This document shows, in pieces, positions 1 to 64,000 of a stretch of DNA of 64,000 nt (position 1 is its first letter; the number at the start of each line of letters is the position of its first letter). The stretch lies in the NCBI RefSeq assembly GCF_050920415.1, contig NZ_CP169309.1; one strand, given 5' to 3'. The stretch comes from Escherichia coli (GTDB taxonomy: Bacteria; Pseudomonadota; Gammaproteobacteria; Enterobacterales; Enterobacteriaceae). The translations under genes and the position numbers were made by a program. The notes beneath the pieces were generated by a model. The model made no database searches, was not told the DNA's origin, and saw only the letters and a list, made by a program, of their open reading frames with translations.

Positions 1-100
1 CTTTCGCTGAAAGAATTTTTAATGAAGGCGGCGCTGGTGCAAAAAATCACGCAATTGTCGATTTAGGTAACGGTTTTATTGATATTGTTAGAATCAAATA
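1..100 (+). CDS. hypothetical protein, 3' end only (5'-partial at window edge)
   Basis: Open frame 3 runs from the window edge to TAA at 98-100 and is followed by a stem-loop plus T-run; convergent with the phage structural genes. Confidence 0.3.
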
Positions 101-108
101 AGACAAAC

Positions 109-130
109 GCCCGGATCTACCGGGCTTTTT
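109..130. terminator. bidirectional rho-independent terminator-like hairpin
   Basis: GCCCGG-ATCTA-CCGGGC stem-loop followed by TTTTT on the plus strand, lying between convergent ORFs. Confidence 0.5.
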
Positions 131-803
131 CTTGCTCACGATTTTTCATTCTTTCGAGTACCTTTTTAGCGGCCTCCATTTGCTCGTCATAAGCACGTTT
201 ATTTATGTGAACGTTTGGTTTGCTTCTTTCGTTTCTTTCGTCTGGCGGCGTTTTAGCACGCACAGCGGCCCTGTATCCGGTCATAGTCATATTCCATGCT
301 TCGGATTCTGATAACCCCAGGTGAGCTACGGCAGAATAAACGAATTCAAGAACGTCAAATGTCGGCTTATACTCCCCCTCCCGGATCTCCCCGACGTCTT
401 CTTCCGGGCCGTCTCCGATTAATCCATGGTACATGCAATGCTGCGCCAGCGTGATAACGTCATCAGTAGGCATCAAACCGGGCTTTAGTCGTAACTTGCC
501 TGAAGGGGTAAACCTACATTCGCCCAATAACGAGCCTATTTCGTCGTCTGAGCAACATTTAAGGATGTGCATAGATGTTTGCACCATCTCACCATAACAC
601 CGCGCCAGAATACGATTGCGTAGGTCTGGATCTGCTGGCAAGCGTGATGGATATTTGCCACCGTGGATTGTTGCGAAGTATTCGACCAGTTCGCTGTCAC
701 CACCGATCTTAGCCATTGCAGCGAAGCACGGATTGAATACATAACGCTTGCCGTCTACCACCGCAGCGAATTGCCCGGTACGAACATGAATCATAATTAT
801 CAC
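117..803 (-). CDS. hypothetical phage protein (possible tail assembly protein)
   Basis: 228-aa ORF downstream of the putative tail tube gene in a co-directional structural operon; no recognisable motif. Confidence 0.35.
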   Translation of the reverse strand: MIIMIHVRTGQFAAVVDGKRYVFNPCFAAMAKIGGDSELVEYFATIHGGKYPSRLPADPDLRNRILARCYGEMVQTSMHILKCCSDDEIGSLLGECRFTPSGKLRLKPGLMPTDDVITLAQHCMYHGLIGDGPEEDVGEIREGEYKPTFDVLEFVYSAVAHLGLSESEAWNMTMTGYRAAVRAKTPPDERNERSKPNVHINKRAYDEQMEAAKKVLERMKNREQEKAR

Positions 804-848
804 CCTAAAAGAAAGGGGCCAAATGGCCCCGATTATTGATCTTGTTTG

Positions 849-1325
849 TTATTCTACCGGGATATCGCCTACCGTTACCTGGCCCGCGCTTTCGCACTCA
901 ATAGACCAGGTGGAAACGTCGTCGTGTGGATCTTCTTCTTTGAAGGTCGTGCAAAGGAACGGACCTTCAGTTACGTCTACAGGAGAAACAATCTTCAGCC
1001 ATACATAAGGTTGCGCTCCGGTGGCTTCACCTGGCGTCATTACGTGGCGTTTCAGCGCTTTCTGATTATGGATTTCTTCAGTACGGGATACGCCGTCGCC
1101 GGAGAAAGAAACGGATTTGTAAGTAACCATTGATTCTTTCGTGTAATCGGCTGATTTATCGGCGGTGGCGTCTGCGGTTTCCCATTCAACGGAAAGTGTT
1201 TTACCACGCATCATGCCTAACGCTTTGTACGCTCCAGCTTCCGGCTTCGCATTTGGACAAGCGATAGCGAAGAATACAGCAACGTCACGGCCTGTAAACG
1301 TGCCTTTTTCGCAAGTCTGAGACAT
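849..1325 (-). CDS. putative phage major tail/tube protein
   Basis: 158-aa ORF; position after neck/tail-completion genes and composition typical of siphovirus tail tube proteins. Confidence 0.4.
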   Translation of the reverse strand: MSQTCEKGTFTGRDVAVFFAIACPNAKPEAGAYKALGMMRGKTLSVEWETADATADKSADYTKESMVTYKSVSFSGDGVSRTEEIHNQKALKRHVMTPGEATGAQPYVWLKIVSPVDVTEGPFLCTTFKEEDPHDDVSTWSIECESAGQVTVGDIPVE

Positions 1326-1337
1326 GTTAATTACCTC

Positions 1338-1724
1338 TTATCTTGATATGATGGTTTGAAAAGCTACGGTAAAAATAAAGCGCCCTTCTCTTGTCTGTAT
1401 TGCAGGAATAGCGCCAACTGGCTTCATGTGTGTAATTTTATCAGTTTTATATTCTGTTAACATACTTTGGCGGATGGCGTCAGCAAGGTCTTCCACTTCA
1501 CTGATATTTGCATCATTACGCGCCGAAATAACCAGGATGCGGAAATAATCACGGGTTATTGATTCTTCACCAGCCGCGCCGCCGTTCTGCTGGATCACGA
1601 TGTATCTGTCATTATTCGAATTACTTCGCTCATTCCAGAAACGGGCCTGCAAAATATAGCCCTCATCGTATCCGTGAGACTGTATCCAGTCTCTTATATT
1701 GTCGTAGACTTCGCTGCGTTTCAT
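1338..1724 (-). CDS. phage tail/neck component
   Basis: 128-aa ORF, start/stop overlap with neighbours in the structural operon. Confidence 0.35.
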   Translation of the reverse strand: MKRSEVYDNIRDWIQSHGYDEGYILQARFWNERSNSNNDRYIVIQQNGGAAGEESITRDYFRILVISARNDANISEVEDLADAIRQSMLTEYKTDKITHMKPVGAIPAIQTREGRFIFTVAFQTIISR

Positions 1725-2185
1725 ACTTTGTAACCTTCTACAATCTCTTTATAAATATCGTCGGCGTTGTTTGGATCTTCGAATGCCTTACGCAAAAATT
1801 CCGGCTCCGCGTTTGGGTCCCAATATTTACCTTTGCCAGTACCGCCGCCGAACTCAATTACCTGTTTCGGGCCGAAATCTGAAAGGTTATTGGTTTTCCC
1901 GAAATGTTCGCGCGGCTGGCCTTTTAATGTGCCCGGCATATTGTGCACCCATTCAGCATAGCGGGCCGTGTATCCAAGACGTAATTGCAAACCGTCCGCC
2001 GTGTTACCTATATACTGAAATTGACTGTTAATTAAAAACCCCGTATCGACCGGGGTCATGTTCGCCGCGAAGCCACCAGCCAGCATCCCTACTCGCCATA
2101 ACACCTCATGAGTTTTCTTATCTGTGATTTCCTTTAGCTCCTGCTTTAATCGCTCCCTGACACGTTTAACACCCTTGATAGGCAT
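1721..2185 (-). CDS. phage head-tail joining / tail completion protein
   Basis: 154-aa ORF in the structural operon, 4-nt overlap with the downstream gene. Confidence 0.35.
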   Translation of the reverse strand: MPIKGVKRVRERLKQELKEITDKKTHEVLWRVGMLAGGFAANMTPVDTGFLINSQFQYIGNTADGLQLRLGYTARYAEWVHNMPGTLKGQPREHFGKTNNLSDFGPKQVIEFGGGTGKGKYWDPNAEPEFLRKAFEDPNNADDIYKEIVEGYKV

Positions 2186-2187
2186 GA

Positions 2188-2556
2188 TTAACCCCCTGTC
2201 ACGATCTTATAATCCGGCGTGTCGTTAAACATGCTCATGTCCCATTCAACGATCCCGGTAATAACGTTGGCCCCAGCCGCCAGCGGGTCGGAAATATTAG
2301 TAGTGTCGCCAGTGGCAATCATCCAGCCGTTTTTCGGGCGCTGCACTGGCTGCATATTATGAAGCAGTTCGGTAAATACGGTTATTGTATTGCTAACCTC
2401 ATTGCCGTTTGTGTCTGTTGCAGTGCCGTCGGTGCGCTCCCATGCGCAGTTAATCAGGTATGGTGCGCCGTATACGTCGGCGTTTGTCCAGTCGTCATGC
2501 GTTACGGGGTAGATGGTGGCTAATGCCTTGTAACTGAATCGCGCAATCTTACTCAT
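2188..2556 (-). CDS. phage structural protein (head-tail adaptor-like)
   Basis: 122-aa ORF, position between capsid and tail genes. Confidence 0.3.
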   Translation of the reverse strand: MSKIARFSYKALATIYPVTHDDWTNADVYGAPYLINCAWERTDGTATDTNGNEVSNTITVFTELLHNMQPVQRPKNGWMIATGDTTNISDPLAAGANVITGIVEWDMSMFNDTPDYKIVTGG

Positions 2557-2734
2557 AGCCGTAACTCCAGCTAATGACCTTTGGATGATTTTTCGCCACG
2601 CGCGGGCAAAGAATCACCCATTCACCAGCATCATTGAGATATGCCGCCACCTGTCGCCCGGTGTCAGTCTTCACCCATACGCGGGTAAACGGCTTCGGCA
2701 TTAGTGGCTTCGGTAGTGTTAGGTCGTTCCACAT
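2549..2734 (-). CDS. small hypothetical phage protein
   Basis: 61-aa ORF with coupled start/stop in the structural operon. Confidence 0.3.
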   Translation of the reverse strand: MWNDLTLPKPLMPKPFTRVWVKTDTGRQVAAYLNDAGEWVILCPRVAKNHPKVISWSYGYE

Positions 2735-2736
2735 TG

Positions 2737-3123
2737 TTACATCCTCCTACTCTTACCGATCCATAGTCCGGCGTGCGCGGTGGCTTCGGGATCTGCCGGG
2801 ATTAGTTCGGCTGTGCAATTATGTTTGTCAATTGAACGAAGCAACGAGCAAGCTGCCTTCCATCTTTTATTAAAATCGACATAGCGGTAGGACTGGCTCG
2901 CGCCGTTCGGCCCTGTCTGTGAGGAAATGTATTTATCAGCCTGAGTTAGTCCTAACAGGCCAATGAGATAAAGCTGAATTAATGTTGCAGTGGAGGCCGG
3001 ATAATTGGCATCAAGGCATTCGTTTACGCTATTAGCCTGCTCCACCAGCAAAGATAAGATAATGTCTGGCAGGTCAATACCCTGGCTTTCAAGATATTCC
3101 CGTGCCTGTTCTGTAGTGACCAT
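2737..3123 (-). CDS. phage head-tail connector-like protein
   Basis: ORF starting MVTTEQAREYL with a GGAG SD, immediately downstream of the capsid-gene terminator. Confidence 0.35.
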   Translation of the reverse strand: MVTTEQAREYLESQGIDLPDIILSLLVEQANSVNECLDANYPASTATLIQLYLIGLLGLTQADKYISSQTGPNGASQSYRYVDFNKRWKAACSLLRSIDKHNCTAELIPADPEATAHAGLWIGKSRRM

Positions 3124-3141
3124 TTTGTTTGCTCCACATAC

Positions 3142-3169
3142 AAAAAAAATCCCCGGCATTGCGCCGGGG
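3142..3169 (-). terminator. rho-independent terminator after the major capsid gene
   Basis: Minus strand CCCCGGCGCAATGCCGGGG hairpin followed by T8. Confidence 0.6.
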
Positions 3170-3189
3170 AGTTACAGGAAACGTTCTAA

Positions 3190-4245
3190 TTAAGATTTTT
3201 TACCGTAAACGACACCGGAACGGCCTAACATGTCGCTGGTGATCTGTAAGCCTTCTGCTGACATGATGCGGAAGTTGTAGTTATCGGTAGGCATGAGGCG
3301 CGGTAGCGGAACTACACCAGTAGTCATACCGATCAGCGGGGTAATCACTGATTTCTGGCGCTGGTAAGCGATGAACTCGTTACCTTTCAGTGCGAAGGTC
3401 TGACGAATTTCACCAACCGGGATGTACGGTTTAATTACATCCAGGACGCGACCAACAACCGCACCATTAACGACGTGAGGCGCGGCAAGGTTAGCCATGA
3501 TTTCAGGGGATACCCACATAACATCGTATTTAGCTACGAAGTTGTTGCGGGCCAGAGTACCGAAAGCGCCAGTAGTAAAGAATGCGATAATTTCCTGGAA
3601 GGTCATCGTAGTGAGATCTTCATTGGTCATCTTTAACTGCTGGGTATTGCGGTGATTTTTGATACCCTGTGCTTTTTTGCCTTCAACGACGATACGGTCG
3701 CTCCCTTCAAGGTAGAAGCGAACACGTTCTTTGTTGAATTTTTTCAGTTTCAGGCGCTGGCTATCCAGAGCAAGGTCGACACCAACGGTGTTTAAACCTG
3801 CTGCGTGACGCCAGTTAACCCCGTAACCTGCCGTGAACATCGGAATCGGATCGCCATCGCTACCGTATTCAGTATGATCGAAGCCATGAGGGGCTTGACC
3901 ATCCATAGAAATGACGACTTCATCATTGATGTCACCTGCTACGCTGTACATTTTCAGTGTTTTACCGATTGGCAGTACAGTCTGCACCCCCATCAGGTCG
4001 TTTACGATCTCGATACCAATTTCTTCGGTGTTTAGTTCGATGATCTGGTTGTCAATTTCCTGCCAGAACTCACGGGCAAAACCGCCAACGGCGTTACATG
4101 CCAGCATTTCAGGGGTCATATTGGCACGGTTAGCAGCAATCATAGAATCATGCTGCTGATTAAAGATGTTACGTTGCGCCCACATTTCTTGCCAGTGACT
4201 TTGCATACGGGCGTTAGTAGCAAGGTTTTCCCTAGTAAAATACAT
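3190..4245 (-). CDS. major capsid protein
   Basis: 351-aa ORF downstream of scaffold/decoration-like genes and followed by a strong attenuating terminator. Confidence 0.5.
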   Translation of the reverse strand: MYFTRENLATNARMQSHWQEMWAQRNIFNQQHDSMIAANRANMTPEMLACNAVGGFAREFWQEIDNQIIELNTEEIGIEIVNDLMGVQTVLPIGKTLKMYSVAGDINDEVVISMDGQAPHGFDHTEYGSDGDPIPMFTAGYGVNWRHAAGLNTVGVDLALDSQRLKLKKFNKERVRFYLEGSDRIVVEGKKAQGIKNHRNTQQLKMTNEDLTTMTFQEIIAFFTTGAFGTLARNNFVAKYDVMWVSPEIMANLAAPHVVNGAVVGRVLDVIKPYIPVGEIRQTFALKGNEFIAYQRQKSVITPLIGMTTGVVPLPRLMPTDNYNFRIMSAEGLQITSDMLGRSGVVYGKKS

Positions 4246-4260
4246 TATGTATACCTCTCG

Positions 4261-4683
4261 TTATGCAATACGGACGCGAATAAAGTCAACTTCTCCCAGG
4301 GTTACGTTTTCCTGGCAGTAGGCGACAGCAATTTCAGGTGTTTCTGCTTCTGCATTAACCAGACGGAAGCCAGTTGCATCAATGGTGATAGCTGCGTCTT
4401 TGACGTAATCGCCAGCCGGGAGACGGATTGCGAACTCACGCCCCTCTTCCATGTAGTCAGCGACCATCATTTCATCTTTTGCGATCTTGTCACCAATGCC
4501 TTTACCCTGGTGATAAGCAGGCATAGCAACATATAAACGACCTTCTCCTTTGGTTGCCGGAGTGAATTTGCCGTTAGCGATAACAACAGGTGCGCCAGGT
4601 TGAACGTCAGCGGCTGCTAGATAGCTTTCGGTAATGGATTTACCGTCAATATTTACACGACGAAAACGAAACATTGTTATCAC
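4261..4683 (-). CDS. phage head structural protein (decoration-like)
   Basis: 140-aa ORF between the scaffold-like and capsid genes. Confidence 0.35.
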   Translation of the reverse strand: MITMFRFRRVNIDGKSITESYLAAADVQPGAPVVIANGKFTPATKGEGRLYVAMPAYHQGKGIGDKIAKDEMMVADYMEEGREFAIRLPAGDYVKDAAITIDATGFRLVNAEAETPEIAVAYCQENVTLGEVDFIRVRIA

Positions 4684-4686
4684 CCC

Positions 4687-5961
4687 TTATGCTTTGAAAT
4701 AGGTGTTAAAGTCCGGGACTTCGCCTTTTTTACCTTCGTTTGCTGCGTTGGTTGCCATCGGCGCGGCTTTGCCCAGGGATTTAAACATTGCATCGAGCGC
4801 ATCACCGCTTAATGCGTTAGCAACAATTTCGCCGTGTACTTTCGCAACTGCGGCGCGTTTTTCTGCTTCTTCTTTATTTGCGTTGGCTGCAATTTTTTCT
4901 TTAATTGCTTTCTGGTTGGTCTGTAATTCTTCCACGCTTGCCTGTACTGGTTTCAATGCCTCTGCTACTGCATTAGCGATATTGGCTGATAAGCCTTCGT
5001 TAATTTCTTTTACCAGTTCGGCGCGTTCTTCTTTGGTCAAAGGCATGGGATCGTCCTCCGATTTATTGGCCTTAATTTTTTCATTCAGGGAGAAAAGATT
5101 AGAAAGGTGTTCAGCGAACTGCGTAAACCAGGATTTACTTTCCTCGTTGGTTGCAAGCTCGCCATTATTGAGAATAATTTTATCAGCCTGTTTTTCATAT
5201 GCGCAAACTTGAGCACTTTCTGTATTAGTGGCGATCGTCACCTCTTTATCAGTAAAGTCCACTACATACACATAATCAGCATCAGGGAATAATTCCCGCG
5301 CCGCGTCGGTTAATTGTTTCTCAAGTGTGCGGTAGCTGTTTTCTTTCATTGCCACTGCCATTAACGGTCTCGCCTGGTCAGTATTAACCATCAGGCCAAC
5401 CCCTTGCTCAGGTGATGCGGCGGGCGGCTCATGCAGCAAAATAGCGTCATGGTCGATCGACATGATTTTCACTACATGATCAGCACCCTGGGCTTTCATT
5501 TCTTCGGTGGCTGGCATACGCTGGCGATATACAGCGACGGAGGACCAGATCGGATCCTTGCTTTCACCTTTTTCCAGTGCTTCCAGTCGGGTTAATAATT
5601 CGCGCCCCTGTTCTGAATGGCTGGCTGTTTCAATATCCACCCATTTTTCCACATAAACACGATTGCCGCGTAATTCAACGTTTCTGTTCCACGCTCCACA
5701 AAAACCCGTATTCAATCCTTCAGGGCTAAATGCGGAAACAAATTTACCGTCCACGGTAGGATGGCCCAGCGGGGCAAGCGTACCCTCCAGTGACTGGTAA
5801 TTAGCGATAATTTCAGCTTCCGGGTAATATTCCCGATTCATTACGATGTTAAAGGGTAACGTGTAGGACGGGACAACAATATGTTCACGCCCGTTATACG
5901 TTTCACGGCGGATTGTATTAGCGGTTAATTTTGTATTAACCTGAATCAATTCTTTACTCAC
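4687..5961 (-). CDS. phage scaffolding/prohead protein
   Basis: 424-aa ORF with a long charged coiled-coil-like C-terminal half (EEAEKRAAVAKV...), position before the capsid gene. Confidence 0.4.
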   Translation of the reverse strand: MSKELIQVNTKLTANTIRRETYNGREHIVVPSYTLPFNIVMNREYYPEAEIIANYQSLEGTLAPLGHPTVDGKFVSAFSPEGLNTGFCGAWNRNVELRGNRVYVEKWVDIETASHSEQGRELLTRLEALEKGESKDPIWSSVAVYRQRMPATEEMKAQGADHVVKIMSIDHDAILLHEPPAASPEQGVGLMVNTDQARPLMAVAMKENSYRTLEKQLTDAARELFPDADYVYVVDFTDKEVTIATNTESAQVCAYEKQADKIILNNGELATNEESKSWFTQFAEHLSNLFSLNEKIKANKSEDDPMPLTKEERAELVKEINEGLSANIANAVAEALKPVQASVEELQTNQKAIKEKIAANANKEEAEKRAAVAKVHGEIVANALSGDALDAMFKSLGKAAPMATNAANEGKKGEVPDFNTYFKA

Positions 5962-5967
5962 GGTTTT

Positions 5968-6912
5968 TTACTCCCAATCTTCGCCATATTTAGCGTGCGC
6001 AACTTTATAGTTTTCTTGCGCCCGATTTAATATTCGTTCGTTTAATATGTTACCGTCTTCGTCAACTAATACGGTAATCGTGCTACATTTGCAGTTAATA
6101 GAATTTGGGGATCTGCTCCACCATTCGCGCTGCTCATCTATGGTGTATGTTTTCCCGTGCCGTTGCGCGTGCGATAGCCTGGTTGTCGGTGACAATGCCG
6201 AAATGTGCATTTGCATAGTGCGCAGATTAAATTCTTCTGTCGCCGCTTCTGCCTCATCCATACGCGCTGTGCGTAACGCTGTGCATATTTCAGTTCGGGC
6301 AATACGTTTGCATCTGTATAGCGGTAACTGCGTATCCTGATTCAATGTGCGCGCTATTTCCAGTGGATTTAAACCACGGGCCATGCCTTCAGTTAATCGG
6401 CGGGCCATATCCTTTTTTATCTGTGCGGTCAGACCGCGCATCTCTTCAAATACACGGGTACGCACCAGGGCAAGGCGTGTGCGGTAAGTTGTGCTGGATA
6501 GCACGGCGGATACATCAGGATAAGCGCTTGAATATGTGACAGACTGGTTAGCAAGGTTGGCGTATTCCTGCGCGGTCCCTCGCTGATATGCAACCTTCAC
6601 GTACTCCTGCCAAAACCAAAAACTTTCCGGGTCGGTTAGCTCGAATATCTCATCAATCATGTTGCTGGCATCCTCCAGCATGTCGTGCAATTCATCCATG
6701 TAAATCTGGAAGGTGTATTTCTTATTAACAGCCAGGCTATATTGTATTCTGTCCAGTATGGCGATATATGGATCGGCTATTTTCTTCAGGCAGGATTTAA
6801 AACGCTTAATAGCGCCCGACCGCAACTTACCTGTCATGGTCGGGTCTTCGGTGTTAGATGGCATTATCGCGGAGGGCGGTATTCTCCTGATTATTTTCTT
6901 CACCTTCATCAT
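5968..6912 (-). CDS. phage head morphogenesis protein (Mu F / SPP1 gp7-like)
   Basis: 314-aa ORF directly after the portal gene; true start possibly internal (table start overlaps the portal gene end). Confidence 0.4.
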   Translation of the reverse strand: MMKVKKIIRRIPPSAIMPSNTEDPTMTGKLRSGAIKRFKSCLKKIADPYIAILDRIQYSLAVNKKYTFQIYMDELHDMLEDASNMIDEIFELTDPESFWFWQEYVKVAYQRGTAQEYANLANQSVTYSSAYPDVSAVLSSTTYRTRLALVRTRVFEEMRGLTAQIKKDMARRLTEGMARGLNPLEIARTLNQDTQLPLYRCKRIARTEICTALRTARMDEAEAATEEFNLRTMQMHISALSPTTRLSHAQRHGKTYTIDEQREWWSRSPNSINCKCSTITVLVDEDGNILNERILNRAQENYKVAHAKYGEDWE

Positions 6913-8227
6913 CGTTTTCCTCGTCTTCCAGTTCTACTTCACTAGCTGGGCCATCGTATCCGGCAGCTTCGCGGATCTCATCGCCGCTAAATATTTCCTC
7001 ACCAGTAGCGAGACATGCCTGATTGATTTGCGCCATCTTGTGTGCCGCTTCCAGTAGTTCGGCTTTTGTCATAGCATTCAGGTCATCCCATAAAACTGAT
7101 ATATCGACTGGCATACTGATAAGGCGTAGATCTGCCATCTTGCGGAATAGTTCTTCAAGCTCGCCTCCGATTTCCTCACGACGGGTCATACAGCGATTAT
7201 TGAAGTAGCGGAGGTCTTCAGTTGATGCGCGTTCACCCTGCTGATTGCCAACCAGAATACGCGTTGGAATGTCGATACCAGCGGCGGCGGTTTGCAGGTT
7301 GACGTCATAGGTTGCAGATGGATCGGCTACGGCAGTGACCAGCGGGCTAACGGTAGCTCCCTGTAATGCCATCATCACATCATTACCTTTGTTTATATCC
7401 TCTGCCGCTTCATTGAATTTTTCGCGTAGCTCTGTAACGTCGCAACCGTATGTTGCAGCCAGAGAACGGAAATCAATCTCTTTGTCGAATGAGATAGCTA
7501 GTTGACGTGCGGCGTTTTTAAGGAATGACTCACCGCTACCACCTTCCACTTTCTCCAGCGAAACGAAAGCGTTATAGGATGGCTCAAGGAAAGCGATAGC
7601 ATCATCAGAATAGTCACCAAATATAAAGATCCGGTCTGGATGGATTTTCCTTGCTATGGTCTTATTGTTGATGCGTTCTTTGTATTCCCACCATGTCGGC
7701 AGGCCATAGTTTTCATTATCCGGGTTTTCTTCGAAGTCCTTCGGCGTCAGAGCGCCAGCCCACACAGGGGTGAATTTGGCAATGCCTGCACCTTTCGTCA
7801 CTGGCTTATCCCACGGCTGGCTATCTCTGACATGAATTAACAGGCCCGCATAACGACCGATGAGGCGGCGGCGATCACATTCAGCTATGACGCGCCAGAA
7901 TCGATTATCGAATCGTTTTTTGATTTCTCTTTCCCACGGCGTTTCCTTTTCTGCTTTCTCGTCTTCCGTGCCTTCAATCATCGCTGGCCTGGTGCGCCAA
8001 CACGTCGTGATAATCTTTTCAATAGCACCGTGAGCGATACCACCGCGACGATACAGCTTATAAAGATCATCATAGGTGATCTCTTCTTTGAATCCGTATT
8101 CACTCCAGGCGGCATCACGCTTTGCATCAATACCCATTGAGAAAGGATGCGCGGCGGCATAGCGTGCAAAGGCCACCTGACGTTGTGACAAGGCAGCATT
8201 AACCGCCAATTCTAAATTGGATGGCAT
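6854..8227 (-). CDS. phage portal protein
   Basis: ~457-aa ORF immediately downstream of terL; start chosen at MPSNLE with an AGGAG SD. Confidence 0.45.
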   Translation of the reverse strand: MPSNLELAVNAALSQRQVAFARYAAAHPFSMGIDAKRDAAWSEYGFKEEITYDDLYKLYRRGGIAHGAIEKIITTCWRTRPAMIEGTEDEKAEKETPWEREIKKRFDNRFWRVIAECDRRRLIGRYAGLLIHVRDSQPWDKPVTKGAGIAKFTPVWAGALTPKDFEENPDNENYGLPTWWEYKERINNKTIARKIHPDRIFIFGDYSDDAIAFLEPSYNAFVSLEKVEGGSGESFLKNAARQLAISFDKEIDFRSLAATYGCDVTELREKFNEAAEDINKGNDVMMALQGATVSPLVTAVADPSATYDVNLQTAAAGIDIPTRILVGNQQGERASTEDLRYFNNRCMTRREEIGGELEELFRKMADLRLISMPVDISVLWDDLNAMTKAELLEAAHKMAQINQACLATGEEIFSGDEIREAAGYDGPASEVELEDEENDDEGEENNQENTALRDNAI

Positions 8228-8306
8228 AATGTTTACTCCTGAATGCATGTTTACGCGTTGCTACGCGAAAAATAGAAAAATTCGTGATGGATTTGTGAGA
8301 TGGTTT

Positions 8307-9791
8307 TTAAAATCCGCGCAGGCGCTTAGGTAACATAAGGCCCATTGCCTGAGGCTGGCTTAATTCAGTGATACCCCATACCATTGCGTCGAGGCGGTCC
8401 GGGGATTTTTTAGCGGTAGCTGGCACGTATTCCATCATTTGATTTTCCAGCGTGTACAGGCTGCCTGTGTGGGCCACCCTTCCCTGTGCATACAGTGCCG
8501 ATATTGGCTCGGCGCGGGCGAATTTACCTTTGCTTGCGTGCACCTTAACAATGCGGCCTTTGAATCCGGCATTACGTAGCGTGGCTTCCGCCATCTCCCC
8601 GCCCTGGTTTGTTTCGATAACTATCGCGTCAGCTTCATGGATCTCATAAGCGTTCATTGCGGCTTGCGCCCAGTCGTTAGGAGACATGCGGCCTGAGTAG
8701 TCGCCGTCTACTGAATATTGCGCGTGCTTACCACCACCATAAGCGGAACAAGCCATAATCCCTGTTTCGTCAGACTCTTCCGATGATGTTGTTGCCGGGT
8801 CAATGGCTATCACCGTGCGGATCTTGTCCTGCGTTATCTGCATCCGGTGAGCGGCGGTTATCATCGCTTCAGTCCATAACGCGCCTTCTTCGTCGAATTT
8901 ACGCGGGCGCTGCATGTACTGGGCCTCAAATGACCGTCTGTGCGCCTTCAGTCCGGCTTCATGGCTGTCATTGTGCTTTTTAGGCCATAGCCAGCCGTCC
9001 GGCAGGTTGTGAGCAATAGGGATGGCGAATTCGTTTTCCGGGTACAGATCCCAATAGTCGATGCTATTGTCGATCTTCACTGGCAGGTTAAGGTGATACC
9101 ATTTCTCACCACTGCCACCGCGTAACAGGTAGCCGGACAAATCATCGTAGTGGATGCGCTGCATAATGACGATCACGGGCGTGGTTTGCACTGCCAGACG
9201 TGAAGCCAGCGTGTCGTTATAGTTGGTCTTTACCTTCTCCCGCATCACATCAGAGTAAGCGTCAGCGGGCTTTAATGGGTCGTCGATAATCATCGCGCCG
9301 TTAAAGCCTGGCTCCATGTAACCAGCACGAAAACCCGTAATCTGACCGTGTGACGATGCGGCATATATCCCGCCGCCCTGTTCCGTCCACCACATCGATT
9401 TACTGTTGGCATCGTTGCGGATCTTCATGGGCCATAGCTTTTGGTATTCCTGCGAACAAACCATGCTTCTGACTGTCGATGAATTGAGTAATGCCAGATT
9501 GTCGGAATAGGAAACATGAAGGAAGCGTGTGCGGGGATTTATTGCGAGGGACCGCGCCATCATATTGATGGTTGCGATCATGGTTTTACCGTACCCTGGG
9601 GGGATGTTAATGATGAGGCGGGTAATCTCACCATTAATAACACGCTGTAGCGCATCACGGATGGCTATGTGGTGTCCTGAGATTAACATCTTCGTTCCGT
9701 TTGCTTGCTTGTAGAAGTAACGGTTGAAGAACAGGCCATCGTTTTCACATTTTGACTGAATAACCCTTTCTTTGATGGACAACATAATCAC
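8307..9791 (-). CDS. terminase large subunit
   Basis: 494 aa; Walker A-like PPGYGKT motif near the N-terminus, nuclease-like C-terminal half; follows terS. Confidence 0.6.
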   Translation of the reverse strand: MIMLSIKERVIQSKCENDGLFFNRYFYKQANGTKMLISGHHIAIRDALQRVINGEITRLIINIPPGYGKTMIATINMMARSLAINPRTRFLHVSYSDNLALLNSSTVRSMVCSQEYQKLWPMKIRNDANSKSMWWTEQGGGIYAASSHGQITGFRAGYMEPGFNGAMIIDDPLKPADAYSDVMREKVKTNYNDTLASRLAVQTTPVIVIMQRIHYDDLSGYLLRGGSGEKWYHLNLPVKIDNSIDYWDLYPENEFAIPIAHNLPDGWLWPKKHNDSHEAGLKAHRRSFEAQYMQRPRKFDEEGALWTEAMITAAHRMQITQDKIRTVIAIDPATTSSEESDETGIMACSAYGGGKHAQYSVDGDYSGRMSPNDWAQAAMNAYEIHEADAIVIETNQGGEMAEATLRNAGFKGRIVKVHASKGKFARAEPISALYAQGRVAHTGSLYTLENQMMEYVPATAKKSPDRLDAMVWGITELSQPQAMGLMLPKRLRGF

Positions 9792-10273
9792 ACCTCGTCT
9801 TCTACTTCCTGGACGATGCGGGCGATCTCTTCTTTCGTGACTTCAACCTGGACGGGCGCTTCTTCCTTGTTGCCAATAATCTCTTGTGTGACGCGTTCGC
9901 CATATTTACGCGGTTGCAGTTTTGCCAGTAACCATTTGCGCGTTTCAATCATTAGTTGGTGGCGGCGTAGTTGGTCTTTATCAACGTTTTTAGCATCATC
10001 AGCAATGTCGATGATTTCATCAGCTAATACCTCGAAACCGATCTCCTTCGCGCGCATATACATGTCCGAAAATTCAGGCACATCCCTAAACCACTTAAGA
10101 ATTGTTGAACGTGATGGCATACCAGGCATCTTCGAAATTTTGTTAACGCTCTGACCGTCCGCCACCAGCTCACAAATCTCTAACGCCTTTTCTTCGGTAT
10201 AACCATGCGGACGGCCCACCTTTTTAGCGGCTGGCTTTTTGTCGTCAGCATTTGCCTTTTTAGTGCGGGCCAT
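9788..10273 (-). CDS. terminase small subunit
   Basis: 161 aa, N-terminal HTH-like segment, acidic C-terminus, 4-nt overlap with terL. Confidence 0.5.
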   Translation of the reverse strand: MARTKKANADDKKPAAKKVGRPHGYTEEKALEICELVADGQSVNKISKMPGMPSRSTILKWFRDVPEFSDMYMRAKEIGFEVLADEIIDIADDAKNVDKDQLRRHQLMIETRKWLLAKLQPRKYGERVTQEIIGNKEEAPVQVEVTKEEIARIVQEVEDEV

Positions 10274-10283
10274 ATTTCACCTC

Positions 10284-10367
10284 TCAATATTTATTGATGA
10301 TATATACGCAAGCTACAAAACTTGCACAGTATGTTAATACTTCCAACCAGTCGAATAGCTCTTTCAT
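10284..10367 (-). CDS. small hydrophobic peptide 1 (27 aa, MKELFDWLEVLTYCASFVACVYIINKY)
   Basis: ATG 10367 to TGA 10284; single predicted TM helix; first member of a nine-gene tandem array. Confidence 0.4.
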   Translation of the reverse strand: MKELFDWLEVLTYCASFVACVYIINKY

Positions 10368-10377
10368 TGTTTACCCT

Positions 10378-10449
10378 TTACATAATCGAAAGCGCCCAGG
10401 TAATAAGGACGATAGCCAAAACCATGCAGATAAAATCTGACTCTCTCAT
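10378..10449 (-). CDS. small hydrophobic peptide 2 (23 aa, MRESDFICMVLAIVLITWALSIM)
   Basis: AAGGTGG SD 7 nt upstream of the ATG; single TM helix; 10-nt gap to the next ORF. Confidence 0.45.
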   Translation of the reverse strand: MRESDFICMVLAIVLITWALSIM

Positions 10450-10524
10450 ATTGTCCACCTTGTTTACGCGAAGAAAACAATAACAGCTAACAGCGTGCAT
10501 ATAGCCATAATTAAGAAATCACTA

Positions 10525-10599
10525 TCAGACATTGATAATCACTCCCACGATAATTAACGCTGCTATACATACGAACAATACAGCTTCGATAACATCCAT
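10525..10599 (-). CDS. small hydrophobic peptide 3 (24 aa, MDVIEAVLFVCIAALIIVGVIINV)
   Basis: AGGTGAG SD upstream; single TM helix. Confidence 0.45.
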   Translation of the reverse strand: MDVIEAVLFVCIAALIIVGVIINV

Positions 10600-10607
10600 T
10601 CGCTCAC

Positions 10608-10676
10608 CTATTGAGTTAGCGCGGTCATGGTAAGAACAATCGCAACGATCAGGAAAAAGAAATCAAGCCATTTCAT
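10608..10676 (-). CDS. small hydrophobic peptide 4 (22 aa, MKWLDFFFLIVAIVLTMTALTQ)
   Basis: GGGAG SD; start overlaps the stop of peptide 5 (ATGA); single TM helix. Confidence 0.45.
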   Translation of the reverse strand: MKWLDFFFLIVAIVLTMTALTQ

Positions 10677-10753
10677 TTTTTAAACTCCCGATAAACATCT
10701 ACGGCAATCACTGTAATAACAGCCACCAGCAATAGCATTTCATATGCGTTCAT
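10673..10753 (-). CDS. small hydrophobic peptide 5 (26 aa, MNAYEMLLLVAVITVIAVDVYREFKK)
   Basis: AGGTGAA SD; single TM helix; translationally coupled to peptide 4. Confidence 0.45.
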   Translation of the reverse strand: MNAYEMLLLVAVITVIAVDVYREFKK

Positions 10754-10761
10754 GCTTTCAC

Positions 10762-10836
10762 CTATACAACGTTATTCCACCAGAAATAGATAATGACTGC
10801 GACCAACGACCACCAGATGAGATCGTAAATGTTCAT
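10762..10836 (-). CDS. small hydrophobic peptide 6 (24 aa, MNIYDLIWWSLVAVIIYFWWNNVV)
   Basis: Single TM helix, Trp-rich; 8-nt gap to peptide 5; weak SD. Confidence 0.35.
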   Translation of the reverse strand: MNIYDLIWWSLVAVIIYFWWNNVV

Positions 10837-10848
10837 GATTAAATACCG

Positions 10849-10923
10849 TCAGCTCTCAATGAATATCATGATCGCCAGCCATACAGCGACGCAGGCAGAA
10901 AGAACAATAAGCGGATCAATCAT
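10849..10923 (-). CDS. small hydrophobic peptide 7 (24 aa, MIDPLIVLSACVAVWLAIMIFIES)
   Basis: GGGTGG-like SD; single TM helix. Confidence 0.4.
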   Translation of the reverse strand: MIDPLIVLSACVAVWLAIMIFIES

Positions 10924-10935
10924 ATTGCCACCCAT

Positions 10936-11031
10936 CTAATATTTGCTCATTACGGTTATAAGCACGGCGATAACGAAGCCAACCAGAAATATAGATATAC
11001 CTATTAATCCGGCGATGATGCTTTCGTCCAT
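10936..11031 (-). CDS. small hydrophobic peptide 8 (31 aa, MDESIIAGLIGISIFLVGFVIAVLITVMSKY)
   Basis: Single TM helix; start 2 nt after the stop of peptide 9. Confidence 0.4.
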   Translation of the reverse strand: MDESIIAGLIGISIFLVGFVIAVLITVMSKY

Positions 11032-11033
11032 AA

Positions 11034-11123
11034 CTAATCCTGCATAGACATAACCACCAGAAACAAGCAAAGGATGAATCCAGCCGCCATCCCACCGATG
11101 AAAGTTAGTATTGATGCGATCAT
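11034..11123 (-). CDS. small hydrophobic peptide 9 (29 aa, MIASILTFIGGMAAGFILCLFLVVMSMQD)
   Basis: Starts 2 nt after the stop of the upstream 176-aa gene; GAGG SD; single TM helix. Confidence 0.4.
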   Translation of the reverse strand: MIASILTFIGGMAAGFILCLFLVVMSMQD

Positions 11124-11125
11124 AA

Positions 11126-11656
11126 TCAGCCTCGTTTAAAGCTCATAACACGCGGTACAAGCGCTTCTTTTGCTTTCGGCTTACGTTTGCCTTTCTTTGC
11201 GGGTTTTTCTTCCTTCGGCTGTTCTAATGCCTGCTCGACGACTTCAGCCGCCTGCATTGCCGCTACTTGTGCTTCGTTTGATTCAGCCAGGATAGGGAAA
11301 AATGCATCGAAGATACGGCCTACCATGTAAGCGTAAGTCTCATTCGCCGGGTGAGTTGGATCAGTGATCGCCACGACGCCAACATCACTTAAAACGTGGA
11401 ATGTAGTGTGAGCGCATTCATGTACCAGCGTTCCTAACTCATTGTCGAATACTGCGATCACGTAGAAGTTACCGCCTTTCTCACCAGTGCAAGTAAGCGT
11501 CAATCCTCCAGCCAGTTCGAAATCAGGTTCGATTGGAATTCCTGCCTTTTCGCAAAATTCATAAAACATCTCGCGGGTCGGGCAAAAGAAAACGGTTGTA
11601 TGCTCAAAGAGCGGGATCTTGAATTGAGGCAACTTAATGCCTTTAGCCTTAGCCAT
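11126..11656 (-). CDS. hypothetical protein with HExxH motif (possible SprT-like zinc-metallopeptidase fold), basic C-terminal tail
   Basis: 176 aa; AGGAG SD; motif LVHECAHTTFH; lysine-rich C-terminus. Confidence 0.4.
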   Translation of the reverse strand: MAKAKGIKLPQFKIPLFEHTTVFFCPTREMFYEFCEKAGIPIEPDFELAGGLTLTCTGEKGGNFYVIAVFDNELGTLVHECAHTTFHVLSDVGVVAITDPTHPANETYAYMVGRIFDAFFPILAESNEAQVAAMQAAEVVEQALEQPKEEKPAKKGKRKPKAKEALVPRVMSFKRG

Positions 11657-11983
11657 CAGAATAATCTCCTGTCTGGTTTGCTTTTACTTCCTGTTTATAC
11701 AGCGGAAGGAATGACATAAAACACTGAAAACGGCGCTTCATCAGTACCGTTTCCAGAATTTTATAAAACTGGACCTGCTTAACATCTCTGATAAACAGAT
11801 CCGGGCGCTCGTCCTACGCATGGCAGGTGAGTGAATGGCGCTTTCTTCTACCCGGGTAGCGCCGACCTGTTAATGGGATGGATGATCCGGTATTACGTGT
11901 TTTTGACTATTCCGCCGTCGCTCGCGGGAAGGATTGCCCCGGTTATGGCTGGCTGGCGGAAACGGCGACACGTCCACGCGCTG

Positions 11984-12454
11984 TTATTTTTTGCGTAAGC
12001 ACTGCGTTTTGATATAGCTCTGAAGTCCGGTGATCTTCGCGTCTTTCTCTTTTAGTTGTTCTCTGAGGGATAGATAAGCCGATTCAGCGTCGGGAGTGAG
12101 TCTACAGGTGGCTCCATCAATGCGGCTGGCGGTTCCGGTATTGTCGAGTAATCGCACTGGCTCGGCGTTGACGTGCAACCGGATAGTACCGCTATCAATG
12201 CCTGCACGCAGATCGGCAATGTCAGATCTGATAGCTTTAATTTCATCGTGATACCTCTTATCAAGTTTTGACAGTTCGGCGTTTCGCTCCTTCATCTGCT
12301 GAATAGTGTTACTTGCTGTTTTTAGTGCGCCTTGCGTCACCGTGACTTCTTCCTGTAACCTTGCCGCCTCACCGTGGTAATAACATGTAACGGCAGCTAG
12401 CCCGGCAATAATGCAAACAACAACGGCGATGATTAACGCCTTTACCTTGTCCAT
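11984..12454 (-). CDS. i-spanin (Rz-like)
   Basis: 156 aa; N-terminal TM anchor, coiled-coil periplasmic domain; overlaps the endolysin 3' end; embedded Rz1 frame. Confidence 0.6.
12052..12246 (-). CDS. o-spanin (Rz1-like lipoprotein) embedded in the Rz frame
   Basis: Alternate frame inside Rz; signal peptide with LSGC lipobox; proline-rich mature part. Confidence 0.5.
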   Translation of the reverse strand: MKLKLSDLTLPICVQALIAVLSGCTSTPSQCDYSTIPEPPAALMEPPVDSLPTLNRLIYPSENN

Positions 12455-12933
12455 GTTTCACCCCATTCGCAAACGGCATATTCAACATCACGGCGATTGA
12501 TTAAACCTTGCCACTGCTTACCGCCAGCATAGATCCAGCGTTTAAGCTGTGCGCACGCTTCTGATTTCTTGCCGTCATTGAGTAGCTTCAATAAGGTTGA
12601 TGTTTTGAAATTGGTTGCGCCTACGTTATAGGCGAATGAATAAAGCGCCGCGCGGGTAAAATCTGATATTTCGACTTTAATATACGGGTCAATCGCTTTT
12701 GCGGTCTTGTGGAGATCTTTGTTTAACAAAGCATCGCATTCTGATTGCGTGTAAGTCTTACCAAGCATGATGTCTTTTCCGGTGTGACCATAGCAAACAG
12801 TCCATACACCGATAACATCACGATACGGATCGTACTCCACGCCTTCTAATGGTTTAACCATCACAGCCGCAATAGCGATCGCCCCACCAGCCGCCGCAGC
12901 AATAATCTTATTCTTCAGCGATTGGCTAATCAT
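12442..12933 (-). CDS. SAR endolysin (T4-lysozyme-like, phage 21 R-type)
   Basis: N-terminal Gly/Ala-rich SAR helix [17 protein letters not shown] then [18 protein letters not shown] catalytic region; start at MISQSL, 1 nt after the holin stop. Confidence 0.7.
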
Positions 12934-12934
12934 G

Positions 12935-13135
12935 TTACTTATTCCCCATTCGCGCGTCGTGTTCCTCTTGCGCTCGTTTGTTCTCCTGTGATTTGAAGTA
13001 ATAATTAACGGCAAATGTGCCTATGGTTGATAAGATACCCACAAATACAGCAACATCATTAATGGTTATCGCACCAAAAAAGGCCGTTACGGCCCCTACT
13101 GCATACGCGCACACCTCCCGTATTTTGTCGAACAT
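12935..13135 (-). CDS. pinholin-type holin (S21-like)
   Basis: 66 aa, two hydrophobic helices, charged C-terminus [15 protein letters not shown] resembling S21; GGAGG SD. Confidence 0.6.
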
Positions 13136-13153
13136 AGATTTACCTCCAACAAA

Positions 13154-13177
13154 GCAAAAACCCGGCGCGGGGCCGGG
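13154..13177 (-). terminator. rho-independent terminator just upstream of the holin (tR'-like)
   Basis: Minus strand CCCGGCCCCGCGCCGGG hairpin followed by TTTTT, about 20 nt before the holin RBS. Confidence 0.5.
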
Positions 13178-13413
13178 TAATTACAATTTCGCATTGTTAG
13201 GAAATATTTTAATCTATTTGTTTTTTATGCGCGATTATGGCTACAGTTTCTTAATTAATAGCCCATTATCAAGTAATAATTGCATTTGCTCGCGGCTCAT
13301 TAGTGAATCTTTCCAGTATGGGTCATCAATAGTCATAATCATCACTTTGTCGCCTTTTAGCATGTAGGCTATACCGAACAAAGTATGTGAATAAACACCA
13401 TCTTCGATCTCAT

Positions 13414-13596
13414 TCATAGTCCGCTAACCCTTACCACATCGCCGTTATAAAGCATGATTTCAATCATTGCTCGCGTCATCTCGATGAATGGCTTCCTCCA
13501 GTCACCACCATCAATACAGACACGAATATCATCACCTTCCACGCGGTAAAACATCTCGTCGATTAGTGTTACGGCGTATATACCATCTTCAATCAT
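13414..13596 (-). CDS. hypothetical protein, paralog of the adjacent gene
   Basis: 60 aa; shares a YR(V/L)EG...PF(I/L)(E/T)MT...I(I/E)(A/I)M core with the next ORF. Confidence 0.4.
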   Translation of the reverse strand: MIEDGIYAVTLIDEMFYRVEGDDIRVCIDGGDWRKPFIEMTRAMIEIMLYNGDVVRVSGL

Positions 13597-13866
13597 TTAA
13601 CTATCCTCTTTGAATAGCCTAAATTTAATATCGCCAATCTTGCGCCAGTATCCGTGATTAAACATCGCGATGATCTCCGCAGATGTCATAGTTAAAAACG
13701 GTTCATGCCACGGCTCAAGCTGGTGTAATCGCATCATTACGTGTTCACCTTCAAGGCGATAATAAGCGCGTGACGCCAATGACTGATAAACACCGTCATA
13801 TTTATGGTCGCTATTTCCCATTTTTACGCCCCTTAATGGCTCTTTTGATCTGCGTGCGCGTGGCAT
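13597..13866 (-). CDS. hypothetical protein, paralog of the adjacent gene
   Basis: 89-aa ORF, start uncertain; tandem duplicate of 13414-13596. Confidence 0.35.
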   Translation of the reverse strand: MPRARRSKEPLRGVKMGNSDHKYDGVYQSLASRAYYRLEGEHVMMRLHQLEPWHEPFLTMTSAEIIAMFNHGYWRKIGDIKFRLFKEDS

Positions 13867-14011
13867 CGACGAAAGCGATAAACACCGCTACAGGCCAGAA
13901 AGGAATCTCAAGGCCACCACGATCGAGATCATTAGATTTGATAAAACAATACATCAGGATAGCGCCAGCGATATAAAGGAGAAACACAGCAATGATAAGA
14001 CATTCAATCAT
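13811..14011 (-). CDS. small membrane protein
   Basis: 66 aa, two hydrophobic helices; GAGG SD; start overlaps the upstream ORF. Confidence 0.4.
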   Translation of the reverse strand: MIECLIIAVFLLYIAGAILMYCFIKSNDLDRGGLEIPFWPVAVFIAFVDATRTQIKRAIKGRKNGK

Positions 14012-14144
14012 CCTCTTTCTCCCCGCCTAAATATTGATATATTTCTTCAGCATTTTCCCCGCGCTCAAAACAATAATGTTCAAACATGCGCCAGTGTTCA
14101 CTAAGAAACATAACAATAAAATTGTTAACGTATTCGTCATCCAT
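14004..14144 (-). CDS. hypothetical small protein (46 aa, not in the ORF track)
   Basis: ATG 14144 with AGAGGA SD; fills the gap between flanking genes. Confidence 0.35.
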   Translation of the reverse strand: MDDEYVNNFIVMFLSEHWRMFEHYCFERGENAEEIYQYLGGEKEDD

Positions 14145-14146
14145 AG

Positions 14147-14398
14147 TTAATCATCCTCTTCATCGTCTTCTTGTTCAGCCAGGAAATCATCGACGGCACG
14201 GTAAGTGACTGGCGGGACGTATTCGAAATCATCACTATCAAGATCGAGCGTCCGGCTGTCGCCGTCGTCGTCCATCGTGTTCATCCCCAGCTCACCGAAA
14301 GGACCGTATCCAATGTGGCCCAGGTATTCGCAACCAGTCGTAAAGCCAGGGTATTCACCTTTACAACGGATTTTGTAAGGTTTATTTGATGCGCTCAA
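14147..14398 (-). CDS. highly acidic small protein (candidate DNA-mimic / anti-restriction)
   Basis: 83 aa with Asp/Glu-rich stretches (DDDGD, DLDSDD, EQEDDEEDD). Confidence 0.4.
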   Translation of the reverse strand: MSASNKPYKIRCKGEYPGFTTGCEYLGHIGYGPFGELGMNTMDDDGDSRTLDLDSDDFEYVPPVTYRAVDDFLAEQEDDEEDD

Positions 14399-14705
14399 TT
14401 TTTGAGTCTCCGTCTTCTGTCGGGGTTATTTTGTATTCTGCCGCCAGTTCTGCACCAACCAATTCAACCTCGATTTCAGGGAAAGGATTAAGCATCAGTG
14501 CGGCAAAAACAAAATGTTTAACGTGATTTGCATATTCAAGGTGTTTCACGTCAAAAGGTGGTTCCGATACGTGGAAGCATTTAACGTGCGCGTCGTCTTC
14601 AGTAGCTACACGGAAACATACGCCAGGTTGCCCGGCGAATTTGCCATTTTTTTCATCTTCTGAAATAGTGCCACGGAAAACTTTAACGCTGATAAATTTA
14701 GACAT
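14382..14705 (-). CDS. hypothetical protein
   Basis: 107-aa ORF in the co-directional array. Confidence 0.35.
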   Translation of the reverse strand: MSKFISVKVFRGTISEDEKNGKFAGQPGVCFRVATEDDAHVKCFHVSEPPFDVKHLEYANHVKHFVFAALMLNPFPEIEVELVGAELAAEYKITPTEDGDSKIERIK

Positions 14706-14708
14706 TGT

Positions 14709-14963
14709 TTATTCTCCTTCGTAAAAAACAGCTACCAGTTCAGGATTGTTTAATGGGTTGGAGCAAGAATAAAAACCACTTCGCAATAATCCTCTAAGCG
14801 CCTTTATTTTTCTGTGCGCCGGGATTGACTCGCTTAAATAGAAATCATCTTTCCTTTTGTCATAAGGTAGCTCGTAAAACCTACCATAATTGACGAATTG
14901 AACGACGCGGCTGTACTCACCATCAATCCTACTAACGCCGCGCCAAATCCTAAATACAACCAT
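14709..14963 (-). CDS. hypothetical protein
   Basis: 84-aa ORF, 3-nt gap to the downstream gene. Confidence 0.35.
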   Translation of the reverse strand: MVVFRIWRGVSRIDGEYSRVVQFVNYGRFYELPYDKRKDDFYLSESIPAHRKIKALRGLLRSGFYSCSNPLNNPELVAVFYEGE

Positions 14964-14965
14964 AA

Positions 14966-15265
14966 TTAAAACTCCGCACCAGGTAAGCTACGCGCTTCGT
15001 TAATATCGTCCTTTTCAATCCATTTCTTAGCGTGTATATCCATTACGGATATAGCGGCAACTGGCGCATAGTTATTTACTGAGTTGATGTGAAACAATTG
15101 GTTTTTGGTAAAAATCATGTCGTCGTCTGTTATATATAACCAGTCGCCGCGCTTACCAACAACAGTATGAGATCTTCCTAAGCTGTCTTTAAATTCATAA
15201 TTGCAGAAAACATCATCATTAGGCACTTCAACAAAACAGCACGCAATGAATTTAGCACTTTTCAT
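14966..15265 (-). CDS. hypothetical protein
   Basis: Start at MKSAKF with a GAAGGGTG SD; the longer table ORF would run through an intergenic hairpin. Confidence 0.35.
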   Translation of the reverse strand: MKSAKFIACCFVEVPNDDVFCNYEFKDSLGRSHTVVGKRGDWLYITDDDMIFTKNQLFHINSVNNYAPVAAISVMDIHAKKWIEKDDINEARSLPGAEF

Positions 15266-15308
15266 AATTACACCCTTCTGGTTTGATGGGGCCATCCGGC
15301 CCCGTGTT

Positions 15309-15449
15309 TTATTCTTCTTCGTCTCCTTTGAATCCTAAACACTCCGCGTATTCGTCAATGCTTAATGCTTCTTCCCCTGGTGCCAGTAATTCAAAATAGC
15401 GGGCGTATAACTCAAAAACCCAGGCCGGATATTTAGCGTTAGCGTTCAT
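15309..15449 (-). CDS. hypothetical small protein (46 aa, not in the ORF track)
   Basis: ATG 15449 preceded by an AAGGGGGTG SD. Confidence 0.35.
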   Translation of the reverse strand: MNANAKYPAWVFELYARYFELLAPGEEALSIDEYAECLGFKGDEEE

Positions 15450-15460
15450 GGTTCACCCCC

Positions 15461-15733
15461 TTAAGCCATGCGTGCGAATTCAAGCGCTTTGCATTCATAG
15501 TCTTCTTCTGCCTGTTCCACTACACGGATAATCATCTGATCGGCGTTTTCGAAGCCATAACCTTTAGCGAATTCATTAGCACCGCCTTCGTGGTCATGTT
15601 CTGCGTTCATCGCTTCCACATAGTGGAACTCAAGATTGTTAAGGTAGGGACTAGAAACGCCGTCCTCTTTTTCAATCAGATCCCAAATTGCATTGAATCG
15701 GGACTCTGTTTCTTCGTTAATCCAGCGTTTCAT
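15461..15733 (-). CDS. hypothetical acidic protein
   Basis: 90 aa; GGAGGG SD; preceded by a 108-bp intergenic region with an inverted repeat and a G13 tract. Confidence 0.4.
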   Translation of the reverse strand: MKRWINEETESRFNAIWDLIEKEDGVSSPYLNNLEFHYVEAMNAEHDHEGGANEFAKGYGFENADQMIIRVVEQAEEDYECKALEFARMA

Positions 15734-15774
15734 TTTTCTGCCCTCCGCATCGTTCTCTCTTCAGCTTCTTTATA

Positions 15775-15808
15775 ACAAAATGGCACTGCCGAAACAATGC
15801 CATTTTGT
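15775..15808. promoter_or_regulatory. inverted repeat ACAAAATGGCA-N12-TGCCATTTTGT (operator/promoter-like)
   Basis: Perfect 11-bp arms at 15775-15785 and 15798-15808; overlaps a TGTTATAAA extended -10-like element on the minus strand. Confidence 0.4.
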
Positions 15809-15815
15809 AAACTTT

Positions 15816-15828
15816 GGGGGGGGGGGGG
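15816..15828. repeat. homopolymeric G13 (C13 on the coding strand) tract
   Basis: 13 consecutive G at 15816-15828 in an intergenic region directly next to the inverted repeat. Confidence 0.9.
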
Positions 15829-15841
15829 TAGATCACGCTTT

Positions 15842-16057
15842 TTATTCGTCCTGCTTGAAGGCCACTACAACCGCGCGATCTTTGTTCTGAATCAACCACC
15901 AGCCACGCGCCTTGCTTGGCGCTGCATACCATAAGTGACCGTAAGTGTCTGTGACAACTAAAAACGGGTTTTTCTGTAATCCGCCTGGCTTTTCCGCTTC
16001 GTACTGGCAACCGTCCTCAAAACAATCAAGATCAGATCCGTGACACGTTAAAATCAT
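15842..16057 (-). CDS. hypothetical protein
   Basis: 71-aa ORF. Confidence 0.35.
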   Translation of the reverse strand: MILTCHGSDLDCFEDGCQYEAEKPGGLQKNPFLVVTDTYGHLWYAAPSKARGWWLIQNKDRAVVVAFKQDE

Positions 16058-16066
16058 ATTGCCCCC

Positions 16067-16279
16067 TTAATAACGCTCAAAACTGGCGGAAAAATCAATG
16101 CCTGATATCTCACCGCCACGATAAGTTGGCATAAATCCCCACACATCATCATGATCATCAATCAATACAAGCGCCACGCCAACATCGCTAATCCCATTGC
16201 CATAAACAATGTGAACATCATAAATACGCCCAGGAGTGAAAACGCTGTCATTACTTGAGTATGTGCATTTAACTTGCAT
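16067..16279 (-). CDS. hypothetical protein
   Basis: 70-aa ORF. Confidence 0.35.
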   Translation of the reverse strand: MQVKCTYSSNDSVFTPGRIYDVHIVYGNGISDVGVALVLIDDHDDVWGFMPTYRGGEISGIDFSASFERY

Positions 16280-16553
16280 TATCAGCCACCTTTAAATAAT
16301 TTTTTACATCAACATCAGCCGGATATCTGGAAAATTGCGCTAACCATTGTCCGGTAATGTTTTTCACCAGTGCATAATCAAGATCGCCGCAGTAGAATAC
16401 CTGGTACATTGCCCCTTCGTTATCACTCATAACGAATACCATCTGGTCAGTAGTCGCATTGCGCAATCTGTGAATTGTGTACGCCTGCCCCGTGGTAAAT
16501 TTATATTCGTTACAAGTTGTGCGGCAAAACATCCGGTCAAAATAGCTTTCCAT
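16269..16553 (-). CDS. hypothetical protein
   Basis: 94-aa ORF overlapping its neighbours. Confidence 0.35.
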   Translation of the reverse strand: MESYFDRMFCRTTCNEYKFTTGQAYTIHRLRNATTDQMVFVMSDNEGAMYQVFYCGDLDYALVKNITGQWLAQFSRYPADVDVKNYLKVADNAS

Positions 16554-16798
16554 CAGAAAACCCCTTTATAATCGACCGTGTATTTTGCTATCAGGTTCCA
16601 GTCGCAATAATTAAGCATGTCTCGCGGTTGCCAGCCTTTCATCCCGACCGCCCGCCGCGCAGCGTGACGGCGATAATCATCGTTATAGTCAGCTATGCAC
16701 CACGGCTGGAGAACAAACATATAATTTGCTTCATTAACCAGGATAGCCACCCGCTTTCCTGTTGCCTTGTCTTTTGCCCTGAAATAATTCACTTTCAT
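16553..16798 (-). CDS. hypothetical protein
   Basis: 81-aa ORF, ATGA-type overlap. Confidence 0.35.
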   Translation of the reverse strand: MKVNYFRAKDKATGKRVAILVNEANYMFVLQPWCIADYNDDYRRHAARRAVGMKGWQPRDMLNYCDWNLIAKYTVDYKGVF

Positions 16799-17010
16799 TT
16801 TAATACCTCGTCGATCAACATTTCTTCTTCCAGGTTAGCCGGACGTTTACGGAATATCCCGGCAAAAACCAGATCGTCGAGTAGGTCTTTACGCTTAAAT
16901 AACCACTCTTTCATTATTACCCCGTCATCGCTGCGATATACGACGCCGTTTTTCAGAAAATAAAAAGTGCGGGTATTTGTCTGAAGGTATAAATCTTCGT
17001 AAACGTCCAT
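16795..17010 (-). CDS. hypothetical protein
   Basis: 71-aa ORF. Confidence 0.35.
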   Translation of the reverse strand: MDVYEDLYLQTNTRTFYFLKNGVVYRSDDGVIMKEWLFKRKDLLDDLVFAGIFRKRPANLEEEMLIDEVLK

Positions 17011-17014
17011 GATA

Positions 17015-17242
17015 TTAACCCTCGACTATTTGCAGACCGCGCCCCTTGTCACCCACGAAGTCACCAAGACTGAACGTATACGACCACGCCGGATTGATAT
17101 AATGGTCATCAGCACCAGCGGCAATGAGATCAGCACCATTAATCATGCAAGTAACATCATCGCTATGAACTACATTAACTACCTTACCAACAACCTGTTT
17201 TAATGACGGGTATCCGTGATCGTGCAAGAATTTAACTTTCAT
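17015..17242 (-). CDS. hypothetical protein
   Basis: 75-aa ORF. Confidence 0.35.
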   Translation of the reverse strand: MKVKFLHDHGYPSLKQVVGKVVNVVHSDDVTCMINGADLIAAGADDHYINPAWSYTFSLGDFVGDKGRGLQIVEG

Positions 17243-17472
17243 TCCACTGTCTCCCAGCGGTCAATGCTGATTAAAAAATCCCGGATAGCGTGGCGTTCGT
17301 CGCGCGTTGGCTTGCGCTTCCGGTAAATCTTGAAATCGAACCATTCTTTTTCTTGTTCGAAATCCAGATCGTAAGCAAGCGCCTCAATATATCCGCATTC
17401 GTGATACTGGTACGCCACGCCAGCACGAACAAAAAAGCGGGTTTTATCCCGCTTGTGTTCATAAATACGCAT
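17239..17472 (-). CDS. hypothetical protein
   Basis: 77-aa ORF. Confidence 0.35.
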   Translation of the reverse strand: MRIYEHKRDKTRFFVRAGVAYQYHECGYIEALAYDLDFEQEKEWFDFKIYRKRKPTRDERHAIRDFLISIDRWETVE

Positions 17473-17482
17473 ATTTACCCCG

Positions 17483-17713
17483 TTATGCAGTTGTGTAGCT
17501 GTCTACCAGCTTTTCATCCTTCATTCTGGCAAGCTGTGCGATGTTCATCGTGTAGCCGCCATCAGAGAAAAGCCACTCCGCCGCCTTGCGACGAAAAGTA
17601 ATATCATCATGGTTGCGCGTCCATGTGGCGATCACCACGCGCTTTCCGTCAGTGGCAAACATAGATAATTCATTATCAACTACGTCGATAGCCTGCCAGA
17701 TTTTTAGCTCCAT
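17483..17713 (-). CDS. hypothetical protein
   Basis: 76-aa ORF. Confidence 0.35.
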   Translation of the reverse strand: MELKIWQAIDVVDNELSMFATDGKRVVIATWTRNHDDITFRRKAAEWLFSDGGYTMNIAQLARMKDEKLVDSYTTA

Positions 17714-18069
17714 GATTTATCCCCGTAAATTTTGAATAATTCCCGTGCTTCCTGATCTTCGAATAACTTCATATGCAGATCATGCAGGCGTCGCATTGTG
17801 CGGAAGCGTGGTCTGAATTCTTGACCCCTTTTAATGTATTTATCGCCAATTGAATAAATATGACCGTATGAATACCATCTATTACCGACCCAAATTAGAT
17901 AAATTTCACCCTCATAATTAAATTTGATTGTAAGCTCGTCAACCTCCATTATTAATCCTTTATCGAGTATATCATTTAGCATATCATCCCATTCTTTGAG
18001 GAATGGTTGTTGATAAAAACCGAAAAGAGTATTTACAGCGTGGCAAAGGTAATCAAGGATTATTTGCAT
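17704..18069 (-). CDS. hypothetical protein
   Basis: 121-aa ORF. Confidence 0.35.
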   Translation of the reverse strand: MQIILDYLCHAVNTLFGFYQQPFLKEWDDMLNDILDKGLIMEVDELTIKFNYEGEIYLIWVGNRWYSYGHIYSIGDKYIKRGQEFRPRFRTMRRLHDLHMKLFEDQEARELFKIYGDKSWS

Positions 18070-18073
18070 ATTA

Positions 18074-18289
18074 TCACCACATCATATAATAAACGTTATC
18101 GTTAGCTACTTCGTCGGCTTGTTCTTGTGTTAATAGCGGTGCGCTTTCCATAAAAGCATCAGAGTAATGCCACTCATAAACAAGCATACGCGCCCATTTG
18201 CGGCGCTGGCGCTTATTGTGTCGCAGATCATCAAAAGCCTTTAACGCTTTGTCATACGCCCTTACCAGGCGTTTACGGTTACTTTTCAT
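18074..18289 (-). CDS. hypothetical protein
   Basis: 71-aa ORF. Confidence 0.35.
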   Translation of the reverse strand: MKSNRKRLVRAYDKALKAFDDLRHNKRQRRKWARMLVYEWHYSDAFMESAPLLTQEQADEVANDNVYYMMW

Positions 18290-18299
18290 TTATTACACC

Positions 18300-18635
18300 T
18301 TAAAATCTGTATTGCCAGTAAATATCACACTTTATTGCGAATACCTTCACAGGATCAGGGCCGAATAGTGGATGTTGAATCGACTTGATTTCGTACCCCA
18401 TATAAGGCAATACGATAATCCGGTCTTTCTCATCATCAGATGGATAACCCCATTTAATGATTAATCTTGTGTACTCCCGCCCCTCAAGGCGTTTGCGCCA
18501 ATAGTCATTATAAAGCCGGTATTCCTCCACCTTCTTTCCAGCCCTGATAGCGTGGAAGTATTCTCCTTTTAAATTCAAATGCAGGTGCTTACTTGCCATT
18601 GCTATGATCCTGTAAACAGTCGTTATAGCCTTCAA
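18300..18635 (-). CDS. hypothetical protein (possible ASCH/PUA-like fold)
   Basis: 111-aa ORF; start uncertain; fold assignment is a weak impression only. Confidence 0.3.
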   Translation of the reverse strand: MKAITTVYRIIAMASKHLHLNLKGEYFHAIRAGKKVEEYRLYNDYWRKRLEGREYTRLIIKWGYPSDDEKDRIIVLPYMGYEIKSIQHPLFGPDPVKVFAIKCDIYWQYRF

Positions 18636-18870
18636 TGTATCCGGTTAATCCGGTGTTACTCACTGACCATTCAGCCGTCCGGCGCTTGATGGCTTCGTCC
18701 ATCGTGATTTCGCCACCTGGCCCGCCTGGCTCAATATATTTTTTTAAATCTCTTGCTATCCACGCCCTTAATTGTTGTGTATCACGGCACAACCTCGCGG
18801 ATAATGTCAGGTCATTAACCAGCTTTGCAAATAGATGTTCTTTTAATTTAGGCTTCATCATCGTCACCAC
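18589..18870 (-). CDS. hypothetical protein
   Basis: 93-aa ORF, start uncertain. Confidence 0.3.
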   Translation of the reverse strand: MVTMMKPKLKEHLFAKLVNDLTLSARLCRDTQQLRAWIARDLKKYIEPGGPGGEITMDEAIKRRTAEWSVSNTGLTGYIEGYNDCLQDHSNGK

Positions 18871-19048
18871 GCTTGTAAATTTTCACAGGCTTAATAGGGA
18901 TGGCGGGTAATTCACCTTCATTTAACGCGCTTGCCATACCCAATATTAAACGCGCTTCAGCACCAGTGACTTTTTTGCACCATGCGCCGCCTGTTTTATC
19001 TTCGAATAAGATAACGGCAAACTGATCGTTTATTTCCAGCTTATCCAT
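18848..19048 (-). CDS. hypothetical protein
   Basis: 66-aa ORF whose ATG overlaps the Q-like stop codon (TAATG). Confidence 0.35.
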   Translation of the reverse strand: MDKLEINDQFAVILFEDKTGGAWCKKVTGAEARLILGMASALNEGELPAIPIKPVKIYKRGDDDEA

Positions 19049-19770
19049 TATTCACCCCGTGTTACTCGTTTAATCTCACTTTCCGCGCGGGCCTCTTCTT
19101 TGAATAGCTCAGCTATGGCGTCTTCATAGAAAACCCGGTATTTTTTCCACCATGTTGATCGGCTTACCGGAAAGACAAGCTGGTTAACCGCCTGCCGGAC
19201 AAGATCTACCGGGAAACGCGAGTACCCGCGCCCGCCGCAGTGTTGGCACGTTTTGAATACTGGCATTTCCGCCGCTTCGCTGGCTGCTTTATCCGGTATC
19301 TCGCCGCGACCTTTGCATTGTTTACAATGATTGCGAACCTTTCCATGCCCCTTGCATTTTTTGCAAAGGTGTTTTTCTCCGTAGTCGTCAAACGTAAATT
19401 TATATCCGCCGCACTCCATACAAGTTTTTTCCGTCGCGGCGCTTTGGCAATAATCCCGAAACGCGAAAACGGCAACAAGAATAATAAGATCATTGCGTTG
19501 TTCTTCATTTAATTCCATCACGTATTCGTAATCTTTCGCCATAGCTCTTAAACGCTCTGTAAGTAATACTACGGCCCTGTGTTTTTCGGCTTGCGATAGT
19601 TCCATCTTCCCTAAAAAAGCGCTATATCCAAGCTCTACGCGCGATTGCGCCATACCAGCGGCGGTAAGCGCATCCGTCGTATTAAGTGCATCAGGTGATG
19701 TTCCCCGGCTTTCGTCTGATAATCGCGGTGATTTTGGGAAGTGGAATTTAAGAATGGATTCTAAATTCAT
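19048..19770 (-). CDS. antitermination protein Q-like
   Basis: 240 aa, cysteine-rich zinc-binding region (CMECGG...CKKCKGHGK...CKQCKGRG...CQHCGGRG), position after ninG/rusA as in lambdoid phages. Confidence 0.55.
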   Translation of the reverse strand: MNLESILKFHFPKSPRLSDESRGTSPDALNTTDALTAAGMAQSRVELGYSAFLGKMELSQAEKHRAVVLLTERLRAMAKDYEYVMELNEEQRNDLIILVAVFAFRDYCQSAATEKTCMECGGYKFTFDDYGEKHLCKKCKGHGKVRNHCKQCKGRGEIPDKAASEAAEMPVFKTCQHCGGRGYSRFPVDLVRQAVNQLVFPVSRSTWWKKYRVFYEDAIAELFKEEARAESEIKRVTRGE

Positions 19771-19952
19771 TATTTGCCCTCATAACGTGCCGCCAGCCGT
19801 TTACGATCAGAAATGGATTGCACCAGCTTTCTTTCAAACTCTTTCAGCGCAAGTAATTCGCGCATGTGGAAAGCCTGGATTTGTCTGACCGTCTCTAAAT
19901 CACGCTCGTCGCGCTGAATATCTATTTGCAGATCTTTAACTTCGTTTTTCAT
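19770..19952 (-). CDS. small hypothetical protein
   Basis: 60 aa, charged helical; coupled between rusA and the Q-like gene. Confidence 0.35.
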   Translation of the reverse strand: MKNEVKDLQIDIQRDERDLETVRQIQAFHMRELLALKEFERKLVQSISDRKRLAARYEGK

Positions 19953-20356
19953 TGCTCACCCCACATATTCGTCGCGTATTCGTCAATATCCGGTAGCAGG
20001 TCGCCGCGTTCGCGTACCTTGATAAACAATCGCCCGCCTTTTACCTTCCGGCAGCGTACAATTTTTATTGAGTCGATTTGTCCGTCGTCAGTCCAGAATC
20101 CGGCGTAAGTAAGGCTATCAAAAAGGCATTTGGGGATATTATCCAGATCTCTGATCCGGTTATCCGGCGGCGCGGCATAAATGGCGATTGCCAGTCGGCA
20201 AGATAGGTTAATGTCTAAATTTAATAATTCGATGATGTCTTTTACTTGCTCCCGGTATTCCTTCCCCACTTTGCTGATATAGTGAAAACCGCGCGAATGT
20301 CGGTAATAGCGGTTATTCGATGGCGGGTAAGGCAGGCTAAAAGTATATTCATTCAT
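19949..20356 (-). CDS. rusA: Holliday junction resolvase RusA
   Basis: 135 aa; N-terminal LPYPPSNNRYYRH and downstream RDLDN match the RusA family. Confidence 0.75.
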   Translation of the reverse strand: MNEYTFSLPYPPSNNRYYRHSRGFHYISKVGKEYREQVKDIIELLNLDINLSCRLAIAIYAAPPDNRIRDLDNIPKCLFDSLTYAGFWTDDGQIDSIKIVRCRKVKGGRLFIKVRERGDLLPDIDEYATNMWGEQ

Positions 20357-20958
20357 GCCGCCTTTCTCCTTAAGGCGTCCAATTTTGCCTGATAGATGTT
20401 TATTAGCTCCTTACATTCTGCGATCGTCCATTTGTGCGTATCGTTGTTGTTCTCCAGTGCTACCACCCTGGCGAGGCCAATTTTTCGAATCAGCGCCGGG
20501 CGATACCCTCCGATGTTGCCGTCTAGTGTCTGGTTGCAGTGCCTGCATTGCTTGTGACAATTATCCTCGTTGAAGCGAAGGTGTCCGGCGGCGGCTACCG
20601 TCCTGTAATGGCCTGCATCCCACCCGCATTGCTCACCGTAGTAAGTCCCGCATGATATGCACGGCAATCGCGCGTCACGCTCGCGTATATAAGCGTTAAA
20701 AACGTTTTGCGCCTGTTTAATCCAGTAGCTACGCGGATTTAACTGCTTCCGCTTCCGGTTGCGTTCTTCCCGCTGGCTATCACGGCGTTTCTTCCGTTCC
20801 ATAGCCTTCATAGCCTTCTCACGGTCGCGGCATAGCTGATCAAACTTCAGTTCTTCCAGACATTCATCGCTGCACCACGTTTGATTGTGATATTTAGGCT
20901 CAAAAAAAACGCCGCAGCATTTGCAACGGCGTCTTATGGGTTTTTTAGGGTTCTGCAT
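20353..20958 (-). CDS. ninG: NinG (Rap) recombination protein
   Basis: RSYWIKQAQ...AYIRERD...PCISCG...WDAGHYRT...LRFNE...HKQC closely matches lambda NinG; start at MQNPKK with a GGGGTGG SD. Confidence 0.75.
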   Translation of the reverse strand: MQNPKKPIRRRCKCCGVFFEPKYHNQTWCSDECLEELKFDQLCRDREKAMKAMERKKRRDSQREERNRKRKQLNPRSYWIKQAQNVFNAYIRERDARLPCISCGTYYGEQCGWDAGHYRTVAAAGHLRFNEDNCHKQCRHCNQTLDGNIGGYRPALIRKIGLARVVALENNNDTHKWTIAECKELINIYQAKLDALRRKAA

Positions 20959-20972
20959 AAAAACCACCCCTA

Positions 20973-21149
20973 TTATTTTTGATTCTCTGTTTCGTTCAGC
21001 CTTTCGGCGTGTCCGGCCCTTAGCCGATGATCTAAGCATTCGTTGCACTCGTTACGGCCTCCTTTCTTCGTGCTGCATACATTGCACATTGCACGCATGA
21101 CGCTCTCTCGTTCATAGTCGTCATGCCATTGGTAATCATCAAAAGACAT
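20973..21149 (-). CDS. ninF: NinF-like small zinc-ribbon protein (58 aa, absent from the ORF track)
   Basis: AAGGAGAG SD; ESV(M/E)RA..C..C motifs and length equal to lambda NinF; directly upstream of ninG. Confidence 0.5.
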   Translation of the reverse strand: MSFDDYQWHDDYERESVMRAMCNVCSTKKGGRNECNECLDHRLRAGHAERLNETENQK

Positions 21150-21270
21150 AATGCTCTCTCCTTTTCAGGTGATTTCTACGCATTTCAGCGCTGCCGGATT
21201 TTTAAAGAGCATTTCGTTTGCTTGAAGTATACAAAATGGATGCACCTGAACAAGGCAAAAAGCGCCATTA

Positions 21271-21286
21271 TGTGACCAAAATCACA
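21271..21286. promoter_or_regulatory. CRP-like palindrome TGTGA-N6-TCACA
   Basis: TGTGACCAAAATCACA in the intergenic region upstream of ninF, 8 bp from a GCCATTTTGTAAACTTT element. Confidence 0.4.
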
Positions 21287-21308
21287 CAATGACGCCATTT
21301 TGTAAACT

Positions 21309-22067
21309 TTAGTCCGGTAAAACGCGGTTAAGCGTAGTCCGCGTGATGGCCCGGTCGTTAGCCAGGAATACAGCACGGGCGAAGCCGCGCGGCGTTAGTG
21401 ACCGGATCATCTTTGTTCGCTTTGCCCGGCCTCCGGTTTTCGCCCACCCAGGGTTATCACCAGAGTTAAGATCTACAGGTCTAAAAATCGGCTGTTTAAA
21501 TCCGTTGCCGCACCAGATGCAAGTTTTCTTCGTGTACGCGTCGCGCGCCGGGTAAACATCCGGGAAAGCAGGATGCTTGTCATCTTCCGGCAGATAGCCA
21601 CCGTAAGCGCACGGATTGAAGATAAAATCTGGTTTACGCCATAACGTTGACAGTGCTCCTACCGGATTTTCCACCATCCACGGGACGTTATACATGTCAG
21701 CCAGTGTTTCGACCAGTTTCGCGTTATATGCCGCCTTCACCTGGAAGTCAGGATCTTTTTCACGCTTGCTGGAGAACCAACGAGCGCCGGACACGGCGAG
21801 ATCGTCGCATGGTGGGAAGGCAAAAATAATGTCAGGATCTGGATAAACAGACAATTCAGGGGAGAATATTACCAGGAAATGGCTATCAATCCAGACATTG
21901 ACATATTCAATATTGGGATGAATTACTTTTACTCCGTCATAATCCCCGTGATTAGCGCCGTCATAGTTGAAGCAATAGCACTTATATCCAGCTTCAGCCC
22001 AATCTTTAACGGCGTACCCGCTGCCATCGTAAAGCGACCATACCACCCAATTTTTAAGACTGCTCAT
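21309..22067 (-). CDS. DNA cytosine-5 methyltransferase-like protein (compact, PCD variant)
   Basis: 252 aa with motif I-like LYDGSG, motif IV-like FPPCDDLAVSG (D where C5-MTases have Q), motif VI-like ENPVG. Confidence 0.45.
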   Translation of the reverse strand: MSSLKNWVVWSLYDGSGYAVKDWAEAGYKCYCFNYDGANHGDYDGVKVIHPNIEYVNVWIDSHFLVIFSPELSVYPDPDIIFAFPPCDDLAVSGARWFSSKREKDPDFQVKAAYNAKLVETLADMYNVPWMVENPVGALSTLWRKPDFIFNPCAYGGYLPEDDKHPAFPDVYPARDAYTKKTCIWCGNGFKQPIFRPVDLNSGDNPGWAKTGGRAKRTKMIRSLTPRGFARAVFLANDRAITRTTLNRVLPD

Positions 22068-22573
22068 CTTCTACCCTCAAACGTAAAATAGCGGCGCATG
22101 ATGATAGTAATCACCGTTACCGCTGCCATTTTTGAGATGAATTGCATAGCTGATATTTCAGGCATGAATGCCATAAACGATAGCGTAGGAAAAATTAACG
22201 CATCGCCAATGGCGGACGCTATATTTGCAGGCCAGCGTTTTGAATCGAAATCACCAGGTAAAACCCGGTAAACGCCGCCAGAAATAAGCGCACCGGAAAC
22301 AACCGCGACGAATGACGCGATCGCCACCATCCCGGCGTCGTAATTTATCAGCACCGTGATTGCGCCAGCGGCGGCGCATGTTGTAGCCGACCATTTCAGG
22401 CCGCCGTCATATAACAAGAAGTCACGAATCATCATATTGACGCACACAGCGGCTACCGTGGTGATCGGAATTACCCACGGGCCGCAATGGTTAACAATAA
22501 GATTAATGATCACGAAAACGGCGACATAAACGCAGGCTAATAACCTGTCAATTGTCACCTTTTCCATTTGGAT
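22064..22573 (-). CDS. integral membrane protein (4-5 predicted TM helices)
   Basis: Hydrophobic ORF between the two methyltransferase-like genes; start uncertain. Confidence 0.4.
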   Translation of the reverse strand: MQMEKVTIDRLLACVYVAVFVIINLIVNHCGPWVIPITTVAAVCVNMMIRDFLLYDGGLKWSATTCAAAGAITVLINYDAGMVAIASFVAVVSGALISGGVYRVLPGDFDSKRWPANIASAIGDALIFPTLSFMAFMPEISAMQFISKMAAVTVITIIMRRYFTFEGRR

Positions 22574-23060
22574 CATACCTCTTATCGCGAATAGCTTCTG
22601 ATCTATCAAACTTCACATTAAGCCGATTAGTGGCCTCACCGTTAAACATCACAGTATGGATTGTTTTTCCTGGAATAAGCGACGGATCCGGCCCTGATAA
22701 ATCATCGTAAAGTTTTATCCCTCCGCCAATTGGGAGATCAAAAACAGCTTGTTTCTTCCTTTGTTCTTCCTCACGCTCCGTTAATATTTGTTCAGCTTTT
22801 AGTGCGCTGTAGCTAATCAAATCGATTAACGTATCAGTAGGGTCGCTTCCATTGCTTAAAATGGCCTCTAATCGCGCTTCCTTAAGGCAAATCATTAGAT
22901 CCCATACATCAAGCGGGGTTAAATCTGCTCCCTTCTTAGCGTTGTAAATAGCGGCTATTTTTGGCGCTGATTTTTCCTCTTTTTTGTCGTAGCCGTTTTG
23001 TTTGCCTCTTTGCTCTATTGTTTCCGCTGCAAGTCTTAACAAGTCTGTTGCCTTAGTCAT
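22548..23060 (-). CDS. hypothetical protein
   Basis: Start at MTKATDLL with an AGAGGTG SD; about 170 aa. Confidence 0.35.
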   Translation of the reverse strand: MTKATDLLRLAAETIEQRGKQNGYDKKEEKSAPKIAAIYNAKKGADLTPLDVWDLMICLKEARLEAILSNGSDPTDTLIDLISYSALKAEQILTEREEEQRKKQAVFDLPIGGGIKLYDDLSGPDPSLIPGKTIHTVMFNGEATNRLNVKFDRSEAIRDKRYDPNGKGDN

Positions 23061-23592
23061 TATTCGCACCTCTTGCATATAGCTCTTTACGTGTTATCTG
23101 CGTGAAAATACATTCATGTCTGCACCGTGGATGCCAGATTAAAAACAAGCTCCCCTTATTATTCCCGCTCGCTGGCTTACCAGTAGCGGCATTAATAAAC
23201 GCCAGCCGCCCGCGCGTAATTAATCGGCATTCGTTTGCCGTCTCCACGCCGTTCATAAACCAGCCAACAGAAATGTCGGCTGGCAATAACATTACGCATC
23301 CGATATGGTTTCGGTTGTGTTCAAGCGCCGCTTTATCAACGAATGGCCCCGGATTAGAATATGGTGGATTAAGCCAGACATACTCACCAGGCATTGCCAC
23401 CGCTCCCCACGGATAATGCAACGTGTCCATTTCTTCGGTTATATATCGCGGAACTAATGCGTTTGCTTTGTTTGCCGCCACGTCCGCGACGAATTCGAAT
23501 TCCCGATCCATTCCTCTAAAAACTGGTTTTGGCGTTTGCCATAAGTCTTTTATTTCTTTCGGCGTATGGCTGCCGCCGTAATCATTTTTCAT
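23053..23592 (-). CDS. DNA N6-adenine methyltransferase (phage Dam-like orphan MTase)
   Basis: 179 aa with the catalytic NPPY motif (WLNPPYS) and Dam-family size. Confidence 0.6.
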   Translation of the reverse strand: MKNDYGGSHTPKEIKDLWQTPKPVFRGMDREFEFVADVAANKANALVPRYITEEMDTLHYPWGAVAMPGEYVWLNPPYSNPGPFVDKAALEHNRNHIGCVMLLPADISVGWFMNGVETANECRLITRGRLAFINAATGKPASGNNKGSLFLIWHPRCRHECIFTQITRKELYARGANND

Positions 23593-23601
23593 TACGCCCC
23601 C

Positions 23602-23835
23602 TTAGAAATAATCCTGATCTGTTCCCCAGCGGTTATTCAGATACCCCACCAACCACACAAAACGCTCAATACTGATTAGCGGGGCGACCTTGCGATAATG
23701 CTTGTCGAGTATCAGCCGCGTGGCTTTATCGCTGTAGCCGTTCTTTTCTACCTCCGCTTTGCAGGCCGAAAGCGCGGCGCGTGCGGCAGTCTTTACGGCG
23801 TTAAATTGCGGCTCAGACATATTAAATAAAGCCAT
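23602..23835 (-). CDS. hypothetical protein
   Basis: ORF in the array; start codon uncertain. Confidence 0.3.
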   Translation of the reverse strand: MALFNMSEPQFNAVKTAARAALSACKAEVEKNGYSDKATRLILDKHYRKVAPLISIERFVWLVGYLNNRWGTDQDYF

Positions 23836-23839
23836 AGGA

Positions 23840-24091
23840 TCACCATGTATCATCCCAATCCGGCGCGGCAGTCCAGCAAAAACCAATGAATGCGCTCACA
23901 GCCAATAAAGCGCGGGCTGCAAAAAGAATATTCCCAATGTCGTTAAATTCAGGCAGCGACCACGTAATAAACATAGCCCCAAGCATGACAACACCGATAA
24001 CAGTCAGGGCCGCAAGGAAAACAAAAAGCGTAGCCAAAAGCCACGCCCCCAACCAGTTAAAAAAGCTCTTAAGCATTTTAAACGTCCTCAA
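23840..24091 (-). CDS. small membrane protein
   Basis: 83 aa, two to three hydrophobic helices. Confidence 0.4.
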   Translation of the reverse strand: MRTFKMLKSFFNWLGAWLLATLFVFLAALTVIGVVMLGAMFITWSLPEFNDIGNILFAARALLAVSAFIGFCWTAAPDWDDTW

Positions 24092-24281
24092 TTACCCCGC
24101 CTTTCACGCGTTCTTTAATATCCCATACGTGAGGCTTGCATATTTCTTGATAATAGCGATCCGGCCTGCTGCCGAAATACCATTTACCATCCATATAAAA
24201 ATAAACGCCAGAAAAATTACCAGGTGCGGCCTTTGTTGCTGATTCTGGAATTTTCCATTCTCTGTAATTTTTAAATCGCAT
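24078..24281 (-). CDS. hypothetical protein, paralog of the adjacent gene
   Basis: 67 aa; G(N/G)FSG(V/C)Y(F/Y)Y motif shared with 24271-24465. Confidence 0.35.
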   Translation of the reverse strand: MRFKNYREWKIPESATKAAPGNFSGVYFYMDGKWYFGSRPDRYYQEICKPHVWDIKERVKGGVIEDV

Positions 24282-24465
24282 GTAATGACACCTCCCTGAT
24301 AAGTTTGCTTAACTCAATGTTTATTAATCTGCGGAAATGTTGCTTTCCATCAGCAAAGTGCACCAAGTAAATATCACCAACAATGTTATAGTAGTAACAG
24401 CCGCTAAAACCAATTCCTGCCAATTTAGCGTTATCAGGCAACGTATAACCGCCAACATTTTTCAT
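24271..24465 (-). CDS. hypothetical protein, paralog of the adjacent gene
   Basis: 64 aa; GAGGTGA SD. Confidence 0.35.
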   Translation of the reverse strand: MKNVGGYTLPDNAKLAGIGFSGCYYYNIVGDIYLVHFADGKQHFRRLINIELSKLIREVSLHAI

Positions 24466-24468
24466 ATA

Positions 24469-24561
24469 TCACCTCATATGGTATTCAATAAACCACCTGA
24501 TAAACAGGCATAAGGCAATAAAACCCCAGCAACAGCACATATAAAACAATGTGTCGTCCAT
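24469..24561 (-). CDS. small hydrophobic peptide (30 aa, MDDTLFYMCCCWGFIALCLFIRWFIEYHMR)
   Basis: ATG 3 nt after the upstream stop; TGAGG SD; single TM helix; not in the ORF track. Confidence 0.35.
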   Translation of the reverse strand: MDDTLFYMCCCWGFIALCLFIRWFIEYHMR

Positions 24562-24563
24562 AA

Positions 24564-24782
24564 TTAAGCCTCAATAACACCGTAATCAAACGTGCCTAAA
24601 TACCGTTCGATACTTACAACCTCAATACCATCAATGCACCGTTTCCACACAGACACCTGGCTTTCATTTTCTCTGAAGTGCATATTAGAAAGCACTTCAT
24701 CGGCTGGATAGCCTTTCCCAGCGGCGTAGGCATCGTGACCTACGCCACCTTCTACGCAATAAAGCATGAATTCGCGTTCCAT
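24564..24782 (-). CDS. hypothetical protein
   Basis: 72 aa; GGAGG SD. Confidence 0.4.
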   Translation of the reverse strand: MEREFMLYCVEGGVGHDAYAAGKGYPADEVLSNMHFRENESQVSVWKRCIDGIEVVSIERYLGTFDYGVIEA

Positions 24783-24863
24783 TTTTGCTTCCTCCGCACC
24801 GTAAACCTTTTGATTTCGGATTACAAAACGGATATGCGATTACAATACATAATGTATATTCAT

Positions 24864-24879
24864 GTGATCGGAATCACTC
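24864..24879. promoter_or_regulatory. CRP-like palindrome TGTGA-N6-TCACT
   Basis: TGTGATCGGAATCACT in the intergenic region upstream of gene 24564-24782, flanked by an ATACAT-A-ATGTAT palindrome. Confidence 0.35.
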
Positions 24880-24881
24880 GG

Positions 24882-25501
24882 TTAATGCAGTACACGTTTT
24901 CCCTGTTCAGGCATCGGCTGTGCGTTTTTCCTTGCATCGTTAAGCGTAGCGATAGCTGCCTGTACTCCCAAAACACTAGCGCGCATATCATCGCCAACAA
25001 AATTACCGTAAAGCACAGGAATAAAAGCCTTAATGTTATCTTCTTCGTGTCCTTCCTCAATAAATTTCTGCAACATCTTAACTTCAAATATTTTTTCATC
25101 ATTCCGCGAATAGAATACAAAGAAGCGCTACCCATTCTGTTTTCATCAATAGGGAAGATAACAGCACTACCAAAAGCCATAGGATCAACATCTTCAGGCA
25201 CTGGAACGCGTCCGAATTCTTCCTCCATGCGTTTTACAAAAGAAAGGCAGAATACATAACGCGCCACCGTTGTTTTTTCTTCCAGGCTTAAAGACACGTA
25301 ATCGCGGATTGACGCATCCATCATAATATCAACAATATGTAGCGCCAGGTTTAAATCACCGTCATACACGCCAGCATCCATATCTTTTAATACTTCGTGA
25401 TAATCCTTAGTTACCACTTCGTGAAAGCTCGCGTCTTCTGTGTAGCGAGTGATTAACATGCCTTCGCTGCCGAGTGAATAAGCTGTTTTGATGTTGTTCA
25501 T
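24882..25501 (-). CDS. hypothetical protein with an apparent -1 frameshift at an A6 run (programmed shift or pseudogene)
   Basis: N-terminal ~135 aa in one frame; a protein-like C-terminal 64-aa ORF in the -1 frame ends just before the intergenic region; frames join near A6 at 25091-25096. Confidence 0.35.
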
Positions 25502-25514
25502 GATATTTATCCTT

Positions 25515-25847
25515 TTATAGTGGGTGATGCCATTTCATTTCTGTTTCTGAATTAAACGGGTTTCCTTCGCTTGAAAGGAATAAATCACGCTCCCGTTTCA
25601 GTTCTTCCGGGCTTATTTCTATTTCATCAATCTGACCGAACGATCCCGGCATCATTCTTTTTAAATCAGATAGCGGACGCATAAGGCCGCAACCGCGTAA
25701 CAGCATATCGACCGCGAATTGTCTACGTCCGGCGGCGTCATTAAAGCGCCGTGCCCAGGGCACAACCACGATCCGGCGTTCGAATTCGATAAATAGTGAT
25801 AGCTTGTTTGTTTCGCTATCATATGCTTTATGGAATTTAATTTTCAT
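25515..25847 (-). CDS. hypothetical protein
   Basis: 110-aa ORF. Confidence 0.35.
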   Translation of the reverse strand: MKIKFHKAYDSETNKLSLFIEFERRIVVVPWARRFNDAAGRRQFAVDMLLRGCGLMRPLSDLKRMMPGSFGQIDEIEISPEELKRERDLFLSSEGNPFNSETEMKWHHPL

Positions 25848-26028
25848 TTAACACCTCGACGTATTGCTCAAGATGCCATTTACCAACTTCATCCATGTTT
25901 TCGTCGTATATAATGACCTCTCCGCCTTGCCTGAATCTGAAAGCAGTAGCTGTAAATTCACGGCCCCACCACGCCTTTAAGCGCTCCCCGCCTTTCAGGT
26001 GTTTAACCTTTACTTCTTTTATAGCCAT
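25837..26028 (-). CDS. hypothetical protein
   Basis: 63-aa ORF. Confidence 0.35.
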   Translation of the reverse strand: MAIKEVKVKHLKGGERLKAWWGREFTATAFRFRQGGEVIIYDENMDEVGKWHLEQYVEVLNEN

Positions 26029-26291
26029 ACGCCAAACATCCCATTCAGTCCGGCGAACAATTTCCGCCAGTGGTTTTCAGCATAAGCCCGGAACGGCTTA
26101 ACGCGAACATTGCGGGCCTTCAGTTCAATCTTGTCGAAGAAACGCGGCTCTATAATTGTTCCGTCCAGATATTTAACCAGGATCGGGCGCTCAAGATCGT
26201 TATAAGTCTTGTTCAGCACGACCAGGCCAGGGTCGCTACGATATTCTGGCAAAATAACAAGATCGCCCTCTTTTGCATTCCAAGTAACCAT
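26019..26291 (-). CDS. hypothetical protein
   Basis: ATG at 26291 overlaps the stop of the upstream small peptide ORF. Confidence 0.35.
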   Translation of the reverse strand: MVTWNAKEGDLVILPEYRSDPGLVVLNKTYNDLERPILVKYLDGTIIEPRFFDKIELKARNVRVKPFRAYAENHWRKLFAGLNGMFGVWL

Positions 26292-26410
26292 CACATCACC
26301 CCCTTACCAATAAAAGCCAATACCGCAGCAAGTGCTCCACAAAATACAACCGTAAACAGGAAACAAATAACGCAAAACGCGACATTCACAATGTCCTTAC
26401 CGACTTTCAT
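26291..26410 (-). CDS. small hydrophobic peptide (39 aa)
   Basis: MKVGKDIVNVAFCVICFLFTVVFCGALAAVLAFIGKGVM; GAGG SD; not in the ORF track. Confidence 0.35.
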   Translation of the reverse strand: MKVGKDIVNVAFCVICFLFTVVFCGALAAVLAFIGKGVM

Positions 26411-26418
26411 GATTAACC

Positions 26419-26532
26419 TCACATATTAGTAATCAGTTTTATGATCGCTACCGTGATATAAAGAGAAGCAGCAAGATAAGCAACAGCTATTGCAACTCCA
26501 GCGGATAACGCTGCTATTTTGATTATGTTCAT
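26419..26532 (-). CDS. small hydrophobic peptide (37 aa)
   Basis: MNIIKIAALSAGVAIAVAYLAASLYITVAIIKLITNM; GGAGG SD; ATGA overlap with the upstream gene. Confidence 0.4.
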   Translation of the reverse strand: MNIIKIAALSAGVAIAVAYLAASLYITVAIIKLITNM

Positions 26533-26780
26533 TTTTCAGCCTCCGCAATAAATCTATCCAACCATTTATTATTCGCCAGGCGTTCGGCATCTTCGCCAAA
26601 TGATTTACGATCGCTTAATTCCTGTCGAGTAGGGAAAGGCCATTTATCAACCCAGCCCGCAGACGTTTCGAATTCATAGTTGCCGCCGCCGAAATCAACA
26701 AATACATCACTATCATCAAGGCTTTCAGCAGTTCTCTGAAAACCTCTACCGTTATTTTCGCTTAATGTTGTAGCTGTCAT
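26529..26780 (-). CDS. hypothetical protein
   Basis: About 83 aa starting MTATTLSENN; table start is probably too long. Confidence 0.3.
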   Translation of the reverse strand: MTATTLSENNGRGFQRTAESLDDSDVFVDFGGGNYEFETSAGWVDKWPFPTRQELSDRKSFGEDAERLANNKWLDRFIAEAEK

Positions 26781-26793
26781 GATTAACACCTCA

Positions 26794-27072
26794 TTAATCG
26801 TTAATAACCTGGCCCATACGCCCGCGATATTTGCGCATACGTGGATCGACATATTCAGGCCAATGCATATCCGGTTTTCTTTGCAGTGGGTAAAAACTTG
26901 CCTGCCAGTTGTCGAACCATATTTGCTTTGCGTACAGGTCACTAAATCTTTTTGCCATCCGATCCGCTGCCGTGCCGCATAAAAAAAGCCCGCGATCGAT
27001 TTGATCACGGGCTTCTTTTAATACTTGCTCTTTTGTTCGTGGTTGCGGTGGCGGTTTTAGATAATCACTCAT
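26794..27072 (-). CDS. hypothetical protein
   Basis: About 92 aa starting MSDYLKPPPQ; the upstream extension overlaps ssb. Confidence 0.3.
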   Translation of the reverse strand: MSDYLKPPPQPRTKEQVLKEARDQIDRGLFLCGTAADRMAKRFSDLYAKQIWFDNWQASFYPLQRKPDMHWPEYVDPRMRKYRGRMGQVIND

Positions 27073-27088
27073 CGCTAACGCATTGATT

Positions 27089-27508
27089 CTAAAAAGGAAT
27101 ATCGTCGTCGAAGTCCATCGGAGGCGGATTATTCCCGTTATTATTCTGCTGCTGCGGCGGCGCTTTCTGCTGCTGTCCTTGCTGCTGGCCTTGTTGGTTA
27201 ACATTCATGAATTCAAATTCGTTAACCGCCACTTCTACCGCAGTCCCCTTCGTGCCGTCGTTCCGGTCATATTGCCGAACATCCAGGCGACCGCTTACCA
27301 CTATTTTTCCACCCTTGCGGATATGTGGCGCTAATTTTTCCGCACGCTCGCCAAATACCAGACAAGTGATCCACATTACCCGCTTATTATCACCGTAGCC
27401 ATTCGTTACAGCTAACGGGAAGCTACCGATCGCTTTACCGCTTTGCGTGTAGCGGACTTCCATGTCATTTCCGATATTCCCGCCCAGCGTAATTGAATTT
27501 AAGCTCAT
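27089..27508 (-). CDS. ssb: single-stranded DNA-binding protein
   Basis: 139 aa; OB-fold region, Gln/Gly/Pro-rich linker and acidic C-terminal tail MDFDDDIPF. Confidence 0.75.
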   Translation of the reverse strand: MSLNSITLGGNIGNDMEVRYTQSGKAIGSFPLAVTNGYGDNKRVMWITCLVFGERAEKLAPHIRKGGKIVVSGRLDVRQYDRNDGTKGTAVEVAVNEFEFMNVNQQGQQQGQQQKAPPQQQNNNGNNPPPMDFDDDIPF

Positions 27509-28149
27509 TAACCCATCTCCCCGTTAAGCTCTGATTTTCTGATCTGGTATACGTCGCTCGCTTTCTGTCGTTGCTCTGAGTTTTCAGGTAATAACTTCCA
27601 GCATTTAGCAAAAATATCTTTAAGTGCTTTTTCGTCCTGCGCTTTCGCTGCCGCATCACAGAAACGTGCTAATACTTCATCAGGATTTGGCGGCGCTTTC
27701 TGCTGCTGCGGTTGTTGTTTTGGTGGGTTTTTCTGTTGTCGCGGCTGCTGGCCTGTCTGCTTCGCGTAAGCATCAGTATCAGGATCGCGAGCATCATCTA
27801 TACAGAATAAACCGTTCAAAGCATATTTCCGCGCGTAACTTGATGTTGCTCCTGTTAGCTGGCTGGCGTCCATACCCTTCTTGCTTTCTTCCTCCCTGGC
27901 ATAAGCAGTTACCGCTATTACGTCTTCACCGTCGCTTAGCGTCGCCGTAGCTTTCACATAATAGCGATTGCCGATCAGGACAATTTCATCACTAACAGTC
28001 AGCGTGATATTTTGAAGCAGTGGTTTAACCGCCTCTAAAATATCCTCCGCCGACCTGTAATTATACCCGCCAAAATTATTACGCTGATTTTTCGGCGCGT
28101 TCAGCGTTTGCTGAATCGTCCATAGTTTTTTATGTAACTCTGTTTTCAC
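27508..28149 (-). CDS. Erf-family single-strand annealing protein
   Basis: 213 aa; N-terminal LNAPKNQ...FGGYNYRSAEDILEAVKPLL resembles P22 Erf; followed by ssb. Confidence 0.55.
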   Translation of the reverse strand: MKTELHKKLWTIQQTLNAPKNQRNNFGGYNYRSAEDILEAVKPLLQNITLTVSDEIVLIGNRYYVKATATLSDGEDVIAVTAYAREEESKKGMDASQLTGATSSYARKYALNGLFCIDDARDPDTDAYAKQTGQQPRQQKNPPKQQPQQQKAPPNPDEVLARFCDAAAKAQDEKALKDIFAKCWKLLPENSEQRQKASDVYQIRKSELNGEMG

Positions 28150-28298
28150 CCTTTAATCTCCTTCGCTGTTAACACTACGTATAAGGCTTTATTCGCGGCG
28201 CTCCACATTTCGGCATCGTGAAGCATTTCCGCTACCGCCAGTTTGAATTGAAGCGCCCGAATAACCATAATGTCACCTCCGGATGTTTACATTTTGTA

Positions 28299-28589
28299 TT
28301 AATGGTAGCGGACTTTATCCAGGGGTTTTTCCCCTAAATGGCGTGGTTGCGTTGCGTGGTAGTAGCTGCCGCTTTCATTTTCCGTATACCATTTTACTGG
28401 TCCTTTGCGACGTTCTTTAATGCTATTTGGTTTGCATCTTTCCTCGTTTGCAAATCGAATAGCTTTATCCACATTGTCTGTTTTATTGATTGCAGGTGAT
28501 GATTTTCTTTCGTTTTCTCTTTTTATCCTTCTGCGTTCCCTGGCATTCAGTTTACTGTCACATTTGCCATACATAATTGTAACGCTCAT
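28299..28589 (-). CDS. N-like transcription antitermination protein
   Basis: 96 aa with an arginine-rich motif NARERRRIKRENERK near the N-terminus; first gene after pL; boxA/boxB nut site in its leader. Confidence 0.5.
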   Translation of the reverse strand: MSVTIMYGKCDSKLNARERRRIKRENERKSSPAINKTDNVDKAIRFANEERCKPNSIKERRKGPVKWYTENESGSYYHATQPRHLGEKPLDKVRYH

Positions 28590-28644
28590 AATCTGATCTC
28601 CGTATATCCTTGATGAAACTTAATAAAAATCATCTTCGTTAATT

Positions 28645-28682
28645 GCCGCACTTCCAGCGGCTGACCAGATTGTTAATGAGCG
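28645..28682 (-). promoter_or_regulatory. nutL-like site (boxA CGCTCATTAACAA + boxB hairpin)
   Basis: Minus strand CGCTCATTAACAA, then TCTGGTCA, then GCCGC-TGGAAGT-GCGGC, ~60 nt upstream of the N-like ATG. Confidence 0.5.
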
Positions 28683-28936
28683 GCTTAACATCTTTCAACT
28701 AATCCCGCAATCATCGCCGTTCCCGGCGTGACCTTGCTCACTCCAAGCAAGCTGACTCGTCGCCTTGCGTGCGGTTTCGTGGGGGATGTAACGCTTTAAA
28801 CACCCCATGCGCCTTGTTATCAGTGCCGCTTTCGGTCCCCCATCGGGGAGTTACTCCACGGTTGACAAGGTGTTAAGCCTGATTTTTAAAGTGCCAGGAA
28901 GTTGCTTTTGTTACCTGCGCCCTTCCTTTGACTCGC

Positions 28937-28965
28937 AATATACGCCCCGTAAAACACCGAGTCAA
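28937..28965 (-). promoter_or_regulatory. pL-like sigma-70 promoter
   Basis: Minus strand TTGACT, 17-bp spacer, TATATT; two CATTTTGTAT motif copies immediately upstream. Confidence 0.45.
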
Positions 28966-29057
28966 TCCATTTTGTATACTTTTTTAAAACATTTTGTATG
29001 CTATTGATATTTAAGCAATAAATAACGCTTCCTGTTTACGTTTTGGTGTTTTCCGGG

Positions 29058-29082
29058 CAAAGAAAAGCCGCCATCCGGCGGC
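29058..29082 (-). terminator. rho-independent terminator downstream of the repressor gene
   Basis: Minus strand GCCGCC-GGAT-GGCGGC hairpin followed by TTTTCTTT, 7 nt after the CI stop. Confidence 0.6.
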
Positions 29083-29088
29083 TAATGT

Positions 29089-29736
29089 TTATGGCAGGTT
29101 TACGATCTTCGCATCAACCACCACACCTATGATTTTTGATTCTGGATTCATAGGGATTGGCGGATACAGAGGGTTGAGCGAACGTAAAAGCCTTTGACCT
29201 CCATCAATAATCAACTGTTTAAACGTCGGTATCTGCCCTTCCTCAAGCTGGGCTATAACCAGTTTGCCGTCAATAGCTGGCGCGTGCGGATCGACAAGTA
29301 TCATCGTCCCCGCTGGTATACTCAATCCTTGCGGCGCGTTCATTGATTCGCCTTTAGCTACCAGCCAATAACTATCATCTGAACAAATAACGCTAGTCGT
29401 AACGTGTGGTAATGTTGATCGCCTTGTATCATCCATATTGTTTACTGTGTCCTTCCAGTCAACAACCGGGTAACTGCCTAAATCACGCTGCGGCGCTCCC
29501 GGTAACGTGTTAGAAACAGAATCATCAATGACCATTCCATCATGTGTAACAGTGAATTGCCGACGACCAAGCGCCCGCATAATCCGCGCAATATCTTCAA
29601 GATTTGGCTCGCGGCGACCGTTAAGCCAGTGTGACAGGCCGCCTTTAGTTATCCCCATGAGATCCGCGAGTGAATCCTGGCTCATGCCTTGCGCTCGCAT
29701 GAGCTGCTTTGCTAAGTCATACCATTTTGTTTTCAT
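29089..29736 (-). CDS. CI-type prophage repressor (HTH + S24 LexA-like peptidase domain)
   Basis: 215 aa; N-terminal XRE-type HTH (QDSLADLMGITKGGLSHWLNGRR), C-terminal AKGESM serine and downstream Lys of S24 self-cleaving repressors. Confidence 0.75.
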   Translation of the reverse strand: MKTKWYDLAKQLMRAQGMSQDSLADLMGITKGGLSHWLNGRREPNLEDIARIMRALGRRQFTVTHDGMVIDDSVSNTLPGAPQRDLGSYPVVDWKDTVNNMDDTRRSTLPHVTTSVICSDDSYWLVAKGESMNAPQGLSIPAGTMILVDPHAPAIDGKLVIAQLEEGQIPTFKQLIIDGGQRLLRSLNPLYPPIPMNPESKIIGVVVDAKIVNLP

Positions 29737-29795
29737 GTCGCTACCCTATAACCTCAAAAAGTTTGATACAAGTCACAAAATGTATTTTTCAAGTC

Positions 29796-29823
29796 TTGAC
29801 CTAAAAACGCCATTCTGTAAACT
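29796..29823 (+). promoter_or_regulatory. pR-like sigma-70 promoter overlapping an operator-like motif
   Basis: TTGACC, 16-bp spacer, TAAACT; GCCATTCTGTAAACTT overlaps the spacer and -10. Confidence 0.45.
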
Positions 29824-29900
29824 TGCAGACAAGGTAGGGCCATAGTTGCAAAGACGCAAGAAAAAAGATAACGGAATAGCACAAAAAGGCGCATACCTTA

Positions 29901-29933
29901 TGCTCTTTAATAATCTGGTGTCGCTGCGAAGCG
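29901..29933 (+). promoter_or_regulatory. nutR-like site (boxA TGCTCTTTAATAA + boxB hairpin)
   Basis: TGCTCTTTAATAA, then TCTGGTGT, then CGCT-GCGAA-AGCG in the pR leader. Confidence 0.5.
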
Positions 29934-30041
29934 AAAAACAAATATCACGCAACGGCGGGATCTGTTAAGCGGTCAATCACTGCTACCTAATACTAATGGG
30001 ATACCCGCCCGCGCGTTCACTCTAACATAGGAGAAAACACA

Positions 30042-30296
30042 ATGAGTATGCACATGATGAATGAAGTATGGAAATTAAAACTTAACAGCCCTATTCAAAA
30101 ACTTGTCTTAATGGCGATGGCTGAAAAGGCAGATAACAAAGGACGGGTACATGTATCACGCAAAGAAGTAGCCGCAATGTGTGAACTTCCTGTTTATACG
30201 GTACATGATGCCTTCGCCGCGTTAATGGATAAAGGATTTGTTTGTCGTCTTGATGCATTCAGTGATGTCTATGTAGTGATGTTGCCGGAGGAATGA
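30042..30296 (+). CDS. winged-HTH DNA-binding protein (Cro-position, replication-associated HTH)
   Basis: 84 aa; first gene of the rightward operon with an AGGAG SD; directly precedes the replication initiator gene. Confidence 0.4.
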   Translation: MSMHMMNEVWKLKLNSPIQKLVLMAMAEKADNKGRVHVSRKEVAAMCELPVYTVHDAFAALMDKGFVCRLDAFSDVYVVMLPEE

Positions 30297-30299
30297 TCC

Positions 30300-31400
30300 A
30301 TGAAGTGGTTTAAGCATGATAGCGATGCGAACCGCGATGAAAAGCTCCAAAACGTTTTGCTTGATTATGGTCTGGAAGGATACGGGCTTTACTGGTATTG
30401 CATCGAGTTAATAGCTTATGAAGTAGATCAACATAATCTGACATTCGAACTAAAACACGATGCGAGAATTATTGCCCGTAACGTCGGATCAACTCCGAAA
30501 CGTGTAGAAGAAATGATGAGATACTTCATCGAAGTTGGCTTGTTCGATTGCTCGCATGGCGTTGTAAGATGCCTGTCGTTAGCAAAAAGACTTGATCAAT
30601 CAATGGCTTCATCAAAAAGCGAATTTAGGGAAGCAATTAAAAGGCTAAACGTCAAAAAAAATAAAAAGTTAGATAATCCTTTAGTGGAAGTAAATAATTC
30701 ACCAGATACAGAAAAAGAAAAAGAAAAACCATGGCACAACCATGATGCAGCCATGGCACAACCATGTCATAGCCATGGATTAGAAGTAGAAGTAGAAGAA
30801 GAAATAGAAAAAGATATATACACTTCGTGTATTAGCGAAAATGGACAAAAAACGGTCAATCAGGACGGTGTAAGCGAAGCTGCCTTGCGTTGCCTGGCTT
30901 TCTACAACGAAAAGGCAGGATGCAAGTGTCGTGATACTAAGCCATTCATCGAACTACTGACAGAAACAAAAACACGTAAGGCATATACGGAGGAAGAGAT
31001 CACATTAGTAATTGAGTGGGCTTTAACCCAATGGCGTAGCCGTGGTGGAGTACCTAAGCCTATCAACATTTGCCGGGTAACTAAGTTTGATGGGTATCTG
31101 GCTGATGCTGAACAATGGCGCAAGTTATCAGCTACTGTAAACGCTGCCGACGTGGTGGGAGAATTTAACAGCACGTTTGACGGCCTGTTACCACCTGCCG
31201 AACTGGATCGGGATCTTGAACGCAAGATCTATGCGTTCACTGACTACCTGAAAGACAAAAGTATTAACGGCTTTGTCGCCTACTTCGAAACGTTCAAAAA
31301 CACGGCTTCAGATTTTTACTTCGGCAATGGCTTCACTGCGACACTTGATTTTCTGCTTAAACCAAAAACGCTACGTGATACACGCGCTGGCGTTCTTTGA
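30300..31400 (+). CDS. phage replication initiation / replisome organiser-like protein
   Basis: 366 aa; N-terminal MKWFKHDSDANRDEKL segment typical of phage replisome organisers; acidic repeat-containing middle; position upstream of the helicase. Confidence 0.4.
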   Translation: MKWFKHDSDANRDEKLQNVLLDYGLEGYGLYWYCIELIAYEVDQHNLTFELKHDARIIARNVGSTPKRVEEMMRYFIEVGLFDCSHGVVRCLSLAKRLDQSMASSKSEFREAIKRLNVKKNKKLDNPLVEVNNSPDTEKEKEKPWHNHDAAMAQPCHSHGLEVEVEEEIEKDIYTSCISENGQKTVNQDGVSEAALRCLAFYNEKAGCKCRDTKPFIELLTETKTRKAYTEEEITLVIEWALTQWRSRGGVPKPINICRVTKFDGYLADAEQWRKLSATVNAADVVGEFNSTFDGLLPPAELDRDLERKIYAFTDYLKDKSINGFVAYFETFKNTASDFYFGNGFTATLDFLLKPKTLRDTRAGVL

Positions 31401-31533
31401 CCAACCACGATCCGCAAAAATCCAAAATTACCCATAAAACAACCTCACCAGCGAGCTAAATAGCATATGCTGCTACACTTGCTTACCTTTTTGCGATTAG
31501 CTCGTTATAGAGCGTTACAGAGAGGATTTTAAA

Positions 31534-31635
31534 ATGGACGGTAAACACGTTTTCGCCCTGGCCTTTGCCATCGCTGCGGCAATCGCTGTTAACGTCGCTT
31601 TGTTCGGCGGTTTGTACCTTCTCGTTAATCCATAA
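31534..31635 (+). CDS. small hydrophobic peptide (33 aa, MDGKHVFALAFAIAAAIAVNVALFGGLYLLVNP)
   Basis: GAGAGGA SD 7 nt upstream; single TM helix; in the intergenic region after the initiator gene. Confidence 0.4.
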   Translation: MDGKHVFALAFAIAAAIAVNVALFGGLYLLVNP

Positions 31636-31796
31636 CCTACCTACCAGTCTGTAAATCGAAAATTAGCCACCTGATAGCGCCTCTGGCGCAAAAAAGACAC
31701 TGCACCCTTACAAGTGGGTTACGCGGTGGAATTTTGCGTTGTAGCGCGTTTTACGGAAAATAAATATACATTCTGTAAACATGAGGAAGTAACATT

Positions 31797-32915
31797 ATGT
31801 CGCAAAGAAAGATCAGCGATGAGGAATTAATCGCTGAGTACAAGAAGGGGAAAACTTACAAGCAAATAGCCGAAGAATATGGAATGGCAAAACGCAACGT
31901 CGAACGACTGGGCGCGCGGTTGGCGAAACGCGGTTTAATATCCACGCGTCGCGCGCCGGGTTTTGGCGTCAATGGTGAGTCTTTGCTCGTTGATAAAGAT
32001 GGCAATGTAATCATGCGCTGGATTAAAACAGCCCGTGACCGTGATGAAATGGAAAGGCTAATGCAAGCGGCTTGCGATGCTTTCACGGAAGAAATACCCC
32101 GAGCGGAGGCCGTGCCAGTGCCGGAAATTGATTTTCAAAAAAGTCTGGCCCTTTATCCGGTATTCGATTTGCATATAGGGGCGCTTGCTCATAAAGCTGA
32201 GTGCGGCGAAAGCTACGACACCGGGATCGCTGAACGCGTGCTAAATGATTTCTTTGACTACGCGGTAGGCGCTGCGCCAATGTCTGAAAAGGCTGTTTTG
32301 CTTCTCGGCGGTGATGTGCTTCACACTGACGGCCTGTTACCAGTGACGCCATCAAGTAATCACGTTTTAGATTGTGATTCACGCTACGCAAAACTGGTTT
32401 ATGTGGCGATCCGGTCGGTCCGGCGTGCGGTCGGGAAGATGTTACTAAATCATAAGGATGTCGAGATCCAGGTATTATCCGGTAATCACGACCAATCAGG
32501 TATGATCTGGCTACGTGCTGCGCTTGCGGCTTTTTACGAAGATGAGCCGCGTGTGACTGTTGACGTGTCACCTGCCATTGTCCACCACACACAGTACGGC
32601 AAAACATTCCTTGCTTACCACCACGGGCACACTATCAAAAAGCCAGAAAATTTACTTTCTGCCTGCGTTTCTGACTGGCGGGAGGATTTCGGCAAGTCGT
32701 CGGCGGTTTACGCTCATTGCGGGCACTGGCATCATCAACGGCTGATTGAATCATCGTTAGGCGTTGTCGAGTATCACGGCACATTAGCTGGCAAAGACGC
32801 TTATTCAACGAATGGCGGCTGGCGGTCGCGGAGGCTGGCGGCGGTAATAATTTACAGTCCTGATCACGGGGAGATCGGGCGCTTTGTTTATTACCCTGAA
32901 TATTCCATTTTGTAA
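31797..32915 (+). CDS. HTH-domain / calcineurin-like metallophosphoesterase fusion protein
   Basis: N-terminal HTH (KTYKQIAEEYGMAKRNVERL); C-terminal phosphoesterase motifs DLH, GGDVLH, GNHD, GHWHH; GAGGAAG SD. Confidence 0.5.
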   Translation: MSQRKISDEELIAEYKKGKTYKQIAEEYGMAKRNVERLGARLAKRGLISTRRAPGFGVNGESLLVDKDGNVIMRWIKTARDRDEMERLMQAACDAFTEEIPRAEAVPVPEIDFQKSLALYPVFDLHIGALAHKAECGESYDTGIAERVLNDFFDYAVGAAPMSEKAVLLLGGDVLHTDGLLPVTPSSNHVLDCDSRYAKLVYVAIRSVRRAVGKMLLNHKDVEIQVLSGNHDQSGMIWLRAALAAFYEDEPRVTVDVSPAIVHHTQYGKTFLAYHHGHTIKKPENLLSACVSDWREDFGKSSAVYAHCGHWHHQRLIESSLGVVEYHGTLAGKDAYSTNGGWRSRRLAAVIIYSPDHGEIGRFVYYPEYSIL

Positions 32916-32933
32916 ACCTGAGGAAATACCATA

Positions 32934-34355
32934 ATGGTGACTGAGCAAGTAAACTCATTACGCCAGGAACGGGAAGCTGCTGTGATAGGTGGACTCCTGT
33001 TAGGCGGGCTTACTCCTAACGCGCAAGATGTTCTTGCTACGCTCGATCCTGAAGTCTTCACCATTCCACTATATAAACGAGCGTTTGAGATCATCCGGGC
33101 GCAAGCCAGAAACAGAAACCTTATTGACGCGCTGATGGTCGGTGATGAAATCGGTAACGAAAATTTTGTCCCGCTAATGCAAACTGCGCGATCGTGTCCA
33201 TCTGCCGCCAACCTGAAGGGGTACGCCGCGCTATTGCAGGAGGAATATCAGCGGCGGCAAATGCTGGAACTAATGGACGATATACGCTACAACCTGGAAA
33301 CCGGGACACTTGAATCTGTCAGGGAGACGATGAAATATTTTGATTCCCGGTATTCAAAATTAAAGGTAACAAAAGATCAGATTATCCCGGTGCTGTTGCG
33401 CGATGCTGTCCAGGAATACACGGAAGTGCTAAGTAAACGCATGGAGTGTGGCGTGAACTCTGACAACATCAAAACAGGGATTGACCCACTCGACGAAATG
33501 TTAGGCGGCATTAACGCTACTGATCTGGTGCTTATAGCTGGACGCCCAGGGTCTGGTAAATCTGCGTTGGCGTTGGCAATTGCCCGCGCGGCGGCTGAAC
33601 GTCCATACCCTGGCAGCGAAGGTCAACGGGTCGGCGTTTTGCTGTTCACGCTTGAAATGTCGCTCGATCAGATGACTGAACGAGCTATCGCTGGCGCTGG
33701 GAATTTATCAACGGATTGCCTACGTAATCCGGTAAAACTGGATGACGAAGGATGGGCGCACGTTGCCCAGGGGATGAGCGCCCTTGCCGATCTCGATGTG
33801 TGGATTGTTGACGCATCGCAGTTAACGGTTGAGGAAATACGCGCCACCGTCGAACGGATGAAACAGGACCATCCTAATCTTGGAATGGTGATGATTGACT
33901 ACATCGGGTTAATGAAACTGGCTAAGGCCGAACGTCATGATCTCGCCGTAGGGCAATTGTCGTGGTCATTGAAAATGATGGCGAAAGAGTTGCGCGTGCC
34001 AGTGGCGGCGCTGGCGCAATTATCCCGCCGCGTTGAAGAACGACCGAACAAGCGCCCGAACAATTCTGATCTGCGTGATTCCGGTAATCTTGAACAAGAC
34101 GCAGACCGGATCATCATGGTCTACCGCGACGGCTACTACAACGAACAATCAGTTGCCCGCGAATACATGGAGATCATCGTTTCAAAAAACCGTCACGGGA
34201 AAACGGGGACTGTTTACCAGCGGTTTGACGATAACGGCAACATCATTCCATGCGACCAGGCTCGCGCGGCGTCCGCCTGCATCCAGTCAATGCAACAACG
34301 TCCGGCAGCAAGCCGATTCTCCCCACGAAATAACCAGAATAACTCATCCTTTTAA
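32934..34355 (+). CDS. replicative DNA helicase (DnaB family)
   Basis: 473 aa; Walker A GRPGSGKSALAL, Walker B VMIDYIGLM, C-terminal LAQLSR...RPNNSDLRDSG...ADRIIMVYRD motifs. Confidence 0.8.
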   Translation: MVTEQVNSLRQEREAAVIGGLLLGGLTPNAQDVLATLDPEVFTIPLYKRAFEIIRAQARNRNLIDALMVGDEIGNENFVPLMQTARSCPSAANLKGYAALLQEEYQRRQMLELMDDIRYNLETGTLESVRETMKYFDSRYSKLKVTKDQIIPVLLRDAVQEYTEVLSKRMECGVNSDNIKTGIDPLDEMLGGINATDLVLIAGRPGSGKSALALAIARAAAERPYPGSEGQRVGVLLFTLEMSLDQMTERAIAGAGNLSTDCLRNPVKLDDEGWAHVAQGMSALADLDVWIVDASQLTVEEIRATVERMKQDHPNLGMVMIDYIGLMKLAKAERHDLAVGQLSWSLKMMAKELRVPVAALAQLSRRVEERPNKRPNNSDLRDSGNLEQDADRIIMVYRDGYYNEQSVAREYMEIIVSKNRHGKTGTVYQRFDDNGNIIPCDQARAASACIQSMQQRPAASRFSPRNNQNNSSF

Positions 34356-34434
34356 TTAACTTGAGCAAACGGCTTACCGGAAAGTTGATCTCTTTCTGGT
34401 GGCTGTTTTCGCGCTTAAAACGAGGCGAAAAACA

Positions 34435-34992
34435 ATGAGCATTGAACTTGAAACAAAAGTTATCAATATCCTTGAACTGGACGGCATCGCAACAATGCAC
34501 CAGCTACGCCAGAAAACCGGATTATCAGCGGAATATGACGAAGCCGGATGTTTGCCTGAGACAATTAAACACTTGATTGATACTGGTATTGTCGAGCGTG
34601 TATATACATATTTCGGACCGCGCCGCAGATTATTGGGGTATCGAATTAAATATTTGTATGCACAACGTCGTGATCGTGTGGCGGCGTTATTTAGTGACTA
34701 CAGCGTTAAGAAGCGTATGCGTGACATTAGCGCGGAAACTGGTATCCCGTGGAATTACCTGTCGCGCACGCTGCGTTTAATGGTACTTGATGAAACGCTT
34801 TGCATAGACACCAATAAACACGGCCTTAACTTTTACTCACTGTTTAAACCTGGTCGCTTTGGTCACGCTAATGATCTCGCGTTTGATTTTGACAGCCGCC
34901 TGAATGAATACCGGAAAAATAACGGCCTGTTACCGGATAAACCAGTATTTGAGATCGAAAAACTTAACGGTGAAACGGGGTTAGAATTATGA
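34435..34992 (+). CDS. hypothetical protein (N-terminal winged-helix-like)
   Basis: About 185 aa starting MSIELETK; unknown function. Confidence 0.35.
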   Translation: MSIELETKVINILELDGIATMHQLRQKTGLSAEYDEAGCLPETIKHLIDTGIVERVYTYFGPRRRLLGYRIKYLYAQRRDRVAALFSDYSVKKRMRDISAETGIPWNYLSRTLRLMVLDETLCIDTNKHGLNFYSLFKPGRFGHANDLAFDFDSRLNEYRKNNGLLPDKPVFEIEKLNGETGLEL

Positions 34993-35195
34993 GACGGGTA
35001 ATCTTTTATTCAGTTGAAACGTTTGTCGACGATACGCGCGTTTATTATCCGTGGGAAGTATACGACGCAAAGGTGTATACACCGCCACTGATGCGGAAAT
35101 ATAAACACGTAAAATTTAACCGGGTTTTTGTGCCAATGCGCGATGCATTGCGGGCGCTGCGCGGGGAATTACGAAACACAATGCGGATTGTGTAA
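34989..35195 (+). CDS. hypothetical protein
   Basis: 68 aa, 4-nt overlap with the upstream gene. Confidence 0.35.
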   Translation: MRRVIFYSVETFVDDTRVYYPWEVYDAKVYTPPLMRKYKHVKFNRVFVPMRDALRALRGELRNTMRIV

Positions 35196-35206
35196 GGAGG
35201 GGATTA

Positions 35207-35403
35207 TGAACAAGGATTTAGAATTGACCGTGGAGGATTTAAGCACGATTGCGGAATACATGCGCGGCGATGATCCTGATAAACCTGTCACTGTTGACAT
35301 GAAATATTTAAAAGGCGCTTACATGACAAGCTCGCGGCTAATTTCTTTGCAGGCGATTATGTATGCGCGGGCGCAATGGAAAAATAGCAACGGTGTATTA
35401 TGA
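35207..35403 (+). CDS. hypothetical protein
   Basis: 65 aa starting MNKDLELT with an AGGAGG SD; overlaps the ninB start. Confidence 0.4.
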
Positions 35404-35831
35404 GGCAAATTAGATTTGAAGTAGTTAATGACGCCGTGAAAGAAAATGCTATCAGGCAGATAAGGGAAATACAGCCTGATAGCAAAAGCCCGCTGATAAT
35501 TACCATCCAGGAGAAAACCCGCTCACTAAGCCAAAATGCGTTGCTTTGGGCGCTGCTAACCGACATTAGCGATCAGGTTAATTGGTACGGCAAGAAGCTG
35601 TCTCCGGAAGACTGGAAAGCGGTATTCACTGCCGGACTTAAGAAATATGGCGTCGTCCCTAACCTGGATAAATCCGGCTTCGTTGTATTGGGAACGTCTA
35701 CAAGCCGGATGAGCAAATCGGAATTCAGTGAACTAATCGAATTAATTTACTCGTTCGGTGCTGAACATAATGTCCAATGGTCGGGTGATACGAAATTAAA
35801 TGAGGAATTCATAAAACGCTGGGGGCAATAA
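35400..35831 (+). CDS. ninB: NinB recombination protein
   Basis: 143 aa; IQEKTRSLSQNALLWALL...VPNLDKSGFVVLGTSTSRM closely parallels lambda NinB. Confidence 0.75.
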   Translation: MRQIRFEVVNDAVKENAIRQIREIQPDSKSPLIITIQEKTRSLSQNALLWALLTDISDQVNWYGKKLSPEDWKAVFTAGLKKYGVVPNLDKSGFVVLGTSTSRMSKSEFSELIELIYSFGAEHNVQWSGDTKLNEEFIKRWGQ

Positions 35832-36007
35832 TGGCGCGTTATTATATGGCTAAACCTACCGGAATTTTGTATAAGGTTGATGGCGAATACGTTTTTTATT
35901 TTCACAACCAGGCGCGAGAGTGGCGATTGTGTCACGCGCACTTTCAGCACGAAATAGAAAACCACCCTGAATATTTTATTAAGGTTGACAATGTAACGGT
36001 GGCGTAA
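35831..36007 (+). CDS. hypothetical protein (58 aa, not in the ORF track)
   Basis: ATG overlaps the ninB stop (TAATG). Confidence 0.35.
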   Translation: MARYYMAKPTGILYKVDGEYVFYFHNQAREWRLCHAHFQHEIENHPEYFIKVDNVTVA

Positions 36008-36022
36008 CTGAGGATAGGCAAA

Positions 36023-36667
36023 ATGAATAAACTTAAAGCAATTGGCGTAATTCGCCATCGTGTAGACCCGGACTACCCTTCTTTTGAGGTTGCCACATAC
36101 CGCAACGAATACCAATATGGATCATCTTTCCTTGTGGGTGTTCGCGCTGATACTGGCGGCACTTATTCAGTTATGGCGGCTTCATGTGTTTTTGAAGAAT
36201 ATAAAAATATAGATGATGACGGCATGAATAAAGAAAGCGAAATTATTGATGAATTAATCGAAGATGAGCGGCATGATTGCGATGCGCCGAAAGTCACGGA
36301 ATGGAAACCAGGAGAAAAGCCTCCGTGCGGCGTGTGGCTTGATTGTTATTATCCTGATGGCTATCACATTGGGATTTTAATGTTTAAATTTATCGGTGAT
36401 AAATACGGGGTATACACAGAAAAAGGCAGTATACAGAAAGAAAATGCTATTGAATGGGGTTTTTATAATTATTATTTATACGTTGATCCGAAAGAAAAAG
36501 CACTGGCACAAATTGCGTTTGCGTTGGCTGCTAAGGTTATTGGTGAGGATGCGGCAGGAGAAATAAATTTCAATCGTGATAATGATTATTCGCGTGATTA
36601 TCGGAATATGGCAAAAGCCATTATTAATGGGGATATCCCGCTAACTAAATATAACGGGGATAAGTGA
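36023..36667 (+). CDS. hypothetical protein
   Basis: 214 aa; GAGG SD; unknown function. Confidence 0.4.
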   Translation: MNKLKAIGVIRHRVDPDYPSFEVATYRNEYQYGSSFLVGVRADTGGTYSVMAASCVFEEYKNIDDDGMNKESEIIDELIEDERHDCDAPKVTEWKPGEKPPCGVWLDCYYPDGYHIGILMFKFIGDKYGVYTEKGSIQKENAIEWGFYNYYLYVDPKEKALAQIAFALAAKVIGEDAAGEINFNRDNDYSRDYRNMAKAIINGDIPLTKYNGDK

Positions 36668-36897
36668 TGGATAAAACCGCGACATTGTTATTGACTACGG
36701 CACGAATAAGGGAAATGCTCGGAGGAATAAGTAGGACAACATTCAGAGTATGGAAAATGAAATGGGAAGCGGCTGGAACACCATTTCCTGAACCGCTTCA
36801 CGAATTATCAACTACGTCGCGCCCTGTATATCGTTATCAAGATGTAATGCAGTTCTTTAAGTCAGTAGGCTTGCTTTCTGATACTGATAAAACGTAA
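36664..36897 (+). CDS. AlpA/Xis-family DNA-binding protein (putative excisionase)
   Basis: 77 aa; IREMLGGISRTTFRVW...FPEP...RPVYRYQDVMQFF fits the AlpA-type HTH pattern; adjacent and convergent to the integrase. Confidence 0.55.
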   Translation: MMDKTATLLLTTARIREMLGGISRTTFRVWKMKWEAAGTPFPEPLHELSTTSRPVYRYQDVMQFFKSVGLLSDTDKT

Positions 36898-38057
36898 TTA
36901 GCCCATAATTCCGCAGCGTCTTTCTGTTCTTCTACATAATCATATCTGTCATAAACTCCTAATACTCCGCCCAGGGTATGGCCCAACATTTTTTCGGCTA
37001 CCTGGGCGGTCACGCCTAATGCCGCTAAATGCGTGCGGCACGTCCGGCGCAAATCATGCGCAGTAAAACCCGCCTTAAATCCAATTTCATTACTAAGCCT
37101 TGTCGCTAGTCTTGTGCACACAGCTTTATCCATTGGTTTACCATCCAGCGACAATACCGCAGGGAAAACTATGTCGAAGTTGTGACAATTAAACATCATG
37201 CTTAATAGCTCGACGCTTAACGTTGACAGGCCGCGCGTAAACCGCTTTTTGTTTTTGGATAGTTCCGCAGGAATATTCCATACCCTGTTATTGAGATCAA
37301 AATGTTCACGCTTTGCTAGCCTCAATTCTACCGTCCTGCATCCTGTTAATAGCAGTAGTCTGAAGAATGTCATATTGGCCTTAGACATAAAATCGCCAGT
37401 CGTAAAACGCCAGAATTCCCCTACTTCCTCGCCAGATAAATATCTGTCGATCTTGCGCGGCGGTTTGCCAACGTCTTCCACTCGCAACAAGCGGATCTCG
37501 TTGTCTTTTACTATCCCTTTCCTTTGCGCCATAGCGACAATGGATTTCATGCGTCGTAACATCGCGCCAGCCTGTACCGGATGGCCCGCTTTCGTTATCT
37601 CTGAGAATATTGCCTCCCACGCCCTTGCGTTAATGTCATCCACAATAAAATCGCCATACCTCTTGATTATGTGCTTTTGTAAGTTTTGCTTGATCTCTTT
37701 GTATCCCTTAATTTCCCTGGTCGTCTGTTTATTAAGATAGTTGTTAACGATATCGCTAACGGTTGCTCTCGCCCTCGCCTCTTCAATGCGCTGCTTCTTA
37801 GCAAGTCCGGGATCTTTGCCGTCTGCTAATATCGCCTTGCACTCAATTACCGCTAGCCTGGCTTCCTTTAGCGTCATTATGCCATAGTTGCCTAGCTTCA
37901 TTCTTTTAGGCTTCCCGTCATACCTGTAGCGATACTGAAACGTAATTACGCCTTTCGGGCTTACCCTTACTGACAGACCGCCGCCATCCGGGATCTCGAC
38001 CGGACCATCATAACTTTTACCGTGGATGCTTCTTAACTTAGTGTCAGATAACGCCAT
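36837..38057 (-). CDS. tyrosine-type site-specific integrase (P4-like)
   Basis: 406 aa; C-terminal catalytic region with HDLRRT and LGHT...Y; lies at the prophage-chromosome junction. Confidence 0.8.
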   Translation of the reverse strand: MALSDTKLRSIHGKSYDGPVEIPDGGGLSVRVSPKGVITFQYRYRYDGKPKRMKLGNYGIMTLKEARLAVIECKAILADGKDPGLAKKQRIEEARARATVSDIVNNYLNKQTTREIKGYKEIKQNLQKHIIKRYGDFIVDDINARAWEAIFSEITKAGHPVQAGAMLRRMKSIVAMAQRKGIVKDNEIRLLRVEDVGKPPRKIDRYLSGEEVGEFWRFTTGDFMSKANMTFFRLLLLTGCRTVELRLAKREHFDLNNRVWNIPAELSKNKKRFTRGLSTLSVELLSMMFNCHNFDIVFPAVLSLDGKPMDKAVCTRLATRLSNEIGFKAGFTAHDLRRTCRTHLAALGVTAQVAEKMLGHTLGGVLGVYDRYDYVEEQKDAAELWANYVLSVSESKPTDLKNCITS

Positions 38058-38404
38058 AATCGCCCCTTATTTGGTGCACAACATGGTACACAAATCATGG
38101 TTTACGCAATATAACGCAAAAGCGCGCTTGTTTACAGCGAAAACCAGTAAATCTACTAAATTCATGGCGTTAGGGGTGATTTTGCTTGCGTATGTTTACG
38201 CTTGTGCGCGGTATGTAGCATTAGAAAGAGAAATGCTGCTGACCAACAGCGCACAACACGTGACTGAAACAGAGTGCTTCATAAGTTACCCTCAAACCTG
38301 CGTTAATAATCATGCGTAATTATTTGTTTCGCCTTAAAGAAATGCAAACAACTTCCGGCAAAAAAGTGATACGAGATCGATAACATAGCGTTGAAGAAAA
38401 GGAT
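38058..38404. mobile_element. prophage right attachment junction (exact att core not determinable)
   Basis: Non-coding region between the integrase 5' end and host mpaA; no tRNA recognised. Confidence 0.35.
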
Positions 38405-38464
38405 TTGATAATCCGCAAAATTTGCACAACACTGCCTGTAATACTTCCTGAACCAGAGACGATC

Positions 38465-39193
38465 ATGACCGTAACTCGCCCACGCGCCGAACGCGGCGCA
38501 TTTCCGCCCGGTACAGAACATTACGGACGTTCATTATTGGGCGCGCCTTTGATCTGGTTTCCGGCCCCAGCCGCCAGTCACGAAAGTGGTTTGATTCTGG
38601 CTGGCACCCACGGTGATGAAAACTCTTCGGTCGTGACCCTCTCCTGTGCTCTGCGGACATTGACACCTTCTTTGCGCCGCCATCATGTGGTGCTGTGTGT
38701 GAATCCTGACGGCTGCCAGTTAGGGTTACGGGCCAATGCTAATGGCGTGGATTTAAATAGAAACTTTCCGGCAGCAAACTGGAAGGAAGGTGAAACGGTT
38801 TATCGCTGGAACAGCGCCGCTGAAGAACGTGATGTCGTTTTACTGACAGGTGACAAACCTGGCTCCGAACCTGAAACTCAGGCGCTGTGCCAGCTTATAC
38901 ATCGCATTCAACCTGCCTGGGTGGTCTCATTCCACGATCCACTGGCCTGTATTGAAGACCCCAGACACAGCGAATTAGGTGAATGGCTGGCCCAGGCGTT
39001 TGAATTGCCACTGGTAACCAGCGTCGGTTATGAAACGCCTGGCTCTTTCGGCAGTTGGTGTGCAGATCTGAACTTGCATTGCATCACCGCAGAGTTTCCG
39101 CCCATCTCCTCCGACGAAGCCAGCGAAAAATATCTCTTTGCGATGGCAAACTTGCTGCGCTGGCATCCTAAAGATGCAATTCACCCGTTGTGA
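38465..39193 (+). CDS. mpaA: murein peptide amidase A
   Basis: 242 aa starting MTVTRPRAERGAF, matches E. coli MpaA. Confidence 0.8.
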   Translation: MTVTRPRAERGAFPPGTEHYGRSLLGAPLIWFPAPAASHESGLILAGTHGDENSSVVTLSCALRTLTPSLRRHHVVLCVNPDGCQLGLRANANGVDLNRNFPAANWKEGETVYRWNSAAEERDVVLLTGDKPGSEPETQALCQLIHRIQPAWVVSFHDPLACIEDPRHSELGEWLAQAFELPLVTSVGYETPGSFGSWCADLNLHCITAEFPPISSDEASEKYLFAMANLLRWHPKDAIHPL

Positions 39194-40133
39194 ACTGAAG
39201 CGCCGGTTCCACATCTACCGCCAGCCAGGTCGGTCCGTCAAGATCGGCGAAACTGACCTGCGGCACCAGCGGTAAAGCGGCGCTAATGGCACGAGAGGTA
39301 CACAACATGCAGCCCAGCATCAGACTAAAACCTTGTGCACGTGCTTCAGTCGCCAGCGCCAGCGCTTCCGTCAGGCCACCCGTTTTATCGAGCTTAATGT
39401 TAACCATCTCATAGCGCCCTTGCAGCGCCTTCAGATTGCTACGAGTATGACAACTTTCATCTGCACAAATCGGTAACGGATGAATAAAATTCTCCAGTGC
39501 CGCATCGTCCTGCGCAGGAAGCGGTTGTTCAAGCATCGCAACGCCTAAATCCGCCAATAGCTGGCAACGCGCCGCCAACCCTTCTGAACGCCAGGATTCA
39601 TTTGCATCAACGATCAGCGTCGCATCGGGCACAGCTGTGCGAATTGCCACCATCCGCTCACTGATAAGATGGTTATCCAGCTTCACTTTCAGTAATTTCG
39701 CGCCTGCCTGCCAGAGTGTTGATGCACTATTGGCCATCTGATCAGGCGTACCGATGACTACCGTCTGGGCAGTGGTGACTGTCTCGGGAAGCGTTATGCC
39801 GATCAAATCAGCCAGCGATTGCTGCTGTTTTCGCGCCGCCAGATCCCACAATGCACAATCCAGCGCATTACGTGCTGCGCCGGCAGGGAGAATTTTTTGC
39901 AACTCCTCCCGTGTCAGCCCTTTCTCTAATTGCGGCACGACGCTCATAATTTGCGCCATTACCGAGGCATCACTTTCTCCATAACGCGGATACGGCGTGC
40001 ATTCACCGGTGCCTTTAATACCTTCTTCTTCCAGTTCAACCACCACCACGCGCGCTTCACTACGACTTCCCCGAGCAATCACAAACGGGGTATGTAAGGG
40101 CCAGGCTTCCTCAAATACCTTAACGGTTCTCAT
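39168..40133 (-). CDS. ycjG: L-Ala-D/L-Glu epimerase
   Basis: 321 aa starting MRTVKVFEEAWPLH, enolase-superfamily; conserved neighbour of mpaA and tpx. Confidence 0.8.
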   Translation of the reverse strand: MRTVKVFEEAWPLHTPFVIARGSRSEARVVVVELEEEGIKGTGECTPYPRYGESDASVMAQIMSVVPQLEKGLTREELQKILPAGAARNALDCALWDLAARKQQQSLADLIGITLPETVTTAQTVVIGTPDQMANSASTLWQAGAKLLKVKLDNHLISERMVAIRTAVPDATLIVDANESWRSEGLAARCQLLADLGVAMLEQPLPAQDDAALENFIHPLPICADESCHTRSNLKALQGRYEMVNIKLDKTGGLTEALALATEARAQGFSLMLGCMLCTSRAISAALPLVPQVSFADLDGPTWLAVDVEPALQFTTGELHL

Positions 40134-40251
40134 CTTTACTCCTTGTTGTCGCGGTGGTCTGCAGATTAAGCGCAAATAGCGTTTGCTGTGTTATTGACAG
40201 TTAGCATAAACTAGGTGTGACGTTAACTATATGTAAACAGGAAAGATAATC

Positions 40252-40758
40252 ATGTCACAAACCGTTCATTTCCAGGGCAACCCGGTTACAGTCGCCAATT
40301 CCATCCCGCTGGCGGGTAGCAAAGCGCAGACTTTTACTCTCGTGGCAAAAGATCTGTCTGACGTCACCCTCGGTCAGTTTGCGGGTAAACGCAAAGTGCT
40401 GAACATTTTCCCGAGTATTGATACCGGTGTTTGCGCCGCATCAGTACGTAAGTTTAACCAACTGGCAACCGAGATCGACAACACCGTTGTGCTGTGTATC
40501 TCTGCTGATCTGCCGTTCGCCCAGTCTCGTTTCTGCGGCGCAGAAGGTCTGAACAACGTTATCACCCTCTCCACTTTCCGTAACGCTGAATTCCTGCAAG
40601 CCTACGGTGTGGCAATTGCTGATGGCCCACTGAAAGGTCTGGCAGCGCGTGCCGTTGTGGTTATCGATGAAAATGACAATGTGATTTTCAGCCAGCTGGT
40701 TGATGAAATCACCACCGAGCCGGATTACGAAGCAGCTCTGGCTGTACTGAAAGCATAA
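40252..40758 (+). CDS. tpx: thiol peroxidase
   Basis: 168 aa, matches E. coli Tpx. Confidence 0.9.
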
Positions 40759-40764
40759 GTTAAT

Positions 40765-40793
40765 ATGCCTGATGGTGTTGCACCATCAGGCAT
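40765..40793. terminator. bidirectional terminator hairpin between tpx and tyrR
   Basis: ATGCCTGATGGTG-TTGC-ACCATCAGGCAT perfect palindrome. Confidence 0.6.
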
Positions 40794-40801
40794 ATTCGCG
40801 C

Positions 40802-42343
40802 TTACTCTTCGTTCTTCTTCTGACTCAGACCATATTCCCGCAACTTATTGGCAATCGCGGTATGCGAAACGCCGAGACGTTTTGCCAGTTTGCGCGTGCT
40901 GGGATAATTGCGATAAAGCTGACTTAATACCGAGCGTTCAAAACGGCTGGTAATTTCGTCCAGCGAACCTTCCATCGCATCTTCGCCCACGGCTACCGTT
41001 GCGGCGTCATAATCCGGCAACAAAATATCCTGAGGACGCAGCTCATAGCCGTCCAGTTGTGTCAGTGCGCGATAGATAGCGTTCTTTAACTGCCGCACAT
41101 TTCCCGGCCACGCATAACGCGTAAGTACAGTATTCAGGTCAGCGGCCAGTTTCGGACGCGGCACGCCCTGCTCGTCGGCAAAGCGGGCGACGAACAGCTC
41201 GGTTAACGGCATGATGTCCTGCGGACAGTCACGTAACGGCGGCAGATTGAGCGTCAACACGTTCAGACGATAATAGAGATCTTCACGGAACACGCCTTTT
41301 TGCACCAGTTCGACCAAATTCTTCTGCGTAGCGCAAATAACCCTTACATCGACATGCACTTCATGATCTTCACCAACTCGACGGAAAGTACCATCATTAA
41401 GGAAACGCAGTAATTTCGCCTGCATCCTTGGCGACATCTCGCCTATCTCATCTAACAGCACCGAACCACCGTTCGCCTGCTCAAAGAACCCTTTTTTACC
41501 TTCCGGAGCATGACCAAACAGTTCACTCTCGACCGCATCTTCCGGTATAGACGCGCAGTTCAGCGCCAGATAAGGTTTGCCCGCTCGTGGGCTTGCCTGA
41601 TGGCAGGCGTAGGCAAAGAGATCTTTACCTGTACCGGTGTCACCCGTAATCAGCAACGGCGCGCTTAGCATCGCCAGTTTCTGCGCCTGTTCGACAACAT
41701 GCTTCATTTTCGGGCTGACGGCGACAATTTGACTGAAGGCACTGACGTCCTGTGCAGCGACATTCTGCAACTGACGACCCATACGAATCGTCGAGCGCAA
41801 CATCACCACCGCACCGGTCAGAACGTGTTGATCATTTTCATCCTGAAGATAAACAGGCGTAATCTCCATCAGGAAATTCTGCCCATTAATAACGACATGC
41901 TCGTTATGCGAGTCTTGCGGTTCGCTTTCCAGCCAGCGTAAAAAATTAAAGCCGTTAATTAATTGCGCGGCGGTATGGTTGCGCAGGCGATCCAATTTTT
42001 GCCCAAAAAGCTGACAGCTCGCCGGGTTCGCCATATCCACTTTGCTTTTCATATCAACAGAAAGCACAGGCTCAGGCAACGCCTCCAGTAACGCGCTCAA
42101 CGCCAGATGCTCACGTTCGGAAGGCATCCACGGAACAGTGCGCACATCGGTAACACCTGCAATACGGCGTATTTCGGCCATCAGACTGCTGAAACTTTCA
42201 AATTCCAGTTCGGCAAAATTGAGGTAGATTCGCCCAATGGGGTCAATCTCAATACCGCGTAAATCAATACCTCTTAGCACGAGTAGATCGAGTAATTCGC
42301 GGGTCAGACCGAGTCGGTCTTCACAAAAGACTTCCAGACGCAT
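40802..42343 (-). CDS. tyrR: transcriptional regulator TyrR
   Basis: 513 aa starting MRLEVFCEDRLG; sigma-54-type AAA+ core and C-terminal HTH. Confidence 0.9.
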   Translation of the reverse strand: MRLEVFCEDRLGLTRELLDLLVLRGIDLRGIEIDPIGRIYLNFAELEFESFSSLMAEIRRIAGVTDVRTVPWMPSEREHLALSALLEALPEPVLSVDMKSKVDMANPASCQLFGQKLDRLRNHTAAQLINGFNFLRWLESEPQDSHNEHVVINGQNFLMEITPVYLQDENDQHVLTGAVVMLRSTIRMGRQLQNVAAQDVSAFSQIVAVSPKMKHVVEQAQKLAMLSAPLLITGDTGTGKDLFAYACHQASPRAGKPYLALNCASIPEDAVESELFGHAPEGKKGFFEQANGGSVLLDEIGEMSPRMQAKLLRFLNDGTFRRVGEDHEVHVDVRVICATQKNLVELVQKGVFREDLYYRLNVLTLNLPPLRDCPQDIMPLTELFVARFADEQGVPRPKLAADLNTVLTRYAWPGNVRQLKNAIYRALTQLDGYELRPQDILLPDYDAATVAVGEDAMEGSLDEITSRFERSVLSQLYRNYPSTRKLAKRLGVSHTAIANKLREYGLSQKKNEE

Positions 42344-42490
42344 GGGAACCTTCACCTGAAAAAAGAACAATTAATATGATGATATGACACTATTTGGATA
42401 GCAGGAAGGTTTCTGTCAACAATCATTGACACAAAGACGGAAAAACGGGCACTTCGGCGTAAAGATATCCGGTCAGCACCCGATATTGCA

Positions 42491-43552
42491 TTATTTTTCG
42501 CTGGGCGTTTTGCCTTTTTGCAGCGTCTCTTTCACCTGACCGATAAGCTGACGACGGAAATCCCCGAGGCGAGGTTTGTCATCGTCAATCCACGGCAGCG
42601 GGCGGCAAAGCTCCATAGCTTTAATCCCCAGTCGTGCCGTCAGAAGTCCAGCACCAATTCCCTGAGCTGCGCGGGTAGACAAACGCGCAGCGAGATCTTG
42701 CGACATCCAGTCCATCCCCACTTCGCGCACCAATTCGCTGGCTCCGGCAAAAGCGATATTCAGCAATACCAGCTTAAACAGGCGCAAACGGCTGTAATAT
42801 CCCAGTTCAATGCCATACAGCGTGGCGATGCGATTGATCAAACGCAGATTGCGCCAGGCGATAAATGCCATATCCACCAGCGCCAGCGGGCTAACGGCGA
42901 TCATTAACGTTGATTCCGCCGCTGAGCGACTGATTTCGCGCCGCGCCTGGGCATCTAAAACCGGCTGGACCAGATGAGCATACAGGCTGACCACTTCACG
43001 ATCGTTCTGCGTTTCATGGATTGAGGCATACCAGCGTTGCAGTGCCGGATGCGACTGGTCGATGCCCGCCTGCTGCGCCAGTTTTTCGCAGAATGCACGG
43101 CCTTTACCCGTGCCGTGGCTGTGCAACAAATCGCGCGCTTCGTCGCGTTCATGGGCGCGCTGTCGCAAGCGCCATAAGCGCCGCCACTCTGTTACCACAG
43201 AACCTACGCCAGCGCCGATAATCAATGCCCCAGCGGCACAGCCGCCCAGGGCCACCCAGTCCTGAGTTTGCCAGGCGTTCATCGTCCACTGCACACCCTG
43301 ACCAACAACGCTTGCACCAAACAGAGCCAACCCGCCCATCACCATTTTGCGCCACAGGCTGCGTTTCGGACGTAACGCTGCGTCCATCACCGCTTCAACT
43401 TGCCCCTCTTCTTCCTGCGCTTCGTCGAGCGTGGCCGGGGCAAAATTTTGCGCCTGATTTTCGTCAAAGGTCTGCTGCGCCCTGAATTTTGGATTCTGAT
43501 CGACCTCCAGTGGACCGTCGAAATCAATACGTGGTTTTAACGGTTCGGTCAT
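42491..43552 (-). CDS. ycjF: UPF0283 inner membrane protein YcjF
   Basis: 353 aa; conserved partner of ycjX. Confidence 0.8.
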
Positions 43553-44946
43553 CGCAATTTATCTCCTATTAAAAATTCCAGCGCAGCATCAAGGCGAATA
43601 TGCGGCAACGGTTTGTCGACATCCATTACCTGCGGGCGAAACGCCTCAAACTGGAAGCCTTGCTTATCCCAGAACGCCTGGCCAGGCAAACGTGCGGGAA
43701 CTTCGCCAGGATACACAGTGAGCGGTGCGCCATCGCTGAGTCGATTACCGCGCAGCGCCGGGATTTTCTCACCGTTAACATCAATAATGCCGCTGGTGGT
43801 CGCCTGAACTGACGCCAGCCCCAGGCAGTCCATGCTGATCCCTTCGAACGCCGCATTTTGCCAGGCATCCTGAATCAGTTGTTGCAGTAATGAAACCATA
43901 TTGGCGTGCTGATCGATGGTCACATGATCCGCTTTAGTGGCAGCAAACAATAGCTTATCGATAACCGGCGAAAACAAGCGCCGGAACAAGGTACGCTGCC
44001 CGTAGTGGAAGCTTTGCATCAGCTGCGTCAGCGCCAGACGCATATCATTGAATGCTTGTGGTCCACTGTTGAGAGGTTGCAGGCAATCCACCAGCACAAT
44101 CTGCCGATCAAAGCGCAGAAAATGATTTTTATAGAATCCCTTCACCACTTTCTCGCAGTAATAATTAAATCGTTCGCGCAGCATTCCGGCATTGGTGTGC
44201 TTGTCGGCTTGTGCTAGTTTTGATTCGCCCCAGGCATCGACATCTGGCCACGGGAAGAATTGCAGCGCGGGCGCACCTGCCATATCGCCCGGCAAGACAA
44301 AACGCCCAGGCTGAATAAAGTGCAGCCCCTGCTGTTTGCAGTGGTGGAGATAATCGGTCCATGCGGCAGCAATGTCTGCAAGACGGTTTTCGTCGGCAGG
44401 TGCTAGTGGGTCCAGCCCTTCGCACATCATTCGCCATTTTGCCGACCATTCGCCGCGCTGACCATTGAGTAAGCCCGTCATCTGGCGCGACCAGCTTAAA
44501 TAGTCCTGCGCCAACATCGGCAAGTCGAGTAACCATTCGCCAGGATAATCCACTATCTCCAGATACAACGTGGAAGTGTCTTTGAAGTGACGCAACAGCG
44601 AATCGTTCGATTTATAGCGTAGCGCCAGGCGAATCTCACTGACGCCGCGTGTTGGGGTTGGCCAGGCGGGAGGATCGCCATATAACTGCGCCAGCCCTTC
44701 ATCGTAGGTGAAGCGCGGAATGCCAAAGTCACGCTGGGGAATGCGTTTTACGCCCAGCAGGCGCTCTTCACGCACCGCACTTAATAGCGGCAAGCGTGCT
44801 CCGGCATGAATATTGAGCAACTGATTGACCATCGCAGTGATAAACGCGGTTTTGCCGCTGCGGCTAAGTCCGGTTACAGCGAGGCGCAGATGTCTGTCGA
44901 CACCCCGATTCACCAGCGCATTAAGTTCATTTTTAAGTCGCTTCAT
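43549..44946 (-). CDS. ycjX: P-loop NTPase YcjX
   Basis: About 465 aa from MKRLKNELN; Walker A GLSRSGKT. Confidence 0.8.
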
Positions 44947-45090
44947 TGCTGTCCTGTGGACCAGAAAAAAATCATTCGTAAGGATATGAATGTGGGGGCC
45001 ATGCCCTTGATTATCAACTGCCCGTGTTGTCATCTTGAGGCGAACTCCATAAGATGTGCAGCATTCACGTTCGGACGGAGTTCCTGACCT

Positions 45091-46089
45091 ATGTCCCCTA
45101 CTATTTATGATATTGCCAGGGTTGCCGGCGTATCAAAATCCACCGTATCACGCGTGCTGAATAAGCAAACCAATATCTCCCCGGAAGCGCGCGAAAAAGT
45201 GTTACGGGCCATTGAAGAATTACAGTATCAGCCAAATAAACTGGCCCGCGCGCTGACCTCTTCGGGCTTTGATGCCATTATGGTGATTTCTACCCGCTCG
45301 ACCAAAACTACGGCGGGTAACCCGTTTTTCTCCGAAGTTTTGCATGCCATTACCGCCAAAGCGGAAGATGAGGGTTTCGACGTGATATTGCAGACGTCGC
45401 ACAACCCGGCTGAAGACTTACAAAAATGTGAAAGCAAAATTAAGCAGAAAATGATTAAAGGCATTATTATGCTAAGTTCGCCAGCAGATGAGTCTTTTTT
45501 CGCCCAACTCGATAAATACGATATTCCGGTGGTAGTAATTGGCAAAGTTGAAGGTGAATATGCCCATGTTTATTCTGTCGATACCGATAATTTTGGCGAC
45601 AGTATTGCGCTGACCGATGCATTAATTGAAAGTGGACATAAAAATATTGCCTGCCTGCATGCTCCGCTTGATGTTCATGTTTCGGTTGATCGCGTTAATG
45701 GCTATAAGCAAAGTCTGGAAGATCATAATATTGCAGTGCGCAGTGAGTGGATCGTTGACGGCGGTTATACCCATGAGACAGCATTAAAAGCCGCACGGCA
45801 ATTATTAAGTCAGTCACCGTTGCCTGAGGCAGTGTTTGCTACTGACAGCCTGAAATTAATGAGCATTTATCGTGCGGCGGCAGAGAAAAACATTGCTATT
45901 CCGCAGCAGTTAGCGGTGGTGGGTTATAGTAATGAAACGCTGTCGTTTATATTAACGCCTGCACCGGGCGGCATCGATGTTCCGACGCAGGAGTTAGGTC
46001 AACAAAGCTGCGAGTTATTATTCCGCTTAATTGCCGGAAAACCGTCACCACAAAATATTACCGTTGCCACGCATATGTCGTTGAAATAA
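45091..46089 (+). CDS. ycjW: LacI-family transcriptional regulator YcjW
   Basis: 332 aa; N-terminal LacI HTH ([21 protein letters not shown]). Confidence 0.85.
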
Positions 46090-46109
46090 ATGCCAGCTAC
46101 GTTGCCTGA

Positions 46110-46186
46110 ATGCCGGATGCGATGCTGGCGCATCTTATCCGGCCTACATTTATAAACCGGATAAAGTACTCGCGCCGCATCCGGCA
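46110..46186. repeat. REP/BIME-type extragenic palindromes
   Basis: GCCGGATGCGATGCTGGCGCATCTTATCCGGCC and CGCGCCGCATCCGGCA copies. Confidence 0.55.
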
Positions 46187-46199
46187 ATTTAGCACATTA

Positions 46200-47105
46200 T
46201 CAGAACGCGTAATTCACACCGACACCTGCATAATGGAATTTATCGCTGTCGCCTTCATCGTGATCCTGCCACTCAAACGCGTATTCCAGCGAAACGGAAA
46301 GACCATTCTGGAAATCATAACCGTAAAACAAACCAAGACGGTTAAAATCATGGCCTTCACGTTCGATATCATCCTGCCAGTCCCAGTTACTCCAGCGATC
46401 CAACCCAATGCGCGTATACGGTGTTACCGAGTGATTGCCGAGCGTCAGCGGTAAATAGGCGCGAATTTCTTGCGTGGAGAATTCACCGTTATTGCGGCTG
46501 TCGTCCATATTGAAGCCGCGCTCGAGATAATAGTTCACCCGCAAGGCAACCGTTTCGTTGAAGGTATATTGCAGACCCGTTTCCGTTTCGACACGGGTAT
46601 CAGCATAACCGGTCGTATTCAGATCGTTGGCAAATTTATACATCGACAGCCAACCGTTGAAACGTAAATCGTCAGTCAGTTTCACATCCCAGTCTGGCGC
46701 GATTTTCCAGCGCTGCATATTTGCCGTGTCTTTACCCGGTTCATCAACGTAGTGATAACCATAGTTACGGAAACCACCGGTCAGGCCGAAACTGAAATCA
46801 TCGCTTTCGAGAAACTGATAATGCACTTCCAGTTCCGGGCGATCAAACCAGGTTCCACGTTTACCCGCGCTATAATCTACCGGCCCTTCCTGGTAATAAG
46901 CCAGCGATATTCTCCACGGCCCATTGGCAGCATTAAAATAGACGGAAGGCTCCGCCAGCCCGTCCATATCTTCGCCATAACCCTCAACGTTTTCTATTTC
47001 GTACATCGCGCCGATATTAAAGTGCCAGTCTTTTTTTTCCTCAGCCTGTGCGCAGGCCATTCCCGCACACATCACCAGTGCGGTACAGGGTAATAACTTT
47101 TTCAT
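46200..47105 (-). CDS. ompG: outer membrane porin OmpG
   Basis: 301 aa with signal peptide; matches OmpG. Confidence 0.9.
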   Translation of the reverse strand: MKKLLPCTALVMCAGMACAQAEEKKDWHFNIGAMYEIENVEGYGEDMDGLAEPSVYFNAANGPWRISLAYYQEGPVDYSAGKRGTWFDRPELEVHYQFLESDDFSFGLTGGFRNYGYHYVDEPGKDTANMQRWKIAPDWDVKLTDDLRFNGWLSMYKFANDLNTTGYADTRVETETGLQYTFNETVALRVNYYLERGFNMDDSRNNGEFSTQEIRAYLPLTLGNHSVTPYTRIGLDRWSNWDWQDDIEREGHDFNRLGLFYGYDFQNGLSVSLEYAFEWQDHDEGDSDKFHYAGVGVNYAF

Positions 47106-47149
47106 TATTGTTCCTTGTATTATCCTGGGGGAATGCCTTCCCCCTGTAT

Positions 47150-48232
47150 TTAGCGAATTGCTATTTCCGTTTCTGCATCAAAGAAATGACATTTGGTCAT
47201 ATCAAAATGAATAGTGACGTTTTCTCCTGCATGATAATCATTTAACGCACCGGCACGGACCACCAGCTCGTGCCCCCCAACCGTGGTGTAGAGCATAAAT
47301 TCCGCACCGGTTAATTCCGCCACGCTAATTTTGGCGGAAATGTTATTTTCCTCTTGCGCATCCGGATGAATATCCTCCGGGCGTATTCCCATCACGATGG
47401 GTTTATGCAAACTTTCCTGCGTTTTCAGAACGGCTAATTTATCTTCGGGAATGGTTAATTTAAGCGTTTCCGTAACGAATTTATCGCCATCGATCGTGCC
47501 GCGAATAAAATTCATTGCTGGTGACCCAATAAATCCGGCAACAAACATATTCGCCGGTTGGTTATAGACCGTTTTCGGCGCACCGACCTGCTGAACAATC
47601 CCATCCTTCATAATGACAATCCGCGTCGCCATGGTCATCGCTTCGGTCTGATCGTGGGTCACGTAGATCATGGTGGTGTTCAGTTTCTGATGCAGCTTGC
47701 TGATTTCCGCGCGCATTTGTACGCGCAGCTTGGCATCCAGGTTAGAGAGCGGTTCATCCATCAAAAACACGCCCGCTTCACGCACAATCGCCCGTCCGAG
47801 CGCCACACGCTGGCGTTGCCCGCCGGAAAGCGCCCCCGGCTTGCGTTTCAGGTACTCACGCAGGCCGAGGATTTGCGCCGCCCAGTTAACCCGCTCATCA
47901 ATCACCTCTTTGGCGATTTTTTGCATCTTCAGGCCAAACGCCATGTTGTCGTAGACCGTCATATGCGGATACAGCGCGTAGTTCTGGAAAACCATCGCAA
48001 TATTGCGCGCTTTGGCCGGAACGTCATTCATTCGTTTGCCGTCGATCAACAGATCGCCGCCGCTGATCTCCTCAAGCCCGGCAATCATACGCAGCGTCGT
48101 CGATTTACCGCAGCCCGACGGACCGACAAACACGATGAACTCTTTATCGGCAATCTCCAGGTTGAAGTCCTTCACCACATGCACCTGGTTATCGTAGATC
48201 TTTTGAATATGTTGTAACGAAAGCTGTGCCAT
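47150..48232 (-). CDS. ycjV: ABC transporter ATP-binding protein YcjV (intact)
   Basis: 360 aa; Walker A GPSGCGKST, signature LSGGQRQR; MalK-like. Confidence 0.85.
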   Translation of the reverse strand: MAQLSLQHIQKIYDNQVHVVKDFNLEIADKEFIVFVGPSGCGKSTTLRMIAGLEEISGGDLLIDGKRMNDVPAKARNIAMVFQNYALYPHMTVYDNMAFGLKMQKIAKEVIDERVNWAAQILGLREYLKRKPGALSGGQRQRVALGRAIVREAGVFLMDEPLSNLDAKLRVQMRAEISKLHQKLNTTMIYVTHDQTEAMTMATRIVIMKDGIVQQVGAPKTVYNQPANMFVAGFIGSPAMNFIRGTIDGDKFVTETLKLTIPEDKLAVLKTQESLHKPIVMGIRPEDIHPDAQEENNISAKISVAELTGAEFMLYTTVGGHELVVRAGALNDYHAGENVTIHFDMTKCHFFDAETEIAIR

Positions 48233-48245
48233 GTTGATTCCTTTG

Positions 48246-48905
48246 CTATACGTTTTGCCAGAAGGCCGATAACCGCGGCCAGGTCAGAGATTCCGTTGAG
48301 GGCAGCAACAGTTGCGCCCCGGTTAAGCTCGTGCCGATCCCCACCGAGCGCATACCGCTGGCGTTAATGGCGTCAATGCCCGCCTGCGCATCTTCAATGC
48401 CAATGCAGGCCTGTGGAGGCACGCCCAGCCCGGCACAGGCGGCGAGAAAGATTTCCGGATCCGGTTTCGAGTGTTTAAGTTGGGAAGCGTCCGCGCAGAA
48501 GGTGAAAAACTCGCGCAGCTCCAGCGCCGCTAAAATTGTTGGGGCATTCAGAGAGACGGAGGCCAGCCCTACCGGGATGCCTTGCGCCCGAAGATCTGCC
48601 AGCAAAGGCCGAATTCCCGGCAGAACAGCGTTAACCGTCAGTTCGCGCAGTGAGTGGACGTAGAGCAGATTTTTGCGATACGCCAGTTGCGCCCGCTCTT
48701 GCACGTTAAAGTCGCCCTCTTTGCCCCCGTGTTGCAGAATGCGCCGCAGGGACTCATCGCGGCTGATCCCTTTTAACGTCTCGTTAAATTGCGCATCGAT
48801 GCTGATGCCGATTTCGGCGGCAATCTGCTGCCATGCCTGGAAGTGCAGATGTGCGGTGTCGGTGATCACGCCATCCAGATCGAAAATTACCCCTTGTAGT
48901 TTCAT
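48246..48905 (-). CDS. ycjU: beta-phosphoglucomutase
   Basis: 219 aa; HAD motif [10 protein letters not shown]. Confidence 0.85.
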
Positions 48906-51169
48906 TCATCCTCCTGATGTTTGGTAGCGGTCCCATTGAAGGGCAAAATAAAATCACCCAAACAGAAAACAGATTCTTCAGTCACGGAAATAAGCTGACC
49001 GTTCAACCGCATTGAAACGGGCGCAGAAGTTCGAATCGCAATACGCTGCGCGTCGAGAGTGACCTGTAATTCGCAGCCCTGCCAGAACAAAGGGAAAGAT
49101 AACTGTTGCCACTGCTCAGGTAACGCTGGGTTCAGATGTAATTCGCCGTCGCGCACGCTGACTCCGGCAAAACCCTGAATCGCCCCCAGCCAGATAGCGC
49201 CAGTTGCGGCGGCATGGATACCGTCATCGCAGCTATGCGGATCAGCACCAAGATCGATTTCACTCCCCTCGCGCCAGAACGGGTAACTCTGCGCAAGCAA
49301 GCCACAACGCGCGGCAACAATGCCGTGGATCGCTTTACTCAATGACGAGTCGTGAATGGTGCGCGGTTCATAAAATTGCAGATTGGCGAGACAAGAGGCC
49401 GCTGAAAATTGTTCTGGTAGCATGTAATTGAGCATCACCACATCGGCCTGCTTGAGGATCTGCATCTCGTTCACTTCTGCGCGTGAATAATCCAGCAGAA
49501 TGGTTTGTTTGCCTGCCGCCGCTTTGTATTTCGCCAGATCTATCGCCGGTTTCGCCATAAACGAATCATCCTGCGGCAAAACGCCGTCGGGCTGAATTTC
49601 TGGCATCCACAGCTCTTTGAGGAACATGTCGGCACGATGAATAAACGCATCGTCGCTACAGCCAAACTGGCGAGCAATATTCAGTGCCTGTTGGACGTTG
49701 TAGCAGGCCATATAACTTGTGTATGCGTTATTGTTAACGTGTTCGGTATATTCGTCTGGCCCAATAACATCATGAATTTCCAGACGATCGTTAACCCTTA
49801 CCGCGCGGCTAATCCAGAACTTTGCGGTCTCCAGCAGTAGCGCCATGCCTTCGTGAGCAACGAAGCTTTCATCCCCCGTTACCTGCCAGTATTGAATAAC
49901 CGCCCAGGCGATATCGGCAACCAGATGATGTTCCGCCTGCGCTGAGGCCACTTTTTGCCGTAGCCCGGTACGAATGTTTATGGCGGCAAATTCCGGGGTC
50001 TCTTCTTCGCCGCTGCGTGCGCTTTCCCACGGAAATAGCGCGCCCTGCCAGCCATTGCGTCGCGCTTTCTCCTGCGCCCCCGGTAAGTTGTGCCAGCGAT
50101 AGCGCAGCAAACTCCGGGCAATCGTCGGTTCGCTAAACAGATGGAACGGCAGCAGGAACACTTCCGTATCCCAGAAAACATGGCCTTTGTAGCCTTCCCC
50201 GGTTAAGGCTTTTGCCGCAATGCTGCTACGCTCGTCGTGGGCGGGCGTCATAATACGCAAATGATAAAGCGCATAGTCTAACGCCCGCTGATCGTGCGTA
50301 TCGCAACTCTTTACCGTGATACGACGTTTCTGCCACCATTGCTGCCAGTTTTCTGTCGATGCTGCAAGAAGTTGGTCATAACTCTGTTGTGTACACATTT
50401 CAAGCTGGCGAAGCGACGCACTGCCCCACTCGTCTAAAGCGGCTTGTCGGTCATCCCGCCAGTCAATCCACACCCGCTTTTGCAAGGTCAGTGTTTCACC
50501 TGTGCGAAGTTGCGCGCTGGTATGTTGCAGCAAACGGCGCTCTTTGGCGGTATAGCACTGCTGAACGTCACCACTCGCCTGACAGTGACAACTGATTGCC
50601 ACATCACTGCGCCCATCCTGGGTGGTGTAGATCCCCTGCATCAAATGCTGACCAAACACCCGGACCTGGGTTTCATCCAGATGCTGGCGACCGTGGTTGG
50701 TTTGCGTGGCGTTAATGCCTGTTGAGATCAGCACTGATGCCTCGGCGTCCAGCGGGGTAATACTGATTTCCAGCGCGATCAGCGGCAGTTGATCTGTCGA
50801 AACAAAACGACGACTTGCAAGGGTAAACCGTGCGCCGTCGCTGCTGCGCCAGATAACACTGCGGCGTAATTCTCCACTGGCAAAGTCAAGCTCACGCTGC
50901 CACGCTTCGCGGGATAACGAAAAAATCTCGCCGTTTAGGGTAATTTCCATTCCCACCACGTCTGGCAGATTCACCAGTTCGTTGATTTCTCCTTTCCCGG
51001 CTCGATGATAAAGCCCTGCCAGATACATGCCGCGCGTCTGCCGCGTGTAATCTTCTTCATGGCTGGCACGAAGCCCAAGATAGCCGTTCCCCTGCGCCAT
51101 TAATGAGGCATATTTATTCAGGGTATGCTGGCTGAATTGGGGTTCCGTTAATGTTACTGGCCTGGTCAT
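48902..51169 (-). CDS. ycjT: kojibiose phosphorylase (GH65)
   Basis: 755 aa; conserved ycj operon position. Confidence 0.85.
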
Positions 51170-52221
51170 AATTCCACACGCATCCCTGTTTCTGCGGATT
51201 GATACAGCGCCGCCACCAGTTGCTGGATGATGTACCCTTGCTCGGCGTCGGCAATCATCACAGGCTTGCCCTGTACGTGATTGATAAAGGCTTCCATGCT
51301 GCGCAAATGACGGTTGTCGTCGGCCAGTTCCCGTTGCATCAGCGTCATTAATTCACCGTTGTTATCGGTGTAGATATGCGCCGGAAACAGCGTGGCTCCC
51401 GCTTTATCGCCGCAAAAGCTGACGTTCATCATCGACTGTTCGCGGATGTTGAGTGCAAATGATGTCTCCAGCAAAAGAATGCCGCCGTTATGAAATTCAA
51501 TGGTGCCAAACAGCGAATCTTCGACGCTGTAGGTTGCCGGGTCCCACTCACCAAATTGACCACAGCTCTTTTGAGTACCTATTTTCTGAAAGCTGTGCGC
51601 CGTGACGCTTTTCACCGCCGGAAAGCCCAGCACATACATCGCGGCATCCAGCATATGAATGCCAATGTCGATCAGCGGGCCGCCACCCTGCAGTTCTTTA
51701 TTGGTAAAGACACCCCAGCCGGGAACGCCGCAGCGACGCAGGGCGCGGGCGGTCGTGACGTAAATCTCACCCAAAACGCCGTTGGTCACCTGTTCACGCA
51801 ATTGTTGCGTATCAAGGGCAAAACGATGGTGAAAGTCGTAGGCCAGCACCTTGCCCCGTTTGCGCGCGGTATCACACATCTCCCGCGCCTGTTCTGGTGT
51901 CATGGCGGGCGGTTTCTCGCACATCACATGGCAGCCTGCCTCCAGCGCCATCAGGGTATGCTCGTAATGAAAACGGTTAGGTGAACAGACGCTTACCACG
52001 TCAGGTTTTACCGCCAGCAGCATGGCCTGCGGATCGTCCCACACGGATGCGTTCCCGTATTTCTCTGCCAACGCCTGCGCCTGGGAAAGGCGGCTGTCAC
52101 AGACAGCCACCAGTTCCAGATCGTTGCGGGTGCAGTAGTACGAAGCATGAACCTTATCCGCCACCTGGCCCGCGCCTATTATCGCGACCCGCAGCGGAGA
52201 GCTTGTCATTGCACTTTTCAC
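51166..52221 (-). CDS. ycjS: Gfo/Idh/MocA-family sugar dehydrogenase
   Basis: 351 aa; N-terminal Rossmann motif VAIIGAGQVA. Confidence 0.85.
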   Translation of the reverse strand: MKSAMTSSPLRVAIIGAGQVADKVHASYYCTRNDLELVAVCDSRLSQAQALAEKYGNASVWDDPQAMLLAVKPDVVSVCSPNRFHYEHTLMALEAGCHVMCEKPPAMTPEQAREMCDTARKRGKVLAYDFHHRFALDTQQLREQVTNGVLGEIYVTTARALRRCGVPGWGVFTNKELQGGGPLIDIGIHMLDAAMYVLGFPAVKSVTAHSFQKIGTQKSCGQFGEWDPATYSVEDSLFGTIEFHNGGILLLETSFALNIREQSMMNVSFCGDKAGATLFPAHIYTDNNGELMTLMQRELADDNRHLRSMEAFINHVQGKPVMIADAEQGYIIQQLVAALYQSAETGMRVEL

Positions 52222-52230
52222 AAAGACCTC

Positions 52231-53019
52231 TTAGCAGGTGCGCAACCAGGCCAAAGAATCACGGTACGCCTGAGCAGGATCTTCTGCCCGAATGCGCCCT
52301 TCATACACCACATAGCCCTGATAGTTATCGGCGCGCAGCTGTTCAAACAGCGCGTGGAAATCGAGGGTGCCGCTGCCCGGCTGATAGCGATGGTTATCGG
52401 CAATATGCACATGACCAAGCAGGTCACGGTTGTCATGCAGCGCCTGCGCCAGGTTATCCTCTTCGATGTTCATGTGATAGAAATCGCCGATAATCTGCAC
52501 ATGTTTAAGGTTGTTTTCGACGATGTAACGACGAGCATCGGCGAGCGTGTTGATCATGTGGTCCTGATAGCGGTTTAGCGGTTCGAGATACACCACCGTT
52601 CCGGTACGCGCGGCCACCTTTTCCAGGAAACGCAGGGAATCGCTCACCATTTGACGATCGCCGTCCAGGCTGCGCGGTGAGGTCATCGGCGGTAAGCGGA
52701 AGGTAAACATGCCCCACGCAGCCGGAACGACAATACCTTTACCGCCCACTTCCGCCAGCGCCTCAAGAATGCGCTCGATCTGCTTTAAACCATTAAGACG
52801 ACGCTCTTCGATAAAGTCGCCAATCCAGCCGTCATAGCCGCCGCAGGCGGTGGTCACCGGTAAACCGGTTTCTTTGATCGCTGCTTTGACTTCTTCGAGA
52901 TTGTTGACCAGCAGTTTGCCGTCAATCTCAAAACCATCAAAACCCATCTCTTTGATATAACGAAATTTCTCCAGAATATTTTCCGGAAAGAAGGCCTGAT
53001 TCTGTGTGCCGATTTTCAT
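52231..53019 (-). CDS. ycjR: sugar-phosphate isomerase/epimerase (xylose-isomerase-like TIM barrel)
   Basis: 262 aa; conserved operon position. Confidence 0.85.
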   Translation of the reverse strand: MKIGTQNQAFFPENILEKFRYIKEMGFDGFEIDGKLLVNNLEEVKAAIKETGLPVTTACGGYDGWIGDFIEERRLNGLKQIERILEALAEVGGKGIVVPAAWGMFTFRLPPMTSPRSLDGDRQMVSDSLRFLEKVAARTGTVVYLEPLNRYQDHMINTLADARRYIVENNLKHVQIIGDFYHMNIEEDNLAQALHDNRDLLGHVHIADNHRYQPGSGTLDFHALFEQLRADNYQGYVVYEGRIRAEDPAQAYRDSLAWLRTC

Positions 53020-53035
53020 TTTTCCGTCCTTAGAA

Positions 53036-54088
53036 TTAAAAAGTTACGCCCATTTTGATGCTCTGTTCCGGATGCTGGTCGACATACTGCATGTAGCTTT
53101 CCGGGCTGTTAGCAAAGGTCACCACCGGGTCGATTAAATCTTCACAATTGAGATAACCGTTCATCAGCAGTTCCCAGCAGGTTTCTTCAATACGCTTGCG
53201 GCTCCAGCGCGGATAATCCGGGTTCGGTTCACTGCACGCACGAGAGAAGACAATTTTGGCGTTGTTGAAATGCGCTTCGCGTCCGAGGTTAAAACCTTCG
53301 GCAAATGGTTTGGCAAATGCGACATACGAGATGGTGCCGCCATAAGCCAGGCCGCGCAGTGCCGATTGCAGCGCGTCGGCGTAGCCGCTGGTTTCGATAA
53401 TCACATCGGCACCCTGCTTGCCGGTCAGCGTTTTAATCTCTTTGCCTACATCCGTGCCAATGGGGTTAAGGCAGAAATCCGCCCCGTGGCGACGGGCAAT
53501 ATCACAGCGATGAGCGATAGGATCGACACCAATCACCACCGACGCGCCAGCGCGTTTTGCCAGTTGAATGGCAATTTGACCAATCGCGCCAAGCCCGACT
53601 ACCACCACAAAATCGCCCACACGCACGTTGGCATCGCGCACGCCGCTCATGGCAAACTGCGCCGGGTCGTAACAGACGGCGTTTTTCCACGAGCTACCTT
53701 GCGGCATTTTGCGCAGTTTGTAGTTATTCACCGCGTTAATGATGACCGTTTCGGAAAGCGGGCCGTAGCCGCATACGCTGTCGCCCACCGCGTAGTCGGT
53801 AACCTCGCTGCCGCACTCGATAATGTCGCCAACCACCATGTTGCCAAGCTGGAACTTGCCAAACTCAATGCCGCGCGGCGCATCTGCCGGACGGGGGGTG
53901 AACATCTGCCATTCGCCATTAAAGTCTTCATTAATAAACGGGCTGGCGGCGCGGAAATCGACCACTTCCGTCCCGTGTTTCGGCGCGCCGAACCGCACGC
54001 GGATCTTCACTTCATTGGCTGAAATCGCCCTGTCTTCATACTCCACCAACGCGGCAACGCGCGGTGCTGTGGCTACTAACTTTTTCAT
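53036..54088 (-). CDS. ycjQ: zinc-type alcohol/sugar dehydrogenase
   Basis: 350 aa; MDR family GLGAIGQ NAD-binding motif. Confidence 0.85.
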   Translation of the reverse strand: MKKLVATAPRVAALVEYEDRAISANEVKIRVRFGAPKHGTEVVDFRAASPFINEDFNGEWQMFTPRPADAPRGIEFGKFQLGNMVVGDIIECGSEVTDYAVGDSVCGYGPLSETVIINAVNNYKLRKMPQGSSWKNAVCYDPAQFAMSGVRDANVRVGDFVVVVGLGAIGQIAIQLAKRAGASVVIGVDPIAHRCDIARRHGADFCLNPIGTDVGKEIKTLTGKQGADVIIETSGYADALQSALRGLAYGGTISYVAFAKPFAEGFNLGREAHFNNAKIVFSRACSEPNPDYPRWSRKRIEETCWELLMNGYLNCEDLIDPVVTFANSPESYMQYVDQHPEQSIKMGVTF

Positions 54089-54118
54089 GTAAAACTCCTT
54101 GTCAAGAAACTGGCCGCT

Positions 54119-54961
54119 TTAGCCCTTCACGCCACCGGCGGTCAAACCACTCTTAATAAAACGTTCCGAAAGTGCATACATAATCACCACCGGCAATGCG
54201 GTCACCAGCGAGGCCGCCATCATTCGGCCCCAGATGTAATCAGGGGTACTGAACAGCGCGTTCAGGCCTACCGGTAAAGTGAAATTGCTGGCGCTGGAGA
54301 GGAAAATCGAGGCAAACAGATAGTCGTTCCACGCCACCATAAAGCAGTAGACGAACACGGATATCAGCCCGGACATCGCCAGCGGTACCGTGATGCGGAA
54401 GATGATTTGCAGCCGGTTGAGGCCATCCATCATCGCCGCTTCTTCGATTTCATCGGGGATGGTGTCGAAGTAGCTTTTCAGCATAAACACAGCGGTAGGC
54501 AGGGTTTGCGTCACCATGGTGATGATCAGCGCCATCTCGGTGTCATAAACGCCAAGCGCGGTGATGATTTTGAACAGCGGCACCACCAGCAAAATGCCGG
54601 AGAACATGTACACCGTGTAAAAGCTGGCGTTGATGGTCATTCGCCCTTTAAAGCGCAGGCGGGAAAGCGCGTAAGCCCCGAGAATGCCGAGAAATACTGC
54701 TATCACGGATGAAACTACCGACACCACCAGGCTGTTACGGAAATAATCGACAAACGGGAAAATCACCGGGTTAAAAATGTCGACGTAATGCTCCAGCGTC
54801 CACTGCTGTGGCAGCAGCGTAGGATGCAGCGAGATCGCCTCTTTCGCGCTTTTGAACGAGGTCATCAGCATCACAAAAAAGGGAAACAGCGTGATGATGA
54901 GAAACAGCGCCAGCCCGCAGTAAAAACCGATGCGACTGAGTGTGCGTTTATTTGTTGCCAT
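54119..54961 (-). CDS. ycjP: ABC transporter permease
   Basis: 280 aa; MalG-like multi-TM permease. Confidence 0.85.
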   Translation of the reverse strand: MATNKRTLSRIGFYCGLALFLIITLFPFFVMLMTSFKSAKEAISLHPTLLPQQWTLEHYVDIFNPVIFPFVDYFRNSLVVSVVSSVIAVFLGILGAYALSRLRFKGRMTINASFYTVYMFSGILLVVPLFKIITALGVYDTEMALIITMVTQTLPTAVFMLKSYFDTIPDEIEEAAMMDGLNRLQIIFRITVPLAMSGLISVFVYCFMVAWNDYLFASIFLSSASNFTLPVGLNALFSTPDYIWGRMMAASLVTALPVVIMYALSERFIKSGLTAGGVKG

Positions 54962-55829
54962 TGAGGTTCACCCGTTTTCTGGTCAGCAGAATGACAGCGA
55001 AAATAATGATGAAGAGCACCACTGAGATCGCCGCCGCTTTCCCTAAGTCATTAAAGGCAAAGGCGGTTTTGTAGAGATAGACGCCGAGAATATCGACCTT
55101 GGTCGTCAGCAAATAAACGTCAGCGAACATGTAGAACATCCAGATGGTACGCAGAGTCACCACCGTCGCCAGGACCGGCATAATCGCGGGCAGCGTGACG
55201 ATGCGAAACCGTTGCCAGGCATTCGCGCCGTCCATCTCTGCCGCTTCGTACAGCGATTTATCAATGGTCTGCAAAATCGCCAGAAACGAGATAAAGGCAT
55301 ACGGGAAGTAGCGCCAGATGGCGAACAGCACCACCAGCACAAAACTACTGCCCGGGTTATCGAACCACAGCGGCGCCTGCTCATAGAGATGCAGAAGATC
55401 GACGCCGAGGTAGTTCACAATGCCGTAGCCGTTGTTGAACATGTATTTCCAGGCGAACACCAGCGAAATGGACGGCGTTACGTAGGAGAGGATTACCAAC
55501 GAACGCGCGGTTTTGCGCAGGCGAAACTCGCGGTTGAAAAACATCGCCACCGCCAGGCCGAGCACGGTGCTACCTGCCACCACCAGCGCGGTATACCAGA
55601 CCGTCATCCACAGCGAGTGCCAGAAGCCGGGATCGGAGAGAATACGCACATAGTTGCTCACCCCAACAAACGTTGCCTCGATGTTGGGATTGAGCGGCAG
55701 ACGTAAAAAACTAATTTCGATATTCGACACCATTGGCCACGCCACCAGACCGCCCAGCAGTAATAAGCTGGGCGCGAGAAGCAGCAGCGCAAAGGGCATA
55801 TCGGAACGACCTGAAAAAAGCCTGTTCAT
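54948..55829 (-). CDS. ycjO: ABC transporter permease
   Basis: 293 aa; MalF-like permease. Confidence 0.85.
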   Translation of the reverse strand: MNRLFSGRSDMPFALLLLAPSLLLLGGLVAWPMVSNIEISFLRLPLNPNIEATFVGVSNYVRILSDPGFWHSLWMTVWYTALVVAGSTVLGLAVAMFFNREFRLRKTARSLVILSYVTPSISLVFAWKYMFNNGYGIVNYLGVDLLHLYEQAPLWFDNPGSSFVLVVLFAIWRYFPYAFISFLAILQTIDKSLYEAAEMDGANAWQRFRIVTLPAIMPVLATVVTLRTIWMFYMFADVYLLTTKVDILGVYLYKTAFAFNDLGKAAAISVVLFIIIFAVILLTRKRVNLNGNK

Positions 55830-55849
55830 TGCGGATTCCTGTCCTGGGA

Positions 55850-57142
55850 TTAGTGCTGTTCGATCAGTTCATCCAGCTTTTTCTGGCTCGCTTGCAGCGT
55901 GGTTGAGAGATCGGCTTTCCCCACGGTGACGTTATGCACCATTGAACTCACCACACCAGACCCCGTCACATCGCCCATGCGGGTAAAGTTTTTGTCCCCT
56001 ACCGCACCAAAGACCTGAATGTTTGGCAGTTCGCTAATCAACTGATTCGGCAAGTCTCCCAGCGCCTTAATCACGTCGTTATCTTTCCAGGTGGCAGTCG
56101 TCACAACCGCTTTGTTCACCGGCAGCGCCGCGCCTGGCGACATCATCACCCAGTCGGCAATGTTGTCCGCCTGCTCCATAAAGGTGACAAATTTTTCTGC
56201 CGCTTCCGTCTCTTCGCTCTTTTGCCCGGCGGTAATGGTCAGCGAGGTCAACATGCCGTAGACCGCCGAGTTTTTCTCGGTTGGCACCACGAAACCGACA
56301 TTTTTCGGGTCACCTTCTTTAATCACAGCCGGAAGGATATAGGTGGAGTAAATCGCCATCGGCGCGGTGCCGTTCATAAAGGCGTCTTTCACTTCCATAA
56401 TGTCGTTAGAACCCGGCATGGTGTTGGCAGCAAGGTCGCGGTAATAGGTCAGCGCCTGCATCATCTCCGGCGTATCAAGGGTGATTTTGCCTTCGGCGTT
56501 AAAAACGTTGGCCTGATTGGATAACGCAAACTGAGAGAACGATTGTTCCGTCAGTACGCTTTCTGCCGTCGGCAGTGCAATACCGTATTTTTTATTCGCC
56601 GGATCGTTCAGTTTCTGTGCGACATCCAGCAACTGTTGCCAGTTTTTCGGCTCATCCAGCCCGGCTTTTGCCAGCACATCTTTGCGATACCAGATACCGC
56701 CAATCCATGCGCTGACAGGAACACCGGTCCAGGCGCTACCATCTTCGGTGCGCACAATCCGCAGAACGCCGTCATAAAACGCGCCTTCACCGACATTACT
56801 GATGACCGTAGCAACCGCTTTGCGATCGATAAGCTGTTCTTTGTCCATCACTTTCGCGTAGTCATGGCTGGTTTCGATCACTTCCGGCAGCGAGCCGCTA
56901 CGGGAAAGGGTGATGACTTTGGTGTTATAGGCATCTTCTTCCACCGGCACTTGTTTAACAGTGATGCCTGGGTTTTCTTTTTCAAAACGCGCAATTAAAT
57001 GACTAATTACCGCCTGGCGTTCCTGTTCCACCGAAGAATGCATAAACTCGATGGAAACATTCGTTTTATTTTCTTCTTTACAACCTGAAATCAGGGCGCA
57101 GGAAACCAGTGCTGATAACAGCACGATTTTTGATTTAATCAT
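55850..57142 (-). CDS. ycjN: ABC transporter periplasmic sugar-binding protein
   Basis: 430 aa with signal peptide/lipobox-like N-terminus. Confidence 0.85.
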   Translation of the reverse strand: MIKSKIVLLSALVSCALISGCKEENKTNVSIEFMHSSVEQERQAVISHLIARFEKENPGITVKQVPVEEDAYNTKVITLSRSGSLPEVIETSHDYAKVMDKEQLIDRKAVATVISNVGEGAFYDGVLRIVRTEDGSAWTGVPVSAWIGGIWYRKDVLAKAGLDEPKNWQQLLDVAQKLNDPANKKYGIALPTAESVLTEQSFSQFALSNQANVFNAEGKITLDTPEMMQALTYYRDLAANTMPGSNDIMEVKDAFMNGTAPMAIYSTYILPAVIKEGDPKNVGFVVPTEKNSAVYGMLTSLTITAGQKSEETEAAEKFVTFMEQADNIADWVMMSPGAALPVNKAVVTTATWKDNDVIKALGDLPNQLISELPNIQVFGAVGDKNFTRMGDVTGSGVVSSMVHNVTVGKADLSTTLQASQKKLDELIEQH

Positions 57143-57155
57143 GAGATGTTCCTTT

Positions 57156-58835
57156 TTATTTAATCCACATAACCTGCCAGGGGCGCAGCGTTATTTCATT
57201 ATCCACTATATCAACTTCACTAATCAGATCCCGACCGTGCAGGTCAGTAATATTTATATGCAGAATATTTTCACTGACATTAAACAACCCCGTCAGACAA
57301 TCACCAGTTGCAGTGCTTCTTCGAATACGCATTACAGATGAATTAACCGTATCGATGGTAAAACTATTATCCGGATGAAATTCTTTATGCCGGCGACGAA
57401 GCGTAATTAAATGCGACAACTGATGATATACTGCGTGCCTGAGTGTCGTTTCATCGTTCAGTTCACTGGCTATCTCTTCACTACGATATTTCTTACGGTT
57501 AATCGCACGGTTATATCCCGGCTTTTCGACACCAGCGTAATCATTACGTGAACCCAGAATACTTTGAATATAGACAGCAGGCACACCGGGAAAGGTTAAC
57601 AATATGGCATGAGCAAGAATAAACCGGGCACAGCGTTCTTCGTCACTGCAATCGCGATGGCTCAATGCGTCCATGTAGGTCACATTCATTTCATACGGAC
57701 TGCGCGTACCATCGGGATTATTTTTCCAGTTTACTAATGCCCCTTCCTGCTGTAACGCCTCGACTAGCGCTAATATCTCGCTTTCAGGCAACAAGCCTCG
57801 CAGTGGGTTAAGTCCAATACCATCATGAGACGCGAGGAAGTTAAACCAGGTGGTTTTGCTGGAAGGCAACGTCAGACTTTGCGCCCACTGGCACAGCGCC
57901 TGGACGTTCTGTTTTTGCACCGCATGTAACACCAGCGGCGGCAGTGAGAACTGGTACACCATATGCGCTTCGTCATCGCCGTTGCCAAAGTAAGCAATGT
58001 TGTCTTTATGCGGGACATTGGTCTCAGTAATGATGACCGTCCCCGGCGCGACGCTGTCAGTAATGGCGCGTAACAGTTTGATAATTTGATGTGTTTTATC
58101 CAGGTGGATGCAACTCGTTCCCGGCTCTTTCCACATAAAGCCAACGGCATCCAGACGGACATACTCTGCGCCTTTTTCCAGGTAACACATCAGCACATCT
58201 ACCATCGCCAGTAATACATCTGGGCTGCGATAATTGAGGTCAATTTGATCGTCGCTAAAGGTCGTCCATAAATGGCGCATTGAATTATCGTGCATTTTAA
58301 ACGGCGTTAATAAGGGTAACGCGCGTGGGCGAGTGACGGCGCTAAGATCGGTTTGCGGGTCAACAGCAATGAAAAAGTCTTCAAAGCCTGGCTTTTGTTG
58401 TAAATAGTTTTTAAACCATTCACTTTTAGCCGACATGTGGTTGCAGACAAAATCAAACATTAAATGACTGCATTCACCGAGTTGCTGAATATCCTGCCAC
58501 TCCCCCGCTTCACTGGCGACCTGATGATAATCAATTACCGAAAAGCCATCATCAGATGACCATGGATAAAACGGCAATAAATGAACATGTGAAAAAATGC
58601 TTTGCAGCCAGTGATGGTAAAACTGATTAAATGTGGGTAGTGGTTTTAAATCATTACTGTGAAATTGATCGGCATAGGTAATTAACACGACATCACTTTC
58701 ATCCCAGTGTTTTTTACGTCGCTGTGTAATTAATCTTTTCGCACTCTCAAGACGCGTTACAAGTTTCTGTAAATGAGTCGCGGTAAATGTTCCACCGTAG
58801 ATTTCGTCCAGGTAATCCGTAATTTTCTGTTTCAT
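57156..58835 (-). CDS. ycjM: sucrose-phosphorylase-family glycoside phosphorylase
   Basis: About 559 aa from MKQKITDYLDEIYG; GH13_18-like. Confidence 0.8.
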   Translation of the reverse strand: MKQKITDYLDEIYGGTFTATHLQKLVTRLESAKRLITQRRKKHWDESDVVLITYADQFHSNDLKPLPTFNQFYHHWLQSIFSHVHLLPFYPWSSDDGFSVIDYHQVASEAGEWQDIQQLGECSHLMFDFVCNHMSAKSEWFKNYLQQKPGFEDFFIAVDPQTDLSAVTRPRALPLLTPFKMHDNSMRHLWTTFSDDQIDLNYRSPDVLLAMVDVLMCYLEKGAEYVRLDAVGFMWKEPGTSCIHLDKTHQIIKLLRAITDSVAPGTVIITETNVPHKDNIAYFGNGDDEAHMVYQFSLPPLVLHAVQKQNVQALCQWAQSLTLPSSKTTWFNFLASHDGIGLNPLRGLLPESEILALVEALQQEGALVNWKNNPDGTRSPYEMNVTYMDALSHRDCSDEERCARFILAHAILLTFPGVPAVYIQSILGSRNDYAGVEKPGYNRAINRKKYRSEEIASELNDETTLRHAVYHQLSHLITLRRRHKEFHPDNSFTIDTVNSSVMRIRRSTATGDCLTGLFNVSENILHINITDLHGRDLISEVDIVDNEITLRPWQVMWIK

Positions 58836-59004
58836 GTTGCCTTTCCGTGGTAGCGGTCCCATGAGACGAGAGACTACTCCGCAGAAAATAAACTGTCAAT
58901 TGAGCACAAGGGTTTTAGTCACGCAGGAAATCATTTTTTACCAGGGAAAAAGCGTATTTGTGAACTGACGCAAATAATCTATGGGGATGTAAATAAGGTG
59001 TGAC

Positions 59005-59031
59005 AGAAAAAGTAAACGGCGCATAAGCGCC
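59005..59031 (-). terminator. rho-independent terminator of the psp operon
   Basis: Minus strand GGCGCTTATGCGCC hairpin followed by a T-rich run, just downstream of pspE. Confidence 0.55.
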
Positions 59032-59048
59032 GCTTAGGGGGGATTCTT

Positions 59049-59363
59049 TTAACCTTTGACCTTCGGCATTGCGATGTCTTTCAGGCCGCCAGCGTTCTCA
59101 ACGTGGGTATATCCCATCTCGCTAAGGATCTCTTTTGCCTGCCCTGACTGGCGTCCGGCATTGCAATACACTTTCACGGTGTCGTTTTTATCCGGAACGG
59201 CGGTGGCAATGCGCTCTTTCACTTCCTTCAGGGGAATATTGATGGCTCCCTGAACGTGCTCTTGCTGATACTGCTCTGGAACACGAACATCGATCCAGTG
59301 TTCAGCGGCGAAAACGGGCAGTGAAAACACCAGTGTCAGAGCAAGTAAGCCTTTTTTAAACAT
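59049..59363 (-). CDS. pspE: thiosulfate sulfurtransferase PspE (rhodanese)
   Basis: 104 aa with signal peptide; matches PspE. Confidence 0.9.
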   Translation of the reverse strand: MFKKGLLALTLVFSLPVFAAEHWIDVRVPEQYQQEHVQGAINIPLKEVKERIATAVPDKNDTVKVYCNAGRQSGQAKEILSEMGYTHVENAGGLKDIAMPKVKG

Positions 59364-59437
59364 GTAAGCGTCCTTCTATGGATGAAAATTGCCATCCATA
59401 ATACGCCTTAGCTTTAACAATTTTTGCGAAACTCCCC

Positions 59438-59659
59438 TCACCTTTTATAACGCTGCGCCAGTTTATTGGCAGCCCGACTTAACAGCGGTTCCAGCGCCAC
59501 GGCCAGCAACATTTTCAGCGGTCGGCGAGCAACTGATTTTATCGCCCAGCCAGCTACACCTGCCGGGCCATAGCGCAGTGCGGTAAGAAGTACCAGCTTG
59601 CCTGCTAATTTGAAACCAGGCTTCACCTTTTGCCCGGCCTGTTGCCAGCGAGTATTCAT
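59438..59659 (-). CDS. pspD: phage shock protein D
   Basis: About 73 aa from MNTRWQQAG. Confidence 0.8.
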
Positions 59660-59667
59660 AACTTTCC

Positions 59668-60027
59668 TCACAGTTGACGGAAACGGCTACGTAACGTGAA
59701 AGTATCGGAAGTGACATAACGTTCCATCTCGCGTAAACGCGTTTCACTTGCCGCCAGTTCACGGTCGACATCATCCAGCAATTCGCTGCTGGAAGGTAGC
59801 TGCTCACCAAAGGCCATGTTGTCCGGCATTGGATCAAGCGCAAATGACAAAATGATGTAAGCAACCAGGGTAAACAGCGCCAGGCCGAAGAAAATCGACA
59901 GCACCACCAGGATACGTACCAGTTTTACCGGTACATCAAAATAGTTGGCAATCCCGGCGCAGACGCCACGTACCATGCCCTGCTGTGGAATACGCCATAA
60001 TTTTTTATTGAGATTAATACCCGCCAT
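59668..60027 (-). CDS. pspC: phage shock protein C
   Basis: 119 aa; membrane anchor. Confidence 0.9.
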
Positions 60028-60251
60028 TAGCGATCCCTCCAGTTCGGATGTTCTGCATCAAGAATGGATTCCAGTGCCTGAATACGTTCGCGCATCCGTT
60101 TTGCTTCATCAGCCAGTTGCGCTAATCGTTGCTGCTCACTTTGCGACAATTCACCGCGACCGGAACGATTGCTGTAATGCAGCCATAACCAGATCGGTAA
60201 AACAAACAGCACAAAAATGGTTAACGGAATAGCCAGAAATAGCGCGCTCAT
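60027..60251 (-). CDS. pspB: phage shock protein B
   Basis: 74 aa, matches PspB. Confidence 0.9.
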   Translation of the reverse strand: MSALFLAIPLTIFVLFVLPIWLWLHYSNRSGRGELSQSEQQRLAQLADEAKRMRERIQALESILDAEHPNWRDR

Positions 60252-60304
60252 AAGGACTCCTTAGACGATGAGCGGCGGCGCGTTCGGACGCCGCCTGGAT
60301 GTTA

Positions 60305-61045
<741 letters not shown>

Positions 61046-61139
61046 TTATCTTTTTGATTTATAAAGATCTGATTGAAGAATCAACAGCAACATGCCAGGA
61101 TGAGTTAGCGAATTACACTAACAAGTGGCGAATTTCATC

Positions 61140-62117
61140 ATGGCAGAATACAAAGATAATTTACTCGGTGAGGCGAACAGCTTTCTCGAAGTGCTGGAAC
61201 AGGTTTCGCATCTCGCACCGCTGGACAAACCGGTGCTCATCATCGGCGAGCGCGGCACAGGTAAAGAGCTGATTGCCAGCCGTCTGCATTATCTCTCCTC
61301 CCGTTGGCAGGGGCCGTTTATTTCCCTTAACTGCGCGGCGTTAAATGAAAATCTGCTGGATTCCGAACTGTTTGGTCACGAAGCGGGCGCGTTTACCGGT
61401 GCGCAAAAACGTCATCCAGGGAGATTTGAACGTGCCGACGGCGGTACGCTATTTCTTGATGAACTCGCTACGGCACCGATGATGGTACAGGAGAAATTAT
61501 TGCGCGTGATTGAGTACGGTGAACTGGAGCGCGTTGGCGGCAGCCAGCCATTGCAGGTGAATGTGCGGTTGGTATGCGCGACGAATGCCGATCTCCCGGC
61601 GATGGTCAATGAAGGTACTTTTCGCGCTGACCTGCTCGACCGGCTGGCTTTCGATGTAGTGCAACTGCCGCCCCTGCGCGAGCGCGAAAGCGACATTATG
61701 CTGATGGCAGAACACTTTGCCATTCAGATGTGTCGGGAAATCAAGCTGCCTCTGTTCCCGGGTTTTACGGAGCGCGCCAGAGAAACATTGCTGAATTATC
61801 GCTGGCCAGGAAATATTCGTGAATTGAAAAACGTGGTGGAACGTTCGGTGTATCGCCACGGCACCAGCGATTATCCGCTTGATGACATTATTATTGATCC
61901 CTTTAAACGGCGTCCGCCTGAAGACGCTATCGCCGTTTCAGAAACCACCTCGCTTCCAACGCTGCCGCTGGATTTACGTGAGTTTCAGATGCAGCAGGAA
62001 AAAGAGTTGCTGCAACTCAGTTTGCAACAAGGGAAATATAACCAGAAGCGCGCGGCTGAATTACTGGGGTTAACCTATCATCAGTTCCGCGCGTTGTTGA
62101 AAAAGCACCAGATTTAG
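61140..62117 (+). CDS. pspF: psp operon transcriptional activator PspF
   Basis: 325 aa from MAEYKDNLLGEANSF; sigma-54 AAA+ activator with GAFTGA. Confidence 0.9.
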   Translation: MAEYKDNLLGEANSFLEVLEQVSHLAPLDKPVLIIGERGTGKELIASRLHYLSSRWQGPFISLNCAALNENLLDSELFGHEAGAFTGAQKRHPGRFERADGGTLFLDELATAPMMVQEKLLRVIEYGELERVGGSQPLQVNVRLVCATNADLPAMVNEGTFRADLLDRLAFDVVQLPPLRERESDIMLMAEHFAIQMCREIKLPLFPGFTERARETLLNYRWPGNIRELKNVVERSVYRHGTSDYPLDDIIIDPFKRRPPEDAIAVSETTSLPTLPLDLREFQMQQEKELLQLSLQQGKYNQKRAAELLGLTYHQFRALLKKHQI

Positions 62118-62136
62118 CGAAGTTGGGCAATACAAC

Positions 62137-62218
62137 TTGCCGGATGCGGCGTGAACGCCTTATCCGGCATACATAATGAATACGTCGTTTGCAGGCCTGA
62201 TAAGCGCAGCGCATCAGA
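62137..62218. repeat. REP-type extragenic palindromes
   Basis: GCCGGATGCGGCGTGAACGCCTTATCCGGC and GCAGGCCTGATAAGCGCAGCGCATCAG copies between pspF and puuE. Confidence 0.55.
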
Positions 62219-62236
62219 CATTATTGCGTTGGGCTA

Positions 62237-63502
62237 TTAATCGCTCAGCGCATCCTGCAATATTTTCATTGCCGCATCGAATTGCGCATCCGGGATGGTC
62301 AGCGGATACAGGAAGCGAATCACGTTGCCGTATGCACCACAGGTCAGCAGGAGCAGCCCCTGCGCCAGCGCGCGTTGCTGGATTTTCTGTGCAATCGCCG
62401 CTGACGGCTCGCCCGTTTGCGGATCGTTAAACTCTGCCGCAATCATCGACCCCAGACCGCGTACCGCCGCGATGGCCGGAACGCTTTCTTTGGCATCAAT
62501 CAACGTATTTGTCAGACGCTGGCCCAGTTGATTAGCGCGTTCACAGAGTGATTCTTTGTCGATAATGTTGAGCACCGCGTGCGCGGCAGCCACCGCCAGC
62601 GGGTTCCCGGCGTAGGTACCACCAAGTCCGCCCGGCGCGGGCGCGTCCATAATATTCGCGTTACCGACCACGCCCGAAAGCGGCATCCCGCCCGCGAGGC
62701 TTTTCGCCATTGTCATTAAGTCCGGCTTATCGGCGTAGTGATCCATGGCAAACAGTTTACCGGTACGCGCAAAGCCGCTTTGCACTTCATCGGCAATCAT
62801 CACAATACCGTGCTCGTCGCACAGGCGGCGAATGGCGGCAACCAGCTCTTTTGGCGCAACGTTGAAACCGCCTTCGCCCTGCACCGGTTCGAAAATAATC
62901 GCCGCCACCTGCTTCGCTTCAATGTCCGATTTAAACAAGCGTTCGATGGCATCGAGGGAGTCCTGCGTTGAAACGCCATGTAAATCTGACGGATAAGGTA
63001 CGTGATACACCGAACCGGGGAACGGGCCGAAGCCGATTTTGTACGGCGCGACCTTTCCGGTCAGCGCCATGGTCATATATGTACGACCGTGGAAGCCGCC
63101 GCTAAACGCAATCACGCCAGGGCGTCCGGTATGGGCGCGGGCGATTTTCACCGCGTTCTCCACCGCTTCCGCATCGGTGGTGAAGAACGCGGTTTTAGCC
63201 TGCCCGCTCACCGGGGCAAGGGCGTTGATTTTCTCCGCCAGGGTGACGTAGCTTTCGTACGGCACAATCTGATACGCCGTGTGGGTAAACTGTTGCAATT
63301 GCTGCTCCACCGCCGCGACCAGATCAGGGTGGCGATGCCCGGTATTCAGCACCGCAATGCCTGCGGCGAAATCGATATATTCGTTGCCCTCTACATCCTT
63401 CAGCGTGGCGTTTTCTGCCGACTGGGCGAAGAAGTTACACATCACGCCAACCCCGCGTGGGGTAGCAGAAAGACGACGCTGATGGAATTCATTGTTGCTC
63501 AT
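62237..63502 (-). CDS. puuE: 4-aminobutyrate aminotransferase PuuE
   Basis: 421 aa class-III PLP aminotransferase, matches PuuE. Confidence 0.9.
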   Translation of the reverse strand: MSNNEFHQRRLSATPRGVGVMCNFFAQSAENATLKDVEGNEYIDFAAGIAVLNTGHRHPDLVAAVEQQLQQFTHTAYQIVPYESYVTLAEKINALAPVSGQAKTAFFTTDAEAVENAVKIARAHTGRPGVIAFSGGFHGRTYMTMALTGKVAPYKIGFGPFPGSVYHVPYPSDLHGVSTQDSLDAIERLFKSDIEAKQVAAIIFEPVQGEGGFNVAPKELVAAIRRLCDEHGIVMIADEVQSGFARTGKLFAMDHYADKPDLMTMAKSLAGGMPLSGVVGNANIMDAPAPGGLGGTYAGNPLAVAAAHAVLNIIDKESLCERANQLGQRLTNTLIDAKESVPAIAAVRGLGSMIAAEFNDPQTGEPSAAIAQKIQQRALAQGLLLLTCGAYGNVIRFLYPLTIPDAQFDAAMKILQDALSD

Positions 63503-63539
63503 GTTTCACACCTTTTGACTCTTCACTGTTAATCGGAAA

Positions 63540-64000
63540 TTAAACGCCCAGACGATCGCGCAGGCTGTAATAAGCCGCGCCCATCGCGGTAAATGGCACG
63601 CGCAGCGTGCGCCCGCCGGGGAACGGGTAATGCGGCAGATTGGCGAAGGCGTCGAAGCGTTCGGCGTCACCGCGCAGCAGTTCAGCAATCAAACGCCCGG
63701 CAAGATGGGTACAGGTGACGCCGTGGCCGCTGTAACCCTGCATGTAATAGATGTTGGTATCAAGGCGATCGAACTGCGGCATGCGCGACAAGGTCAGCAG
63801 GAAGTTGCCCGTCCAGCGGTAATCAATTTTCACGCCCTTCAGCTGCGGGAAGGTTTTCAGCAGTTTCGGCACCACAAGACGCTCAACGTCATCCGGGTCG
63901 CGCGCGCCGTAGACCACGCCGCCGCCGTACAGCAGGCGGTTATCGGCAGTCAGGCGGTAGTAATCAAGAAGATAGTTACAGTCTTCCACACAGTAGTTTT
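63540..64000 (-). CDS. puuB: gamma-glutamylputrescine oxidase PuuB, 3' part (5' end beyond the window)
   Basis: C-terminal FAD-oxidase-like sequence reading to the window edge. Confidence 0.75.
   Translation of the reverse strand, partial: NYCVEDCNYLLDYYRLTADNRLLYGGGVVYGARDPDDVERLVVPKLLKTFPQLKGVKIDYRWTGNFLLTLSRMPQFDRLDTNIYYMQGYSGHGVTCTHLAGRLIAELLRGDAERFDAFANLPHYPFPGGRTLRVPFTAMGAAYYSLRDRLGV

Follow-up and report, generated by a model that had tools for sequence, protein, structure and literature searches.

A full-length ycjV gene in a divergent Escherichia coli ycj locus, and the one-base lesion that sets K-12 apart

In Escherichia coli, the ycj genes from ycjM to ycjV, together with ompG, are repressed by YcjW, for which two ChIP-seq peaks have been described, one upstream of ycjM (where binding was also seen by EMSA) and the other between ycjT and ycjU (PMC6599011). 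The operon is tightly repressed under laboratory conditions (PMC6599011). [quoted passage not shown] In a published thermal-shift assay, none of the sugars tried, kojibiose and maltose among them, gave a shift of the lipoprotein YcjN. As to the ATPase, E. coli YcjV (WP_000057985.1) is a stable protein that hydrolyses ATP (PMC7658222). Papers on the cluster call YcjV the transporter's ATPase and work on K-12 sequences or strains, and neither 'frameshift' nor 'pseudogene' occurs in those that we searched, which included the ones on YcjN structure and YcjN transport. That K-12 ycjV is a pseudogene is nevertheless already known, as it stands in the reference annotation, and strain engineers have made use of 'the pseudogene ycjV locus' for (neutral) integration (PMC10380740).

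Here we describe ycjV in a 64,000-nt stretch of an E. coli genome (contig NZ_CP169309.1 of assembly GCF_050920415.1; hereafter, the window). We consider the feature to be the wild-type, full-length ycjV orthologue, encoding the ATPase subunit of a type I carbohydrate ABC importer (CUT1, MalK/MsmX kind) and intact because E. coli ancestrally and for the most part has it so, K-12 being the exception, and put the probability of this reading at roughly 90%. The open reading frame runs on the minus strand from an ATG at 48232 to a TAA at 47150-47152 (1083 nt, 360 aa). Only 13 nt separate it from ycjU, and within this spacer an AAGGAA motif, probably serving as the ribosome-binding site, ends 5 nt 5′ of the start codon (features and coordinates are collected in Table 1). 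Three Pfam domains were found above their curated cut-offs, namely ABC_tran (PF00005) at residues 21-162 (E 1.2e-31; 110.5 bits against a cut-off of 25), OB_MalK at residues 236-288 (E 1.8e-14) and TOBE_2 at residues 282-351 (E 1e-10). All six motifs of an ABC nucleotide-binding domain (NBD) are present in canonical order, and the NBD is followed by an OB_MalK plus TOBE regulatory domain of the kind, about 120 residues in length, that is expected at the C-terminus of CUT1 ATPases. The context is likewise that of a CUT1 system, with two BPD_transp_1 permeases carrying EAA motifs and the SBP_bac_1 protein YcjN encoded nearby. Since the exact protein sequence recurs in more than 970 public contigs as well, the window ORF is a real gene, far beyond chance. 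The earlier note on this DNA, made from the letters alone, had described a full-length 360-aa ATPase with Walker A, signature and Walker B motifs; a single 360-codon frame was indeed found, on the minus strand (which the note had left unsaid), and to the three motifs, all located, are added the Q-loop, D-loop and H-loop. Plus-strand ORFs antisense to ycjV, such as the one at 47558-48217 (219 aa), were set aside as presumed mirror-frame by-products of the ycjV frame.

Table 1 Features of the ycjV gene, the ycj cluster and the adjoining prophage, in window coordinates
Feature	Position	Strand	Basis
ycjV CDS, predicted nucleotide-binding subunit of the YcjNOP-V ABC importer	47150..48232	minus	ORF, Pfam, motifs and synteny
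AAGGAA, Shine-Dalgarno-like	48238..48243	minus	read from sequence; RBS function inferred
YcjV Walker A, GPSGCGKS	aa 37-44 (48101-48124)	minus	located in sequence
YcjV Q-loop, VFQ	aa 81-83 (Q83)		located in sequence
YcjV signature, LSGGQ	aa 135-139 (47816-47830)	minus	located in sequence
YcjV Walker B, VFLMDE with catalytic Glu	aa 155-160 (47753-47770)	minus	located in sequence
YcjV D-loop, SNLD	aa 163-166		located in sequence
YcjV H-loop, VTHD	aa 191-194 (H193)		located in sequence
G6 homopolymer (C6 on plus strand), gene nt 955-960, codons 319-320; one G is missing here in K-12 (-1 frameshift)	47273..47278	minus	alignment with K-12
Hairpin GGGGGAA-GGCA-TTCCCCC, 7 bp, G+C-rich, in the 44-nt ycjV-ompG spacer	47127..47144	minus	fold dG -13.6 kcal/mol, z -2.45
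ycjW, LacI-family repressor of the cluster	45091..46089	plus	ORF, annotation of identical sequence, PMC6599011
ompG, monomeric outer-membrane porin, last operon gene	46200..47105	minus	Porin_OmpG, E 3e-98
ycjU / pgmB, beta-phosphoglucomutase	48246..48905	minus	ORF, HAD hydrolase Pfam, identical MFDS1022581 annotation
ycjT, GH65 phosphorylase (kojibiose phosphorylase in K-12)	48902..51169	minus	Glyco_hydro_65 N/m/C domains
Second putative YcjW operator, TGGGACCGCTACCA, ycjT/ycjU junction, upstream of ycjU-ycjV-ompG	48922..48935	minus	exact match
ycjS, ycjR, ycjQ (dehydrogenase, TIM-barrel epimerase, dehydrogenase)	51166..54088	minus	Pfam GFO_IDH_MocA, AP_endonuc_2, ADH_zinc_N; intact
ycjP and ycjO, two permease subunits	54119..55829	minus	BPD_transp_1, EAA loops
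ycjN, lipoprotein substrate-binding protein	55850..57142	minus	SBP_bac_1
ycjM, GH13-type sugar phosphorylase (glucosylglycerate phosphorylase in K-12)	57156..58835	minus	alpha-amylase catalytic domain
Putative YcjW operator, 14-bp LacI-type palindrome TGGGACCGCTACCA, 13 nt 5′ of ycjM start	58848..58861	minus	exact match
Prophage portal	6857-8248		
Prophage terminase	8310-9791		
Prophage DnaB-like helicase	32934-34352		
Prophage integrase	36840-38057		

Among the NCBIfam models, YcjV passes the UgpC-type subfamily model NF008653 over its full length (484.5 bits against a cut-off of 432), a model that is subfamily-level rather than an equivalog, and does not reach the MalK equivalog model NF008233 (430.3 bits against 568). 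Because its genomic context is ycj, not ugpBAEC, the gene is not ugpC itself; judged by its sequence, the protein is MalK-like in predicted mechanism, yet not MalK proper.

The position in the order pgmB-ycjV-ompG-ycjW and a near-identical sequence from end to end identify the gene as the orthologue of K-12 ycjV. In the MG1655 reference (NC_000913.3), ycjV (b1318, 1380821-1381789) and ymjB (b4524, 1381789-1381902) are both labelled pseudogenes, and PGAP flags ycjV in a K-12 derivative as 'frameshifted'. Aligned with MG1655 ycjV plus ymjB, the window gene gives 1083 columns at 94.9% nucleotide identity with one gap, the sole length difference being GGGGGG in the window versus GGGGG in K-12 (NC_000913.3 1381775-1381779). 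With its G6 tract at gene nt 955-960, the window allele keeps the 360-codon frame unbroken; after the deletion, the K-12 frame ends in TTVGGTS and a stop, which yields a 322-aa product. The statement in the earlier note that ycjV is disrupted in K-12, for which alignment had been proposed as the check, was thus accurate: the annotation is that of a pseudogene, a 1-bp deletion brings a stop after 322 codons, and K-12, missing a G in the G6 run, is not equally intact. Restoring this G in silico yields a K-12 protein that is identical to that of the window at 357 of 360 residues and is the same as WP_000057985.1, the two differing from the window protein only by A232 (S in K-12), D264 (E) and V339 (I). 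That the 54 nucleotide differences from repaired K-12 change only these 3 amino acids argues for strong purifying selection on YcjV and for a recent lesion in K-12.

As the intact reading hinges on a single base within a G run, the type of site where long-read assemblies err, we considered whether the window gene might merely look intact through an assembly error at the homopolymer. A census of the tract was made by exact-match probes against 5,426 complete E. coli genomes, with counts given as matching records. A G6 42-mer spanning the tract was found exactly in 4448 records and a G5 41-mer in 371, and an 80-mer with the K-12 flanking haplotype but with G6 matched 4377; the roughly 160 remaining records have SNPs inside the probe, so that their tract length falls outside the count. 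Intact ycjV is hence the species norm, present in about nine of ten E. coli genomes, and the K-12 gene is the majority haplotype minus one G. By name, nearly all G5 records are K-12 laboratory derivatives, as judged from the first 60 listed of the 371. G5 also occurs in the assemblies of three non-K-12 wild isolates (95-3192, 2014C-3051 and 08-00022), where ycjV is annotated as 'frameshifted' (577-1658 of each extracted locus) and the alleles differ from MG1655 by 15, 21 and 5 SNPs, respectively. In these three, the tract may have slipped anew, recombination may have spread the lesion or, in line with an assembly error, long-read assemblies may have misread the homopolymer; since the flanking haplotype of G5 is that of the species majority, it says nothing on whether the lesion arose once or repeatedly. 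Against an artefact in the window stand the G6 tract in those 4448 independent records, the conservation at the protein level of the frame 3′ of the tract, and the genome MFDS1022581, assembled independently, whose ycjV is 100% identical to the window gene. We accordingly regard an assembly artefact as extremely improbable.

A smaller sample of 11 genomes, taken as an even spread over the hit list, gave the same picture at the protein level, with a 360-aa YcjV and G6 in all 11 and with 3-7 residues different from the window protein. D264 and V339 of the window protein were seen in none of the 11, and the DNA allele of the window is rare, with only two complete genomes carrying ycjV at 99% identity or more.

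With the loss of one G from the G6 tract, K-12 YcjV is cut at residue 322. The residues thus lost, 321-360, amount to about half of TOBE_2, and the ATPase domain stays whole. We infer that the 322-aa product has lost its function, complete ATPase domain notwithstanding. One may argue instead that the shortened protein still energises the transporter, such that intactness would make no functional difference from K-12: the frameshift at codon 320 falls well past ABC_tran (residues 21-162) and OB_MalK, and transport-related phenotypes have been reported in a K-12 study of ycjN. However, the missing half of TOBE_2 (282-351) belongs to a beta-barrel that is integral to the MsmX and MalK structures, the gene is entered as a pseudogene in the reference annotation, and neither the account of MG1655 on kojibiose minimal medium, as cited from Mukherjee 2018, nor the failure of ycjW deletion to help in kojibiose-supplemented rich defined medium (PMC6599011) speaks for a working transporter in that strain. 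We therefore deem an active 322-aa product unlikely.

The gene sits in a cluster whose order on the minus strand, ycjM-N-O-P-Q-R-S-T-U(pgmB)-V-ompG with ycjW divergent, agrees with that of MFDS1022581 and MG1655. All 12 cluster genes have the lengths of their MG1655 counterparts and are free of internal stops. The EAA loop of YcjO is canonical (EAAEMDGANAWQRFRIVTLP at residue 195), YcjP has an EAA-like loop (EAAMMDG... at residue 174), and the N-terminus of YcjN is a lipoprotein-type signal ending in a lipobox-like LISGC. Two exact copies of a 14-mer with a central CG, TGGGACCGCTACCA, occur in the window, the first of them 5′ of ycjM and the second where ycjT and ycjU meet. This 14-mer was deduced from the window sequence itself rather than from the figure in PMC6599011, and its presence at both published ChIP positions makes the assignment as putative YcjW operator a safe one. 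The region around the copy upstream of ycjM shows few differences from MG1655, plus a 1-nt length difference. Lying downstream of this operator-type palindrome, ycjV falls within the YcjW regulon, and the copy at the ycjT/ycjU junction implies separate YcjW control of ycjU-ycjV-ompG. The ycjM promoter, which YcjW represses, would drive transcription of ycjV, probably together with the second YcjW-controlled site just 5′ of ycjU. With 12 full-length genes and both operator 14-mers in place, the ycj locus of the window is genetically complete; the suggestion of the earlier note that the locus may be 'fully functional' is upheld in this genetic sense only.

Beyond the operators, the hairpin in the spacer between ycjV and ompG (Table 1), identical in MG1655 and two other strains and with no T-run on the coding strand, is a candidate for a role in mRNA processing, stability or attenuation before ompG. 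It was the only notable element in a promoter and terminator scan of 45000-49000, which otherwise returned hits at the level of the shuffled background (6 versus 5.2 expected and 6 versus 5.4), and neither Rfam families nor tRNAs were found anywhere in the window. Between ycjW and ompG (46090-46200) we also noted a REP-like palindromic sequence, with spurious small ORFs on both strands (e.g., MPDAMLAHLIRP...).

How might the full-length protein work? Modelled on MalFGK2, a YcjV homodimer would bind the permeases YcjO and YcjP at their EAA loops and sandwich two ATP via the Walker A and signature motifs, and its hydrolysis cycle would drive the import of a sugar that has passed OmpG and is handed over by the lipoprotein YcjN. 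Cohesion of the dimer would depend on the C-terminal OB/TOBE domain, which may also take regulatory input. By the same analogy, YcjNOP-V is likely a sugar transporter, be its substrate kojibiose or otherwise.

Given the tight repression of the operon, an intact ycjV need not give a phenotype. Indeed, the gene could be intact yet cryptic—silenced by YcjW, with a true inducer or substrate other than kojibiose and with no detectable gain over K-12 under ordinary conditions—in which case 'fully functional' would be an overstatement. Massive up-regulation upon ycjW deletion indicates that the operon is normally off (PMC6599011), YcjN did not bind kojibiose, and several lineages live with a damaged ycjM, ycjN or ycjQ, which suggests that the cluster is dispensable in some niches. 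Yet YcjV, YcjO, YcjP and YcjN retain 98.6-99.7% amino acid identity against 92.6-96.5% at the nucleotide level, arguing for continued selection for function, and all 12 genes are kept in eight of the 11 sampled genomes. We thus view a cryptic locus as a real possibility, albeit not the favored one; the assignment of the gene as a wild-type ATPase subunit is the reading that we retain.

The stretch from ycjX to ycjM (43549-58835) represents a rare, deeply divergent ycj allele. Nucleotide identity to MG1655 is 89.5-90.5% for ycjM, ycjT and ycjU, compared with 97-98% for the adjacent psp genes. Most of this divergence is synonymous, the exception being the two phosphorylases (ycjM, 89.5% nucleotide and 91.4% amino acid identity to MG1655; ycjT, 90.2% and 93.7%). 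In 3189 complete-genome records, identity to the window ycjT is only 80-90%, as is identity to the window ycjM in 4468, and differences of 3-7% across the ycj region are seen in ordinary phylogroups, too. An old recombination import or balancing selection are candidate explanations for this allele.

In three of the 11 sampled genomes, ycj genes carried flagged lesions. O157:H7 3384 has a ycjM frameshift and an internal stop in ycjN (2898-5882 of the extracted locus), the UPEC strain MS7163 (B2) an internal stop in ycjQ (7643-8695 of the extracted locus), and the river isolate KKo009 a ycjN frameshift (2090-3381 of the extracted locus); no ycj gene was flagged in the other eight. This suggests that the ycj pathway decays repeatedly, lineage by lineage.

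We also noted differences between the window and related genomes at its other end. From 38214 to 64000, the window is collinear with MFDS1022581 at 99.98% identity (4 mismatches); collinearity over the entire window was ruled out, positions 1-38213 being a prophage. This prophage belongs to the mEp021/MagusPhagus group (86-89.5% identity over most of 1-25000), and its junction (~38214-38224) lies ~60-69 nt into mppA, of which only a 5′ stub remains, adjoining mpaA. The otherwise near-identical MFDS1022581 is without the mppA prophage, and related prophages occupy the same mppA site in O157:H7 LSU61 and in GF66.2. In both the window and MFDS1022581, mppA directly adjoins mpaA (intergenic 38283-38404), and in those sampled genomes where the extracted stretch extends as far as mppA, the two are separated by ~3-4 kb with an SDR-oxidoreductase gene, ycjY and pgrR. 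The segment with these three genes is missing in the window lineage, the result of a lineage-specific deletion or rearrangement.

In itself, the finding of an intact ycjV in the window is correct but ordinary and carries little weight; its practical value is as a caution on work with K-12. The hunt for the YcjNOP-V substrate may have been confounded, unnoticed, by the K-12 lesion, and the reported non-growth of MG1655 on kojibiose (Mukherjee 2018, in the account of PMC6599011), taken together with this lesion, means that a substrate search needs a strain with an intact locus or a repaired G tract. We would go further only tentatively, with a proposal that we consider doubtful at present: the one-base loss in K-12 may explain why MG1655 does not use kojibiose and why the YcjNOP-V substrate has been elusive, with ycj being a locus of repeated lineage-specific decay (ycjV in K-12, ycjM and ycjN in O157:H7 3384, ycjQ in a B2 UPEC strain, ycjN in a river isolate) and the G6 tract a recurrent slippage site, given G5 on three other alleles. 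If this were true, a strain with an intact locus, such as that of the window, or a repaired MG1655 would reveal the physiological substrate of YcjNOP-V.

Among proteins of solved structure, YcjV aligns best, and from end to end, with Bacillus subtilis MsmX (PDB 6YIR; 360 versus 365 residues, E 1.2e-148), with which it shares the architecture of an NBD followed by a regulatory domain; MalK, SugC and AlgS structures also align end to end, slightly more weakly. MsmX is a 'multitask' ATPase, and this kinship, with 64% identity compared to 45% for MalK (PMC7658222), raises the question of whether YcjV, too, is shared and serves other CUT1 permease pairs besides or instead of YcjOP. Several differences argue otherwise. 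MsmX serves several permease pairs from an orphan gene, whereas ycjV lies inside the operon of its own transporter; YcjV does not take over the role of MsmX in B. subtilis (PMC7658222); and the charged residues that multitask ATPases have in common (D77, R104, E110 and K154 in MsmX numbering) are missing from YcjV (PMC7658222). A shared role for YcjV therefore seems improbable to us, and a dedicated subunit of its own importer remains the preferred assignment. With E. coli MalK (PDB 1Q12, 2R6G), YcjV has in common the six NBD motifs, the OB_MalK/TOBE domain and partner permeases with EAA loops, and it differs in sequence (~45% identity; PMC7658222), in operon and in regulator (MalT for MalK, YcjW for YcjV). 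The nearest relative is K-12 YcjV (b1318/b4524) itself, encoded at the same locus between ycjU/pgmB and ompG and identical in all motifs, which departs from the window gene by a G5 in place of its G6 tract, and whose intact form, WP_000057985.1, is found in the B lineage and many other strains.
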